From positions 758,938 to 822,937 of the forward strand of contig CAWKCK010000018.1 of the NCBI GenBank assembly GCA_963848135.1: a stretch of DNA of 64,000 nt, given 5' to 3'. This DNA comes from an uncultured delta proteobacterium. Lineage in GTDB: Bacteria; Desulfobacterota; Desulfobacteria; Desulfobacterales; SG8-13. Position numbers and translations under genes: made by a program. Below, one piece after another: positions 1-64,000 of the stretch (positions within the stretch are counted from its first letter, which is position 1; every line of letters starts with the position of its first letter). The notes beneath the pieces are model-generated. The model had not been told where the DNA came from. It did not search any database and saw nothing but the letters and a program-made list of their open reading frames with translations.

Positions 1-1130
1 TCAAACAAGCCCCGGAACCTTTCCTCGCTTTCCCGCATGGCCATCTCGGCTTCTTTGAGCTCACTGACGTTGCGGGCGACGGTGATGAAATGAGGTTCGC
101 CTTTAAGTTCGATGGCATTGACCGAAAGCAGGGCCGTCTTAACATTGCCGTCCTTCATCTGGAAACGGGATTCGAAGTTGTGAACATAACGCCTGGATTC
201 GAGAATGGAAACGAACCGATCCCGCTTTTCGTTATCTTCCCACAGCGTCAAGTCGAGTGCGGTTTGACCGATCACATCGTTTTTACTGAACCCCGTCAGC
301 TCGAGAAATCCGTTGTTGACGTCAACGATCGTGTTGTCCTGAAGACGGCTGACGATTATTGAATCGGGAATGGTTTCAAATACGGTTCGGAATAAATTTT
401 CGCTCTCTTTGAGGGCGTGTTCAATCTTTTTCCGTTCCGATACCTCTTTTTCAAGCTGTGCATTGGTATCCTTCAAACTGAGAACATATTCAGAGCGGCG
501 GCGCTCATAACGCCGGATGGTCAGCCATACGGTTATCATTAGGAATATGCAAAACAGAGCGAGGGAAGCGTGGCTGAACCGAAACAGCGTCTGATCCTTG
601 CGCATAACCCGGATGATGTCGCTTTCCAGCCGGTCGATTTGTTGGAGGAAGTCTGTGAATTTTTGGTCGTAAATAGCCAGGGCAGCGGAAATGTCATCCT
701 TTTGCCAGAGGACCCCGGCTTGCTGGGTGGTATGATCCTTTAGTTCTGCAAACCGTGATTTCAGAATATCAATTTGGTTTTGAATACCTTTGTTTCGCAG
801 CGGAACAACATCTTGTAATGGTTCAATTCCGGAGTTTAAAAGGTTTTCGAAATACCAGATGGACCTGTCAAGATAATCCCAGACATCCTCAGTGACCGGG
901 TTCACACCGTCCTCTAAAATTTCATAAACCCCGAGCCGGGTGGCGTTGGCATCAAGCCGGATCTCCTTTACGGCGGACAGCAGTGGCGAGTTCAAGTCAT
1001 GCAGGCGCTGGCCGTTATAATACCCGTAAAGGATGAGGACCAGCATGCTTAGCCCCGCAAGGCTCACCAGCAGGTTTATTCGCCGAAGGACGGTTTTGCC
1101 ATTATCGTTTTTGTAATCTGACGTTTTCAT
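1..1130 (-). CDS. Membrane-anchored PAS-domain sensor protein (probable histidine kinase), 3' end outside window
   Basis: ATG at 1130 (MKTSDYK...). Two hydrophobic segments flank an extracytoplasmic domain, then PAS/PAC ending FITVARNVSELKEAEMAMRESEERFRGLF. Absent from the ORF track because there is no stop in the window. Confidence 0.75.
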   Translation of the reverse strand, partial: MKTSDYKNDNGKTVLRRINLLVSLAGLSMLVLILYGYYNGQRLHDLNSPLLSAVKEIRLDANATRLGVYEILEDGVNPVTEDVWDYLDRSIWYFENLLNSGIEPLQDVVPLRNKGIQNQIDILKSRFAELKDHTTQQAGVLWQKDDISAALAIYDQKFTDFLQQIDRLESDIIRVMRKDQTLFRFSHASLALFCIFLMITVWLTIRRYERRRSEYVLSLKDTNAQLEKEVSERKKIEHALKESENLFRTVFETIPDSIIVSRLQDNTIVDVNNGFLELTGFSKNDVIGQTALDLTLWEDNEKRDRFVSILESRRYVHNFESRFQMKDGNVKTALLSVNAIELKGEPHFITVARNVSELKEAEMAMRESEERFRGLF

Positions 1131-1976
1131 GAAATTCGGCCCGGTCGCGGGCGGATCCCTATGTTCTTGATTCCGGTTCGGGCAGGTGATTCGCTGTCAA
1201 GCCCATCGGTCAGGCATCCGAATCGGTGCGTGGACATATCGGTAAAATTTTCCAAACCTTTTGTAGGACATGCAATTTTCATGCAATATGTTAAATGCCA
1301 ACTCCCGAGGCACGCAGGCTTTCACAAAACCGTCTTGCTTGTTGGGACTGTAAGGAATAAGAATGCGATCCCCATCAAAACGAAAGAATACGTTTTCACG
1401 AATCTTTGGTTTGATTTTCTCGAACATAGGAAATATTTTTCATAATTGAATGTAACCGGCACTTCCAGGGAAGAGACCGATCGATCGGGCGCCGTCAGGA
1501 CGGGGAGGGCCTTGCAATGTAAAGACCCTAATGGAGTGTTTTTTCGACCGCACCGGTTGAAAGCGGTCTGCTGTTAGGCTGGATCTGCCCCCGTACAACC
1601 AGATATCTATCTGTTTTTTTATATTTTAATGTTATATAATGATCATCGTCTCGGGTATCTGTAAACGCCTGGAACCGTGAGGCTTTGGGCGTCTCCCCAG
1701 CCGAGCTGGGGTTTATGGATGATGATTATTAGGTTGAAAATAGCGTGAGGATAGAATAAATTCTTAAGGCTGACAAGGCCAAAATGGGACGTTTGAATAC
1801 ACCGCAAACACTGAAAAACATACCACCCTCGTCAGTGGTCTCGGCTTATGGTGGTTGTCAATATAATGTTCCCTTATTAAAATGTCTTTTTCACCGACCG
1901 CTTATACCATCCTTCCGTATTTCGGAATTTATTTTTTATAGACGGTATAATTTCGAACTAATACACTAATAACGAT

Positions 1977-3203
1977 ATGCCGGTATTCGAATACACAGCA
2001 CTGGATCAGCGGGGCAAGAACATCTCGGGTATCATTGACGCGGACAGCGTCACGGCCGCCCGCCAGAAACTCCGGGGTTCACACAAGTTTCCTGTCAAGA
2101 TCAAGGAAGCCTCAGATACCCGCGAGAAAAAAGCCTCCCGGGGCCTGATGAGCCGGGGACTGTTCGCGCGCGTGCGCCAGCGTGATGTCACCCTGATGAC
2201 CCGGCAACTGGCGACCCTCGTCGGCGCGGGCTTTCCCCTTGTTTCGGCCCTCGAGGCCCTGCTGCCGCAAATAAAATCCTTTGCCTTCAACAAGATGCTG
2301 GCACGCATCAAGGATTCAATTGTGGAAGGTAACAGTTTCTCCGCAGCCATATCCAGTTATCCGGACACATTCTCACCGCTGTATAAAAACATGGTCCGCG
2401 CCGGTGAAACGTCCGGAACGCTCGAAATCGTCCTTGAAAAACTGGCCGACATCATGGAAAAGCAACAGGCGCTGAAAACCCGCATTCAATCGGCCCTGGC
2501 GTATCCGGCCCTCATGACGGTCATGGGGACCCTGATCCTGATTCTTCTGCTGGTCTACATCGTGCCGTCTATCACGGCCATATTTGCCGATGTCAATCAG
2601 GCGCTGCCGGCCCCGACGCAATTTCTGATCGGTGTCAGCAACCTGTTCAAATCTTACTGGTGGCTCATTCTGATTGCCCTGATCGCCATGGTCGTCTTTG
2701 CCCGGCAGTTCAAGAAAACCGCCAAAGGAAGATACCTGGTCGACAAAGTGTTGCTCAAGTCCCCCGGTGTCGGCACCCTGATCCAGAAACTGGCCGTGGC
2801 CCGCTTTGCCCGCACCCTGGGCTCCTTGCTAGCCAACGGAGTGCCCATGCTCCAGGCCCTGGACATTGCCAAAAACATCGCCGGAAATGTCCTGATTTCC
2901 GAAGCGGTCGATCTGGCCGTCAAAGAGGTTGGGCAGGGGCAGGGATTGGCAAAATCTCTCGCGGTTTCGAATGTTTTTCCTGACCTTACCATCCAGATGA
3001 TTCAGGTGGGCGAGCAGAGCGCGACCCTGGAGTCGATGCTCAACAAAATGGCCGATGTCTTCGAAAACGAGGCCGAAGCCTCTATCATGAGCTTGACCTC
3101 CCTGCTGGCGCCGGTGTTGATTCTGGTCATGGGGGTAATTGTCGGATTTATTGTGCTTTCGATCTGCCTGCCCATTTTCGAAATGAGCACACTGGTGAGA
3201 TAA
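1977..3203 (+). CDS. gspF: Type II secretion inner-membrane platform protein GspF
   Basis: MPVFEYTA..., TRQLATLVGAGFPL, MVRAGETSGTL, three TM segments; first gene of the gsp operon. Confidence 0.95.
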   Translation: MPVFEYTALDQRGKNISGIIDADSVTAARQKLRGSHKFPVKIKEASDTREKKASRGLMSRGLFARVRQRDVTLMTRQLATLVGAGFPLVSALEALLPQIKSFAFNKMLARIKDSIVEGNSFSAAISSYPDTFSPLYKNMVRAGETSGTLEIVLEKLADIMEKQQALKTRIQSALAYPALMTVMGTLILILLLVYIVPSITAIFADVNQALPAPTQFLIGVSNLFKSYWWLILIALIAMVVFARQFKKTAKGRYLVDKVLLKSPGVGTLIQKLAVARFARTLGSLLANGVPMLQALDIAKNIAGNVLISEAVDLAVKEVGQGQGLAKSLAVSNVFPDLTIQMIQVGEQSATLESMLNKMADVFENEAEASIMSLTSLLAPVLILVMGVIVGFIVLSICLPIFEMSTLVR

Positions 3204-3290
3204 TTCTTACAATACTATATAAATAATTGCTCAATATATCGGGAGCGCTTAATAGGTGATCGGTTTCACCGCCCATTCGCAACGCTTATT

Positions 3291-3484
3291 AGAGAAACAG
3301 AGTACCCAGAGGATTTTTTCTATTCCCTTTCGCTGAGAGGACGAAAAGGAATACACTTCGGCCCTTACGGGCAGGCTTCAACGGTACTTAGATTGCCAAA
3401 GGCATGATGGTTTTCATTTGCCGGCGTCTCAGCGGCAAATGAAAAATAAAAACAACACTCTGTGTCCTCTGCGACTCTGTGGTG
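3291..3484. repeat. Intergenic inverted-repeat element: 9-nt CAGAG/CTCTG repeats enclosing two hairpins
   Basis: Hairpin 3321-3353 and perfect 13-bp stem ttttcatttgccg/cggcaaatgaaaa 3411-3445; termini agagaaacagagtacccagag and ctctgtgtcctctgcgactctgtggtg. Confidence 0.6.
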
Positions 3485-3723
3485 AATACCTTGATAGTAA
3501 ATTCTCTAATGCGCATGTGGTGCTGACGTTGTGTAAAATACTGCAAAAAAATTAAGCATTAATGTGATGCTACGATCGAAACAGCGCATGCACCGCTGAT
3601 CTCGTTGTGACAACAGAAAATTTTTCTCGGTCTGCCGGTGGACTTGAGCGCAGCGGGCGATAAAATGAAAGATATACTTATGTTTCATAAAACATACGAA
3701 ATCATACCCGAACAGGAGGATGA

Positions 3724-4179
3724 ATGACTGTAAAAATACCCCGGGGAATATACGGCAACCGTGGATTCTCCCTGATCGAACTGATGGTGGTGGTCATCAT
3801 ACTTGGAATTCTGGCCATGTACATCGGGCCGAAACTGATGGGACGGACCGATCAGGCCAAGGAAGTACAAGCCAGGGTGCAACTCGAAGGCCTCGAAACC
3901 GCCCTGAAACTCTACAAACTCGACAACGGCGTCTACCCGAGCACGGAACAGGGTCTTCAGGCCCTTATCGAACCACCGGAGTCCGGAACCATACCCCAGA
4001 AATGGCGCAAAGGCGGTTACCTGGAAAAAGGCAAAATTCCCACGGACCCCTGGGGAAATGAATTCGTTTACCTCTCTCCCGGCATTCAAGGGGACTACGA
4101 CATCACGTCCTACGGTGCGGACGGCGTGCCCGGCGGTGAAGATGAAAACAAGGACATCAACAGCTGGGAACCCCTATAG
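3724..4179 (+). CDS. gspG: Major pseudopilin GspG
   Basis: Prepilin motif G|FSLIELMVV; YKLDNGVYPSTEQGLQAL and DPWGNEFVY signatures. Confidence 0.95.
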   Translation: MTVKIPRGIYGNRGFSLIELMVVVIILGILAMYIGPKLMGRTDQAKEVQARVQLEGLETALKLYKLDNGVYPSTEQGLQALIEPPESGTIPQKWRKGGYLEKGKIPTDPWGNEFVYLSPGIQGDYDITSYGADGVPGGEDENKDINSWEPL

Positions 4180-4271
4180 ATTGCGCCCAACCGGGAAGAA
4201 AACAGAGATCCATCAGGGGCGTATTTCCCAGACAGCAAAACCCCGACACTCCACATTCAAAGGCATTAGCA

Positions 4272-4778
4272 ATGTTTCCAGCCGGCGCCAAGCGCGGCTT
4301 CACACTGATCGAAATCGCCGTCGTCATCCTGCTCATCAGCATCATGTTGCTGGTCACCGTGCCGCGGTTGCCGGACTCGCCTCTGACCGATCAGACCCGT
4401 AAGACCAAGCGATGGATCATTCTAAAAGTGAAGGATCTCAGGGACCAGGCTGTCCGCGACCAGAAGATCTTTACCTTGAATGTCGGCCTGGAGTCGAACC
4501 GGTTGTGGACCACCAATGACGGCATGGCGGAAGAGAATTTGCAGACAGCCGTCGACGACGGGCTGGCGCTTTCCGGTGATCTGAAATTGCGCGACGTTGA
4601 ATACCCGGGTGATCAAAAAATCGATTCCGGCCTGGCCGAAATTCGTTTTTTCCCCAAGGGGTATTCAGACCGGGCGATCATCCATATTGATGACGGCGAC
4701 CAGAGCTATTCATTTCAAATTGAACCATTTCTCTCGACGGTCAAGGTCTATGATGGCACTATTGGGTTTGAAGAATAG
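4272..4778 (+). CDS. gspH: Minor pseudopilin GspH-like
   Basis: G|FTLIEIAVV N-methylation motif; position after gspG. Confidence 0.8.
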   Translation: MFPAGAKRGFTLIEIAVVILLISIMLLVTVPRLPDSPLTDQTRKTKRWIILKVKDLRDQAVRDQKIFTLNVGLESNRLWTTNDGMAEENLQTAVDDGLALSGDLKLRDVEYPGDQKIDSGLAEIRFFPKGYSDRAIIHIDDGDQSYSFQIEPFLSTVKVYDGTIGFEE

Positions 4779-5166
4779 GTCCGACCGCTTGGGGTCCCGC
4801 GGATTCACCCTGATCGAAATGATGGTGGCCGTATCGATTATCGCCATCGTTTTACTAGCCGTATACCGACTGCACTCCCAGACACTATTGATGAATCTGT
4901 CAGCCCGGTTTTACACGGTTGCCCCCCTGCTGGCCAAAAGTAAGCTGGCCGAGATGGAACAAAGTACCGTCAGGGAACTGGCGGAGGGATCCGGTGATTT
5001 CGGCGAGAATTATACGGGTTACAGCTGGGAGATCAGCGTCAGTGACGTCGAATCAGACCAATTGAAGGTCGCTGCTGACAAACTGAAACAGATCAATGTT
5101 AAGGTTCTTTTCAACCAAGGTGAACTGTCATACGACCTGCGGACATACCGTTTTCTTCAGAAGTAG
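4750..5166 (+). CDS. gspI: Minor pseudopilin GspI-like
   Basis: G|FTLIEMMVAVSII motif; start moved to ATG 4750/4753, overlapping the gspH end. Confidence 0.8.
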   Translation: MMALLGLKNRSDRLGSRGFTLIEMMVAVSIIAIVLLAVYRLHSQTLLMNLSARFYTVAPLLAKSKLAEMEQSTVRELAEGSGDFGENYTGYSWEISVSDVESDQLKVAADKLKQINVKVLFNQGELSYDLRTYRFLQK

Positions 5167-5218
5167 CAGCACCGCCGGCTCAACCGGCCTAACTGGCCTA
5201 ACTGACACAACCATACTC

Positions 5219-5986
5219 ATGCGCCCGATAAAATCAATCAGCGCCTGGCGCGCACCCAAGAGGCCCCTGACGCTCTTAAGGAAACGGATAGGGTCTCGCG
5301 AACACTTTTCCCCCGGAAACGGGTTTACCCTGCTCGAGATCCTGATCGCCATTTTTATCTTTGCAATAGTCGTTACCACCATATTCGGCTCGTTCAACTT
5401 CGTATTCGGTAAAATAGGTTCCATCGAGGAAGGAATGGCAGCGTATGAGATGGCCAAAGATTGCCTGGGTCGTATGACCCTCGATCTTGAATCTTTATTT
5501 ATTCTGCAACCGCCCGCGTTCAAAATATCCGGAAGCGACGATATTGAAGACCCGTTCCGTCTGGTCGGAGAGATCGCGAATATCGGCGGTAAGGAAATCG
5601 GCAAGTTGCGATTCACCGCTCTGGCGCATATCCCCCTCGACCGTCAACCGCGGGACGGGGTGGCCGAGATCATTTACTATGTCAATGAAAACAGTGCCGG
5701 TAACCGGGTGCTGAGACGATTCGACCGGCTCGACTTCACCGACCCGCCCGGCGATCTGAGTGGCGATCCGATTCTGTGCGACAATGTGAAAGATCTGATA
5801 TTCACCTACATCGATTCGGAGGGCACAGAAAGAGAAACCTGGAATTCGGATTCCGCCGATGTCGACTATGCCACACCACAGGCGATTCGGATCAAACTGG
5901 AGATCGGTTCCGAGGAAAATTTTCACACGTTCGAAACGACGGTCTGGCTTTTGGTTAATCGGGAGCCGCTTGAGGCCGATCTGTAA
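5219..5986 (+). CDS. gspJ: Minor pseudopilin GspJ-like
   Basis: G|FTLLEILIAIFI motif; operon order H-I-J-K; start uncertain. Confidence 0.8.
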   Translation: MRPIKSISAWRAPKRPLTLLRKRIGSREHFSPGNGFTLLEILIAIFIFAIVVTTIFGSFNFVFGKIGSIEEGMAAYEMAKDCLGRMTLDLESLFILQPPAFKISGSDDIEDPFRLVGEIANIGGKEIGKLRFTALAHIPLDRQPRDGVAEIIYYVNENSAGNRVLRRFDRLDFTDPPGDLSGDPILCDNVKDLIFTYIDSEGTERETWNSDSADVDYATPQAIRIKLEIGSEENFHTFETTVWLLVNREPLEADL

Positions 5987-6047
5987 CGACTATATCCCAA
6001 GGGAGAAGCGGTCCGTAAAAAATCTGACAGAATGTATTTATTAACTC

Positions 6048-6118
6048 TCACAGAGCACGCAGAGAACTCGGAGGCAAAAAATGATTTCGTCTGAGTCAGT
6101 CTGTGTGGGTCTGTGGCT
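6048..6118. repeat. Short 9-nt-period CAGAG / TCTGT inverted tandem repeat
   Basis: cacagagcacgcagagaactcggag followed by ctgagtcagtctgtgtgggtctgtgg. Confidence 0.4.
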
Positions 6119-6189
6119 AATATGTCAATAATATAGCGCTTTCAGCCTTGAGCAGAAATTAACGAATTAATAGTTTAGGTTATTGAACA

Positions 6190-7272
6190 ATGAGTTTGCC
6201 AAACACGATACGCAACCAACACGGAATGGCCCTGCTGATCACTCTGGCGGTCATTACCCTGCTGGTAGTCACCACGATGGAGCTCAACCGGCGGGCCCGC
6301 GCGACCGTTATTTCCACCGCGGCGGCGCGTGATCGCCACAGACTATCGGAAATGCTGGTTTCCGGGGTCCATCTCGCCATGGCCATGCTCGCACAGGACA
6401 AGAAGGACACAACCGCAGACTCGATTCAGGAAGACTGGGCCGATCCCGAAAAGGTCAAGAACCTGCTGGAAACCATACCGTTTGATGACGGCAAGCTGGA
6501 AGTCAGCATTAGCGACGAGCTCAGCCGCATACAGGTCAATGCATTGGTTAAATTCCCCGATAGCCATACGTTTAACGAAAAGCAGGTTGGGCTCTGGGAC
6601 CGGTTCCTCAAGCTGGCGTTTCTGGCCTATGAGCCCCCGGATGAAATCGATCCGGCAAACACGATCATCAATTCCCTCAAGGATTGGATCGATTCGGGTG
6701 ACGATGAGGCCATCACCGGTTTAACCGGCGCCGAATCGGATTATTACCTCGATCTGGACCCACCCTATGCCATCCGCAACGGGCCGCTTACCCACCTGAA
6801 TGAGCTCTTGCTGGTCAAAAGCGTCACTCCGGAACTGTTCTATGGCACGGCGGAATTACCGGGTATTTCCAGTTTTCTGACCGTCTCCGGTATGACCGAT
6901 GTGGGCGGCGTCGATTTCACCTACGAAGGCAAGATCAATATCAACACGGCCGAGGTGCCGGTGCTCATGGCACTATTGCCCGAGGAAAACAGGGATCTGG
7001 CCGTGGCAATCAGCGATTTTCGCCTTGCCAAAGCAGACGAAACCTTTACGCACGACCTTTCTGCAGGGGTAGGCTGGTACAAACAGGTCCCCGGGGCCGG
7101 CGACATCGTGTTGGACCCCGCTCTGATCACCAACCAGAGTGATTTTTTCAGAATCGAGGCGGTTGCCAGCCTGAACGGCGTGAGTATGACCGCCACGGTT
7201 GTCGTTAAAAGAGAACCCCAGGCAGATTCTGATCAAATTCGATGCCGCATCTTGAGTTGGGAGCTCAAATAA
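6190..7272 (+). CDS. gspK: Minor pseudopilin GspK
   Basis: G|MALLITL leader without Glu5; DWID...GAESDYY and KININTA motifs. Confidence 0.9.
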   Translation: MSLPNTIRNQHGMALLITLAVITLLVVTTMELNRRARATVISTAAARDRHRLSEMLVSGVHLAMAMLAQDKKDTTADSIQEDWADPEKVKNLLETIPFDDGKLEVSISDELSRIQVNALVKFPDSHTFNEKQVGLWDRFLKLAFLAYEPPDEIDPANTIINSLKDWIDSGDDEAITGLTGAESDYYLDLDPPYAIRNGPLTHLNELLLVKSVTPELFYGTAELPGISSFLTVSGMTDVGGVDFTYEGKININTAEVPVLMALLPEENRDLAVAISDFRLAKADETFTHDLSAGVGWYKQVPGAGDIVLDPALITNQSDFFRIEAVASLNGVSMTATVVVKREPQADSDQIRCRILSWELK

Positions 7273-7395
7273 TGGTATAATAGGATGTTCTGCACTGTCC
7301 AAACGGCAGCTTGCAATGGTAATACATTTCATATTATAGGTGCGTATTACATAAATCGGACCGAATTCGGCCGGACCTTTCGCAATGTGACGTTT

Positions 7396-8847
7396 ATGGG
7401 AAAACGGATACTGGGACTCGACATCCAGAACAAAGCGCTCGCTGCGGTTCTTGTCAACAGCGGTTTCAAGGAAAGCCGGGTGGAAGCATTCACCCACATC
7501 CCGTTCCCTGAAACGGAAGATGGCGAGAACGGGTTGCCGGCAGCTTTGGACGCGCTGATCGAAGAAATGCCCGTAAGCGACGCTGTCTGTATCGTCTCGG
7601 TACCGGCGGACCAGGTCTCTTTCAGAAATCTGAAAGTGCCGTTCAGGCAAGAGAAGAAAATCAGACAGATCCTGACTTTCGAACTGGAACCGACGCTCCC
7701 CTTCCCGATCGATGATGTCGTCGTCGACTTCCATGCCCTGAAACTGGACGGGCAAGGCGATCAAACGGATCTTATCGCAGCGGTTTGCAAAACCGACAGC
7801 CTGCGGTCTATCCTCGAAATGCTCGCAGCCCGGCGAATTCAACCGGAAATCGTCACCGTGAGCGGGTTCCCGTCCGCGCTCTGCCTCAGCCGACTGGGTC
7901 AGCTGCCTGAAAGCGCTCTGGTGGTCGATGTCAGAAGTGACAGTAGCACCATTTTTGTCATGAAATCGGCACAATTGTCCATGGTGCGAACGTTGCCGGC
8001 CGATCGGGCGTATGATTCACGGATCGACATGCTCGGCCAGAACATTCAACGAACGCTCTATGCACTGGAAGAGATCAGCAGCCATCCGTTTCGGCCTGAA
8101 AAAATTTTTGTCACCGGTCCGGCCCTGGGGGAAAACGGCATCGTAACCGCACTGACGCGACTGCTTGACGTACCCATCACCCGTATCGATCTTATCAATG
8201 ATATCGATACCAGGTTAAAGGCGATACCGTCTGAATCCTGGAAACCCTATCAGATGAACAACGCGTTGGCCCTGACGCTGGTCGAAGTTATCGGTATTAA
8301 GGGACTGAACTTCAGGCAGGGACCGTTTGCCATAAAAAAGCGCTGGACCGAATACAGAAAAAACATTATCACCTCGGCGATATTGGTGGCCGCCCTGCTT
8401 TTGATATGGCTGGCTTCGGCATCCGTCGATTATTTTTACAAGAAAAACCAGCTGAATACACTCAACGATCAAATTACGGATGTCTTTCAGACGACCTTCC
8501 CGGATGTCAAAAAAATCGTCGACCCGCTTCAGCAAATGCGGGTCAGCATCGACGAGCTGAAGAAAATCTCCCTCTTCCCGACTGACGGCAAGAATACCGT
8601 TCTGGCCATCGACGTGTTGAATGACATCAGCAGAAGCGTCCCCGCCGATATCGATGCGAAATTTACGCGAACGGTGATCGGCGAGGACAATGTGGTTATA
8701 AACGGGGACTCGGATACGTTTAACTCCGTTGACGCGATCAAGAGCCGGCTCGAACAGAGCGGGATGTTTCAATCTGTTACCATCGTATCGACGACCAAGG
8801 AAGATGCGAGCAATCGCATCAAGTTCAGGTTAAAGCTAACTTACTGA
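7396..8847 (+). CDS. gspL: GspL (PilM-like cytoplasmic domain, TM, PilN-like periplasmic domain)
   Basis: MGKRILGLDI actin-like start, FELEPTLPF motif, LNFRQG plus TM; lies between gspK and gspM. Confidence 0.85.
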   Translation: MGKRILGLDIQNKALAAVLVNSGFKESRVEAFTHIPFPETEDGENGLPAALDALIEEMPVSDAVCIVSVPADQVSFRNLKVPFRQEKKIRQILTFELEPTLPFPIDDVVVDFHALKLDGQGDQTDLIAAVCKTDSLRSILEMLAARRIQPEIVTVSGFPSALCLSRLGQLPESALVVDVRSDSSTIFVMKSAQLSMVRTLPADRAYDSRIDMLGQNIQRTLYALEEISSHPFRPEKIFVTGPALGENGIVTALTRLLDVPITRIDLINDIDTRLKAIPSESWKPYQMNNALALTLVEVIGIKGLNFRQGPFAIKKRWTEYRKNIITSAILVAALLLIWLASASVDYFYKKNQLNTLNDQITDVFQTTFPDVKKIVDPLQQMRVSIDELKKISLFPTDGKNTVLAIDVLNDISRSVPADIDAKFTRTVIGEDNVVINGDSDTFNSVDAIKSRLEQSGMFQSVTIVSTTKEDASNRIKFRLKLTY

Positions 8848-8899
8848 AGCGCTTAATTCAGGTGAAGATTTCTCGAAGAAGGCCGAAACTAATATAGAG

Positions 8900-9451
8900 A
8901 TGATAAAATTTCCAAAATCGTTACCATTTACTGTCACCAAGCGCGAAAAATACGCCGTTTGGCTGGCCGGAGGCCTGATCGCCGCCGTGATCGTTTCCCA
9001 GGTGGTTGTTTCGCCACTGGTGGATAGTCGACGGCAATTGAACCGGCAGTTGGCGGCCCAGGCCCGCGCCCTGCAGGAAATGCACGTCCTCAAGGCAGAA
9101 TACGAGGGCATCAAGAAGAGCGCCGATGCCGAAAGAGGCAAAATGTCCGGCAGAAGTCAAGGGTTTACACTTTTCTCTTTCCTTGACACCCTCGCTGGTC
9201 AGGTCGGTTTAAAGGACCGCATTGCCTATATGAAACCGTCGAAAACAACCCTGGAGAACAGCCCCTACTCGATGTCGGTCGTTGAAACCAAACTGCAGAG
9301 CATCACCATGAAACAGCTGACCGCCTATCTCTACCGGATCGAAACATCGCAAAACGTGGTAAGGGTCAAGGGGCTGTCGATATCCAAATCAGGGAAGCAG
9401 GACGGAACAGTTGACGCGGTTCTTATGGCCGAGACGCTCGACACCCGCTGA
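8900..9451 (+). CDS. gspM: GspM
   Basis: TKREK plus single TM, coiled coil and ferredoxin-like C-terminus; follows gspL. Confidence 0.8.
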   Translation: MIKFPKSLPFTVTKREKYAVWLAGGLIAAVIVSQVVVSPLVDSRRQLNRQLAAQARALQEMHVLKAEYEGIKKSADAERGKMSGRSQGFTLFSFLDTLAGQVGLKDRIAYMKPSKTTLENSPYSMSVVETKLQSITMKQLTAYLYRIETSQNVVRVKGLSISKSGKQDGTVDAVLMAETLDTR

Positions 9452-9571
9452 AACGCTCAGCCTTGGCGGTATCACCGGGTACTATAAAGGATCGGCCACG
9501 TAATGGTAACCAGGATCAACATCCATGCGAACCCTTATTCGTTGAACCAAACGAAAACAGGTATCTTAAAA

Positions 9572-11518
9572 ATGAAAGCTTCGCTTGTAAAATCAAAGGT
9601 CATCGGCAGCTGCGCGATCCTGTTGCTGATTGTCTTTACTGGAGTGATGGCGGCGCATGCGGCCGAGCAAACCAGCAAAGACTTTCCGCAGGATCGCTTT
9701 GTCACGATCGATTTCAACAACGTCGATATCAATGTTTTTATCAAGTTCATCAGTGAGCTGACCGGTAAAAACTTCGTTGTCGACCAACGCGTCAGGGGCA
9801 ACGTAACCATCATATCGCCCACTAAAATATCGATTGCTGAAGCGTACAAGGTGTTTGAGTCGGTGCTCGATGTCCACGGCTTCAACACGGTTCAGGCGGG
9901 CAAGGTCATCAAAATACTACCCTCGCCGGAGGCCCGTACCAGCGATATCGAAACACGCACCGGCACCCGGCCGGCAGCACCGACAGACCGCCTTGTCACC
10001 CAGCTGATTCCCCTGACCTACGCCGATCCCAACGATATCAAACGACTGTTCACGCCCATGGTGTCAAAGACCAGCCTGATTGTGGCCTATGATCCGACAA
10101 ATACCCTGATCGTCACGGACGTTCTGTCCAACATCCAGCGTCTATTGAAAATTCTCAAAGAAATCGACATCGCCGGTGCTGGCCGGGAAATTTCGGTCAT
10201 TCCCCTCGAAAATGCCGACAGCGGCAAGATGGTCACCACCCTGGCGTCCATATTCCAGACGGCGAAAGGGGCGAAAAAAGGAAGCACCCGGGAAGCCAGC
10301 AAATTTGTCGCCGACGAGCGCACCAATTCCCTTGTCGTGCTGGCCAGTGAAGTGGAGACCGTCAGAATCCGGCAGCTGATTGATTACCTGGATCGTGAAA
10401 CCCCCCGGGGAAAAGAAAAAATCCGGGTTTACTATCTCGAATATGCCAACGCCGAAGACATCGTCAGTGTTCTGCAGAACCTGCCGACCAAAGAGACCGC
10501 AGCCCCGGGCAAAGGCAAAGCCACCGCACCGGTAGTCTCGGAAAAGGTCAATATCAGCGCCGACAAGCCCACCAACAGCCTGGTGATCACTGCCAGCAGC
10601 GACGATTACGCGGTCATAGAGGAGGTCATCAAAAAACTCGATATCCCGCGGCCCATGGTCTACATCGAAGCGGTGATCATGGAAGTCAATGCCCAAATCG
10701 ATTTTTCACTCGGAACCGAGTGGACGGCAGCCGGATCGACCACCATCGGCGACAAACCCGCCGCCATCGGGAGCGCCTTCGTTTCTTCGACATCGAATAT
10801 CCCCGCTCTGGTCAATGGAATACCGCCCCAGGGCTTCTCTTTTGGTGTTTTCACCGAGGCCATCGATATCGCCGGAATTAAATTCAACAACCTGACGGCC
10901 CTGGTGCAGGCCTTCAAGACTGACCGGGATATCAACATTCTGCAGACACCCCAAATTTTGACCTATGAGAACGAGGAAGCCAAAATAAACGTCAGCACGA
11001 ACATCCCTTATCAAACCCAGAGTTCCACCACGAACAACCAGTCATTCAACTCATTCGAATACCGGGATGTCGGCACCATCCTGACGATAACACCGCACAT
11101 CAGTATCGAACGGATGGTACGACTCAATATAGGCCTTGAGGTCAGTGCCCTGGAGTCCACCACCGACTTCCGCCCGACGACCCTGAAACGAACCATCAAC
11201 ACGACGGTCGTGGTGGGGGACAAAAACACGATCGTGATCGGGGGATTGATCGAGGACAGCGGTGCCGTGGTGGAAGAAAAAGTCCCCTTGTTGGGTGACA
11301 TCCCGATACTCGGGTGGCTGTTCAAGGTCCAGAAAAGCTCATCGAGAAAAAACAACCTGTTCTTTTTTCTGACCCCTCATGTTGTCAACAGCCCGGAAGA
11401 AGCCAGCGAGCTGTACGGCGGAAAGCGGAACCGGATCGAAGGCCTCCGGGGCGGTCGGATCAAAATGTATGATGATACAAAGCCATCGCTGCCGGAGGCA
11501 ATAGATGACTCACCCTAA
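9572..11518 (+). CDS. gspD: Secretin GspD
   Basis: Signal peptide, VTIDFNNVDI N0 domain, ADERTNSL repeats, KVPLLGDIPILGWLF secretin motif; ATG 9572 preferred. Confidence 0.95.
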   Translation: MKASLVKSKVIGSCAILLLIVFTGVMAAHAAEQTSKDFPQDRFVTIDFNNVDINVFIKFISELTGKNFVVDQRVRGNVTIISPTKISIAEAYKVFESVLDVHGFNTVQAGKVIKILPSPEARTSDIETRTGTRPAAPTDRLVTQLIPLTYADPNDIKRLFTPMVSKTSLIVAYDPTNTLIVTDVLSNIQRLLKILKEIDIAGAGREISVIPLENADSGKMVTTLASIFQTAKGAKKGSTREASKFVADERTNSLVVLASEVETVRIRQLIDYLDRETPRGKEKIRVYYLEYANAEDIVSVLQNLPTKETAAPGKGKATAPVVSEKVNISADKPTNSLVITASSDDYAVIEEVIKKLDIPRPMVYIEAVIMEVNAQIDFSLGTEWTAAGSTTIGDKPAAIGSAFVSSTSNIPALVNGIPPQGFSFGVFTEAIDIAGIKFNNLTALVQAFKTDRDINILQTPQILTYENEEAKINVSTNIPYQTQSSTTNNQSFNSFEYRDVGTILTITPHISIERMVRLNIGLEVSALESTTDFRPTTLKRTINTTVVVGDKNTIVIGGLIEDSGAVVEEKVPLLGDIPILGWLFKVQKSSSRKNNLFFFLTPHVVNSPEEASELYGGKRNRIEGLRGGRIKMYDDTKPSLPEAIDDSP

Positions 11519-11659
11519 CCTGCGGGCAATGGCGACTCGTTATAGGGGTTTTCAAAAAACCGCGCCGTTATTTGAAGGTTTTGCCTGCAACCACTGATAC
11601 CAGCCTTCAGTATTTCGGAATTTTTTTTTGAATAACGGTAAAAATTACCAGGCTAACCG

Positions 11660-13423
11660 ATGGAAAGCAGACTGTATCATATTCTCGAGAAGAGTTTCGG
11701 GGTTTCGGAGAGCCGTTTCGCCGAAGCGCTCAGTATAAAAACCGACAAGGGCGGCCTCCTCGGCGACATCCTCGTCAGCAAGAACGTCGTTTCGGAAAGA
11801 CAGCTGCTCGAAGCGCTGAGTTTTCTTTACGACCTGCCGGTCTGGTTCGATCTGCCGCTGGACAACATCGATTTTGCATTTACCCGTCACATCCCGATCC
11901 AGTTCCTGAAAAAGTACCTCATGGTCCCACTGGTTATCAACGTTCAGGTCCCGACAGGCGATTCGACCGGCTCAATACCCGGTGAGCAGGAATCCGAAGA
12001 GGCGTTGACACCGCACTCTAAATACGTCATCGCCATGAACAACCCGTCCAGTTTTCAACCCTTGGACGACCTGGTCCGGTCCCTCGAACTGAAAGAATAC
12101 GATGTGGTGCTCTCCACCAAAGACGCTATTATGTCGGCCATCAACATCTCGTACGATCTCAGCCAGAGCACGGCCGAGGAGCTGGTTCAGGATATGGAGG
12201 AAGACGGGAGCAACATTATCAGTGAGCTGGAAGATACGGCCGATCTTCTGGACGACACCAGCGATGCACCGATCATAAAACTGGTGAATCACATACTGTC
12301 CCAATCGATAAAAGCCAGAGCCAGTGACATCCACATCGAACCCTACCAGGACAGCTTCAAAGTCCGCTACCGCATCGATGGTATTCTCTACGATTTGCTG
12401 GCCCCACCGAAATGGATCCAGCCGGCTTTGATCTCGCGCATCAAAGTCATGGCCAAGTTAAATATCGCCGAAAAACGCCTGCCGCAGGACGGCCGGTTGG
12501 ACATTCGGATCGGTGCCCAGGACATCGATGTGCGGGTGTCGACCATCCCGACCTCTTTTGGCGAGCGGGTAGTGCTGCGGCTCCTGAACAAAACCAGTGC
12601 CGTCTTCAATCTTTCCGAACTCGGACTCTCCCCCCAGCGGTTAGACATTCTCAAGGGCCTGGTCCAGAGTCCCAACGGAATCGTCCTGGTCACCGGCCCG
12701 ACCGGCAGCGGAAAGACCACCACCCTCTATGCGGTTCTGACAACCATCAATAAGCCGGACATTAACATCATCACGGTCGAAGATCCGGTCGAATACCAGA
12801 TCAAGGGGATCAGCCAGATCCAGGTCAACCCCAAGATCGATTTGACTTTCGCCCGGGGGCTTCGCTCCATCGTGCGCCAGGACCCCGATGTCATTCTCAT
12901 CGGCGAAATCCGGGACAAAGAAACCGCAGACATCGCCGTACAATCGGCCCTTACCGGCCACCTGGTCTTTTCAACCCTCCACACCAACGATTCGGCCAGT
13001 GCCATCACCCGCCTGGTGGACATCGGGGTTGAACCTTTCCTGATCTCTTCCTCGATGATTGCCGTCATCGCCCAGCGGTTGATCCGGACCCTCTGCAACG
13101 ACTGCAAGGAAGCTTACCGCCCCGATGATCTGGCGTTAAAGAACATCGGGCTGGATTCGCGCAGCCTCGACGGACGCAACATCTACCGGGCCAAAGGCTG
13201 TGATAGCTGCTTCCACACCGGTTTCAGGGGCCGCTCAGCCATATTTGAAATCATGGTGATGAACGATGAATTAAAGTCGATGATTTTGAAGACCTTCGAT
13301 TCAAACCGCATCAAGAAAAAGGCCCAGGAGTTAAAAATGCTGTCGCTGCGCCAGGACGGTATCCAAAAACTTCTGAATGGCATGACGACTATCGAAGAAA
13401 TTTTCCGGGTCACCCAGTTATGA
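11660..13423 (+). CDS. gspE: Secretion ATPase GspE
   Basis: ASDIHIEP, RLPQDGR, Walker A GPTGSGKT, RQDPDVILIGEIRD, TGHLVFSTLH, Cys4 Zn motif. Confidence 0.96.
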   Translation: MESRLYHILEKSFGVSESRFAEALSIKTDKGGLLGDILVSKNVVSERQLLEALSFLYDLPVWFDLPLDNIDFAFTRHIPIQFLKKYLMVPLVINVQVPTGDSTGSIPGEQESEEALTPHSKYVIAMNNPSSFQPLDDLVRSLELKEYDVVLSTKDAIMSAINISYDLSQSTAEELVQDMEEDGSNIISELEDTADLLDDTSDAPIIKLVNHILSQSIKARASDIHIEPYQDSFKVRYRIDGILYDLLAPPKWIQPALISRIKVMAKLNIAEKRLPQDGRLDIRIGAQDIDVRVSTIPTSFGERVVLRLLNKTSAVFNLSELGLSPQRLDILKGLVQSPNGIVLVTGPTGSGKTTTLYAVLTTINKPDINIITVEDPVEYQIKGISQIQVNPKIDLTFARGLRSIVRQDPDVILIGEIRDKETADIAVQSALTGHLVFSTLHTNDSASAITRLVDIGVEPFLISSSMIAVIAQRLIRTLCNDCKEAYRPDDLALKNIGLDSRSLDGRNIYRAKGCDSCFHTGFRGRSAIFEIMVMNDELKSMILKTFDSNRIKKKAQELKMLSLRQDGIQKLLNGMTTIEEIFRVTQL

Positions 13424-13472
13424 TCCCCCGCCCCGCTTCCTCAGCGAAGAGAATGTCCACGAACGTTAGATT

Positions 13473-13588
13473 AGTTGTAAGCATTCACAGGGCACCGCAT
13501 CTGCTTTGTTGTCGGGCACTTGAAGTACAATAGTACGTCTGCGCGCCTGACGCCTTGCATCCGCGGCACCCTGTAAACGCCTACAACT
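13473..13588. repeat. ~115-bp imperfect palindromic element (MITE/REP-like) downstream of gspE
   Basis: Arms agttgtaagcattcacagggcaccgc and gcggcaccctgtaaacgcctacaact are 21/26 reverse-complementary. Confidence 0.55.
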
Positions 13589-13670
13589 CTGTGGTCTTAA
13601 GCACATTGGCCGTTGCAACCCTGTGAAACGATACGATTAGTGTCCATCCGTAGAAGAGAAGCAATCCGTA

Positions 13671-13790
13671 AATTTTGGAATGTGGAATGCGGATTTTAGA
13701 TTTAAGGAATTCTGCCTATTTTATTAAAAGAGAAGGACGAAGCGCGATACCGCCAATCCAAATTCCAAAGTCTAAATTCCAAAATTAAAT
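13671..13790. repeat. Inverted heptamer tandem repeats (TGGAATG-like / ATTCCAA-like)
   Basis: aattttggaatgtggaatgcggattttagattt ... aatccaaattccaaagtctaaattccaaaatt. Confidence 0.5.
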
Positions 13791-13796
13791 CGGCCC

Positions 13797-14639
13797 TCAT
13801 TCCTGCAGCAAATACTTGTGTGTCAGATGGGTATAGTGAGCGGCTTCTTCCACGCGACCGCGTTTGAGACAACCGCTGGCGTAGATGGCGCATTTTTTTC
13901 GGAGAGTGAGCGCTGCGGCATCTCGCTGGGACGTCGTCAGCCGGCCGGATTCGATCACCTTCACCAATGACCGGATCCGGTACTTGTCCAGCGCGTCTTG
14001 CCGGGACAGCTGGTCCCGATGCCCGCCCCGTTTGACAGTCAGGTGCTTGTCGATCAGATGGATCGGAATACGGCAACTGACCCGCAACCACAGATCGTAG
14101 TCTTCACAGGCCGGCAACTCTTCATCGAACAGACCCACTTCCCCGAACAATTCCCGCCGAACCATGACGGCCGAGGGACTAACCAGGCATAGCGCCAGCG
14201 AGCTTTCGAAGATAAGCCCCGAGGGTTTCCGGTGCCTTTTCCGGGGATTGACCCGCATACCGTTACGGATCCATATCTCTTCCGTTTGGCAGATGAGCGC
14301 CGACCGGTCATCCTCGAAAAAAGCGACCTGCACAGCCAGCTTTTCGGGCAACCAAATGTCGTCGGAGTCCAGAAATGCAACCAGCCGGCCGGTCGATACG
14401 CCGATGCCGCTATTCCTGGCAGCACTCACCCCGCGATTGGCCTGATGAATCCGGCGCAACCGATCACCGTATGCCTCCAGGATGTCATGCGTGCGATCGG
14501 TGGACCCATCGTCCACCACAATCAACTCGAAGTCGGTATAGGTTTGTGCGAGTACCGAATCGATCGCATCCCTTAAACTCCAGTCCCGATTGAAGGTTGG
14601 TATGATAACGCTGACGGTGGGAAAATGGGGGCTTCTCAT
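13797..14639 (-). CDS. Glycosyltransferase family 2
   Basis: VSVIIPTFNR, VVDDGSTD, NRGVSAARN, FLDSDD, EDYDLWLR motifs. Confidence 0.92.
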   Translation of the reverse strand: MRSPHFPTVSVIIPTFNRDWSLRDAIDSVLAQTYTDFELIVVDDGSTDRTHDILEAYGDRLRRIHQANRGVSAARNSGIGVSTGRLVAFLDSDDIWLPEKLAVQVAFFEDDRSALICQTEEIWIRNGMRVNPRKRHRKPSGLIFESSLALCLVSPSAVMVRRELFGEVGLFDEELPACEDYDLWLRVSCRIPIHLIDKHLTVKRGGHRDQLSRQDALDKYRIRSLVKVIESGRLTTSQRDAAALTLRKKCAIYASGCLKRGRVEEAAHYTHLTHKYLLQE

Positions 14640-14657
14640 TTTTTAAGGAGGATAATT

Positions 14658-15095
14658 TTATATCGGAGCCAGTATGCTTCGTCTTAATCTTTTAGATTTG
14701 GAGACATTTTCCAGAATGCGCGAATGATAAAAATGCTGCATTTGCTTAATCTTAAATTTATTCAGAATCGTCAGGTTTACGAAGCAAACCCCACAGCGTC
14801 TCGTTATTTTCCCTTTATATGTCTGCCCTTCCGACAATATCCGGATATCATATCTTTTGTTGCAGTAAATCCCTGAAAGCTGAAACCCCCTGCAGTCTAT
14901 GGTCAGCCTATCGATTGTATTTTCCTCGAATGTATCGCCACTAGTAGGTCTGTAAGTAAAGGAAAGCCCGCCGAGACTGATATCTTTAATCTCACCGATC
15001 ACATTTGAGCCGCCGACGAAAACTTTGTAATCAACCGCCCGGAATCTGCTTCGGGCTGATTTTCTTTTTTCGGTATATACCGGCTCGTCAATCAT
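14658..15095 (-). CDS. PilZ-domain (c-di-GMP receptor) protein
   Basis: RxxxR (KRKSAR) and DxSxxG (DISLGG) motifs; RRCGVCF C-terminal strand. Confidence 0.75.
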   Translation of the reverse strand: MIDEPVYTEKRKSARSRFRAVDYKVFVGGSNVIGEIKDISLGGLSFTYRPTSGDTFEENTIDRLTIDCRGFQLSGIYCNKRYDIRILSEGQTYKGKITRRCGVCFVNLTILNKFKIKQMQHFYHSRILENVSKSKRLRRSILAPI

Positions 15096-15434
15096 GTCGC
15101 TGCTTCAGTTTTAATGTGGTGTCGCTGCTGAAGATCGTATAAATAAAGATATCAAATTCTCATTGAGCATTAGTGAATGTGGGAAATTTATGGCACCGTA
15201 AAGAATATTCGAAATAAGCAGAATAATAGAAAGATGAATGCCTAAAGGTACGGCAGCACAGATTCAAGCATGAAAGCAATTGATTCAACAGTAAAATTTT
15301 ATAGATAAAAAAATGAAAAGTCAAAAGATAAATGCCACTTTGTGATATTCACGATCGCCGGCATCCCGCACCTGCATTTATACCGGATCGCCGAGAGAGT
15401 GTCCGCCTATAAATGGGCCCTTTGCAATGCCTTA

Positions 15435-15464
15435 AACCCGAATATTTCATGAAATGTCCGGGTT
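15435..15464. terminator. 30-bp near-palindrome downstream of hrpA (possible terminator or repeat terminus)
   Basis: aacccgaatatttcatgaaatgtccgggtt; no clear U-tract. Confidence 0.3.
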
Positions 15465-15525
15465 AACGACTCGCGGATGGGCAATAGATAAAATCTGCGT
15501 TTGTATGATCGTGTTTTTGTATCTG

Positions 15526-18500
15526 TCATAGCAGCCTTTCGATTTCATCCATCGCTTCCTGCAACCGCATTTCAGATACCGGAACGGCGGTCTTTAGCTC
15601 CTGAGCGAAAAGCGAGACCTTGTATTCTTCGAACAACCAGTAAAATGCTTCAAGCGCATCCCTCTTCTCCGGGGATGCAGAAGGAGACAGTGTTTTTAAG
15701 AGTCGACTCAGGCCGGAAGAAAATCGTTTCAGTTCCGCAGCTTTCAGCTGCTCTTTTTCGAAATTGACCGATGCCCGCCGGGCACGGATCTCGACGGCTT
15801 TTATATAGCGTGGCAGGTGGCCGAGCCGCTCGAGATCGTAGATCTCCATGAAGTTCTCCGGAACCAAACGAGCCAGTTCGTCCTGACGCTGCCGGCAGAA
15901 ATCGACCAGAAGCCTGTGGGTCCGATGGCCCCTATCCAGATGATGGATTACGGTTCGGGCGGCATGGAAAGCATCGATCACCGGCAATACCTTCTCGGAG
16001 AGTTCTCGACCGCAAGGGATGATCCGGGCGGCCAGCGCCGTAGCTTCGGCGTGGAAGTCCGCTTCGATTCGGATGTCGCGCCGGAAAAGCCGCACGACCA
16101 CGGCGTCATAGATCCTTTTTTCAAGGACCCGGATACCGCCGAAATATCGCGCCGCCGGTGACCGATCGGGCCGCAACGCCAGGCTCTTCTTCATAAACTT
16201 AAGGTCTTTTGAAAACAGAATCCGGTAGAGCGCCGCCACCCCTTCGGCATGCGAAGCAGCAGCGGTATCTGCGTTGCGGAACAGTTTCAAATCTATGCGT
16301 TTTCCCGAGCCGTCGTCAACCACCGCAAGCCCCGGGAAAACTGCCCAGTGATCGCCATCCTGAACCTCCAGGTCAATACTGACCGGCAGATCGCCAAAAT
16401 CCCATTGCGAAACGCCGGTCTTTTCCCAACGGCGACGCGCGGCCTCCCAGCCATCGGGTGTCAGATCGTTTTGCGGGAGTTGCCTCAGGATCTGCGGGTC
16501 GCGGCTGCTCTTAATGATCTCACCCCGGGGATCCGTAATGGCAATCCTCATGTTGAGATGGTCCGCCAACCCATCGGCTGGCCAGGCCGCGGCCGGAATG
16601 TCGACTCCAAAACGGTGATAAATGAATTTTCCCAGTGAGCTGACCAACGCGCCGCTATCCCTCGGCATCTCTTTGAGCACGATTCCCGCGGTTTGGCCAA
16701 CGGGAACCAGCTGTTTGCGGTAGCGTTTGGGCAACCCTTTCAGCAGTGCTTCTATTTTGTCACCCAGAAGTCCGGGAACCAGCCAGTCGGTGGCACCGAC
16801 CGGCACAGTCGGTGCCACAACCAACGGAATGCTTACGGTGAGGCCGTCTTTCGGTTGGCCCGGATCGAAATTGTAGTTGCACGTAAATTGTCCGCCACCG
16901 AGTTGGACGCTATTTGGATAACCTGTCAGGAGGTCGCCATTTGGTTGGTAGTTCATCAGGTCATCCGCTTTCATACGTAAAAAACCATCACCGCCTCTTT
17001 TTCGAATCATGCGGTCCAACTGTCTCAAATCATAAACGCCGGCCAGGCGCTGTTTATAAAACCGCACCTGCTCTTCATCATCCACCAGAATGTCGCGTCG
17101 CCGAATACGGTTTTCCATATCCCTGATCTTCCGCACCCGTTGACGGTTATACTGCAGGAACTCGAGCGGGCGCTCCACCTCCCCGTTCACCAGCGCCGAG
17201 CGGACAAATACATCCGTGGCGGTATCGGGATCAATGCGCCCGAAAGAAACGGTCCGTCCGGGAACAATTACCAGACCGAAGAGGCTGACCTGCTGCGTGG
17301 CAACCACCTGCCCCCGGCGGGAGTCCCAACGCGGGTTCAAATAGGTGGAACGACACAAGGCGCCGCCGAGTTCTTCCAGCCAACCCGGATCTATATTGGC
17401 TGCTACACGCGCAAACAATCGTGAAGTCTCCACCATCTCGGCCGCCACGATCCATTCACCCGCCCGGTTAAATATCGCCGAGCCAGGGAATACCATGACC
17501 TCACGGCCTTTGGTGGCCCGAAAAATATTCTTCTCCTTCCGAACGGCGATTTGAGCCAGAAATCCGCTCAGTATCGATCTGTGGATTGCGGCATAACGGT
17601 CATCGTCGTTCTCGGGAAGCCTCCCGTTATTTTTCAAGCCACATTCGACCAGGATGTCACCAAGCTGAACGCAAATGTCGCGCCATTCCCGCATGCGGCG
17701 AAAAGAGAGAAAATGCGCCCGGCAGAATTTTTTCATCTGATTGGTCGTCTTCACCAGCTGCCAGGTTTCTTGATAGCGGTTCCAGATATTGAGCAGCGTC
17801 AGGAAATCCGATCGTGGTTCCACAAATGATGCCTGGGCCCGGTCGACGTCATCGGCGCAATCTGCCGGTCTCTCCCTGGGATCCTGTATGCTCAGGGCGG
17901 CCGCAATCACGGTGAGTTCATCCAGGCAGTCCAGCTTCCGCGCTTCGATCAGCATCCGCGCCAGCAGTGGGTCGACAGGCATGCGGGCCATCATGCTCCC
18001 CCGTCTGGTCAGCACGAAGGCAGGGCCCTGATGGCGGGATGAAACCGCTTTCGTGCCCGCAGCGCGCGCTGTTACCGATGCGTTCGATTCGGCACTCGGA
18101 TTTTTTAACGATTTGCTCTGCTTATCACCGCGGGTCGGTCTTCTTTTTTCAATCGCACCAAGTTCATACAGCACTTCGGTCCCATCGGTGATGTTCTTGG
18201 GTGACGGTTTGTCGATAAAAGGAAACACCGACAGGTCACCCAGCCGCAATGCGGCCATTCGCAGGATGACTTCCGCCAGGTTCGAACGCAAGATTTCCGG
18301 TGGGGTGTAAAGAGGCCGCGACTGGTAATCCTCCTCGGTGTAAAGGCGGATGCAGACGCCGTTTTCCACCCGTCCGCAACGGCCCTTGCGCTGATCCGCG
18401 CTGCTGCGCGACACCGGCACAACCGGCAGGGCTTTGGTGCGTGAGCGTGGATTGTATTGAGATATACGGGCCAGGCCCGTATCCACCACGTAACGAATTC

Positions 18501-19599
18501 CCGGAATCGTTAATGACGTTTCGGCGACATTCGTGGCGACGATAATCTTTCTGCCCACCGTCCGGGCGAAGACACGCGCCTGCTCGGTCGCAGATAAACG
18601 CGCAAATAGAGGCATCACCTGGCTGCCGGGATCCTCGTCGCCGTCGAGTATGTCACACGTGTCGCGAATGTCCTGTTCGGTCGGCATGAATACCAGAATA
18701 TCGCCGGAAGGGCCGGTCGTCTTCAGTTTACGGACAGCAGCCACGGCCATGTCCACGTGGGTTGCCTCGTCGTCACTTCCATCCGTCAAACCGCACCAAG
18801 CCGGATCGTCCCCATAGTAGATCACCTTGACCGGGTACATGCGGCCGGACACCTCGATGACCGGCGCATCGTCGAAGGCTTTGGAGAACTTCGCCGTATC
18901 GATTGTCGCCGAGGTGATGATCAGTTTGAGATCCCTGCGCCTCCTTAAAATCATTTTCAGTAACCCCAGGATGAAGTCGATGTTCAAACTCCGCTCATGG
19001 GCCTCGTCGACGATGATGGTGTCGTATTCGCTCAAGGAGCGGTCCCGCTGGACCTCGGTCAGCATAATCCCGTCGGTCATGATCTTGATCAGGGCGTCAG
19101 GTACCGTTCGATCCTGGAAGCGTATTTTGTAACCGACCGATCGTCCGAGGGATTCTCCCATTTCTTCGGCGATCCGCCGTGCAACAGATGTCGCCGCGAT
19201 CCGGCGGGGCTGGGTGCAACCGATCCGACCGTCGATACCCCGGCCTGCGGCCAGGCAGAACTTCGGGATCTGAGTTGTTTTCCCGGACCCGGTTTCACCG
19301 GAAATGATCACGACCTGATGCTTTCGAATGGCGGTGATGATGTCGTCTTTTCGGGCAGATATGGGCAGGGACGGCGCAAACGTAAGGCGGGGGCGTACGG
19401 CGGCTCTTTTTTGCCTGCGGACAGCAGAATCGGTTAACTGCTTCGCAAGCCTGTCGAGTTGCTGTTTGATATTTTCCGGTGGATGACCGCCGGAAACGCG
19501 TTGCTTCAACCGGCCCAGCTGACGGCGAACCGCAAAACGATCAGCGATCAGGGCCTCATCCAGTAGCGCCTGAATTTTTTTGAAATCCTTATAAGGCAT
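15526..19599 (-). CDS. hrpA: ATP-dependent RNA helicase HrpA
   Basis: GETGSGKT, TQPRRIAA, DEAH, SAT, TNVAETSLT, QRKGRCGR; C-terminal EEYKVSLFAQEL. Confidence 0.96.
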   Translation of the reverse strand: MPYKDFKKIQALLDEALIADRFAVRRQLGRLKQRVSGGHPPENIKQQLDRLAKQLTDSAVRRQKRAAVRPRLTFAPSLPISARKDDIITAIRKHQVVIISGETGSGKTTQIPKFCLAAGRGIDGRIGCTQPRRIAATSVARRIAEEMGESLGRSVGYKIRFQDRTVPDALIKIMTDGIMLTEVQRDRSLSEYDTIIVDEAHERSLNIDFILGLLKMILRRRRDLKLIITSATIDTAKFSKAFDDAPVIEVSGRMYPVKVIYYGDDPAWCGLTDGSDDEATHVDMAVAAVRKLKTTGPSGDILVFMPTEQDIRDTCDILDGDEDPGSQVMPLFARLSATEQARVFARTVGRKIIVATNVAETSLTIPGIRYVVDTGLARISQYNPRSRTKALPVVPVSRSSADQRKGRCGRVENGVCIRLYTEEDYQSRPLYTPPEILRSNLAEVILRMAALRLGDLSVFPFIDKPSPKNITDGTEVLYELGAIEKRRPTRGDKQSKSLKNPSAESNASVTARAAGTKAVSSRHQGPAFVLTRRGSMMARMPVDPLLARMLIEARKLDCLDELTVIAAALSIQDPRERPADCADDVDRAQASFVEPRSDFLTLLNIWNRYQETWQLVKTTNQMKKFCRAHFLSFRRMREWRDICVQLGDILVECGLKNNGRLPENDDDRYAAIHRSILSGFLAQIAVRKEKNIFRATKGREVMVFPGSAIFNRAGEWIVAAEMVETSRLFARVAANIDPGWLEELGGALCRSTYLNPRWDSRRGQVVATQQVSLFGLVIVPGRTVSFGRIDPDTATDVFVRSALVNGEVERPLEFLQYNRQRVRKIRDMENRIRRRDILVDDEEQVRFYKQRLAGVYDLRQLDRMIRKRGGDGFLRMKADDLMNYQPNGDLLTGYPNSVQLGGGQFTCNYNFDPGQPKDGLTVSIPLVVAPTVPVGATDWLVPGLLGDKIEALLKGLPKRYRKQLVPVGQTAGIVLKEMPRDSGALVSSLGKFIYHRFGVDIPAAAWPADGLADHLNMRIAITDPRGEIIKSSRDPQILRQLPQNDLTPDGWEAARRRWEKTGVSQWDFGDLPVSIDLEVQDGDHWAVFPGLAVVDDGSGKRIDLKLFRNADTAAASHAEGVAALYRILFSKDLKFMKKSLALRPDRSPAARYFGGIRVLEKRIYDAVVVRLFRRDIRIEADFHAEATALAARIIPCGRELSEKVLPVIDAFHAARTVIHHLDRGHRTHRLLVDFCRQRQDELARLVPENFMEIYDLERLGHLPRYIKAVEIRARRASVNFEKEQLKAAELKRFSSGLSRLLKTLSPSASPEKRDALEAFYWLFEEYKVSLFAQELKTAVPVSEMRLQEAMDEIERLL

Positions 19600-19818
19600 T
19601 GACCATATCTATGATGATTTGTAACATCCCCAATCGGATGAATTCAGTTTTAAAATTCAATGACCGCCGCCAAAACCGGAGGAATGGCTTATAAAGTGCT
19701 TATAGCGGTCTTTTAAAACCGCCATTGCCGGCAATCATCCGGGCATTGAATGTTGCTATTTTAAAGGTATCGTATCAAATTGCCCGCTGCAGTCAATTCT
19801 TAGAGATGAAGACGTAAT

Positions 19819-19939
19819 AAGCTGAAAACTCAATGCTCAAAAGGTCAAAGCTCAAAGCTGAAAGCTGAAAGGAATATGGAAAGCTAATAAACCTTGCGTT
19901 TTGAGCTTTAAGCTAAACGTCTTGCTTTAAACTTTCACC
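19819..19939. repeat. Heptamer tandem repeat AAAGCTC/G with inverted copies
   Basis: aaaggtcaaagctcaaagctgaaagctgaaagg ... ttttgagctttaagct. Confidence 0.65.
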
Positions 19940-19960
19940 CCAATAAACAAGGAGCCTGCC

Positions 19961-21301
19961 ATGAACTTCGTTATCATCGGTGCCGATGCCGCCGGCATGA
20001 GTGCGGCCAGCAAAGCCAAACGCACGCAGCCGGATCTCAATGTGACCGTCTTTGAAAAGACCGCAGATGCCTCTTACAGCGCCTGAGGCCTTCCATACAA
20101 CATTGCCGATCCCCGGCGGGGAATCGAAGAACTGATTGTGAGAAAGGCCGAGGTGTTCAGAGAAAAGCAGGGAATCAATCTGCTCACCGGCCATCCGGTC
20201 ACCGGCATCGACCGTGTCGCCAAACGTGTCAATGGCACAACCCGGGAGGGAAAACCGTTCGAGGCGGCGTATGACAAACTGTTAATCGCCACCGGAGCCG
20301 CGCCGATCCTTCCGGACATTCCGGGGATCAAGAACCCCGGGGTCATGGTCCTGAAAACACTGGCGGACGGACGGCGTATCAAACAATACCTCAACGGCAG
20401 GACGATCCGACGCGCGGTTATCATCGGTATGGGATATATCGCCCTTGAGATGTGTGAGTCCCTGCGAGCACTCGGCCTTGAGGTGGACATGGTCAAGCCG
20501 CACCCACGCTTTCTGCCCTGGCTCAAAGAGGAACTTGCAGCGGTGGTCGCGGAAGAACTCGCGGCCAAACGCGTAACGCTTCATCCCGGCTGCCGGGTGA
20601 CACGCATCGATAATACCGGCGACCGCCTACAGGTTTTCTGTGAAGATTTGAGCCTTGACGCCGACATGGTGCTCGTCGCTACGGGTGTTTCCCCCAACAG
20701 CGAGATCGCGGCGGCGGCCGGGATCGATCTGGGACCGAAAAAATCGATTGCCGTGGACAAGCGGTTGCTGACTTCCGACCCTCATGTGTATGCCGCCGGA
20801 GACTGTTCTGACGCCATTCACGTGGTGACAGGCCAAAAGACGTGGATTCCGCTGGCATTGCGTGCCAATCGGGCCGGCTGGGCCGCCGCCGACAATGTTT
20901 GCGGTCGTGATGTCGCCTTACCGGGTGTGGTCGGGACTGCTGTATTTAGGGTCTTCGACCTGCAGGTAGCCCGCACGGGACTAAACCGCGAAGAGGCCGT
21001 TGCAGCCGGTTTCGAGGCCGCTGAGGTGGTGATCAAGACCCGGTCCCGGGCCCATGCCCACCCCGGGGCATCCAACATTCATGTCAGCATGGTCGCGGAC
21101 ACCAAAACCGGACGCCTGCTGGGATCCCAGATGGTCGGTAATGAGGGTGTGGCCCATCGCATCAACGCCCCGGCCGTGGCATTACACGCGCAAATGACGG
21201 TGGAGCAGTTCAGCCAAACCGACCTGGCGTATGCCCCCCCCTTCGGGCCGACATGGGACCCATGTTTGACAGCCGCAAATCAGCTGCTGAAAAAGTTATA
21301 A
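19961..21301 (+). CDS. CoA-disulfide reductase / NADH oxidase family flavoprotein, selenoprotein (Sec42)
   Basis: RBS aggag plus ATG 19961; VIIGADAAGMSAA FAD motif; SYSA-UGA-GLPY (20084-20086) replaces the family's redox Cys; in frame with ORF 20138..21301; YAPPF C-terminal motif. Confidence 0.9.
20107..20126 (+). promoter_or_regulatory. Putative SECIS hairpin
   Basis: cgatcccc-ggc-ggggaatcg; loop GG at +29 from UGA. Confidence 0.6.
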
Positions 21302-21304
21302 TAT

Positions 21305-21476
21305 AAGCTCAAAGGTCAAAGCTCAAAGCTCAAAGCGCAAAGGTCATAATTACAGTTGAAAGGTCAAAGCTCAAAGCAAAGAACGACATGAAAAACAGCG
21401 TATCCGACCATTGAGCATTTAGCCTTTAACATTCAGCTTCGACCTTTTTCCTTTGAGTTTTTGAGCTTTCAGCTGA
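21305..21476. repeat. Heptamer tandem repeat AAAGCTC with inverted copies
   Basis: aagctcaaaggtcaaagctcaaagctcaaagcgcaaaggtc ... ctttgagtttttgagctttcagct. Confidence 0.65.
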
Positions 21477-21494
21477 ATTTCCTTGGAGGAACAA

Positions 21495-21911
21495 ATGAAA
21501 AGTTATCGCAAAGAACTCTGGTTCGACGTTCCCACCCGCCGGGCTTTTATCAACATCACCGGCCAGATCGATCAATGCCTGCGGGAAAGCGGCATCGCGG
21601 AGGGCCTCTGCCTGGTGAATGCCATGCACATTACCGCATCGGTATTCATCAATGACGACGAATCCGGCCTGCATCATGATTATGAAGCCTGGCTGGAAAA
21701 ATTGGCCCCCCACGCGCCGGTTTCCCAATACCGGCACAATGTGGGCGAGGACAATGCCGATGCGCACATGAAACGCCAGTTGATGGGACGGGAGGTCGTG
21801 GTGGCCGTCACCGACGGGCAACTCGATTTCGGCACCTGGGAAAGAATCTTTTACGGCGAATTCGACGGTCGGCGCCGTAAAAGGGTCCTGGTTAAAATCA
21901 TCGGCGCTTGA
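21495..21911 (+). CDS. yjbQ: YjbQ (UPF0047) family protein
   Basis: [39 protein letters not shown] ggagga. Confidence 0.9.
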
Positions 21912-22260
21912 CATCTTTGCCCATGAAAGCTCAGCAAACCGGTGGTAGTGACCCGTGAAACATGCGGGCTGCGAGTGGGGAAGCGCATCGCGGCGGTGGA
22001 TATGTGTGCCAGACCATACCTGATTCGCTGTTGCAATTTTCCCGTTATTATGGTTATGAATATGAGGTAACAGTGTGGTATCTCAACGCTCAGGAAGTTC
22101 TTGCGAACGGCATAACGACCTGAAATCCGGAACCGCCCCTGCACCCGACCACAACTGAGCCGCACTGACGCTTCAATTCCCATGGTCGATATCGAACAGC
22201 CATATCCGTTAGCTTGAAAACTGAATGGATCGCTGAATAATCTGATTCAATGGGAGGCAA

Positions 22261-23748
22261 ATGCGCTCGCCCAAAGAAATTGAATACCTCCTCAAGGCCA
22301 TCGATGCCTTCAAGCACCGCCTGATCGTTATTTCACCGGAGTTCGAAATCCTGGCGGCCAACTGCGATATCCCTTCGTTAAAAAACGCCGATATTATTGG
22401 GCATCTCTGCCATCGGGTGTTTTACGATCGCTCGGAACCCTGCGAGAACTGTGCCGTCCAGAAAGCAAAACAGACAGGTCGCCCGGCCTTGCAGCCCAAA
22501 CCGGAAGAATCGACCAACCTCGAAAAAATGCCTTGTTTCTATGCGTACCCGATCCACACCGATGATAAAATCGAAGCTTTCGTAAGCATGGACTTCGACC
22601 TGCCGACCCGTGGCGAGATCGAAGATAAACTGCAGAGTTCAAACGCCCTCTTGCGCAATCTCATTCTCAGTGCGGTTGACGGCGTGATTGCCGCCGACAA
22701 GAAGGGCAAGATCCTGATATTCAACGACATGGCCTCCGAAATATTCGGCTACGGGGTCGAAGAGGCCCTCGAATCCCTGAATATTCGTGATATCTATCCC
22801 GAGCGCATAGAACTTGAAATTATGCAAAGATTGCGCAGTAACGAATACGGTGGGCCCGGAAAACTGCGTTCTTACCAGGTGGACGTAGTCAACAAGAGTG
22901 GGGAACGCATCCCCATCAATCTCAATGCCGCCATCGTGTTCGATAATAAGCGGGAAGTCGCCACCATCGGCTTCTTCCATGATCTGCGCGAGATCAACCG
23001 TGTGAAAGCGGAGCTGGAAAAAACACAAGTTCAGCTGCTTCAATCCGAAAAGATGGCCTCCCTCGGCAAATTGGCCGCCGGAGTGGCCCACCAACTCAAC
23101 AATCCCCTGGCCGGTATTACACTGTTCACAAAGCTGGTCATGGAAGACTACGCTCTCGAAGAAGGCGCCCAAAGTGATCTCTGCCGTGTCCTGCAGGATG
23201 CCGAGCGCTGCCGCGACACGGTCAAAGAACTGCTGGAATTTACCCGCCAGACCCGGCATCTCATGCAGCTCCATGACATCAACCGGGCCATTTCACGCAC
23301 GCTGTTTCTTCTTGAAAACCAGACCTTGTTCCAGAACATCACGATCGAAAAAAACCTGGACACCTCTCTGCCGGCGGTTCACAGCGACATCCAACAGTTG
23401 AACCATTTGTTTATGAATATCATCCTCAATGCCGCTCAAGCGATGGAGGGCAAAGGTCAGTTAACAGTGGAAACCGCCAATCTGCCCACCAAAGAGCGGG
23501 TCTGCATCAAGATATCCGACACCGGGCCGGGAATCGCCGAAGATATCCTGCCCCATATTTTCGACCCTTTCTTCACGACCAAAGAAGAAGGCGAGGGGAC
23601 GGGACTGGGCCTGAGCCTGGTGTACGGTATTATCGAGAACCACGGCGGGCAGATTAAAGCCGAAAGCCAACCGGGTCAGGGTGCAACCTTTATCATCGAA
23701 CTACCTCTTATGCCAAAGACCGAGGGAGGAAGCGACAGTGGGAAATAA
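22261..23748 (+). CDS. PAS-domain sensor histidine kinase (NtrB-like)
   Basis: QSEKMASLGKLAAGVAHQLNNPL H-box, N-box NAAQA, DTGPGI, PFFTTK, GTGLGL. Confidence 0.92.
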   Translation: MRSPKEIEYLLKAIDAFKHRLIVISPEFEILAANCDIPSLKNADIIGHLCHRVFYDRSEPCENCAVQKAKQTGRPALQPKPEESTNLEKMPCFYAYPIHTDDKIEAFVSMDFDLPTRGEIEDKLQSSNALLRNLILSAVDGVIAADKKGKILIFNDMASEIFGYGVEEALESLNIRDIYPERIELEIMQRLRSNEYGGPGKLRSYQVDVVNKSGERIPINLNAAIVFDNKREVATIGFFHDLREINRVKAELEKTQVQLLQSEKMASLGKLAAGVAHQLNNPLAGITLFTKLVMEDYALEEGAQSDLCRVLQDAERCRDTVKELLEFTRQTRHLMQLHDINRAISRTLFLLENQTLFQNITIEKNLDTSLPAVHSDIQQLNHLFMNIILNAAQAMEGKGQLTVETANLPTKERVCIKISDTGPGIAEDILPHIFDPFFTTKEEGEGTGLGLSLVYGIIENHGGQIKAESQPGQGATFIIELPLMPKTEGGSDSGK

Positions 23749-25225
23749 TCTCGAATTGATCCGCGTTCTGGTAGTGGATGATGAGCGGGACATCAGGGAT
23801 GCATCGGAGCGAATTCTCAAACGCATCGGTTTCGAAGTGCAAACCGCCGCCCGTGGCGACGAGGCGCTGAAAGAGGCTGACCTTAACCGGCCTGCCATTG
23901 TACTGCTCGACCTGAAAATGCCCGGGATGGACGGCATGGAGGTTCTTAATCACCTCCACCAGTTGGATTCAAATATCCTGGTCATTGTCATCACCGGTTA
24001 TGCCACGGTCGAGACGGCGATTGAAGCCATGAAACAGGGGGCTTACGATTTCATCCCCAAACCCTTCGAACCGGATCAACTGCGGATTGTCGTCAATCGG
24101 GCCGCCGATAAAATTCGTCTGACCCGCGAAGCACAGAAACTCGAACAGGAAAAGGCACGGACGCTCTCCGACTTGGGTACCGAAAAAAGCCGGATTCATA
24201 CCATCATCGAATCACTGCCGGATGGCGTGCTGGTCACCAATTCAAAGGGGAAGGTGGCTCTAATCAACCCTTCCTGCATACAGCTGCTGAATCTCGATCC
24301 GGATACAAAACCGGGTCGCCCGATTGATGAATACGTGCCGGATGAAGCCGTCTGCAGACTCGCGTTGGAAATATCGCGCGGACAGCACGTGGACTACGGT
24401 GACATACCCAATCACGAGTTTGCTCTGGCGTCCAATACCTATCTGCGCGTCAGAGCGCAGCCTGTGCTGGGGGAAAGAAAAGAGTGCCTGGGGGCGGTAT
24501 TGAATTTTGTCGATATCACAACACTGAAAGTCCTGGACAGGCTAAAATCCGAGTTCGTGGCCAAGGTCTCCCACGAGCTGCGGTCACCGCTGGCGACCAT
24601 TCACGAGCAGCTGGCCCTGGTGATCGGCAACCCAAAGGAGAGCGAACCGAGGCAGGACCAGCATATTCTCAGCCGGGCCAAAGAAAAGACGCAGGGCATG
24701 ATTTCCCTGATCGGAGACCTTCTCGATTTGTCACGCATAGAGGAGGGGATCATCTGTCATGAACCGAAGCCGGTTCGGATGGAAGAACTGCTTAACAACA
24801 TCGTAGATTTTCTAACCACCCGGTCGACCTCAAAAAGCCAGTCCCTGACAATCAACCTGCCGGATCATCCGCTTCCGGAGCTTAATGCCGACCCCCTGGC
24901 GCTGGAGAGCATTTTTGGCAACCTGATCAGCAACGCCATTAACTACACTCCCAAAAACGGCAGCATCCGGGTGTTGGTAGACATGGCCGGCATCAACCTG
25001 CGGGTAAAAGTCATCGACAATGGTTTCGGAATTGCAGAAAAACACATCAATAAAATCTTTGACCGCTTTTACAGGGTCAAAGATGATCAGACGCGTTTTA
25101 TTACCGGTACCGGACTCGGGCTTCCGATCGTGAAAGGCCTGGTGGATTCTTTAGGTGGCATCATCGAAGTCGAAAGCACACCGGGGGAAGGGTCGATCTT
25201 TACCGTGCTGTTGCCGGCGGGTTGA
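23738..25225 (+). CDS. Hybrid receiver-PAS-histidine kinase
   Basis: GTG 23738 after ggagga; VLVVDDE/LDLKMPGMDG receiver; SHELRSPL H-box; DNGFGI, GTGLGL. Confidence 0.9.
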   Translation: MGNNLELIRVLVVDDERDIRDASERILKRIGFEVQTAARGDEALKEADLNRPAIVLLDLKMPGMDGMEVLNHLHQLDSNILVIVITGYATVETAIEAMKQGAYDFIPKPFEPDQLRIVVNRAADKIRLTREAQKLEQEKARTLSDLGTEKSRIHTIIESLPDGVLVTNSKGKVALINPSCIQLLNLDPDTKPGRPIDEYVPDEAVCRLALEISRGQHVDYGDIPNHEFALASNTYLRVRAQPVLGERKECLGAVLNFVDITTLKVLDRLKSEFVAKVSHELRSPLATIHEQLALVIGNPKESEPRQDQHILSRAKEKTQGMISLIGDLLDLSRIEEGIICHEPKPVRMEELLNNIVDFLTTRSTSKSQSLTINLPDHPLPELNADPLALESIFGNLISNAINYTPKNGSIRVLVDMAGINLRVKVIDNGFGIAEKHINKIFDRFYRVKDDQTRFITGTGLGLPIVKGLVDSLGGIIEVESTPGEGSIFTVLLPAG

Positions 25226-25342
25226 TTGACGCCATGAGCTGGATTGAAAAATAAAAAAAGATGTGGTCGTATTGTCCGCACAAAATACGAAAAGGGTGAA
25301 GTCCGCACCCGTCAATACCGAATTTAATTTTGAGCTTTGAAG

Positions 25343-26491
25343 ATGGAAGAAACAAAAAATACTCAAGAACCCAAAATTATGGGATACCATGGGCGCATCC
25401 TTGCGGGGGATTACAGCCGGGATCTCAAATCCCATATCGAAGCCTATATCTGGTATTGCAAGGGGTTCGACAATCTGGGCAGCCCTGCCATGCCGTACAT
25501 CGCCGCATGGCAGGCGACCGATAATACCATTTGGTACGAATTTGTCAGCCGGCGCCTCATCGAGTTGCTCGGTTGCAATTATTCGAACGCACCCGAGCGG
25601 TTCAAAACCAGTGTCATCGAGCGCCACAGATATACCCGCGAAGTCAACAATTACGGGTTCTTTCAAGAAGTATTGAAAAGCAGTGAAGTCGATGGAAAAA
25701 AATTCGAACTCAGAGAGGAAGCCATCAATCAGGGCACTCTGGAGGCCGTGTACAAAGTCAAAACCCCTGCAGCAGGAACATGCTGGATCAAAGATCAGGC
25801 CACCCTGGAGGCATACAACCAGGATGGAATATTTGTGTCTTTAGGGAATTTAACCATTGTCACTAAAGAAATGGAGGCCGAAGAACAGCTCAAAGATATG
25901 CAGAAGTCATTGAAAAGAAGCGAGCAGAAATATCGCGACTTGTCAATTCATGACGATCTAACCGGACTGTTCAATACGCGTTACCTTTACAAATCATTGA
26001 CGGCGTTGATCCGGGAAAGCACCGCCAAAGCGGAACCTTTTTCCCTGGTATTTATGGACATCGATAATTTTAAACAGGTTGTCGATACGAACGGTCACCT
26101 GAACGCAAGCAAAACGCTTCAGGAGATCGCAGCGACCATAAAGTCTGCTCTGGTGGAACCGGCCTACGGTGTCGCTTACGGCGGCGATGAATTCGTGGTG
26201 ACGCTGCCCGGTTTTGATAAACACCAGGCCCTCCAGCTGGCGGAATTAATCCGTTCGCGCATTAAAGAAACGACTTACCTTCGAAACGCCAATCTCAATA
26301 TACGGGTGAGTGCCAGCATGGGGATTGCCACCTTTCCCGATGATGCCCGCACATTGACTGATCTTCTGGCCCTGGCAGACCAGGCCATGTTCAGTGTTAA
26401 GGAAAGGGGGAAAGACTCGATCTGCGGAATATCCTGGGAACCGAACAGTGCCCGGGTGAATGATACGGCCAGGCGTGTCTGCTACAAATAA
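25343..26491 (+). CDS. Diguanylate cyclase (PAS-like plus GGDEF)
   Basis: DDLTGLFN, DIDNFK, YGGDEF, ADQAMF; no RxxD I-site. Confidence 0.88.
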   Translation: MEETKNTQEPKIMGYHGRILAGDYSRDLKSHIEAYIWYCKGFDNLGSPAMPYIAAWQATDNTIWYEFVSRRLIELLGCNYSNAPERFKTSVIERHRYTREVNNYGFFQEVLKSSEVDGKKFELREEAINQGTLEAVYKVKTPAAGTCWIKDQATLEAYNQDGIFVSLGNLTIVTKEMEAEEQLKDMQKSLKRSEQKYRDLSIHDDLTGLFNTRYLYKSLTALIRESTAKAEPFSLVFMDIDNFKQVVDTNGHLNASKTLQEIAATIKSALVEPAYGVAYGGDEFVVTLPGFDKHQALQLAELIRSRIKETTYLRNANLNIRVSASMGIATFPDDARTLTDLLALADQAMFSVKERGKDSICGISWEPNSARVNDTARRVCYK

Positions 26492-26515
26492 AGCGGAACA
26501 GAACAGAGCCGGCAA

Positions 26516-27334
26516 TTATCCGTCGCCGTTGAGTGCTTTGACAAACTCTTCCGGTGGAACCTGAAGGCCGGTCCATAGGGCGAAGGTCCGCCGCGCCTGA
26601 TATGCGAGTGCCGGCAGACCGTCCATAAAACGAATACCCCGCGATTGTGCCATTTCGCCCCAGAAGTTATCATGACGGCCGTAGTTGAGGTCCAGGACCA
26701 ACCGGCAGTTGGGGACCTCCAGCTTTGAGACCAGGGCGGCCAGTTCGGGAGACTCATCGATACTGGACACCGCAGTGGCATTGATCACGATATCCACCGG
26801 AAGAGACCTTTGGGTCAACGCTTCCGGTTCAATGACTTCACCGCTGAAGCTGTGTACAAGTTCCAAGGCCTTTTCGCGGTTACGCCCGACCACGACAATC
26901 GATGCCGCCCGGAGCCAGTTGAGAATGAAAACGACGGCCCGAGCCGCACCGCCGGTACCGAACACCAGGGCCGATGTCCCGTCGACGTCAAATTCAGCCT
27001 CGCTCAGCGCATCCATAATCCCGATGGCATTCGTGTTGTACCCTTTCAGACGTTCCCCGTCCCGCACGATCGTGTTAACGGCACCGATGATGTTCGCGCC
27101 CTCGGAAAGAATATCCAGAAAAGGAATAACGGCCTCCTTGTAGGGGACGGTAACGTTCGCGCCGGCAATGTGCAGAATTCTGAGACTCTGAATCGCCCGC
27201 CCGAGATCCTTTGGCTCCACCATAAAAGGCACATACGTGCCTCGAATTCCCTGGCGCTTCAACATGTTGGTGAAGATCGCCGGGGATTTCAGTTGAAACG
27301 CCCGCTCGTCGCTGAGGATGCAGTATACTTTCAT
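26516..27334 (-). CDS. aroE: Shikimate dehydrogenase
   Basis: GANVTVPYKE, GAVNTI, GYNTN, GTGGAARA, INAT, DGLPAL..QA. Confidence 0.88.
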   Translation of the reverse strand: MKVYCILSDERAFQLKSPAIFTNMLKRQGIRGTYVPFMVEPKDLGRAIQSLRILHIAGANVTVPYKEAVIPFLDILSEGANIIGAVNTIVRDGERLKGYNTNAIGIMDALSEAEFDVDGTSALVFGTGGAARAVVFILNWLRAASIVVVGRNREKALELVHSFSGEVIEPEALTQRSLPVDIVINATAVSSIDESPELAALVSKLEVPNCRLVLDLNYGRHDNFWGEMAQSRGIRFMDGLPALAYQARRTFALWTGLQVPPEEFVKALNGDG

Positions 27335-27403
27335 GAGTCGGTTGGGCCCGTTGGGCCAAGTTTAGGGAATGTCAGAAATTCATTCCGATGGGCTCTTTTT
27401 ATA

Positions 27404-27530
27404 AATCCCCCAGTCCCCCTTTGTCAAAGGGGGGACTGGTAAAGACCTGGAGTGGTTTATACAGCTCTTGCGACAAGAAGGCATGCCGGAATTTAAGCGT
27501 TCCCTCCTTTCAAAAAGGAGACCAGGGGTA
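27404..27530. repeat. REP-like palindrome pair
   Basis: ccagtccccctttgtcaaaggggggactgg (27410-27439) and a degenerate partner ccctcctttcaaaaaggagaccagggg. Confidence 0.55.
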
Positions 27531-27689
27531 TATTCTACTGTCGCGCACACACGCCTATAGGAACATATTTATGACAACAGCTTTAAGTCCTCTATGTCTG
27601 TTAGACCAGCTGTTGCAGCACTCAGGCCTCATAGCCATCCGAGCTGATGCCACCAGCCTCACAGACTCAAGCGGAACCGGCCTAACCCC

Positions 27690-28994
27690 TTAAGGATACA
27701 TGTTCACTTCGGCCAGATCCGGACCCAGATAAGACCGTTCGTTTTCTCCCAGGATGCCCAGAGACAAACAAATGATGGTCCACAAATGAACCGTGTGAAA
27801 TTGGCCTTCAAAGTGCTCTTTCAAGTCGTGAATCTGAGAGTGACAGTTGTGGCAAGGGGTGATGCAATAATCAGCCCCGGTGCGATCGACCTGTTCAAAT
27901 TTCAATTTTCCGTAAGCGCGTCTGGCTTCTGGAAATCCGGACTGCAGGAATCCGCCCCCTCCACCGCAGCAGAAATTATTGGACCGATTCGGTGTCATGT
28001 CGATAAAATTTTCTTCTCCGACACAGGCCTTCACCACGAACCGCAGATCTTCAGCAATCGGGTCGCCTAGCGACTTGCGCACCAGTTGGCAGGGATCCTG
28101 CACGGTAAATTTGACGCCCAGTTTCTTGTTCCAATCGGAGTTGAGTTTAAGTTTTCCTTCACGGACCCATTGAGCATAATACTCGATGATACTTTTGACT
28201 TCGAAATCGTGAGGTATTTTAAATTTATTCAGTCCGACCCGGACTGAGAAGAATTCGTGCCCTCACTCAGTATTGAGCCAGACACTACACTTGAGATCCT
28301 CTACAACTCGGGTTTTTATGCGGACATTTTCTTCCCATTTCTCCAAATCGGCACAGAACAGGCAGTAATTTTCTGCCGCCCACCCCTTGGTGCCATAGGT
28401 CCAGTCGGCCCCCACCCGGTGCAGAATTTTCCAAAGCGGGACCATCTCGTCCGGCTCCGTCACCGGTTCGCGGGAATTTTGATTCAGGAAGAACATGGCG
28501 CCTTCTTTGTCAAGCGGAGCCGTCATATCTGCGAATTCGGGCTGGCTCTCCTGGTACTCTTCCAGCACATCCTCGACAACGAACCTGAAATCCTCTTCAG
28601 AAGCCCCCATGGCACTGCAGGTCTCATGTTTGAATGACATTTCACATGATCCCCGAATTCCCTTGGGTTGTTCTTCTTTCGCCCACCGGTTACGGACATT
28701 GAAAACCAATTGCGGGATATCGATTTTCATTGGACAAGCATAGACGCATCGCTGGCACATGGTACACATCCAGGCCCATTTGGAATTGAGAACCTCTTCG
28801 TCGAGACCAAGGGCCGCCATCCGCAGATATTTTCTGGGATCCATATCTTCCAGCCCGGAAGCCGGGCAGCCGGATGCACATAGTCCGCACGTCAAGCACG
28901 AATTCAGGTTCCCTCCTTCCGGAAGCAGGGCCATGACCTGGTCTTTGAAGGTGGGGCCGCTTTTCTTCTTCAACACGATCGCCTGATTCGACAT
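27690..28994 (-). CDS. HdrD/GlpC-like Fe-S oxidoreductase (2x[4Fe-4S] plus CCG domains), selenoprotein (Sec244)
   Basis: CLTCGLCASGCP and CTMCQRCVYACP; NTE-UGA-GH (28265-28263) matches the family ECGH motif; frame is open into QDPC...CCGGGGG...PCHNC; RBS ggagg before ATG 28994. Confidence 0.88.
28229..28247 (-). promoter_or_regulatory. SECIS hairpin
   Basis: Perfect 8-bp stem ucaguccg-GGU-cggacuga; loop at +24 from UGA. Confidence 0.8.
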
Positions 28995-29350
28995 CGATTC
29001 CTCCACAGGGATTAAGTTGTGAGTGTTGGGCCGGTTCGTCGTTCATGGGCCGCTCAAATATCTATAAAACAGGCTAAACCGACCCAACCGTGTCACCTGG
29101 ACATTTCGCCAAATGGCGGCTTTCATGGTCAAGGCATTTCGAGGCGAAACTGTTGTCCACCGAACAAATCCTGGAGTAACGCGAGCTATGGAAGCTCTCT
29201 GTTTGGCCAGCAGGGTGGACTATTTCGGCGCTTTTATCGCCTTCTTGACAGCTCCAAATACATACCGTCAGACTGTGCCAAAATGTCCAATGACAACGCG
29301 GTGTTTTACTTCCAGATCACTTGCTGAAAAGATTTCACGAAATTTTCGGG

Positions 29351-29743
29351 TCAGGCCAAATCAAGCAGTTTCTTAATGCTTTTCGTAATCTCTTCAGCCG
29401 AGGCCGGCTTGGCAATGTAATCATCCGCTTCGGTGGCCATGCCGTCGGCATGGGTATACCGGGTGGAGGTGACATGGGAAGCCACGGCTGTCAAAAGGAC
29501 AATCGGTATGTCGCAATACTTATCGTCGCCCTTGAGTTCCTGGCAAACGACGTAGCCGTCCTTCTCGGGCATCATTACATCCAGTACAATCGCATCCGGT
29601 GGATTGGCCTGGACTTTTTGCAAACCCTCGACACCGTTGTAAGCGACATCGACAGTAAAACCCTCTTTTTCAAGGTTTCCTTGCACGATAGATGCAAAAT
29701 CAGGCTCATCGTCGACAACTAAAATTCTCTTCTGCAGGTTCAT
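29351..29743 (-). CDS. Single-domain response regulator receiver
   Basis: ILVVDDE, LDVMMPEKDG, LLTA, YIAKP; RBS aggagg before ATG 29743. Confidence 0.9.
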   Translation of the reverse strand: MNLQKRILVVDDEPDFASIVQGNLEKEGFTVDVAYNGVEGLQKVQANPPDAIVLDVMMPEKDGYVVCQELKGDDKYCDIPIVLLTAVASHVTSTRYTHADGMATEADDYIAKPASAEEITKSIKKLLDLA

Positions 29744-29805
29744 AATAACCTCCTTGTTTAATGACGGGTTATTCACTTTTTCTTGTATATTGAGTTGACG
29801 GCCGA

Positions 29806-29857
29806 AAGCGAAAGGGCGCTGCGACCTCTGGCTCTTTGAACTGTTGCCCTTCGCTTT
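29806..29857 (-). terminator. Inverted repeat right after metF (possible terminator or stabilising hairpin)
   Basis: aaagcgaaagggc ... gcccttcgcttt. Confidence 0.4.
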
Positions 29858-29860
29858 GAG

Positions 29861-30793
29861 TTAATTGACACTCGGCCGCGGGAAAAGCCCGGCACGCTCC
29901 ACGATCTCCGGAACCTTTTCTTCCCACTCGATGGCCATGATGTGAAAGCCAGCGACACCTTTTACTTCTTTCAGGCGCTCGATGGCCTCGACACAGATAT
30001 TGATCCCCTCTTCGGCCTGTTTTTCTTTGGGCGTGTCGGCCAGCCGCTTGACAATGTCATCCGGCACATCCATGCCGGGAACCCTGTTCTTCATGTAGCG
30101 CGCCATCCCGACCGATTTCATCGGCGTCAGACCTGCCAGTATGAACACTTTTTCGTGCAGCCCCCGATCACACACTTTTTGCATCCAATCCTCGAACTTA
30201 TCAAGATTATAGATGCACTGGGTCTGAATGAATTCGGCCCCGGCGGCGGCTTTCTTCGCCAGCCGCGGCACGCGGATTTCATAGGGATCGGCAAAGGGGT
30301 TAGCGGCCGCACCGACGAACATCTGCGGCGGCCTCTTGATCTCGTCTCCTCCCAGAAACTTGCCATCGTCACGCATGTGGCGCACGGTTTGAATCAATTG
30401 CATCGAGTCGATATCATGCACATTCTGCCCCTGGGCACAATCACCGAAGCTCTGATGATCGCCGGACAAGCAAAGAATATTGCAAATATCGAATGAGGCG
30501 GCCCCGAGAATGTCGCTCTGAAGCGCAATCCGGTTTCGGTCACGGGTAACCATTTGCAGGATCGGCTCCAAGCCCAACATTTTGATGCGGATGCAGGCGG
30601 CCAGGCTGCACATCCGGGTCATGGACGTCTGGTTATCGGTGACATTAATGGCATCAACGTGATCCTTGATCAGGTCGGCCTTAGCGCTGATAACTTCCGG
30701 ATCGCTGCCGCGCGGTGGCCCGCACTCGGAGGTGACGGCAAAATGCCCGGCGGCCAGAATCTTCTCCAACTTGCTCGGTGTCTTGGCGTTCAT
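29861..30793 (-). CDS. metF: Methylenetetrahydrofolate reductase MetF (MetV-associated type)
   Basis: TSECGPPRG, DAINVTDN, RDRNRIALQSD, LSGDH, FIQTQ, HIMAIEWE. Confidence 0.93.
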   Translation of the reverse strand: MNAKTPSKLEKILAAGHFAVTSECGPPRGSDPEVISAKADLIKDHVDAINVTDNQTSMTRMCSLAACIRIKMLGLEPILQMVTRDRNRIALQSDILGAASFDICNILCLSGDHQSFGDCAQGQNVHDIDSMQLIQTVRHMRDDGKFLGGDEIKRPPQMFVGAAANPFADPYEIRVPRLAKKAAAGAEFIQTQCIYNLDKFEDWMQKVCDRGLHEKVFILAGLTPMKSVGMARYMKNRVPGMDVPDDIVKRLADTPKEKQAEEGINICVEAIERLKEVKGVAGFHIMAIEWEEKVPEIVERAGLFPRPSVN

Positions 30794-31458
30794 AGTTTCA
30801 AGTCCTCCCTGACCACTTTTCGCGGTCCCCCTGCCCTATCGGTGGACCAGTCCTTCAATGGGCTGATGGTTTCGTATTCGTCCATCCGGTCTAATGCCTT
30901 GAGGCGATCGACAATCAACTGCCACGCGCAATCAACGTCTTTGTTGATCTCGCATTTGCCTTCCGTAGAGCCACCGCACGGTCCGTTTAGAATCCGCTTG
31001 GCGCAGCGGGATACGGGACAAATGCTTCCGGATACCGCCAGGATGCATTGGCCGCAGCCCTGGCAGCGTTCGCTCCACACACCGCGGGCCTCGGTCGCAC
31101 CCATGAACAGGGTGTTGACACCCGGGTAGACCGGTTTTGAATGATACTTCTCGGCAGTGAATTGGACACCGACGCCGCAGGCGATGGAAACGACCGCATC
31201 GTAGTTCTCGATGCTGTCACGAATTTCCTCCAGATACTCGTGGTCGCACTGGCGTTCCAGGGTATGCTCCCCGATATTCACCTCGCTTCCCTGTTGCAGA
31301 AAGTACATTCTCAGGGCGGAAGCCAGAATACCGACTTCTTTCTTCCCGCCGGCCTCGCAAACCGTCACGCATTCATTGCAGCCCAGGACGAGAATACTCC
31401 GGAACTCCTTAATCTCATCGATGATCTCTTCTATTGGTTTCTTATCGGCAACTATCAT
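30790..31458 (-). CDS. metV: MetV, Fe-S/Zn small subunit of MTHFR
   Basis: GCNECVTVC, ERQC, ACGVGVQ, CQGCGQC..CPVSRCAK..NGPCGG..CE..CAW; overlaps metF by 4 nt. Confidence 0.9.
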   Translation of the reverse strand: MIVADKKPIEEIIDEIKEFRSILVLGCNECVTVCEAGGKKEVGILASALRMYFLQQGSEVNIGEHTLERQCDHEYLEEIRDSIENYDAVVSIACGVGVQFTAEKYHSKPVYPGVNTLFMGATEARGVWSERCQGCGQCILAVSGSICPVSRCAKRILNGPCGGSTEGKCEINKDVDCAWQLIVDRLKALDRMDEYETISPLKDWSTDRAGGPRKVVREDLKL

Positions 31459-31536
31459 AAACCCTGCCCTCCTGCGTCGCGGTTTAATACCGCCGGTTTG
31501 TTGATTCGGTCTTTAATTAACTGCGCCTCACCGCTT

Positions 31537-32004
31537 TCAGGGCTGGGCCGTCATCTCCGGACCCGCCGTTGTCGGCGCTTTCTTCATCGGGACCGATTTG
31601 ATCGGATTCGGGCCGGCCTCGAGGATCTTCGCATGCATCTCTTCGGCATAGCGAACAAAGAGCGGACCGTCACTCGAGGATAGATTGCACATCCTCACGC
31701 GATGCCCTCCGATACCGATGGTATCGAGAATCTGCTGAACCTGCTCCACCCGTTTCCTGGCCCTGAAATTCCCGCTGTTATAATGGCAATCACCTTCCCG
31801 GCAGCCGACCACATACACACCGTCGGCCCCTTTTTCAAAGGCCCGCAGGATATGGAGGCTGTCGACTTTTCCGGTACAAGGGACACGGATAATTTTGATG
31901 GATGTGGGGTACGCCATCCGCATCGAACCTGCCAGGTCCGCGGCTGTGTACCCTCAGAAGTTGCAACAAAATGCGATAATAATCGGATCAAAGTTTGACT
32001 TCAT
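31537..32004 (-). CDS. mvhD: MvhD [2Fe-2S] protein, selenoprotein (Sec17)
   Basis: ATG 32004 overlaps the hdrA stop; IIAFCCNF-UGA-GYTAADLAG (31956-31954); RVPCTGKV and GCREGDCHY. Confidence 0.9.
31925..31939 (-). promoter_or_regulatory. Putative SECIS hairpin
   Basis: ggaccu-GGC-agguuc; loop at +21 from UGA. Confidence 0.65.
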
Positions 32005-35000
32005 AGGACTCCCTCCAATAATGCTTCCACCTTGCACAGTATCTGATCGTCCTCGTACCAGTTGAGCTCAATCGCCTTGGCCGGGCATTCCGCCGCACAG
32101 ATTCCGCAGCCATGACACAGCGCCTCGTCGATTTCACTGACGCCGTCAAGGTTAATTTTCGGCACCCCGTACGGACAGGACCGAACACAAATGAGACAGG
32201 AGGCACACAAATCGGCATTTACGCACGCCGTCACGGCCGATAAAGTCAAATGCCGTTGCGACAGAAAGGTCGTGGCCCGTGAGGCGGCGGCATAGGCCTG
32301 GGCGATCGACTCGGGCAACAGTTTCGGACTGTGTGCGGTGCCACAGACGAAAATTCCCTCGGTCGCCATATCTACCGGCCGGAGTTTGACATGCGCTTCC
32401 ATGAAGTGCCCTTCGGCCGTGCGCGCCAGTTTGACGATGGAGGCCAACTCTTCGGTGTCGCTGGCCACCATACCGGCGCTCAGAGCCAGTAAATCCGCCT
32501 CGACCTGCAGGGACCGACCCAGGATATGATCGGTAAACGTCACCTGCACGCCATCCTCTGTTAATTCAGCCTGGGGGGGATTTTGTGGGTCGAAACGGCT
32601 AAAGAGCACCCCTTTCTCCCGGGCTTCTTTGTAATAATCCTCCATCAGTCCGTAGGTGCGGATATCTCGATAGAGAATAAACACCTGGGCATCCGGGTTG
32701 AGGCTCTTTATCTTGAGTGCATTTTTTACCGCACTTTGGCAGCAGATCCGGGAACAATTGGGGTTTTCCTCGTTCCTCGATCCGATGCACTGGATCATCA
32801 CGACCTGGTTCAGTCCGTCCGCACCCTGCTCCTTGAGCCGTGCCGCCAGTTCCACCTGGGTGGCGATGCGTTCGCTCTCACCGTAGAGGTACTCTTTGGG
32901 TTCGTATTCTGTAGCGCCGGTGGCCAGAATGACAACCCCGTGATCGATTTTACGCTCGTACATACCCGGGCCCACCAGTACTTCGGTCGTGAAATTTCCT
33001 TTGAAACCGGTGAATCCCACCACTATGGAACGCGTCAGGACCTGGATATCCGGATGGTCAATGACCCGCTGGCTGAGATCCTGGAGATAGGCCTGAACAT
33101 CGGCGCCCTCGATGGTGAAGGTCAGCCGGTTGGCCATTCCACCCAGTTGATCCTCTTTCTCAATCAGAACCGTCTCATACCCCTGGTCCGCCAGCCCCAG
33201 GGCGGCATTCATGCCCGCTACCCCCCCACCGATCACGACCGCGCGTTGGTTCACGGAAATCACTTTTTCCTGCAGCGGGTAAAGGGTCTCCGCCCGGGCG
33301 ACGGCCATCTGCACCAGATCATGGGCCTTGGCCGTGGCTTCCTGCGGGTCATCCGCGTGGACCCATGAGTCCTGGTTGCGGATATTGGCCATCTCCAGGA
33401 GATATTTGTTAAGCCCCACGCTTTCGAGGGTGTCCATGAAAATCCCTTCATGGGTCTTGGGCGTGCAGGCCGCCACCACCACGCGATTGAGGCGGTGTTC
33501 TTTGATGAGCGCCTTCATCTGTTCCTGGGAATCCTGACTGCAGGTAAACAGGTTCTGGCCGGCATAAACCACTCCGGGTAATTTACGGGCCGTGTCTTCA
33601 ACGGTTTTTACGTCGACGACGCCGGCAATATTGACACCGCAGTTGCAGACGAAAACCCCAACTCGCGGTTCCTCTCCGGTCACATCGATTTCTTCGGGAA
33701 TGTCCACTGACTGTGTGCGCGTGTTTCGTGCGGCGCTCAGCCGGCCGCCGGCCAGACAGGCCGCCGCACTGGCCTCGGTGACTGAGGTGGGAATATCCTT
33801 GGGAGACTGAAATACGCCGCAGGCGAATACCCCCGGCCGTGAGGTCTCCACCGGCGCAAACGGCTCGGTCACCGCGAAGTTGTAACGGTCCAGATCGATG
33901 TCCAGGCGTTGGGCCAATTCAATGGTCGATGGAGATATCTGAAGGCCCACCGACAGCACCACGATGTCGAATGTCTCCTCTTGAACCGCACCGTCTTCGT
34001 CGACATAACGGATGCGCAGGTCTTTGTTTTCACCGACTTCATCGATGGTATGTATTCGGGCTTTGACGAATCGGACACCGGCTTTGTCCCGGGCCCGCTG
34101 GTAATATTTTTCGTAGTCCTTACCGAAGGTGCGGATATCCATGTTAAAAATGGCGCAGTCCAGGTCACCATGGGCATGCTCCTTGGCGATCATGGCGTCT
34201 TTGATGGCGTACATACAGCAGACCGAAGAACAATAACCGTTGCCGCACCTGTTGGTATCTCGCGATCCGATGCATTGGAGCCAAGCGACCTTCCGCGGTT
34301 CTTGGTCATCCGAGGGACGCACCAAGTGACCTATGGTGGGCCCGGAAGCGCTCAAAATCCGCTCGAACTCGAGGCTGGTCATGACGTTGGGATTGCTCTG
34401 GTAATGATAGAAGGCTTCCAAGCCGGAAGGATCAAACGGCTCACTTCCCGGGCAGAGCACCAAGGACCCGACGTCGATATCCTTCTCCACCAATTGCTGA
34501 CTGTGGTCGACGGCTTCAGCCAAACAGGCGGAAACACATTGGTTGCATTCGCAACAGTAGCCGCAGTTCAGACACCGACCGGCCTCTGTGTGGCCGTCGG
34601 AAACCGGGTACCCCAGTTCGACCTCGTTAAAATTACCGGCCCGTTGGTCGACGGCCAGCGCCGGCATCTCCCTGCGGCGCGCGATGGAGACATCCTCCGG
34701 AATCGGACGATAGACCGGATTTTCGTTCGAAAGAGGCTGACGCTCAGCCGTCAGATCCTTCCCATCCAGATAGCGGATGATAGACTCGGCGGCCTCGCGA
34801 CCGGCAGCGATGGCGCCAATGGCAATCCAGGGTCCGGTCTGCAGGTCACCGCCGGCAAAGACCCCCGGCCGCCCGGTGGCGTAGGAGACAGCATCCACTT
34901 CGACCGTGCCCCAGCGTGAAAAATCCAACCCGCTCACGTCTTCAAGCCCGGACAGGTCGGGTCGTTGACCGATGGCGGGTATCAGCTGGTCGATCTCGAT

Positions 35001-36452
35001 GTCGTATTCGCTTCCCGGAATGGGCACCGGCCGCTTGCGTCCGGAGGAATCCGGCTCCGTTAATTTCATGCGGATGCAGCGCAGACCGACAACCCGGCCA
35101 TCCTCGGCGAGTATTTCCTGGGGGGCGGCCAGATACGAGACGGTCACCCCTTCGGCCTCTGCGGCAGCAATTTCCTCCTCCCAGGCCGGCATCTCCGCCC
35201 GGGTGCGGCGGTAGATAATGCTAACCTCTGCGGCACCCAGCCTAACGGCCGCGCGCGCCACATCGATGGCAACGTTACCACCACCGATAATGGCCACCTT
35301 TTTCCCGACCGCGGCTGTGCCGGTCAGGTTGACTTCGCGCAAGAAATCGACGCCTTGTCGAACACCCCTGGATTTCTCACCGGGAATCCCCAGGTCAAAG
35401 CCCTTGTGAGCGCCCAGGGCCAGGTAAACAGCGCTGAAGCCGCGGTCGAAGAGATCATCGACACTCAAATCCGGACCCAAGGGAGTGCTGGTTTTGATTT
35501 CCACCCCCAGATTGGTGATAACCTCGATTTCCTGGTCAAGAATATCTCGGGGCAGCCGATGGGCCGGGATGCCGACGCGAAGCATTCCGCCGGCTTGAGG
35601 CAGGGCTTCAAAAATGGTAGATAATACGCCTCGGCGTGCCAGGTGATAGGCGGCGGAAAGCCCCGCTGGACCCGATCCGATGATGGCCGCCTTTTCTTTG
35701 CGGGGCGCTGGGCGGGCAATCTCGATCTGCCGGGGATCAAATTGATCGGCGGCCAACCGTTTGAGATCCCGGATGGCGACCGGATCATCGACGTCACAGC
35801 GACGGCAGGCATCCTCGCATCCATGGGGACAAATCCTTCCCAGCACACCGGGAAGGGGCAGTTCTTCCATAATAATGTCGAGCGCCTCTTTATATTTACC
35901 CTCCCGAACCATTTGGACGTAACCCTGGACATTCAGGCCGGCCGGGCAGGCCAAGCGACAAGGGGCCTTGTCGCACTTCTCGATGGCAAAGGCACCCGGA
36001 ATGGCCTGCGCATACTTCTTGTATGCGGCTTTCCTCACGGACAGCCCTTCGTCGTATTCGTTGGGCAGCTCTACGGGACAGACCTTGGTGCACTCACCAC
36101 AACTGGTGCATTTGGAAAGGTCGATGAAGCGGGGTTTTTGGCGGATACGGGCCTTGAAACGCCCCGGTTCCCCCTTGAGGTTGAGAAGTTCGGTGTTTGT
36201 CAGAAGCTCGATGTTCAGGTGCCGGCCGACCTCGACCAGTTTGGGCGAGATAATTCACATGGCACAATCATTGGTGGGAAACGTCTTGTCGAGCTGCGAC
36301 ATCAGGCCGCCGATAGCCGATGATTTTTCGACGAGATAGACGTAATAGCCTGAATTGGCCAAATCGAGAGCGGACTGCATGCCGGCGATTCCGCCGCCGA
36401 GAACCATTACCGCTCCGACCGTCTGGTTATCCTTTTCGATAGTAACGTCCAT
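32001..36452 (-). CDS. hdrA: HdrA-like flavoprotein with inserted GltD/NfnB-like NAD(P)H module (HdrL type), selenoprotein (Sec66), ~1483 aa
   Basis: VLGGGIAG...[20 protein letters not shown] (36257-36255), open into ORF 32001..36038; [39 protein letters not shown]; two QCIGSR...CSxxCC HdrA repeats; C-terminal ferredoxin. Confidence 0.92.
36222..36239 (-). promoter_or_regulatory. SECIS hairpin
   Basis: cuggucg-AGGU-cggccgg; GG at +24; identical in all three hdrA genes. Confidence 0.75.
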
Positions 36453-36461
36453 ATTTCCCCC

Positions 36462-37331
36462 CTATATTTTTTCCAGAACCTCAGGAAGCCTGTGCTCCCA
36501 TCCTATGGTGGACAAAAGAACCCCGTTGAATCCATCCCGTTTGAGAGTGGAAACCATTTCGGCCGCAACCTGGATGCACTCGCGCACCTTGTCCGGAGCA
36601 CGCCGGATCCGCTCGATGATGGTATCCGGAATGTGGATGTGCGGCATGTTCTGGGCGATGTAGCGCGCCATCCCCAGGGACTTGAGCAGCAGCACGGTGG
36701 GCACGACGAAATATTTGCGTCGATCGATCCGTTTGAGGAACGGTTCGATGTCGGCAATGTCAAACAGCGGCGGTGTGATGAAAAAACGGGCCCCGGCTTC
36801 AGCGCGCTTCATCATCTCCTCCAGCTCAACTTCGGGAGATTTGCCCCTGGCGCCGGCGCCGGCGGTAGAGCCGACCAGAAATTCCGGGGCGCCGGCCAGT
36901 TCGATCCCGGCCATGTCACGCCCTGCCTGAAGCTGTTGAACAGTCGACAGCAGTTCAATCAGGTCGATGTCATAGACGGATCGGGCCTGGTGATGATCAC
37001 CAAAACTCGGATCTTCGCCACTGACCGCCATGACGTTTTCTATTCCAAGAGCAGAAGCCGCCAGAAGATCGGCCTGAAGGGCCAGACGGTTTCGATCCCG
37101 GCAACAGATTTGAAAGACGGTCGGTAAACCCTCTTTCTGCAAAACCATTGCGCCACCCAGCGAACTCATCCGCATCACGGCGTTGCTCATCTCCGGAACA
37201 ACGAACGCGTCGATTCTGTCTTTGACCTTCTTGGCACAGGCGATCATCATACCGGCGTTGGCGCCCTTGGGGGGCTCCATCTCCGCAAGCACGGCAAATT
37301 CATTTGCCTCGAATTTGCGTTTTAGATCCAT
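36462..37331 (-). CDS. Divergent MetF/MTHFR-family paralogue
   Basis: AEMEPPKG, RDRNRLALQADLL, GDH, C-terminal GWE; several motifs altered relative to metF at 29861. Confidence 0.85.
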   Translation of the reverse strand: MDLKRKFEANEFAVLAEMEPPKGANAGMMIACAKKVKDRIDAFVVPEMSNAVMRMSSLGGAMVLQKEGLPTVFQICCRDRNRLALQADLLAASALGIENVMAVSGEDPSFGDHHQARSVYDIDLIELLSTVQQLQAGRDMAGIELAGAPEFLVGSTAGAGARGKSPEVELEEMMKRAEAGARFFITPPLFDIADIEPFLKRIDRRKYFVVPTVLLLKSLGMARYIAQNMPHIHIPDTIIERIRRAPDKVRECIQVAAEMVSTLKRDGFNGVLLSTIGWEHRLPEVLEKI

Positions 37332-37469
37332 CAGCTTTCCTCCGTTTGTTTGGAAATGCGAAACATTTGCGCAGCTAAATCGAGATATTCTTGCCTTATT
37401 TGAAATGACATTTGCGATGTTCGGATGGTGTAATCAATTGCGGAAATGGATCATTGATCGTGTTCTTCA

Positions 37470-37484
37470 GCAATAAGCATACCA
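37470..37484 (-). promoter_or_regulatory. Sigma54 (-24/-12) promoter of the metF'-hdrA-mvhD-metV-metF operon
   Basis: TGGTATGCTTATTGC = GG-N10-GC on the minus strand; divergent sigma54 activator adjacent. Confidence 0.75.
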
Positions 37485-37573
37485 TCACCGGCAAATAGTT
37501 AATAATACAAATAATTACAGTTAATTATGAAATTTAAAGTTATAAAAACAGGTGTATAAATCATTGATTAAAC

Positions 37574-37661
37574 TATGCCAAAATGGCCCATAGCCTTTTT
37601 TTGTGGACAATTTCAATACGTTTACCTATTATGCCAATTTGGAATAGGCCAAAATGGCATA
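37574..37661. promoter_or_regulatory. Three palindromic operator/UAS sites TATGCCA-N3-TGGCATA
   Basis: tatgccaaaatggccca 37574-90, tatgccaatttggaata 37630-46, taggccaaaatggcata 37645-61. Confidence 0.7.
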
Positions 37662-37678
37662 ATCTCTGAGGGGATACA

Positions 37679-39049
37679 ATGACAACGAGAATATTGGTCG
37701 TCGATGACGATCGGGACTATCTGGAACTAATGAAAGCGCGACTGACGGGGGCCGGTTTTCAGAAAATACGGGTAGAGGATGATCCTCTTAAGGCCGCCGC
37801 GCTGGTTCTATCGGAGGAAATCTTTGACATCGCCCTGATCGACATGACGATGCCGGAGATGGACGGGCTGCAACTGCTCGATATCTTCAAAAACAATAGC
37901 CCGGGGACCGATTGTATCATTGTGACGGCGGTGAACGAGGCCCGTGTGGCCGTTCAGTGCCTCAGAAAAGGGGCTTACGATTATCTGGTCAAACCGATCA
38001 GCGAGGAAGATCTCGTCTTTTCTCTCAAACGGGCTCTCGAAAAAAGACGCCTTGTGGAAATTTTGGATATCGAAAAGAGTCGAAAACTACCCGTTTTGAC
38101 CAATCCGGAGGCCTTCCGGTCGATCATCACCCGTTCGGCGCGGATGATGCGGCTTTTGAAAGAGGCTGAACTGCACGCCGCCAGTGTGATGCCGATTCTC
38201 ATTACCGGAGAAAGCGGAACCGGTAAAGAACTGCTTGCGCGGGCAATCCACGCTACCAGCCCGCGGGCCCGCTATCCTTTTATGCCCGTCAATATGGCGG
38301 CCATCAATGCCCACCTCTTCGAGGCGGAATTTTTCGGCCACACCCGGGGCGCCTTCACCGGAGCGGAAAAGGACCGGGCCGGTTATCTGAAAAATGCCCA
38401 CCACGGTACACTGTTTCTGGATGAAATCGGCAATCTGCCCCAGGCGATGCAAGCCAAGCTGTTACGCGTGCTTCAGGACGGTGAATACAATCAGCTGGGT
38501 TCGAGCATCAGCCTCAAGGCTGACGTGCGTTTGGTCGCGGCCACCAACGAAAGCCTGGAAGAAATGATATCCCAACAAAGGTTTCGCAAAGATTTGTACT
38601 ATCGGATCAAGGGCGGATGGCTCCATCTGCCTCCTCTCAGGGAAAGGGTGGAAGACATACCCCTACTGGTGGATCGCTTTCTGGACGACTATTGCGACCC
38701 CTCCCGGCAGTGCCGCATTGATGATGAGACCCTCTGCTTGTTAAGCCAATACGATTATCCCGGCAATATCCGGGAACTCAAATCCATCATCCAGTCCGCC
38801 GTGAATCTTTCCCAAGGAAAGGACATTACAGCCAGATTTTTCCCTGAGGAGCTGCGTCAGCACGTAGCGGTGACACATTGCGCACAGCCTGTTGATTCCG
38901 AAGCGATTGCGCCCCTGTCCCAGATCGAAAAATCCCATATTTTGGATGCCTACAGCCGCCTGAGCGGCAATAAGTCTCAAACCGCTCGGGTTCTCGGCAT
39001 CGGGTTGAACACTTTGAGAAGAAAGTTGAAGTCCTATGGCATGAACTAG
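37679..39049 (+). CDS. Sigma54-dependent response regulator (NtrC family)
   Basis: Receiver, GESGTGKE, GAFTGA, LFLDEIG, YPGNIREL, Fis-type HTH. Confidence 0.94.
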   Translation: MTTRILVVDDDRDYLELMKARLTGAGFQKIRVEDDPLKAAALVLSEEIFDIALIDMTMPEMDGLQLLDIFKNNSPGTDCIIVTAVNEARVAVQCLRKGAYDYLVKPISEEDLVFSLKRALEKRRLVEILDIEKSRKLPVLTNPEAFRSIITRSARMMRLLKEAELHAASVMPILITGESGTGKELLARAIHATSPRARYPFMPVNMAAINAHLFEAEFFGHTRGAFTGAEKDRAGYLKNAHHGTLFLDEIGNLPQAMQAKLLRVLQDGEYNQLGSSISLKADVRLVAATNESLEEMISQQRFRKDLYYRIKGGWLHLPPLRERVEDIPLLVDRFLDDYCDPSRQCRIDDETLCLLSQYDYPGNIRELKSIIQSAVNLSQGKDITARFFPEELRQHVAVTHCAQPVDSEAIAPLSQIEKSHILDAYSRLSGNKSQTARVLGIGLNTLRRKLKSYGMN

Positions 39050-39767
39050 TATCCGACCATAAATTGTCATCACTGATTTACACAGATACATTGTAAGAGT
39101 TTTATCCATTGTCCCGCAGCTGGGTAAAACAGTAAAAATTGATATTCTCTTTTGGCTGCAATCAAAATTTGAAGTGAAATTCTATAGGAAGGGATGATTG
39201 ATAAAAGAGGTTTGTACGAGGCCGCCTGGAGGACGTTTCGGCACGATATTTTTATATGGGTTTTGCAGGATAGTTCGGATGACATCCATAAAAAAAGGTG
39301 ATTTAAAATCAATAGGTGTTGCCATGGGTCCATCTATACCTGATTTTTCAGTTTTTAACAGAAAAATCAGGCAAAGAATGCACTGAGCAGACCTGCTGGT
39401 CGATTATCATATTACTACGTCGCAATTATAAAAAATCCTACTATTTATAGTACTTGACAAGCTACTTGCCTTTTGAGATATAAATATTGTATATGAGTAA
39501 TCTCCTATATATCTCAGATTGCTCTAAAATATTTCAATTTGATATTTCTACGGTGTTAGCAGCTGCACCGGCGACGCTTCGGGTTGCCAATCACATTCCG
39601 ATCTCTTCTACTCTTTCGTTCCGGCAACCACCAATAATTCAATTCGAATTCCAACGACTCTTACAGTAACGGCTCTGTCTTTCTGAATTACAGATACACT
39701 CTAACCATTCTTCAAGCATTATCATCGTTTCGAAAACCGGGTTAAGAGGGGAAAGGGGGACGGGAAA

Positions 39768-40427
39768 ATGACCGTAAAATTGAATCATTACTATTCTATC
39801 AACCCGATCAAGAGCAAAGAGTACAAAAAATTCATTATCAAAAAATTCATTCCCGGCGTCAACCGGTTGGGCATGCATACGGTTGCCGTATGGTCGGTCA
39901 TGGTCGGCGCTTATAGTGAAATCGTTTTCGAAAGTGTCGCTAACGATCTTGATCTGCTCGAAAAGGCCCTGCGCGATCCCGAATACCAAAAATTGAAAAG
40001 CGACCTTTTCAACTACATTAAAAATTACCAAACCAAAGTGCTGGTAAAAACCGGCAAGGTGGATGCCTACTCGACCGACATCCGGGAAGATACTGTAAAG
40101 TTTACCCAAATGTGGGACGTGGTTTCGGAAAAGCAGGAAGAATACAACAAGTTTACGAATGAAGAGTTTTACCCAGTGCTCAGTGAGCTGGGAATAACAG
40201 TGGCCGGGGAGTGGGAAGTCCTGATCGGCGATGGCCCCAGAATTATCTGTGAAGGCAGGGCCACAACCGCCGGAAATCTGATCCCCAACCTGCAAAGTAA
40301 AAAAATGCATCGAACCCTGAACAAACTCAAGTACTATGTGGAAAACTATCGAAGCCGCATCCTGACATTCCATATTCAAAAGGTAAAAGGCTATAAATCG
40401 GCCAGCTACAATATCATTTGGGGCTGA
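39768..40427 (+). CDS. Hypothetical protein, two internally repeated halves (NIPSNAP/dimeric alpha-beta barrel-like)
   Basis: EYKKFIIKKFIPGVNRLGMHTVAVWSVMVG versus EYNKFTNEEFYPVLSELGITVAGEWEVLIG; purine-rich RBS. Confidence 0.65.
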   Translation: MTVKLNHYYSINPIKSKEYKKFIIKKFIPGVNRLGMHTVAVWSVMVGAYSEIVFESVANDLDLLEKALRDPEYQKLKSDLFNYIKNYQTKVLVKTGKVDAYSTDIREDTVKFTQMWDVVSEKQEEYNKFTNEEFYPVLSELGITVAGEWEVLIGDGPRIICEGRATTAGNLIPNLQSKKMHRTLNKLKYYVENYRSRILTFHIQKVKGYKSASYNIIWG

Positions 40428-40574
40428 CAGCGCTATCAACGCTCACAAGCCGTTGGCTCTTCTTGTAACATCCACAGATGATGAGTCTTACAGCTTTTTA
40501 TCGACCGATCGGCACCGCAAGAGGGTCAGTGGCTTGGACATGGAATTCACTGATACGCATGGGGAAAATGAGAC

Positions 40575-41153
40575 ATGGCACTTGACACTTTGAATTCTTC
40601 TGACCGTAGATCAGACCAAAACGCTTCAAGCCATCAACCACCCCAAAAGACCGCCAAATTCCGCTTGGCCCCGCTGCCCTTTTTGCTGACGTTTCTGATC
40701 TTATTTGCTTTCTGGTTGATCTTTTCCGGTAAATTCGATCCTTTTCACATCTTTCTTGGAGTCGTCAGTTGCCTGATCGTGGCGGCCCTGTCCAGCGATC
40801 TGTTTTTTTCATCTCCTATCGACTGGAGACTGTTCATGAGCTGGATCAGATTCGTCGGCTATATCCCCTGGCTTCTCTATCAGGTTTTTCTGGCCAACCT
40901 GCACGTTCTCTACTTAACATTTCATCCCAAGTTGATAGAAAAGATCGATCCACACATCATCACCTTCGACAGCCATTTGCAGAGCGACGTAGCACGCACG
41001 ACCTTTGCGAATTCAATCACCTTAACACCCGGCACCATTACGGTCTCAGTCAATGTGATGGGCAGATTTTCCGTTCACTGCATTGATAGGCCATCGGGGC
41101 AGGCGCTTCCCGGCGAGATGGAACGCCGCGTCGGCCTCGTATTCAAAGAATAA
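40575..41153 (+). CDS. mnhE: Na+/H+ antiporter subunit E
   Basis: FANSITLTPGTITV motif. Confidence 0.9.
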   Translation: MALDTLNSSDRRSDQNASSHQPPQKTAKFRLAPLPFLLTFLILFAFWLIFSGKFDPFHIFLGVVSCLIVAALSSDLFFSSPIDWRLFMSWIRFVGYIPWLLYQVFLANLHVLYLTFHPKLIEKIDPHIITFDSHLQSDVARTTFANSITLTPGTITVSVNVMGRFSVHCIDRPSGQALPGEMERRVGLVFKE

Positions 41154-41440
41154 TGGAACAGACCTTCTTAATTGCCAGTATAATTATATCCCTCCTGATG
41201 TTTCTATCGCTGTATCGTGCGGTGAGTGGTCCGACGGTTCTCGACCGCCTGATCGGTGTGAACGCCATGGGCAGTAAGACGACGACCCTGTTGGTTCTGA
41301 TCGGCTTGCTCTATCAGCGTGTCGACATGTTCGTCGATATCGCACTGGCCTACGCCATGTTGAATTTTATCGCCGTGCTGGCGGCATCCCGATACTTCCA
41401 AAAAAGAAAAGGACTCTATGACGAAGGCGCTCAACAGTAG
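41153..41440 (+). CDS. mnhF: Na+/H+ antiporter subunit F
   Basis: GPTVLDRLIG, DIALAYAMLNF. Confidence 0.9.
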   Translation: MEQTFLIASIIISLLMFLSLYRAVSGPTVLDRLIGVNAMGSKTTTLLVLIGLLYQRVDMFVDIALAYAMLNFIAVLAASRYFQKRKGLYDEGAQQ

Positions 41441-41514
41441 CGGATGGGTCCAGCGACAGTCCTTTTTCGCCGGCATCAATTGATGGGTAAAACCTAAAAG
41501 ACGGACTTGGTACA

Positions 41515-41856
41515 ATGATCATCCTATTCATACTTCTTTTAATGTGCGGCCTCGTTTTTTTCACTGGCGGTACATTGGGAATTCTGCGCTTCCCGGATTT
41601 TTACACCCGACTGCACCCGGCCGGCAAACTGGACACTTTCGGCCTGGTGACCACAATGGGCGCGCTATCTACCTACGTGATGTTTTCTCAACACCAACCA
41701 CTAACGGCATTGAAGATCGTTCTGATCGTTGTGTTTGTCTTTATTACAAGCCCGACAGCAACCCATGCGATCGTCGATGCCGGGGTGCGGGCCGGTCTCA
41801 GGCCATGGAAAAAAGACACTTCCAACGCAGAGGCAAGAGATGTTCTGGCAGATTGA
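41515..41856 (+). CDS. mnhG: Na+/H+ antiporter subunit G
   Basis: GILRFPDFYTRLH, TSPTATHAI. Confidence 0.9.
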   Translation: MIILFILLLMCGLVFFTGGTLGILRFPDFYTRLHPAGKLDTFGLVTTMGALSTYVMFSQHQPLTALKIVLIVVFVFITSPTATHAIVDAGVRAGLRPWKKDTSNAEARDVLAD

Positions 41857-42085
41857 ATTCATTATATTCACCATCGTGATCATCTTAGCCGTCGGTGCCA
41901 TATCTGTTAGAGACCTGCTGAGCGCAGCGATTCTGTTCGGGGCATACAGTTTCATGATGTGCCTGGTATGGGCTATCATGGGAGCCGTGGATGTCGCATT
42001 CACTGAAGCATCGGTGGGGGCTGGTATCAGCACGGTTTTGTTTGTTGCCGCCGTTTTTCGCACTTCGAGAAGGACCAAAGATTGA
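41840..42085 (+). CDS. Mnh subunit, DUF4040 (MrpA C-terminal/MnhB-associated) domain
   Basis: AVDVAFTEASVGAGIST motif; ATG 41840. Confidence 0.85.
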   Translation: MFWQIEFIIFTIVIILAVGAISVRDLLSAAILFGAYSFMMCLVWAIMGAVDVAFTEASVGAGISTVLFVAAVFRTSRRTKD

Positions 42086-42912
42086 AAGCGGGCGCGTTAA
42101 TAGTGGTCGTCATCCTTGGAGCCGTTCTGATTTTCTGTTCGCACGGGTTCCCTCCGTGGGGCGATCCCGAATCGCCGGCCAGTCGCCATGTGTCACCGTA
42201 TTACATAGAGAAAACGATGCGAGATACATCTGTGCCCAACATCGTTACCGCTGTTCTGGCCGATTACCGGGGGTACGATACCATGTTCGAAACGATCGTC
42301 ATCTTCACGGCCGGAATCGCCTGTATCTTTCTACTGCGAACACCTCAAAAGACCAAAACCGAAACGCGGTTGTATCGCCACGTTCCCACCGGTATTACCC
42401 TTCGTATCGAAAAGGGCGGCAAATTTCCCAAAGATTCAATTGATTTCGAACGAATCGATTCCGAGTGGGTTCCTTACGACCTGATCGTCAAAACCACGTG
42501 TCGACTGATCGTGCCGTTTATACAACTTTTCGCCTTGTACGTCATCGCCCACGGCCACTACAGCCCTGGAGGGGGATTCCAAGGCGGCGTGATCCTGGGT
42601 GCCGCAACCTTGCTTCTGGCCGTGGCTTTCGACTTACGTTCGGCCAAACGCAGATTGAGTGAAAAAATGACCGCCTTTTTAGGTATCCTGGGTGTGTTCA
42701 TCTATGCTGGAACTGGCATCGTCTGCATGCTTTTAGACGCTAATTATTTAGATTACAGTGCCCTGGCGCCCCTTTTAGGGGTCGATTCGATCAGCGCCAG
42801 ATCTTATGGTATTCTAATCGTAGAGGTTGGCGTCGGCATGGCGGTGATGGCCGTAATGGTAATGCTCTACTACAATATCTCCTCAGCGGGCAAACAGGAC
42901 GAGGGATTGTAG
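42082..42912 (+). CDS. mnhB: Na+/H+ antiporter subunit B
   Basis: NIVTAVLADYRGYDTMFE and GHYSPGGGFQGG. Confidence 0.9.
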   Translation: MKAGALIVVVILGAVLIFCSHGFPPWGDPESPASRHVSPYYIEKTMRDTSVPNIVTAVLADYRGYDTMFETIVIFTAGIACIFLLRTPQKTKTETRLYRHVPTGITLRIEKGGKFPKDSIDFERIDSEWVPYDLIVKTTCRLIVPFIQLFALYVIAHGHYSPGGGFQGGVILGAATLLLAVAFDLRSAKRRLSEKMTAFLGILGVFIYAGTGIVCMLLDANYLDYSALAPLLGVDSISARSYGILIVEVGVGMAVMAVMVMLYYNISSAGKQDEGL

Positions 42913-42914
42913 TT

Positions 42915-43316
42915 ATGGATGCTTCCAGCAGTATGCCGATCGCCTATGCCAACTACTGGGTGTTTGTTATTTTGATGATGATTGGTCTGTACGCCATCAT
43001 CGTCAAAAAAAACCTGGCCAAGAGGGTCATCGGTCTGAACATCCTCCAGACGGCTGTTATCCTGTTTTTTATCTCCATCGGTGCCAAGCAGAAGGCTACC
43101 ATCCCCATCATCGAACATGTTCACGACATCTCTCGAGTGGCGATCGAGGCCAGAAACTACATCAATCCTCTACCCCATGTGTTGATGCTCACCGCCATCG
43201 TGGTCGCCGTCGCCACGTTCGGGGTGTCCATGGCACTGATCATCAAAATCTATGCGCGGTACGGCACGTTGGAAGAGGATGAAATTATCGAATTAAGCCG
43301 TGATATCGAGACATAG
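42915..43316 (+). CDS. mnhC: Na+/H+ antiporter subunit C
   Basis: NPLPHVLMLTAIVV. Confidence 0.9.
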   Translation: MDASSSMPIAYANYWVFVILMMIGLYAIIVKKNLAKRVIGLNILQTAVILFFISIGAKQKATIPIIEHVHDISRVAIEARNYINPLPHVLMLTAIVVAVATFGVSMALIIKIYARYGTLEEDEIIELSRDIET

Positions 43317-43398
43317 AATCAGAGGTTCGAATGGTATCGTGATCACCCTTTAAGAAAATGAAGGCCGTTCGTTGCTCCAAATAACGCTGAGGTCGCAG

Positions 43399-43876
43399 AT
43401 GATAACCAGGGCAACTTTGAAAGAAATGGTGATGCTGGGGTATCTAACCGATGAAATGCTCGATCAGCTGATTCCCATCACCGAAATGCTCCAGTTTGAC
43501 GAGCAAGAATTCGTCTTTCACCAGGGTGAAGACGCCAGTCGATTTTATTTCGTTCATCAGGGCAAGGTCCTTTTAGAACAGCGTATTTCACCTACCATCT
43601 CCATAACCCTCAGTGCCATCAATCCACGTTACTCTTTTGGCTGGACGGCGCTTCTGGACAGCGGAAAGTATACCACCTATGCCCTTTGCGCGGAGCCCTG
43701 TCAGCTGCTCTCGTTTCCGAGAGGATAAATTAAAGGCACTTTTCGACAAAAACCATTCTCTTGGCTACATCATGAGTCAGCGGCTATTGCGCGTCATTCA
43801 GAAACGATATGAAATCCGTACCGAGCAGTTCATCAAGGCCATCCGACACCATCCGGATCTCGGCAACCTGATATAG
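43399..43876 (+). pseudogene. Stand-alone cyclic-nucleotide-binding (Crp-type) domain protein, one +1 frameshift near 43715 as assembled
   Basis: VFHQGEDASRFYFVHQGKV...SFGWTALL; continues +1 as FREDKLKALFDKNHSLGYIMSQRLL. Confidence 0.75.
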
Positions 43877-43980
43877 ACAGTACCCGACTATCAATCTGGC
43901 AATTGAAATTAAGATTCATTGTGAATTGAAACAGAAGACCACCCCCCTACTCGGCACACTCACTCGCGGAAGGATGGATA

Positions 43981-45487
43981 ATGGATCAATTCCCGGCCAT
44001 TATCGTGATCGCACCACTGATCGCCACCTTTTTTATTTTCTTTTTGGGCTGGCAGAATCAAAGGTTGGCCTTCCCCCTGGCCCTGAGCGGCCTCTCGGTG
44101 TGTGTTCTTGCAGCAGTGGTTGCCGCGAACACCGTAGTGCAGCAAGGACCGGTCCAGTACCGATTTGGTGGGTGGCCCCCTCCCTGGGGAATCGAATACC
44201 GCGTCGATCATTTGACCGTTTTCATGCTGATCCTGATCTCACTGATCGGTTGGCTGTCCGCCATCTATGCCCAAAAGAGCGTTGAGCAAGAACTGCCGGA
44301 TAAGGTCTCCTTGTTCTGGAGTCTTTATATGCTGCTGATCACGGGTCTGCTCGGAATCGTTATCACCGGCGATATGTTCAACCTCTTCGTTCTCCTCGAG
44401 GTTGCCTCCATAAGTGGTTACGCATTAGTGGCCATCGGGCGCGGCAGAGCGCCCTTCGCCAGCTTTCGATACCTCATCATCGGAACCATCGGCACCTCCT
44501 TCTATCTTTTGGGTATCGGTTTTCTATATATTGTCACTGGTTCTTTAAACATGGAAGATCTACGCCTGCTTTTGCCTCCGATTTACGGATCTCGGGTTGT
44601 CCAAGCCGCCTTCGTCTTCATATTCATCGGTTTTGCCGTCAAAATCGCCCTGTTTCCGCTGCACGGCTGGCAACCGGATGTCTATACTTACGCACCGTCT
44701 GCCGTCAGCGTCATCATCTCCACCGCTGCGGCCAAAACCTTTGTTTATGCTCTGATCCGCATCGTTTTCTCGGTGTTCACGCTTGACTTTATTACTGGAA
44801 TCCTCTCGGTATTCAGCATCATTTGTTGGGTGGCGGCAGTCGCCATGATCGTCGGTTCCATCTTTGCCATCGCGCAGTATAACCTCAAGCGTATGCTGGC
44901 CTATTCAAGCATAGCCAATATCGGATATATCATTCTGGCCCTTGGACTTGCCCCTTCGACGTCCCTTGGATTGTCACCGGCCGTGATGCACATTGCCAAC
45001 CATGCGGTGATCAAAGGATGCATGTTCATGACCGCCTGCGGGTTCATCTACAAATACGATTTGAAGGACATTCGGTATTTTACCGGACTTGGAAGGCGGA
45101 TGCCCTATACCTCTCTGGGCCTGATCTTAGCCTCCCTGGCGATGATCGGAATGCCGCCGGGGTCTGGGTTCGTCACCAAATGGTATCTCATCAGGGCAGC
45201 GTTGGAGGCCCGCAGCTACTGGTTTGTGGCCGTCATCTTCGTCAGTACCCTATTGATGATCGTCTACTTCTGGCGGGTTATCGAGATTATGTACATTCGC
45301 CACGAAACCGAATCCGCCGTCGAATCAGCCGGCAATAAGAATCGAAGAATTGCCGGCGAGCATGCTCGTTCCCGGTTTGATTTTGGGAGTTATGTCATTC
45401 CTTCTGGGTATCCTTTGGATATCTGGTATTCTCGATCCGGTACTTGCGGCCATCAACACCGGTTTCGGACTGGGGGGCGGGCCATGA
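43981..45487 (+). pseudogene. mnhD: MnhD/MrpD antiporter subunit 1, +1 frameshift near 45325 as assembled
   Basis: GDMFNLFVLLE, KIALFPLHGWQPD, KRMLAYSS; C-terminus resumes +1 as IEELPASMLVPGLILG...GGGP*, ATGA-coupled to the next gene. Confidence 0.8.
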
Positions 45488-47001
45488 GCAACGTCCTTTA
45501 CCCTTCCGGCCGACCGCTAATGGCACTCGCATTTCCCACTGACGTGCGCCTTCTTGATTTATATCTTCCGCCATCGGCCCAATTTAAGAGAAGGCGTTAC
45601 CCTGACCGCCGCCCTCGGGCAGTTTGCCGTGGTTATCTCCATGGCCCCCCTCATATTGGATGGTCGCATCATCGTCTGCCACATCATCACCATCGCCGCC
45701 GGCTTGGATATCGTATACCGGGTGGATGCCTTTGGTTTGATTTTCGCCATCACCTCTTCCTTTCTCTGGATTTTGGTATCACTCTACTCCATTGGCTATA
45801 TGCGGGCACTGAAAGAGCATGCCCAGACACGCTATTATTTTATGTTCGCCCTGGCGATTTTTTCAGCCGTCAGTATTGCGTTTTCCGCCAATCTGGTGAC
45901 ATTCTACATTTTTTACGAAGCCCTGACTCTGTCCACATATTGGTTGGTGGCACACCACGAAGATGAGGAAGCGTTTGCCGCCACCCGAAAATATCTCGCC
46001 TATCTGCTGACTTCGGGATGGTTTTTATTTGCTGCGGTGGCGCTGACTTATGCGCTCACCGGGACGACCGACTTCAGTTCGGGAGGGATTCTCACCACCG
46101 ATTCGGGCACCAAAGGGACTTTGATCTTTTTGTTTATCCTTTTTGCCCTGGGTCTGCTGAAGGCCGCCTGGATACCCTTTCACTCTTGGCTGCCGGCAGC
46201 CATGGTGGCCCCGACGCCGGTCAGTTCGTTACTGCATGCTGTGGCAGTGGTCAAGGCCGGCGTGTTCGGATTCGTGCGCATCGTGTGCTACGTTTTCGGG
46301 GTCGATCTCATGGCAACCCTGGGCCTGGGCTTGATGCTCGGCATCGTGGCCTCCTTCACCATGATCGTGGGATCTTTTTTCGCCATCGGCGAAGATAATC
46401 TCAAACGGCGCCTCGCTTTCTCCACCATCAGTCAGCTCTCTTATATACTGTTTGGCGCCGCCCTGCTGAGTCCTTATGGAATCAAGGGTGCCATGGTGCA
46501 TATTCCCTTTCACGGATTCATGAAGATCACGCTTTTTTTATGTGCCGGCGCTGTCATGGTCATCAGCGGAAAAAAACAAATCAGCCAGTTGGCCGGCATC
46601 GGGCGCCAGATGCCCATTACTATGGCCGCATTTGGCATCGGTGCTCTGGGTATGTGTGGAATGCCGCCAGTAGCGGGATTCATCAGCAAATGGTTCTTGT
46701 GCCTGGGTAGCGTGCAGTCAGGTCATCTTGTTTATCCTAGGAGTTATCCTTCTCAGTTCGCTGCTAGATGTGATCTATTTTTTTCCGATCGTAAAAACAG
46801 CCTTTTTCGATCGGCCGGATGCCGTGGAAGGGGGTAGTATAACTCCGGTAACCTGGAGTGAAACCTCACAGCCCCAGTATTTGTTCATGGTGGTTCCGCT
46901 GACGATCACGGCTGTGTTTTCGATCGTTTTCTGTCTTTTTCCCGGAACCTTATACATATCTGGACTTGGCTGAACTAGCCATTAGCAATTTGTACCATTA
47001 A
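45484..47001 (+). pseudogene. mnhD: MnhD/MrpD antiporter subunit 2, three +1 frameshifts (~45535, ~46730, ~46960) as assembled
   Basis: Fragments join as MSNVLY..LAF/PLTCAFLIYIFR..; LKAAWIPFHSWLP, KRRLAFSTISQ; /FILGVILLSSLLD..; /LDLAELAISNLYH*. Confidence 0.75.
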
Positions 47002-47017
47002 CAGGGGAAATCAGATC

Positions 47018-47209
47018 ATGGGAGAACTTGTTCGACAGGGAGAGGAAATTGTATACCGCCAGATGGACGGTGAAATTACAGCCCGGTTAACCGATTTTGA
47101 GGAAAAAATGGAACTGGTTCACCAGGGATCACCCCAATACAAACATATTTTGCGTCTGCTGGTCGTGGCCAGTGTTGTCTATCTGATAGCCATTTTCATT
47201 TTTTACTAG
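47018..47209 (+). CDS. Small membrane protein in mnh cluster
   Basis: 63 aa, one C-terminal TM, RBS-like ggggaa, tightly packed in the operon. Confidence 0.5.
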   Translation: MGELVRQGEEIVYRQMDGEITARLTDFEEKMELVHQGSPQYKHILRLLVVASVVYLIAIFIFY

Positions 47210-47221
47210 AAGGTGATCGCC

Positions 47222-47470
47222 ATGTTGCCCAAAAAGGAATTGACCTTTCTTGATTCCGCAAAAAACCGCTTGCGGGTGCGAAGATATTTTTACATCTCAT
47301 TGTTTATCTTACTGGTCTTGGACCTATTTATCCCCAAGCATGGGCACTTTGCTTGGGAAAATGCACCGAGCTTTTACGCTGTTTACGGTTTTATCGCCTG
47401 CGTCAGCCTGATTTTCGTGGCTAAGATTTTACGCCTGCTGGTCAAGCGGAAGGAAGATTATTATGATTAA
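47222..47470 (+). CDS. Small two-TM protein associated with mnhD
   Basis: HGHFAWE..FYAVYGFIAC..KRKEDYYD; stop overlaps the next ATG. Confidence 0.7.
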   Translation: MLPKKELTFLDSAKNRLRVRRYFYISLFILLVLDLFIPKHGHFAWENAPSFYAVYGFIACVSLIFVAKILRLLVKRKEDYYD

Positions 47471-49233
47471 TGCGACTTCCGCCAGCCTTTATTTTTCTTG
47501 CCGGAACCGTGCTTGTACCGCTTCTCAAAGGTCGGCTTAAGTCTTTTTATTTGCTGATTTTACCAGTGGTAGCTGGACTCGACGTACTGCTTTTGCCCGA
47601 AGGGTCGAGTTGGAATACTACGTTTTTAGACTATACGCTTATATTCTGCCGGGTTGATCGACTCAGCCTGGCCTTCGGTTACGTCTTCGTTCTCATAACC
47701 TTTATCGGCATCGTATACGCGCTGCACCTCAAGGACAACCTTCAGCACATGGCGGCCTTAAGCTACGCCGGTGGCGCTCTTGGCGTGACCTTTGCCGGCG
47801 ATCTTTTCACGCTGTATTTTTTTTGGGAAGTCATGGCACTGGCCTCGACGGTACTGATTTTAGCGCGCCGAACCCGCGACGCCCGCCTGGCTGCATATCG
47901 CTATTTCATGTGGCATTTTTTTGGCGGCATTTGCCTGCTGGCGGGTATTATTATGTATACGATAACCCGGGGTACCACCGCCTTCGACGTCATTGGCCTC
48001 AGCGATCCGGCCTCCGCACTGATATTCATAGGATTCTGTCTGAACGCTGCCGTTTTCCCCCTTCATGCCTGGCTTCCGGATGCCTACCCGCGCGCGACCG
48101 TAACCGGGGCGGTTTTCATGAGCGCTCTGACGACCAAGAGCGCCGTGTATATCCTGGCCCGTACCTTTCCAGGGAATGACATCCTCCTCTGGGCAGGGGC
48201 GTTTATGACATGTTTTCCGATTTTTTATGCTGTCATTGCCAATGACATGCGCCGCGTGTTGGCCTACAGTCTGATCAACCAGGTTGGATTCATGCTCTGT
48301 GGAATCGGTATTGGAAGCCCGTTGGCGATAAACGGTGTGGTCGCCCATGCCTTTTGCCATATCATTTACAAGGCGTTGCTGTTTATGTCGACCGGTGCAG
48401 TTCTGCATATGACCGGTAAAATCAGGGCCACCGATCTTGGTGGGCTTTACAAAACAATGCCGTATACGGCATTGTGCTGCATCGTCGGGGCCGCCTCCAT
48501 TTCTGCTTTTCCACTGTTCAGCGGATTCGTCAGCAAATCGTTGACCGTGGCAGCCGTTGCAGAGGCCCAACAGGTGCTCGTATGGTTGATGCTGCTTTTC
48601 GCCTCAGCCGGTGTTTTTCATCATGCCGGCATCAAGGTACCTTTTTTCGTATTTTTCGGCCATGACTCGGGCATCCGCAGCAAGGAACCCCCGCTGAACA
48701 TGCGCATCGCCATGGGCATGGCTGGCTTCATCTGTATTTTCCTGGGGATTTACCCGGCTCCGCTCTATGCAATTTTACCGTTTCCAGTTCAATTTACGCC
48801 CTACACAGCATTTCACGTCGTAAGTATGCTGCAGTTACTCATGTTTGGGGCTCTGGCTTTCACGATGCTGGTCCTGTCCGGCTACTACCCGCCGGAACTC
48901 CGGGCCGTGAACCTGGACACCGATTGGTTTTTACGGCTTCCCGGGCGAGCGTTCATCAGCTTCTGTCACCGGCCTCTTCAAGCCGTAAGAAGTAGCATAG
49001 AAGCATGGGTCCGGGTCATAATCACCGGGTTCAAAAAGTTGCCGGCACTCTCTGTTACTGTCGAAAAGAGATTGGACTGGTTTTTTCACACCCTGTTGGT
49101 GGCATTGCCGGATGGAATCCTGCGAGTCATTCGCCCCCTGAAAACGGAACGCGATGAACTGGCATGGAGCGTAATGTACATCCTGTTACCCTTTATCGCA
49201 TTGATTTTCGCCATTCTATTCATATTTCCGTGA
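47470..49233 (+). CDS. mnhD: MnhD/MrpD antiporter subunit 3
   Basis: GDLFTLYFFWE, PLHAWLPDAYP, RRVLAYSLINQVG, LDTDWF. Confidence 0.88.
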   Translation: MRLPPAFIFLAGTVLVPLLKGRLKSFYLLILPVVAGLDVLLLPEGSSWNTTFLDYTLIFCRVDRLSLAFGYVFVLITFIGIVYALHLKDNLQHMAALSYAGGALGVTFAGDLFTLYFFWEVMALASTVLILARRTRDARLAAYRYFMWHFFGGICLLAGIIMYTITRGTTAFDVIGLSDPASALIFIGFCLNAAVFPLHAWLPDAYPRATVTGAVFMSALTTKSAVYILARTFPGNDILLWAGAFMTCFPIFYAVIANDMRRVLAYSLINQVGFMLCGIGIGSPLAINGVVAHAFCHIIYKALLFMSTGAVLHMTGKIRATDLGGLYKTMPYTALCCIVGAASISAFPLFSGFVSKSLTVAAVAEAQQVLVWLMLLFASAGVFHHAGIKVPFFVFFGHDSGIRSKEPPLNMRIAMGMAGFICIFLGIYPAPLYAILPFPVQFTPYTAFHVVSMLQLLMFGALAFTMLVLSGYYPPELRAVNLDTDWFLRLPGRAFISFCHRPLQAVRSSIEAWVRVIITGFKKLPALSVTVEKRLDWFFHTLLVALPDGILRVIRPLKTERDELAWSVMYILLPFIALIFAILFIFP

Positions 49234-49250
49234 GATTGCCGGAGACATCA

Positions 49251-50747
49251 ATGTCTTCAATACTCTTTCAGATCGTAATCGTACCGATGGCGGCGGCCGT
49301 CCTGGTATTGATTAGTCGTTCGCGCCGCGAGTCCGCCTCCGGCTTGATCACTATCGCCGCATTGGTCTACACTACGGTGCTGCTCGTCTATGCCGGAGTG
49401 CGTGTTGCCAACCATGGCGAGATCCTCGAACACTATTCCATTGGCCCGGAGGTTAGTCTGAATCTACTGGCAGACGGGTTGAGTCTACCTGTAGCCCTGG
49501 TGATTAATCTGATCTGCCTGGCTCTAGCGTCATATTCGCTCCATTACGTCAGTCACCGCATCGATATACTTTACCCCGGAGCTAGTGAGCAAACCCGACT
49601 CATGTATTTCCGGCGATTTTTCTTCCTTTATCTTTTCTTTCCCACCGGTTTCATGGGCGTGGCGTTCAGCACCAACCTGATCAGCATCTATCTGTTCCTG
49701 GAACTGCTGACCATCGTTCCCCTATACTTCATTATGGCCCAATTCGGGTATTCGGATTATATCACACGCTATAAGGTCGCCCAGATGTGCCTGTATTGGG
49801 GGGTGGCCGGTGCGATGCTCTTCTTGATAGGGATTATCCTCGGCTATACCCAAAGCGGTAGTTTCGAAATTGACGCTTTACCGAAGTTGGCCGGACATCC
49901 TCAAACGTTTTGGGTCATTCTGCTGATAATGGCAGGCCTGGGGACTAAACTGGCCATCATACCCCTGCACGCATGGATGCCGTGGGTTCATGCCGAACAT
50001 CCCACCTGTATTGCCGGTCTGCTGGCCGTCTATGCCAACATCGCTGCTTACGTCGCTGTCCGGGTACTGATCTTGCCCTTGCCCGAGGACATGCAAGTCT
50101 TTTCGCTTCCGTTGATGATTCTTTCCATGCTGACTATGGCCTACGGCGCATTTCTCACTCTGGCCCAAACCGACGCCAAGCGGTTTTGTGCATGCTCGAC
50201 CATCAGTCAAATTTCATACTCGGTATTTGGTATTGCCGCGATGAATGTCTTGGGAGTGATGGGAGGCGTATTTTATTTTCTGAGCCATATTTTGGGTAAA
50301 GCGATTTTGTTTTCTTCGGCGGGTATCCTCGTCTACACCGTTGGAACCCGCGATTTGCAACGCATGAGAGGCCTGTGGCATCGGATGCCGGTAACGGCTG
50401 TCCTCTGGTTTTCCGCCGCTCTGATTCTTTCGGCACTACCGCCGACCAGCGGGTTCGTTGGCAAATGGCTTTTTTTTACCGGCGCCTTTCAGAAGGTGCA
50501 ATCTCAACCTTTCGGCTTGGTGATTGTTGTCATGGCAATCATGGCTTCCTTGATGACGCTTATCTACACCTTTTGGGTAGGCATCCGCATCTTTTTTGGC
50601 CAACCGAATCCCGATCTCGACACCGCCGCAGACCCTCCCCTTACCATGAGTATTCCTCTGATTTGCCTCGCGCTTCTTGCGTTGTTTTTAGGACTTTTCC
50701 CTCAACCGTTGCTAACCCTGATCCACTCTGTCGTGGGGGCCCTCTGA
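49251..50747 (+). CDS. Proton-conducting antiporter-like subunit 4 (MrpD/NuoM family)
   Basis: NLISIYLFLE, KLAIIPLHAWMP, KRFCACSTISQ, PPTSGFVGK; RBS ggag before ATG 49251. Confidence 0.85.
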   Translation: MSSILFQIVIVPMAAAVLVLISRSRRESASGLITIAALVYTTVLLVYAGVRVANHGEILEHYSIGPEVSLNLLADGLSLPVALVINLICLALASYSLHYVSHRIDILYPGASEQTRLMYFRRFFFLYLFFPTGFMGVAFSTNLISIYLFLELLTIVPLYFIMAQFGYSDYITRYKVAQMCLYWGVAGAMLFLIGIILGYTQSGSFEIDALPKLAGHPQTFWVILLIMAGLGTKLAIIPLHAWMPWVHAEHPTCIAGLLAVYANIAAYVAVRVLILPLPEDMQVFSLPLMILSMLTMAYGAFLTLAQTDAKRFCACSTISQISYSVFGIAAMNVLGVMGGVFYFLSHILGKAILFSSAGILVYTVGTRDLQRMRGLWHRMPVTAVLWFSAALILSALPPTSGFVGKWLFFTGAFQKVQSQPFGLVIVVMAIMASLMTLIYTFWVGIRIFFGQPNPDLDTAADPPLTMSIPLICLALLALFLGLFPQPLLTLIHSVVGAL

Positions 50748-50813
50748 GAAGCACCGGCGGCACAACAAGCGCTTCTTAGCATGACGGCCGCCGCTTACCC
50801 TTTTCTCAAAGTT

Positions 50814-50942
50814 TGTAGTAAATTCCATCACCGTCGTCTATCTTTTCAACACTTCTGATATATTACAGTTATTATTAGATAAAATTACAATTCTATACCT
50901 CCAATGACCCCAGGCTTGCTTTGCATGTAGGATTTCTCGACA
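50814..50942. promoter_or_regulatory. Candidate enhancer sites of TGT-N11-ACA type
   Basis: tgtaggatttctcgaca 50926-42; degenerate tgtagtaaattccatca 50814-30 and cgtctatcttttcaaca 50835-51. Confidence 0.45.
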
Positions 50943-51042
50943 CTTGCAAGTGCTCAACCCAAAAAAGCACAGAATGTTTCAGATAATTAATATTATATTA
51001 ATCCAGTTGGTTATGTTTGTTTTTAGACTCACCACACCACAG

Positions 51043-51058
51043 TGGCATACCCCTTGCT
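51043..51058 (+). promoter_or_regulatory. Sigma54 (-24/-12) promoter
   Basis: TGGCATACCCCTTGCT, near-consensus, ~50 bp before ATG 51106. Confidence 0.8.
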
Positions 51059-51105
51059 CAAACCCATGGTAAAATGGCAACCCAACACAAGAAAGGGTGA
51101 GACAA

Positions 51106-52104
51106 ATGAAACCAGAAAATCAAAAAGGTCAAAGGGGTCGTGTGGGATACGGATCATCCTACCGCAAGGGCAGCCGCAGAGATATGGCCGGCGGAAAGGC
51201 AATCAACAGCGTCCTGGGGGGTCAAGTATGGCTGGTGAAACCGGACCGTCAGGCCAAAGCCGATTTTCCTTGTTTGTGGATGACGGCCGGGGTGGTCAAG
51301 TATAAAAATTGCACCAACTTCTTCGACTGTACCAACTGCACCTTCGACCGGGGGATGCACACTCGGGTCAAAGAAGGCAAGCAGATCAGCTGGCAACAGG
51401 CGATGCGTCGCAAGCCCGATCTGGAAAGAAACTGCCGTCACAGCCTCACCGGTAGAATCGCCGGGCGAGCGTGCGCCTACGATTATCGCTGTGACAAATG
51501 CGATTTCGACCAGTATTTTGAAGACGTCTGGACACCCCGTAGATCTGACCTGCCCGCTGAGGTTCAGTATATAAAAGGCTTCGGGGTCGCAGTGGACCAC
51601 TACTTCCATGACGGGCATACCTGGGCCCGAATCGAGAGTGGTGGCACCATCCGCGTCGGTATGGACGACTTCGCCCTTAAATTGCTCGGTAAAGCGGACG
51701 GCTTCGATCTGCCGTTGACCGGGAAGGAATTGGATGCCGGTCAGCCGGGATGGGGCCTGAAGCGTCGCAACCATGCTGCCGATGTGCGTTCACCGGTGGA
51801 CGGAGTCATTGTGGAAGTTAATTCCAGCGTCAGAGATAATCCGAACCGGGCCAACCGCTCTCCGTATGGGGAGGGCTGGCTGTTTACGGTCCACACCCCC
51901 AACATCAAGGGAACGGTGAAAAACCTGATGGCCAACACCGAGACCCTGTCCTGGTTGGACGCCGAAGTGCTCAAGTTGGAAGAAATGATAGAAGAGACTG
52001 CCGGCCCGCTGACTGCCGACGGCGGATATCTTCAGGAGGACATCTACGGCAATCTGCCGGATCTCGGGTGGGAGAATCTGACGAAAACTTTTCTGAAAAC
52101 TTAA
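51106..52104 (+). CDS. Cys-rich GcvH-like protein 1 (no lipoyl-Lys)
   Basis: YFHDGHTWARIE..RVGMDDFA..SPVDGVIVEVN..N.SPYGEGWL H-protein fold; two N-terminal C-x12-C-x5-C-x2-C motifs. Confidence 0.85.
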   Translation: MKPENQKGQRGRVGYGSSYRKGSRRDMAGGKAINSVLGGQVWLVKPDRQAKADFPCLWMTAGVVKYKNCTNFFDCTNCTFDRGMHTRVKEGKQISWQQAMRRKPDLERNCRHSLTGRIAGRACAYDYRCDKCDFDQYFEDVWTPRRSDLPAEVQYIKGFGVAVDHYFHDGHTWARIESGGTIRVGMDDFALKLLGKADGFDLPLTGKELDAGQPGWGLKRRNHAADVRSPVDGVIVEVNSSVRDNPNRANRSPYGEGWLFTVHTPNIKGTVKNLMANTETLSWLDAEVLKLEEMIEETAGPLTADGGYLQEDIYGNLPDLGWENLTKTFLKT

Positions 52105-52218
52105 AGGACAGAGTCAACCGGGTGAAGCGCTATAAATCAAATATAACGACCTAAGAAAGAATCCGACCGTTCACCCAACGGATTGTGCGTCACCCTTGAA
52201 TATGAGGAGAGTCGAACC

Positions 52219-53145
52219 ATGTCACCGCCGCGTCCGATGAAACCACCGCAAGACAAGTCCCACGCTTGCATCTGGATGCAAGCGGGCGTTGTCAGCCACA
52301 AATTCTGCCTTCACAACTATCAATGCATGGCCTGCCGCTATGACCGGGTCTTACACCGACTGGCAGAAGAAAACCGCAAGCTCAGAGCCATGGGAATCAT
52401 GGGCTCGGGCAAACGGGCATGCATCGTCTCATGGAGAGATAAACTCTTAGAGACGCCGCCTGCCAGGCGGCCATGCTTGCATCATATGACAGCCCGTATC
52501 GACTTCAAAGCCTGTACCAACGCGTACCAATGCTCCGATTGTGAGTTCGATCAGTATTTTGACGATCAGTTCAGTGTACATGCTGCCCTAAAGCCAATCG
52601 GCCTCATCGATATCCAGGGGTTCAAATTTCCGCACGGGATCTATCTTCACCCCGGCCATACCTGGGTGAAAATCGAAGAAGACAACACCGTCCGGGTCGG
52701 CCTGGATGAATTCATTTTACGGGCCCTCGGTCCATTGGACAGTATTTCAATGCCCTTGCTGGGCAAAGAGGTTCAACAGGACCAGCCGGTCATCACCCTG
52801 GCCCGCGGGGCAAATATTGTCAAAATGCTATCGCCGATAAGCGGTGTGGTCACGGCCGCCAACTCGAAAATGACGACTCTTTCGGTCGTCGGCAACGCCG
52901 ACGCTTATGCCGACGGATGGATCTTACGCATTCATACCGATGACCTGCGCCAAGAGTTGAAAAATTTGAAGATGGGGGCAGAAATGACCGAATTCATCGG
53001 CGAGGAAATCGAGCATCTCTTTAGGGAAATCGAAGATGCCGTCGGCCCGCTGGCTGCCGACGGTGGTCAGTTGGTTGAAGATATCTGTGGCAAACTGCCG
53101 CAGTTGGACTGGAACAAACTCGCCCGGTCGTTCTTGCGGACGTAA
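52219..53145 (+). CDS. Cys-rich GcvH-like protein 2 (no lipoyl-Lys)
   Basis: YLHPGHTWVKIE..RVGLDEF..SPISGVVTAAN..YADGWI; the same two Cys4 motifs; RBS gaggag. Confidence 0.85.
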   Translation: MSPPRPMKPPQDKSHACIWMQAGVVSHKFCLHNYQCMACRYDRVLHRLAEENRKLRAMGIMGSGKRACIVSWRDKLLETPPARRPCLHHMTARIDFKACTNAYQCSDCEFDQYFDDQFSVHAALKPIGLIDIQGFKFPHGIYLHPGHTWVKIEEDNTVRVGLDEFILRALGPLDSISMPLLGKEVQQDQPVITLARGANIVKMLSPISGVVTAANSKMTTLSVVGNADAYADGWILRIHTDDLRQELKNLKMGAEMTEFIGEEIEHLFREIEDAVGPLAADGGQLVEDICGKLPQLDWNKLARSFLRT

Positions 53146-53201
53146 CCGCCAAGCGATTGGGGTGGGCACAGCGGGTTTATCAAATTTAATTCATTCGGAA
53201 A

Positions 53202-53768
53202 TTACTTCTCCTTCATCTCTAACCTGTTTATTTCATCGACCAACATCACCCGGCAGTGCCGGCAGAGTTGATCCGTCTTGCGATCGACGTCCGCAATACT
53301 CCGGCAGTAGTGCATAACGCAATTGCGCTCGGGGCAGTGCCTCAGTTTGAAAGTGTGCCCGAGTTCGTGAATGGCCTCCTTGACCACCCGCTGGTGAAAT
53401 GGGTTACCCGGTCGGGATGTCGGGGTTTCTTCCGCCAAACGACAGGTCGAAATGATGCAGGTCTTGCCCCCCAACTGGGCCTCACCGTAAACATGGGTTA
53501 ATATCGGGATAAAAAGGTCCTTGGTGGTAATTCCAAGAACTTTGACTGCGTGGGAGGGCGCTGCAGCAGCCAGTTTTTCAAGTATTAGAGTGGAATAATA
53601 TTGCCGACGCTCCGGGTCAAACGCAAATTCAACCCGAGGAATGAGCGGCAATATCTCCGTTCGGAAGCCGAAAATCCGAAGCACTTCACTGCTGATCACA
53701 TCGGAAAGAGCGGAATCAATATCTCCGATGGGGGAGACAACAATCCGGTATTCCTGGCTGTCAATCAA
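53202..53768 (-). CDS. Archaemetzincin-family (M54) Zn metalloprotease
   Basis: HELGHTFKLRH-C-x4-CVM...LCxxC; RRQYYS and VYGEA motifs. Confidence 0.88.
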   Translation of the reverse strand: MIDSQEYRIVVSPIGDIDSALSDVISSEVLRIFGFRTEILPLIPRVEFAFDPERRQYYSTLILEKLAAAAPSHAVKVLGITTKDLFIPILTHVYGEAQLGGKTCIISTCRLAEETPTSRPGNPFHQRVVKEAIHELGHTFKLRHCPERNCVMHYCRSIADVDRKTDQLCRHCRVMLVDEINRLEMKEK

Positions 53769-55108
53769 TCTTCTTTCCGAAGGTTGTAGCGTTTGATCTT
53801 ATTGTACAGGGTCGACCGGTCAATACCAAGAATTTTGGCGCATCTAACGATGTTCCAGCTGTTATCATTGAGAATACGCTGGATGTGCGATTTCTCTATT
53901 TCACCAAGGGAGTCGTCGGACGGGACCGAAAAATGCCGGGTGCAATAGAAAGGCAAACACAACGGTTGGATCTTGCGGTCCTTTCCGATCACTACCGCAC
54001 GTTCGATGGCGTTTTCAAGCTCCCTGACATTACCGGGCCAATCATGGAGCATCATTTCGTCTATCGTTTCCCGGCTGAACCCGTCAATCGCTTTATTGGT
54101 TTCCTGGGTAAACCGGTATAAGAAGTGTTCGGCCAGAAGGGGAATATCTTCCTTACGCTTTCGGAGAGCAGGCATCTGGAATGAAATGACATTCAGGCGG
54201 TAGTACAAATCTTCACGAAAAACTTCTTTTGCAATGGCTTCTTTAAGGTTCCTATTGGTGGCGGCGATGATGCGGAAATCCGCCTCGATCGGCTGGGTCC
54301 CGCCGACACGGTAGAAAACCCGGTCTTCCAGGACCCGCAGCAAATCGATTTGCATGCGCATGCTTATTTCTCCGATTTCATCCAGAAACAGGGTCCCACC
54401 GTGGGCCAGTTCGAGCCGACCTTTCTTCGTCTCTTTGGCATCCGTAAATGCCCCTTTCTGGTGGCCGAACAGTTCGCTCTCCATCAGGTGCTCGGGAATC
54501 GCACCGCAATTGACGATAACGAAAGGACCTTCGCAACGCGGGCTGTGTGTGTGAATCGCCTTGGCCGCCAGCCCCTTACCAGTGCCGGTTTCGCCGGTAA
54601 TCAACACTGTTGATTCCGTTGGGGCCACATCACAGATGAGTTCAAATACCGTCTGCATCGGCTTGGACTGGCCGATCATACTCTCAAACCGGGTTCGCTC
54701 CCGGACCTGTTCTCTCAAATAAAGGTTTTCGCGAAATTGGGCCTGTAGTTTGACAATTTTTTCGATCAGTAATCCCAATTCGTTGGGGTCGAACGGTTTG
54801 AGCAGGTAGTCATAGGCGCCGTTCTTCATCGCATCGATTGCGGTTGAGATAGACCCGTAGGCGGTGATCATCACCACGGCCACATCCGGATCGTCCTCTT
54901 TCACCCGTCTAAGGACGTCCAGGCCGCTAATTCCTTCCATCTTGATGTCCACCAGCAGGATGTCGAAGTGGGTAAGCTTTAACTTATCCAGGGCCTCTTC
55001 ACCGCTGCCCGCGACATCAACTGCGTATCCATCTCTCTCCAACCAACCGAGCAATGATTCGCGCATGATGTGTTCGTCATCGACGATCAGGATCTTGGTG
55101 CCGCCCAT
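53765..55108 (-). CDS. Sigma54-dependent response regulator (NtrC/AtoC family)
   Basis: Receiver, GETGTGK, GAFTDA, LFLDEIG, WPGNVREL, HTH. Confidence 0.94.
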   Translation of the reverse strand: MGGTKILIVDDEHIMRESLLGWLERDGYAVDVAGSGEEALDKLKLTHFDILLVDIKMEGISGLDVLRRVKEDDPDVAVVMITAYGSISTAIDAMKNGAYDYLLKPFDPNELGLLIEKIVKLQAQFRENLYLREQVRERTRFESMIGQSKPMQTVFELICDVAPTESTVLITGETGTGKGLAAKAIHTHSPRCEGPFVIVNCGAIPEHLMESELFGHQKGAFTDAKETKKGRLELAHGGTLFLDEIGEISMRMQIDLLRVLEDRVFYRVGGTQPIEADFRIIAATNRNLKEAIAKEVFREDLYYRLNVISFQMPALRKRKEDIPLLAEHFLYRFTQETNKAIDGFSRETIDEMMLHDWPGNVRELENAIERAVVIGKDRKIQPLCLPFYCTRHFSVPSDDSLGEIEKSHIQRILNDNSWNIVRCAKILGIDRSTLYNKIKRYNLRKED

Positions 55109-56672
55109 CGATTCCTCCGTGATGTTCAGTCGCTGGTGTCACCGGCCCCAGGGGAAGATTTACCCTGAAATTGGTCCCCTCTCCGAGGTCGGACTCCACA
55201 TAAATATAGCCGCCATGCTCCTTGATGATCCCGTATGCGACGGAAAGTCCCAATCCGACGCCTTTGCCGTCCTTTTTCGTGCTGAAGAAGGGCTCAAACA
55301 ACCTCGAAAAGTTTTCTTTTGGGATGCCGATGCCGTTGTCGCTGAATTTGACAACGACCCGGTGTTCGCTCGCTGCGTGCTGGGTATCGATCGTCAGAAT
55401 CCCGCCGTCTTTGCCTTCCATGGCCTCTGCGGCATTGGAAATCAGATTCATGAAAACCTGCTGAAGTTGATCTTCGGATCCGACAATATCCGGCAGCTTT
55501 GGATCGAAAGTCTTCTCCACCTGCACGCGATGTAATTTTAGCAGGTTGGCATTCAGGATAAGGGTCTTTTCGATCAGCCGGTTGATGTTGAGCGGTTCCA
55601 GCGCCATTCGGTTATGGCGGGAGAAAGCCAGCAGGTTGGTGACGATAGAGCTGATGCGCCGGGTCTCCTTTTCCATCAGATCGAGATACTGGCCGAACCG
55701 GTCGATTTCTTTCTGTTCCACCGGTCCTTCGCTGATGATCCGCTTTATGAGCATATTCAGGTTCAATATGCCGGCGATGGGGTTGTTGATTTCATGGACG
55801 ACCGCGGCGGCAAGTTTTCCGAGTGAGGCCATCTTGTCCTGATGGAGGAGCTTGGCATGGGTCTCCCGAAGCTGACGGGTTCGCTGGTCGACCATCTCCT
55901 CCAGCCGTCGCGTGATTTCCTCCTCTTCTTTGAGGCGCTTGGTGATATCCCGGCTAATGTGAATAAACTTGGATATCTTCCCGTCCGATTCCCAGATCGG
56001 GAACACATCCACTTCGAAGTGCCGGGTTTCGCCGTCAGCCCCGATCCGTGAACGGACTTGACGGCAATGGGTCTTGTTTCGGATGACATTTCTTAGAGGA
56101 CAAATCTTCTCCACTTCATCGCACTGGTGATTCAGGCGGGCGTAGACTTCGTGGCATTTGCGCCCAATCACCTCATTCTTCTCCCAACCGGTTTGGTTCA
56201 GGAAAGCCTCATTGACCTCGATGATATCCATCTCTGGGGTGATCACCAAAATGAGATCCTGAATGCCGTTAATGATGGTTTCCATCGCGGTTTTCTGCTC
56301 GCGCAATTTGCGCTCTTCTGATCCAATGGCATTCCAGAAAATCTCGAATACATGCTGGGACATAATGCGGATACGGTGCGGACGCGTGGCGAGAATATCG
56401 TCGAGAATGTGCTGTTCGGAGGTCAGAATGATAATCAGGTGGATGTTATAACGCCGATCATACAGATCGTGATAGTCTCGAAAGGTCAGCAACCCTAGTT
56501 CTCGCGCGCGAAGCATGCCGATAGTGGTCGGATCCGGATCGGCCACCGCCAGAATGGGCGCATCGACGCCTTCCTGCATATAGTCGAACGTCGTTTTCTC
56601 GAGGACGTCTTTGCACAATCCGTCCCCTCCAACCAAAGCGATGTTAACGATGGAGGTTTTTTTGTTCTGCAT
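55077..56672 (-). CDS. Histidine kinase with N-terminal Rossmann-like domain and Cys-containing PAS
   Basis: ATG 56672 after ggagg; HEINNP H-box, DNGIGI, GVGLGL; N-terminus NIALVGG..ILAVADPD. Confidence 0.9.
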   Translation of the reverse strand: MQNKKTSIVNIALVGGDGLCKDVLEKTTFDYMQEGVDAPILAVADPDPTTIGMLRARELGLLTFRDYHDLYDRRYNIHLIIILTSEQHILDDILATRPHRIRIMSQHVFEIFWNAIGSEERKLREQKTAMETIINGIQDLILVITPEMDIIEVNEAFLNQTGWEKNEVIGRKCHEVYARLNHQCDEVEKICPLRNVIRNKTHCRQVRSRIGADGETRHFEVDVFPIWESDGKISKFIHISRDITKRLKEEEEITRRLEEMVDQRTRQLRETHAKLLHQDKMASLGKLAAAVVHEINNPIAGILNLNMLIKRIISEGPVEQKEIDRFGQYLDLMEKETRRISSIVTNLLAFSRHNRMALEPLNINRLIEKTLILNANLLKLHRVQVEKTFDPKLPDIVGSEDQLQQVFMNLISNAAEAMEGKDGGILTIDTQHAASEHRVVVKFSDNGIGIPKENFSRLFEPFFSTKKDGKGVGLGLSVAYGIIKEHGGYIYVESDLGEGTNFRVNLPLGPVTPATEHHGGIDGRHQDPDRR

Positions 56673-56887
56673 GAAAAAGCCTCCGAAATTGAATCGTGCC
56701 AGCTGGTGGAATCCGGGTTGGCGGATTCCTCTATCGGTGTGCCCGAAGGCACGAGTGCAGAAAAACAAGGGGGGGGGGTTAAGAGCATCTCAAAATCGCG
56801 ACCTTAGATGGTTTACCACAGGATATTTTGAATTGCAACGCATCCCCCACCAGGGGGAAATTGGGACCTAATTTGAGCGATTGTCGA

Positions 56888-56969
56888 GGTTGCCGCAGAT
56901 ACAAGAAAGATGTCGTTCCGCTATAGTCAGCTATGCGGAACGGCATATGACGCCGTAAATGCGGCAACC
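56888..56969. repeat. Long palindromic element (MITE/REP-like)
   Basis: ggttgccgca/tgcggcaacc outer arms and atgtcgttccgc/gcggaacggcat inner arms. Confidence 0.55.
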
Positions 56970-57221
56970 CTCCAGAGGCGGATAAAGATCGGCAATCCTG
57001 ACGGGTTTCAAATTTTAAAATCAAACTTTGATAGAATTCCTTAATTATAAAGCAGTTCCCCCTCCATTTAAAATTTGAAACGCTTACTTTAGGTGGGATT
57101 TAGTACACCGGCTTCCTGCAGAATGCGCACTTTTAATGGCACACCGGACAGCGATGCAACTCATGACCATTGCATATCCTGCATATCAGAACCTAATTTA
57201 GAAGCAGCCTGGGTTCATCGA

Positions 57222-57641
57222 TTACCGGACGACCATTACGGTGCAGGGCGCATCTCTGGCAACTTTAGTGCTGACACTACCCAGCAACAAACCTTCCAAT
57301 GATCCCATTCCCCGAGTCCCCATGATGATTAAATCAGCATTGCGGGTTCTTGCGACCGAGAGAATCGCCTCAGCCGCCGGTCCTTCGAGAAGATTTTCTT
57401 CCACGGTCATATCTGTGTTATTAAACTGCGCCCGCGCGTCGTCCAAAATCTTTTGACCGGCACTTTTTCGTTGGGCAACCAGCCTTTCATACTCCTCCTT
57501 CCCGCGGAGATCCGATGTATGAGAGTATGCATGCACGATGATCAAATCAGCTCCGCCACTTTCTGCCAACCCGATGGCATATTTCAAGGCCTTTGCACTC
57601 TGATCGGATCCATCTAGGGCCAGGACAATCAGTTTAAACAT
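57222..57641 (-). CDS. Universal stress protein (UspA family)
   Basis: IVLALDGS..., DLIIMGTRGMG..LLGSVS..APCTVMVV. Confidence 0.92.
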   Translation of the reverse strand: MFKLIVLALDGSDQSAKALKYAIGLAESGGADLIIVHAYSHTSDLRGKEEYERLVAQRKSAGQKILDDARAQFNNTDMTVEENLLEGPAAEAILSVARTRNADLIIMGTRGMGSLEGLLLGSVSTKVARDAPCTVMVVR

Positions 57642-58089
57642 GGCTGTCTCCATCGTTAAGGGTATACCGATTCTCAATAATTATCCATCCAACTTTGTTA
57701 GTAGTATTGCAGTACGGTTTAAATTCCAAACCATAATTGCGTTTTTCTCTATGGTCAATATCCCCCGACAAACTAAGTTGAACGCCTCAAAACCGAGCAA
57801 TGACCGATAAAAAATAAACTAAAATTTTTAAATAAATAATATTTACTGAATAAAACCCAAATTTTAAAAATGTATCGTAATTTACTTAATTAATTTGCCT
57901 ATTACAAAGGCCTTGACAGCACATTTCACGTTGTGGCATATGAACGCCTTGGCGGCCGTTACCTTATTATATGCGATCGCAAATTTCGGCACCTCTCGAA
58001 ATACCATCTGGGTTTAATGTTTGAACCCCATAATCCCTGGCCTGTGAATGTTTTCATCAGGCCGCCAGCAAAGGATCGGAATTGAGGTT

Positions 58090-61000
58090 ATGAGCAAAAA
58101 CAAACCGATTGGATCTGTGTTGGTCATCGGCGGCGGTATTACCGGCATGCAATCAGCCATCGATCTGGCCGACGCCGGCTTTTTCGTCTACCTTGTGGAA
58201 AAATCCCCAGCGATCGGCGGGGCCATGGCCCAGCTGGACAAGACCTTTCCCACCAACGACTGTTCGATGTGAATTATCTCTCCCAAACTGGTCGAGGTCG
58301 GCCGGCACCTGAACATCGAACTGCATACCCTCTCCGAGGTCACCCAAATCGACGGAGAAGAGGGCAATTTCACCGTATCCGTAAAGAAATCCCCCCGCTA
58401 CATCGACATGGAAAAATGCATTGCCTGCGGTCTTTGCGCAGAAAAATGCCCCGCCAAGACGGTCGATGAGTTCAACGAGGGAATTTCCAAACGCAAAGCC
58501 GCTTTCATTCCCTATGCCCAGGCGGTTCCCCTGAAATACGTTATCGACCCGGCAAGGTGCATCTACTTCAAAAACGGCAAATGCAAAGCGTGTCAGAAAT
58601 TCTGCCCGACTGAAGCCGTTAATTTCGACGAAAAAGAAGAAAACCTGACCCTCAACGTGGGTTCGGTTGTCGTCACTGCCGGCTATGAACCCTTCGATCC
58701 GGCTAAGTTCGACAATTATCAATATGCCGGATTACCCAATGTCGTGACGAGCATGGAATTCGAACGGATTCTATCCGCCGGTGGCCCCACGACCGGCCAT
58801 GTCCTCAGACCGTCCGACGGCAAAGATCCTCAAAAAATCGCCTGGCTGCAGTGCGTCGGGTCGCGGGATATGAACAAATGCGACAATCCGTATTGTTCTT
58901 CGGTCTGCTGCATGTACGCCATTAAGGAAGCCGTTATCGCCAAAGAGCACGTCGGCAAGGATTTCGAACCGACAATCTTCTTCATGGACATGCGGACCCA
59001 CGGCAAGGAATTCGAAAAATATTACAACCGCGCCAAATCCCAGGGCGTGCGCTTCATCCGCAGCAAGGTCCACTCCATCACCCAAGTGGATGACAGCGGC
59101 ACCCTTCAACTGGAATACGTGTCGGAAGACGGTCGGCGGATAATTGAAACGTTCGATATGGCTGTGCTCTCTGTCGGAATGGAACCATCGCGTTCCGCCG
59201 CGGACCTTGCAGATACCTTGGGGATAGAACTCAACGAATACCGTTTTGTTAAAACTGAAGATACTGCCCCGGTGGTCTCCTCACGACCCGGCGTATACGT
59301 GGCCGGCGTGCTCCAGGGCTGCAAGGATATCCCCCAGTCCGTCATGGAGGCCAGTGCCGCCGCCTGTAGCGCCGGTATGGCTCTGGCAGCGGCCCGGGGA
59401 AGCCTCGTCAAGGAAAAGACGTTCCCGGATGAAAAAGCCGTGGCGGAGGAAGATCCACGCATCGGGGTATTCGTCTGCAACTGTGGCGTCAACATCGGTG
59501 GTATCGCCGATGTGCCGGCTGTCACCGAATATTCCAGGTCTCTGCCGAATGTGGTCTTTGCTGAAGAAAACCTCTTTTCCTGCAGCCAGGACACCCAGGA
59601 CAGAATGGTGGGGATCATCAAGGAAAACAATCTTAACCGCATCGTGGTAGCGGCCTGCACCCCCAGAACCCACGAACCCCTGTTTCAGGAGACCATCCGC
59701 AATGCCGGCATTAATGCCTACCTTTTCGAAATGGCAAACATCAGAAACCAATGCACCTGGGTGCACTCCGCCGACAAGCCGACGGCCACTGAAAAAGCCA
59801 AGGATCTGGTGCGGATGGCCGTTTCCAAGGCCTCTTTGCTGGAACCGATCCCGGATATATCCGTCGCAGTCGATAAGACTGCCCTGGTGATCGGCGGTGG
59901 TGCGGCCGGAATGACCGCAGCGCTCAGCCTGGCCAAACAGGGTTTCCCAGCGACCCTCGTCGAAAAAACCGCTGAACTGGGCGGCTCCGCCCGCGACGTG
60001 GTCAAGACCTGGCAGGGTAACAACGTCAAGGAATTTCTGGACGAATTGAAAACCGAAGTCGAGAATCACCCCGATATCGATGTCCTGCTCGAATCGGAAG
60101 TCATCGGCGCCTCCGGGTTCGTCGGTAATTTCGAAACCGAGGTGGCCGCAAACGGAAATAACCGGACCGTCAAACACGGGGCCACCATCATCGCCACCGG
60201 CGGCCAGGCGGCCGAATCGGATGAGTATCTCTACGGAAAAAATATTCGCGTCACCCGCTGGCACGAACTGGAAAACAACCCGGACCAGTTGAAAGACGCC
60301 AAGAGTGTCGTGTTCATCCAATGCGTCGGATCCCGGGACGACAACCGACCATACTGCTCGAGAATCTGTTGCACGTCTTCGGTTTCCCAGGCCATCAGCA
60401 TCAAAGAGGCGCATCCGGATACCGACGTGTTCATTCTTTACCGCGACATTCGCACGTATAGCGAGCGGGAACTCTTGTACAAAAAAGCCCGCCAACTGGG
60501 TGTCATCTTCGTCCGTTATACCCTCGAAGACAAACCGGAGGTTCTGGAAACCGATGACGGCCTGCTGGTGCGGGTATTCGATCCGATTCTCCAGCAGCGC
60601 CTGGAAATCAGTACCGACCTGGTCAATCTGGCGACGGCTGTCATACCGGCCGACAACAGCAAACTGGCCGAGATCTATAAACTGCCGGTCAACGAAGATA
60701 AATTTTTCATGGAAGCGCACGCCAAGCTGCGGCCGGTGGACTTTGCCTCCGACGGGCTCTTTGTCTGTGGGTTGGCCCATTATCCCAAGTCCCTGGATGA
60801 GAGCATCGGTCAGGCCATGGCCGCTGCCGGCCGGGCAGCAACAGTGTTGGCCAAACCGTCGATTCAGATCTCTCCGCTGGTTTCCCAGGTCGATGCCGAA
60901 CAATGCATCGGCTGCGGTTTATGCGCCGAGGTCTGCCCGTTCGGTGCCATCAGCCTCGAGGCGGTGGAAGGAAAAGGATATCGCGCCAAAAACATCCCGG

Positions 61001-61110
61001 CCTCATGCAAAGGCTGCGGATTGTGCGCAGCCTCGTGCCCTAAGAAAGCGATCGACATGCTGCATTTCCGTGACGAACAGATAATGGCCGCGGTGCGGGC
61101 CGTCGTTTAG
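58090..61110 (+). CDS. hdrA: Heterodisulfide reductase subunit A-like flavoprotein, selenoprotein (Sec61), ~1006 aa
   Basis: [28 protein letters not shown] (58270-58272), in frame with ORF 58408..61110; two QCVGSR/CSxxCC repeats; ferredoxin motifs. Confidence 0.92.
58288..58305 (+). promoter_or_regulatory. SECIS hairpin
   Basis: ctggtcg-aggt-cggccgg; GG at +24. Confidence 0.75.
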
Positions 61111-61220
61111 AAACAGGTTAGCGTTATGAGGTAACCGGTCATAAGGGTATGAATGTCATCCTCTTATATACCTGGACACCAATAACCGATCACCCACAAC
61201 CCGAATTTAAAGGTGATTTC

Positions 61221-61970
61221 ATGTCAGACTTTGAACCGAAAATCGTGGCTTTTCTCTGCAACTGGTGCGCCTATGCCGGGGCCGACCTGGCCGGTGTCTC
61301 ACGGTTGCAGTACCCACCCAACATGCGGACCGTGCGCGTGATGTGTTCCGGCAGGGTCGATCCGCTCTTCATCGTCAAAGCCTTCAAGCAGGGCTGCGAT
61401 GGGGCCCTTGTGGCGGGGTGACATTTCGGTGATTGCCATTACCTGGAAGGTAATGTTCAAGCTGACAAGAAGATCCGACTCACCCGTAAATTGATGGACC
61501 TGGCCGGCATCGGCAGCGACCGGCTGCACCTGGCCTGGGTCTCTTCGGCTGAAGCCCAGCGATTTGTCGATGTCGTCACCGGTGTGACGGAATCGATCAA
61601 AAACCAGGGCAAGTTCGACCCTGAGGTTTACAACCTGCAACTTGAAGCAGCGGAAGAAACCTTGAGCGGCGAGGCGGCCCGGTGGCTGGTGGGCAAAGAG
61701 CTCCATATCACCACCAAAGGGGATGTTTACGGTCGCCCCTGGGATGTCGACAGTTTCGAAAAGATCATCGATGCGAGTATCGAGCGAGAATATCATAAAA
61801 ACCTGATTCTGCAGGCGATCAAAAACGGCAGCACGGCGCCCAGGGACATCAGCAGCAGAATCGGACTGGATCTGAGGCGGATATCCTACCTGCTGGCCGA
61901 CATGGAAAAGACCAACATGGTTGAATTCAAAAAGATGGAAGCGTGTAAACCCGTATTTGCTGCGCTATAA
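61221..61970 (+). CDS. mvhD: MvhD [2Fe-2S] protein with C-terminal winged-helix-like extension, selenoprotein (Sec67)
   Basis: FLCNWCAYAGAD, RVMCSGRV, VAG-UGA-HFGDCHY (61419-61421); open into ORF 61491..61970. Confidence 0.9.
61437..61455 (+). promoter_or_regulatory. SECIS hairpin
   Basis: Perfect 8-bp stem cattacct-GGA-aggtaatg; loop at +24. Confidence 0.8.
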
Positions 61971-61981
61971 GGAGTTTGTTT

Positions 61982-64000
61982 ATGGGATCCGATAAAACCA
62001 CGACAAGTGGATCAGTGATGGTTGTCGGTGCCGGTATTGCCGGCATGCAGGCGTCTCTGGATCTGGCCAATTCGAACTACAAGGTTTACCTGGTGGACAA
62101 ATCACCCACCATCGGCGGAATGATGTCCCGCTTGGACAAGACCTTTCCGACCAACGACTGCGCCATGTGAGTGATCTCGCCCAAACTGGTCGAGGTCGGC
62201 CGGCACATGAACATTGATTTGATCACTTGCAGCGAAGTTAAAGATGTCTCGGGCGAACCAGGGAACTTTTCGGTCTCGCTCGTCAATCGCCCCCGTTATA
62301 TCGATCCGGTAAAGTGCACCGGATGCGGGGAATGCGCCCGACATTGTCCGGTCACCGCCGTCAACCAGTACAATCTGGGCCTGGACGATCGCCGGGCCAC
62401 CTACATCGAATATGCCCAGGCGGTTCCTCTGGCTTTTGCGATCGACACCGACACCTGCATCGGTTGCGGCCTGTGTGAAAACATGTGCATCGCCAAGGCT
62501 GTCGAATACGACGATCAGGAACGCGAATCCACTGTTAAGGTCGGTTCTGTGATCGTTTCCGCCGGAAGCAAGGGGTATGACCCGTCTCACCTCGATTTTC
62601 TGGGGTACGGTAAATCACCCAACGTGGTGACCAGTGAGGAATTCGAAAGAATATTGAGCGCCTCGGGTCCCTACTTCGGCCACCTCATGCGACCGCTTGA
62701 TCGCGAACAACCCAAAAAGATCGCCTGGCTCCAGTGCGTCGGATCCCGTGACACTAACAAGTGCGGTAACGGATACTGCTCCTCGGTCTGCTGTATGTAC
62801 GCTGTCAAAGAGGCCATGATTGCCAAGGAACATGTCAAGGGCGATTTGGACTGCGCCATTTTCAACATGGACATGCGCACGTTTGGAAAGGATTACGAGC
62901 TTTACTACAACAGGGCCAAGGACAAGGACGGCGTCCGTTTCGTCAAATCCCGGATCCACACCATCGACGAGGAACGGGAGTCTGGCGATCTGGTCGTCAA
63001 ATACGTCGATGAAGCCGGCACTATGCAGGAGGAGACCTTCAGTATGGTGGTCCTCTCGGTGGGTCTTCAGATTCAACCGGACACCGTACAGCTGTCCGCT
63101 AAGCTCGGCATTGATCTGAACAGGTACAACTTTGTCAATACGCACCCTTTCAAACCCGTAGAGACCAATCGTCCGGGGGTTTTTGTGTGCGGCGTCATCC
63201 AGGGCCCCAAGGACATTCCCAGCTCGGTCACCGAAGCCAGCGCCGCCGCCTGCATCGCCGGGGCTAAACTGGCCGAGGCCCGCGGTCAGGACATTCCCAG
63301 GGTGGAAGTCCCGACAGAACGGGACATCACCGGCGAAGATCCGCGCATCGGGGTGTTCGTCTGCAACTGCGGCATCAACATCGGCGGCATTGTAGACGTT
63401 CCGGCCGTAAGGCAATACGCTGCCGGCCTGCCGAACGTGGTCTACTCCGACGAAAACCTCTTTACCTGCAGCCAGGACACCCAGGAGAAGATCAAGGAAA
63501 AGATCAAGGAGCATAATCTCAACCGGGTGGTGGTTGCCTCGTGTAGCCCCAAGACCCACGAACCGATGTTCATGGAAACCCTGGAAGCCTGCGGTCTTAA
63601 CCGCTATCTCTTTGAAATGGCCAACATCAGAAACCAGGATTCATGGATTCATTCCAAGGATCCGGATGCCGCCACCGCTAAGGCCAAGGATCTGGTGCGC
63701 ATGTCAATCGCCCGGGCCGCCAACCTGCGGACCCTGCACCAGAAAGTGGTACCGATCAACAAGCGGGCCTTGGTCATCGGTGGGGGTGTGGCCGGAATGA
63801 ACGCCGCCCTGGGTCTCGGCAACCAAGGATTTGAGGTTTCCCTGGTGGAAAAGAACGCCGAGCTGGGCGGATTCTCCCGCAAGCTGCACCACACCATCGA
63901 AGGCGAGGATATCCAGGGTTATCTCAAGGACCTTGTCGCCGATGTACAGGCCAACGAAAAAATCGATGTTCTGACAGATGCCCAAATCGTGGGTGCCGAA
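61982..64000 (+). CDS. hdrA: Third HdrA-like flavoprotein, selenoprotein (Sec63), runs off window end
   Basis: [28 protein letters not shown] (62168-62170); then CTGCGEC, QCVGSR, CSSVCC, VFVCNCG. Confidence 0.9.
62186..62203 (+). promoter_or_regulatory. SECIS hairpin
   Basis: ctggtcg-aggt-cggccgg; GG at +24. Confidence 0.75.

Follow-up and report, generated by a model that had tools for sequence, protein, structure and literature searches.

Gene content and conservation of the locus

Five genes on the minus strand, metF', hdrL, mvhD, metV, and metF, were confirmed by gene calls and Pfam matches at positions 29861 to 37331 of the window, the whole 64,000-nucleotide stretch of DNA that was analyzed (Table 1). 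The stop codon of hdrL and the start codon of mvhD share an ATGA, and a second ATGA is common to metV and metF; the remaining gaps are 9 nt (metF'-hdrL), 78 nt (mvhD-metV), and 84 nt (metF to the receiver gene that follows it). The gene set and tight packing described in the original prediction were thus borne out, and the synteny survey that it had proposed as a check, carried out on the best 74 of at least 629 related stretches, found the core order kept across dozens of genomes. HdrL precedes MvhD in 72 of these 74 loci. MvhD, MetV, and MetF follow one another in 55 of 59 assessable loci, mostly labelled as Desulfobacterales or delta-proteobacterial metagenome-assembled genomes (MAGs), the same fraction as for the full order HdrL-MvhD-MetV-MetF (51 to 96% protein identity), and in 3 more an HdrD is interposed between MvhD and MetV. 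Such retention of gene order means that the operon arrangement exceeds what chance would give. No convincing intergenic terminator was found between metF' and hdrD, a scan of terminators and sigma-70 promoters gave no excess over shuffled sequences (15 terminator-like sites versus 10.7 ± 3.2), and Rfam families had no match at positions 27000 to 38000 up to an E value of 1.

Table 1. Positions of the genes and features of the locus in the window
Feature	Position	Strand	Description
NtrC-type sigma-54 activator	37679..39049	+	Divergent; receiver, AAA+, and HTH_8 domains; Sigma54_activat, E 1.4e-64
Sigma-54-type -24/-12 element	37469..37484	-	TGGTATGCTTATTGCT; ~140 nt before metF'; differs from the pattern at 2 positions
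metF'	36462..37331	-	289 aa; divergent MetF paralog; PF02219, E 2.4e-27, above Pfam cutoff
hdrL	32001..36452	-	1,483 aa; tandem double HdrA with NfnB-like insert; Sec66
HdrL Sec66 UGA	36255..36257	-	NDCAMUIISPK; opposite Cys197 of M. wolfeii HdrA
HdrL SECIS-like hairpin	36222..36239	-	CUGGUCG-AGGU-CGGCCGG; starts 18 nt past UGA; RNA fold
HdrL NfnB/GltD-like insert	34569..35975	-	Residues ~160-628 (~470 residues), within first HdrA module
HdrL second HdrA module	32004..33695	-	Residues 920-1483; N-terminal HdrA, FAD, and C-terminal 2x[4Fe-4S] ferredoxin domains
mvhD	31537..32004	-	155 aa; Sec17 in CCNFUGY (UGA 31954-31956); PF02662, E 1.3e-47
metV	30790..31458	-	222 aa; Fe-S/zinc subunit of MetVF-type reductases; PF12225, E 5.7e-37
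metF	29861..30793	-	310 aa; catalytic methylene-THF reductase subunit by homology; PF02219, E 8.7e-36
Receiver gene	29351..29776	-	141 aa; single-domain response regulator; PF00072, E 3.8e-24
hdrD-like HdrC-HdrB fusion	27690..28994	-	434 aa; 4Fe-4S dicluster and CCG domains; Sec244

MetV and MetF are strongly conserved, with mean column identities of 86% and 89%, respectively, across 27 orthologs. MvhD matches the NCBIfam family VhuD with an E value of 1.5e-50 and a score (171 bits) under the 215-bit cutoff. In 43 of the 58 loci that could be assessed, metF' stands immediately before hdrL. MetF' shares 33% identity with MetF and, of the 143 columns that MetF conserves to 95% or more, retains only 41. 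Its changes include TDNQT to PEMSN, SGD to SGE, QTQ to ITP, and AGxTP to PTVLL, so that most of the MetF-invariant residues by which a catalytic MetF would be recognized are lost. A decaying pseudogene was rejected as an explanation on the basis of 65 invariant columns in 27 orthologs.

A putative promoter lies upstream of metF'. The GG-N10-GC block of this sigma-54-type element is kept in the two closest loci, and 10 of 39 related loci have a perfect TGG-N8-TTGCW ahead of metF', versus 0.22 expected from shuffles; counted over the entire window, the pattern that the element matches shows no enrichment (36 matches versus 29.6 expected). An ortholog of the NtrC-type activator (58 to 93% identity) stands divergently upstream in many related loci, and expression of the operon is probably sigma-54 dependent via this regulator.

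Domain structure of HdrL

HdrL contains the modules of two HdrA proteins in tandem. Relative to solved HdrA chains, residues 15 to 159 correspond to HdrA 146 to 290, residues 629 to 841 to HdrA 297 to 505, residues 920 to 1105 to HdrA 3 to 188, and residues 1306 to 1479 to HdrA 480 to 653. HdrA families match with E values of 1e-200 to 2e-279, all under their full-length cutoffs (for HdrA2 of NCBIfam, E value, 2.2e-279; 929 bits versus 1,100), because the layout is unusual. Among the Pfam matches are Pyr_redox_2 (E value, 1.7e-62) and Fer4_20 (residues 149 to 239).

The original prediction also held that HdrA carries an inserted GltD/NfnB-like module with a YRR motif, and both profile and structure comparisons agree with it. 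PRK12771 of NCBIfam covers residues 159 to 667 with 582 bits against a cutoff of 516, and the insert aligns along its length with NfnB, NfnI-L, and StnC-like chains, namely, 9BOV_A (E value, 8e-129), 9N5U_A, 8OH5_C, 4YLF_B (NfnB), and 5JCA_L (NfnI). It contains what is expected of an NfnB/GltD-type module: two [4Fe-4S] cysteine motifs, an FAD Rossmann motif (GSGPAGL at 259), an NAD(P)H Rossmann motif (GGGNVA at 390), and, after the second of these, YRRT at 414. All five comparators, which are NADPH-type enzymes, have YRRT at the same alignment position, and by this alignment the nicotinamide used by HdrL would probably be NADPH.

Selenocysteines in HdrL and MvhD

The in-frame UGA codons claimed earlier for HdrA and MvhD proved to be conserved selenocysteine codons. 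In an alignment to 5ODC_A, the UGA of HdrL faces the second cysteine of NDCSIC. Codon 66 is TGA in 67 of 74 related loci (TGT in 1, GCC in 1, and gaps in 5), and codon 17 of MvhD is TGA in 71 of 72, the remaining one having TGC. In HdrL, nucleotides 16 to 38 past the UGA do not vary at all, even at wobble positions, among 32 sequences (those of the window and of 31 of 65 distinct loci), whereas the codons on either side do; since no position of the hairpin varies, compensatory changes are not possible there. The UGA of MvhD is likewise followed by a predicted, conserved hairpin. SelB (above cutoff) and tRNA-Sec are present in the genome, so that the features by which bacterial selenoproteins are recognized, a UGA aligned with cysteine, a downstream hairpin, and the selenocysteine machinery, are found together. 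Conservation, hairpins, and machinery led us to reject true stops or pseudogene breaks as the meaning of these codons.

A linked HdrD-like selenoprotein

Two genes downstream of metF on the same strand, past the receiver gene and a 356-nt gap, lies a third selenoprotein gene, which was absent from the original prediction. Its product has Fer4_8/Fer4_17 in one half and CCG in the other, and Sec244 (NTEUGHEF; UGA, 28263 to 28265) stands in place of the first CCG motif. Codon 244 is TGA in 27 of 28 related sequences and TGC in 1, and 3 of the 7 pairs of the hairpin at 28230 to 28246 show compensatory changes among 27 sequences.

In 46 of 57 assessable loci, the gene after metF is the receiver gene. 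Linkage of the hdrD-like gene to the cluster was seen in 21 of the 44 related loci that could be assessed; the other 23 lack it there, which makes its membership uncertain. In 12 relatives, aroE comes immediately after the receiver gene and hdrD is missing. Close HdrD orthologs (67 to 73% identity) were found elsewhere in four of five checked genomes that lack an in-cluster HdrD, one of them in an HdrA-MvhD-HdrD-MetV-MetF arrangement, and weaker copies (about 58% identity) occur in two of those genomes in the order MetF-like, HdrD, HdrL. Because of this synteny, and because HdrD sits inside paralogous clusters, we rejected the reading of HdrD as an unrelated neighbor. The claim that the core has no HdrB or HdrC holds for the tight core and for separate hdrB or hdrC genes, which are absent from the cluster; it fails for the wider locus, where the linked HdrC-HdrB fusion means that the system is not clearly free of HdrBC.

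Paralogs and genomic context

The same contig holds, at a distance of about 115 kb, a cluster for acetyl-CoA synthase/CO dehydrogenase (AcsB, AcsC/D, AcsE-like, and RACo), which places the operon in the Wood-Ljungdahl context originally proposed, and DsrA was found in the genome above cutoff. The genome contains three MetVF sets, none of them beside the ACS/CODH genes. The present operon is therefore not the sole candidate Wood-Ljungdahl reductase of this genome and need not be the catabolic enzyme. Both other sets keep the order MvhD-MetV-MetF. One of the two lies in a paralogous cluster, double HdrA-MvhD-HdrD-MetV-MetF, whose HdrA lacks the NAD(P)H insert but otherwise corresponds to HdrL (63.5% identity over residues 11 to 158 and 60.4% over 599 to 1480); the insert is thus a self-contained nicotinamide module added to the double HdrA. 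Other loci of the genome hold two or more additional HdrL genes with the insert and six or more double HdrA genes without it.

Comparison with known systems

MetF of Moorella thermoacetica was copurified with MetV, HdrABC, and MvhD (Mock et al. 2014, via PMC5861303, PMC8760232, and PMC13040438). Its HdrA has an NADH site and two FADs, and the standard free energy change of the proposed reaction is near -5 kJ/mol (PMC5861303, PMC8760232). Ferredoxin did not work as the second acceptor of the purified enzyme (PMC8760232, PMC13040438). The likeness to this system that was originally suggested holds, as MetF, MetV, MvhD, and HdrA are encoded in one unit. As in the type IV enzyme, a MetVF-type MetF directly follows MetV, both share a unit with MvhD and with an HdrA flavoprotein as the nicotinamide site, a component of the HdrC/HdrB type lies close by, the context is the Wood-Ljungdahl pathway, and a flavin-based mechanism is presumed. 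In contrast to Moorella, HdrB and HdrC are fused here in an HdrD-like protein, encoded apart from the tight core and with linkage in only about half of the relatives, and there are an altered extra MetF paralog and three selenocysteines. The tandem double HdrA with its NfnB-like insert may be a further difference from the Moorella HdrA. A 2026 paper has instead proposed menaquinol as the co-reductant (PMC13040438), which counts against the reading favored here.

HdrL of Desulfobacterium autotrophicum HRM2 is described as a large HdrA/glutamate-synthase-like fusion with an NADH-type site; two of its three copies are selenoproteins, and mvhD invariably comes next (Strittmatter et al. 2009, PMC2702500). 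The combination that defines HdrL in that paper, HdrA joined to a GltD-like NAD(P)H/FAD module with mvhD as the next gene, is present here. In the available text on HRM2, however, HdrL is tied to dsr genes and sulfite reduction rather than to metF (PMC2702500), and the double HdrA and the position of the insert are mapped here, whereas the available text of PMC2702500 has no domain-level mapping. Genes for Hdr, MvhD, and MetVF are likewise associated in the non-acetogen clusters hdrA-mvhD-metVF-hdrCB of marine Chloroflexi (PMC5736913) and metF-HdrABC of Seep-SRB1g (PMC10553843), the likeness extending to a fused HdrCB and to two-component regulator genes beside metF in DscP3; selenocysteine, an NfnB-like insert, and a MetF' are not mentioned for those clusters in the available text of either paper. 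HdrA9-11 of ANME-1 have an NfnB-like insertion of about 500 aa in the same inserted ferredoxin domain, and a parallel idea of two possible bifurcation sites with NADPH as carrier has been put forward for them (PMC9012536). Those proteins differ in being archaeal and in their CoM/CoB heterodisulfide setting, and the available text of PMC9012536 mentions no tandem double HdrA and describes no metVF linkage. The gene cluster is not new, its parts being already in print. Our literature search found no text linking HdrL with MetF; figure S10 of PMC10553843 and Fig. 2 of PMC5736913 may depict this same cluster.

Proposed reaction and alternatives

We interpret the operon as encoding a variant of the Hdr-type (Moorella-like, "type IV") MetVF methylene-THF reductase of a Wood-Ljungdahl sulfate reducer, coupling NADP(H), a low-potential carrier, and methyl-/methylene-THF, with a probability of roughly 60%. 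The analysis established gene content, domain layout, selenocysteine decoding signals, synteny, and pathway context; from these we infer that the proteins form a complex, that it is specific for NADPH, which third substrate it uses, and that it bifurcates electrons. By homology, MetF would catalyze the methylene-/methyl-THF chemistry, and MetV with the [2Fe-2S] protein MvhD would act as a single-electron relay. HdrL would be the electron hub, a covalently fused HdrA pair with an FAD motif in each module, to which the NfnB-like insert, in the inserted-ferredoxin domain of the first module, would contribute an NAD(P)H site (probably NADPH) together with two further [4Fe-4S] clusters and the third FAD of the protein. 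The predicted reaction, 2 NAD(P)H + oxidized low-potential carrier (ferredoxin/flavodoxin) + methylene-THF = 2 NAD(P)+ + reduced carrier + methyl-THF, would be near equilibrium, running toward methyl-THF oxidation (confurcation) when acetyl-CoA is oxidized and toward reduction during CO2 fixation. The HdrD-like selenoprotein, as a frequent partner, could add a thiol/disulfide branch, while MetF' would be a conserved, altered MetF-like subunit whose role the model leaves unexplained.

The third partner of the same complex might instead be a thiol/disulfide carrier (e.g., DsrC) or a quinone-linked carrier, reached via the HdrD-like selenoprotein in place of ferredoxin, with methyl-group electrons entering sulfite reduction and NADP(H) as a co-substrate. 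The same-strand HdrC-HdrB fusion with selenocysteine in its first CCG motif, its synteny in nearly half of the assessable loci and position between mvhD and metV in three more, and its close orthologs in most of the checked genomes without an in-cluster copy all point this way, as do the inactivity of ferredoxin with the Moorella enzyme, for which a membrane or quinone partner has been proposed (PMC8760232, PMC13040438), and a discussion tying HdrL-type complexes to DsrC (PMC5947623). We nevertheless consider such a partner unlikely, given that the receiver gene and the 356-nt gap part hdrD from the core, that the aroE-flanked relatives do without it, and that the cluster has no dsrC or quinone-interacting gene.

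In another reading, HdrL and MvhD could be an input wire only, comparable to RnfC2 of the type III enzyme in Acetobacterium woodii, in which MetVF is simply given a nicotinamide-binding subunit (PMC8760232); the insert alone supplies an NAD(P)H site, an FAD, and two clusters. This would leave unexplained the strong conservation of two full HdrA flavin modules, MvhD, and three selenocysteines, and oxidizing methyl-THF with NAD(P)+ costs energy (-200 mV versus -320 mV), a problem if the pathway is oxidative here, so that we regard it as distinctly improbable. Less probable again is that HdrL-MvhD and MetVF are mere neighbors, MetVF being a ferredoxin-dependent type II enzyme of the kind that works alone in clostridia (PMC8760232) and HdrL-MvhD serving another partner, like the insert-bearing and insert-less paralogs at other loci. 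The conserved core order, the MvhD-MetV-MetF order of the other two sets, and the copurification of the Moorella subunits (PMC5861303) make this very doubtful.

Beyond the NADP(H)-coupled type IV reductase that we favor, HdrL may unite an NfnB-type and an HdrA-type bifurcating flavin site and, with MetVF, MvhD, and the selenocysteine-containing HdrD, form a four-substrate hub for NADPH, a low-potential carrier, methyl-/methylene-THF, and a thiol/disulfide carrier, with MetF' as a second, noncanonical pterin/flavin site. This is a speculative proposal to which we attach a low probability; if true, the insert-bearing and insert-less pair of clusters would be a natural experiment for the second acceptor of type IV enzymes.

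Significance

Of the energetic steps of the Wood-Ljungdahl pathway, that of the methylene-THF reductase is understood least, and as late as 2026 the Hdr-type enzyme still lacked an identified second electron partner (PMC13040438). The present version is widespread in sediment genomes labelled as Desulfobacterales, and this spread, the recognizable NAD(P)H module, and the insert-less paralog in the same genome make it a good target for purification and cryo-electron microscopy. Whether or not this enzyme conserves energy would shift estimates of the ATP yield of complete-oxidizing and autotrophic sulfate reducers.

Operon structure and conservation

Five closely packed minus-strand genes, metF' to metF, lie within positions 29861 to 37484 of the window. 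The hdrL and mvhD genes have an ATGA in common, as do metV and metF, and the remaining gaps measure 9, 78, and 84 nt. All five assignments find support in Pfam and NCBIfam. The predicted gene content and close packing hold. The matches of HdrL to HdrA families in these databases are strong but remain below the full-length cut-offs, and its residues 159 to 667 score above the cut-off for a GltD-like NAD(P)-binding family.

Features of the metF'-hdrL-mvhD-metV-metF cluster and other features of the window
Feature	Position	Strand	Remarks
Half-palindromes	37540-37680		intergenic
GG-N10-GC element	37469-37484
metF'	36462-37331	-	289 aa; MTHFR family, E 2.4e-27 (Pfam/NCBIfam)
hdrL	32001-36452	-	1,483 aa; HdrA matches, E down to 2e-279
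mvhD	31537-32004	-	155 aa; MvhD/FlpD, E 1.3e-47
metV	30790-31458	-	222 aa; PF12225, E 5.7e-37
metF	29861-30793	-	310 aa; MTHFR family, E 8.7e-36
CheY-like receiver gene	29351-29776	-	single domain, stand-alone, downstream of metF
HdrD-like HdrC-HdrB fusion	27690-28994	-	356-nt gap after receiver gene
Disulfide oxidoreductase	19961-21301	+	CoA-disulfide reductase/NADH oxidase type
Antiporter-like set	40575-49233	+	Mrp/Mnh type
Cyclic-nucleotide-binding-domain protein	43372-43728		small
H-protein-domain protein	51097-52104	+	~320-335 aa
H-protein-domain protein	52183-53145	+	~320-335 aa
Second MvhD-MetV-MetF set	from 58108	+	runs beyond window end
MvhD paralog of second set	61221-61640	+

A survey of one genome per species returned at least 629 related stretches, and the 80 highest-ranked ones yielded 74 loci with HdrL identities of 51 to 96%. 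Nearly all are labeled as Desulfobacterales, Desulfobacteraceae, or delta-proteobacterial MAGs, with one Anaerolineales and one Nitrospinaceae. Gene order was counted only in loci whose contig extends far enough. MvhD follows HdrL in 72 of the 74 best loci, and the order MvhD-MetV-MetF is found in 55/59; in 3 others HdrD separates MvhD from MetV, and 1 has none. MetF' precedes HdrL in 43/58. The receiver gene is conserved after MetF, ahead of hdrD or aroE, in 46 of 57 related loci, and no kinase gene adjoins it in the window.

The absence of HdrB and HdrC from the core, as originally predicted, stands for the tight core but not beyond it, where the HdrC-HdrB fusion lies downstream on the same strand. 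The order MetF-receiver-HdrD occurs in 21/44 loci, and in 12 loci aroE directly follows the receiver gene without hdrD. Five genomes without hdrD in the cluster were checked; four of them hold an ortholog elsewhere (67 to 73% identity; three with TGA), in one case within an HdrA-MvhD-HdrD-MetV-MetF cluster; the fifth, a 2.2-Mb MAG, yielded no HdrD ortholog with this query. HdrD, linked in part of the loci and located elsewhere in four of five genomes, is thus a recurrent but not a fixed neighbor of the core. Two of these genomes also carry weaker copies (~58% identity) within a MetF-like-HdrD-HdrL cluster. The order MetF-like, HdrD-like, HdrL is seen in L099 and L100, two loci from other genomes, in which HdrL is 55% identical to the present protein over residues 5 to 496, including much of the NfnB-like insert; this order hints at an additional family of HdrL/HdrD/MetF-like modules.

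Upstream of metF', a gene for an NtrC-type sigma-54 activator is divergently oriented. The GG-N10-GC element is conserved in the closest relatives, and a perfect sigma-54 consensus precedes metF' in 10 of 39 relatives, compared with an expectation of 0.22. A relaxed pattern was not enriched across the whole window. Between the activator gene and this element lie repeated GCCATTTTGGC / CCAAATTGGCA-like half-palindromes, which are possible enhancer-binding sites.

Selenocysteine decoding

Reading of HdrL and MvhD requires UGA readthrough at codons 66 and 17, respectively. The aligned codon of HdrL is TGA in 67 of the 74 related loci fetched (TGT in 1, GCC in 1, gaps in 5), and that of MvhD is TGA in 71/72 (TGC in 1). 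A hairpin follows both UGAs, and the genome encodes one tRNA-Sec and a SelB above the curated cut-off; the predicted use of UGA in both proteins is confirmed. In 32 HdrL sequences (the window and 31 of 65 distinct loci, with proteins down to ~52% identity), nucleotides 16 to 38 past the UGA are invariant, synonymous positions included, while adjoining codons drift, which points to RNA-level constraint, as expected for a bacterial SECIS. Alignment places Sec66 opposite the second Cys (Cys197) of the NDCSIC motif in the solved M. wolfeii HdrA.

In the plain ORF list, a third in-frame UGA (NTEUGHEF), located where the first CCG motif would stand, interrupts the HdrD-like gene. Of 28 related loci, 27 have TGA at this codon and 1 has TGC, and compensatory changes occur in 3 of the 7 pairs of its hairpin (27 sequences). 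The MvhD paralog of the second set has its in-frame TGA at another cysteine (VAGUHFGDCHY versus CCNFUGY), so the Sec position differs between the paralogs. Elsewhere in the window, a pyridine nucleotide-disulfide oxidoreductase, the plain ORF of which begins late, gains an N-terminal FAD motif and SYSAUGLPY when one TGA is read through and is probably another selenoprotein; we take its Sec to occupy the active-site Cys position.

HdrL and MetF'

Alignment to solved HdrA chains resolves HdrL into two tandem HdrA modules. Module 1 (residues 15 to 159 and 629 to 841, corresponding to HdrA 146 to 290 and 297 to 505) contains the flavin domain and the inserted ferredoxin domain, and neither the N-terminal domain nor the C-terminal ferredoxin domain of the solved chains aligned to it. 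Module 2 (residues 920 to 1105 and 1306 to 1479, corresponding to HdrA 3 to 188 and 480 to 653) covers the N-terminal domain and the flavin domain together with the C-terminal ferredoxin domain. Within the inserted ferredoxin domain of module 1, residues 160 to 628 form a complete NfnB/GltD-like unit, which aligns end to end with 4YLF_B (Thermotoga NfnB), 5JCA_L (Pyrococcus NfnI-L), and the larger chains 9BOV_A, 8OH5_C, and 9N5U_A. The unit has Cys motifs for two clusters, an FAD motif at 259, a second Rossmann motif at 390, and YRRT at 414 opposite the YRRT of all five chains, bearing out the predicted insert and its YRR motif; as in the three larger chains, it ends in a segment homologous to the NfnB N terminus.

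From the two HdrA modules and the NfnB/GltD-like unit, three flavin sites and one nicotinamide site are predicted in HdrL. NADPH is a plausible nicotinamide, all comparators of the YRR motif being of the NADPH type. The inserted-ferredoxin branch of methanogen HdrA reportedly runs to ferredoxin, according to the M. wolfeii structure paper. With the insert on this branch, the NfnB-like flavin could serve either for electron input or as a second site of bifurcation.

MetF' and MetF share 33% identity. When 64 MetF and 50 MetF' sequences were aligned, 143 columns showed at least 95% conservation in MetF, and MetF' retains only 41 of these, with changes from TDNQT to PEMSN, SGD to SGE, QTQ to ITP, and AGxTP to PTVLL. 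The Asp of SGD and the Gln of TQ presumably correspond to Asp120 and Gln183 of E. coli MetF, residues with roles in folate binding and catalysis. Because MetF' is well conserved among its own orthologs, it is, on this evidence, a functional, specialized paralog; 65 invariant columns in 27 orthologs rule out a decaying copy. No second copy of MetF' was found in its own genome.

Genome context

The assembly (6.03 Mb, 18 contigs, 98.65% complete) encodes DsrA above cut-off. On the same contig, at a distance of ~115 kb, an ACS/CODH cluster with AcsB, two CdhD-type corrinoid subunits, a pterin-binding methyltransferase, and RACo, agrees with the predicted Wood-Ljungdahl context. Three of the six MTHFR family matches in the genome belong to MvhD-MetV-MetF sets, the first being the present cluster and the third lying on another contig adjoining glutamate-synthase-like genes. 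The second (locus L090; C18:817045-827430) has the order double HdrA-MvhD-double HdrA(Sec)-MvhD-HdrD(Sec)-MetV-MetF with in-frame TGAs. Its second HdrA corresponds to HdrL lacking the insert (identities of 63.5% for residues 11 to 158 and 60.4% for 599 to 1480), and its MetF, MetV, MvhD, and HdrD are 62, 47, 65, and 71% identical to those of the present cluster. Elsewhere in the genome, at least two further HdrL genes carry the insert, and at least six genes encode a double HdrA without it.

The window also encodes two adjacent proteins with a glycine-cleavage H-protein (lipoyl) domain in the C-terminal third only, the N-terminal parts having no Pfam match, and an antiporter-like set (MnhE, MnhB, a NuoK-like protein, and two Proton_antipo_M proteins) broken by the cyclic-nucleotide-binding-domain protein.

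Proposed function and relation to known systems

The closest characterized system is MetFV-HdrABC-MvhD of Moorella. According to reviews, the six proteins copurified, with the methylene-THF site in MetF and the NADH site in HdrA, which has two FAD; no reduction of methylene-THF with NADH was observed, and confirmation of ferredoxin as the second acceptor was not obtained (PMC5861303, PMC8760232). A 2026 paper describes the Moorella-type reaction as still not fully understood and puts forward menaquinol as co-reductant (PMC13040438). For the reaction proposed in Moorella, the standard free energy change is put at about -5 kJ/mol (PMC5861303), so that a homologous enzyme could run in either direction. 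With literature potentials of ~-450 mV for reduced ferredoxin, -200 mV for methyl-THF oxidation, and -320 mV for NAD(P)+ (in part PMC5861303), reduced ferredoxin could, in an acetyl-CoA-oxidizing sulfate reducer, pull methyl-THF oxidation to NAD(P)+ reduction.

The present operon probably encodes a coupled methylene-THF reductase using NAD(P)H and a low-potential carrier (probability, roughly 60%). Considerably less likely is that the third partner is a thiol/disulfide or quinone-linked carrier reached via HdrD, the variably linked neighbor. A plain NAD(P)H-dependent reductase is improbable, and it is more doubtful still that these genes are mere neighbors without a common complex.

The type IV reductase was reportedly published in 2014. 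Along with that enzyme, other parts of the present cluster are already in print: HdrL, described in 2009 for D. autotrophicum as a fusion of HdrA and glutamate synthase (PMC2702500); the hdrA-mvhD-metVF-hdrCB arrangement of marine Chloroflexi (PMC5736913); metF-HdrABC in Seep-SRB1g (PMC10553843); and the NfnB-inserted HdrA of ANME-1, where HdrA9-11 carry such an insertion in the domain position that it has in HdrL (PMC9012536). In contrast to Moorella, the source of the only purified enzyme, the present cluster shows a different subunit make-up, in which HdrC and HdrB are fused and loosely linked to the core, MetF' is additional, and three Sec residues occur. To these systems our analysis adds a residue-level map of HdrL, a Sec-containing HdrD gene whose linkage varies, a systematic divergence in MetF', and an insert-less twin cluster in the same genome.
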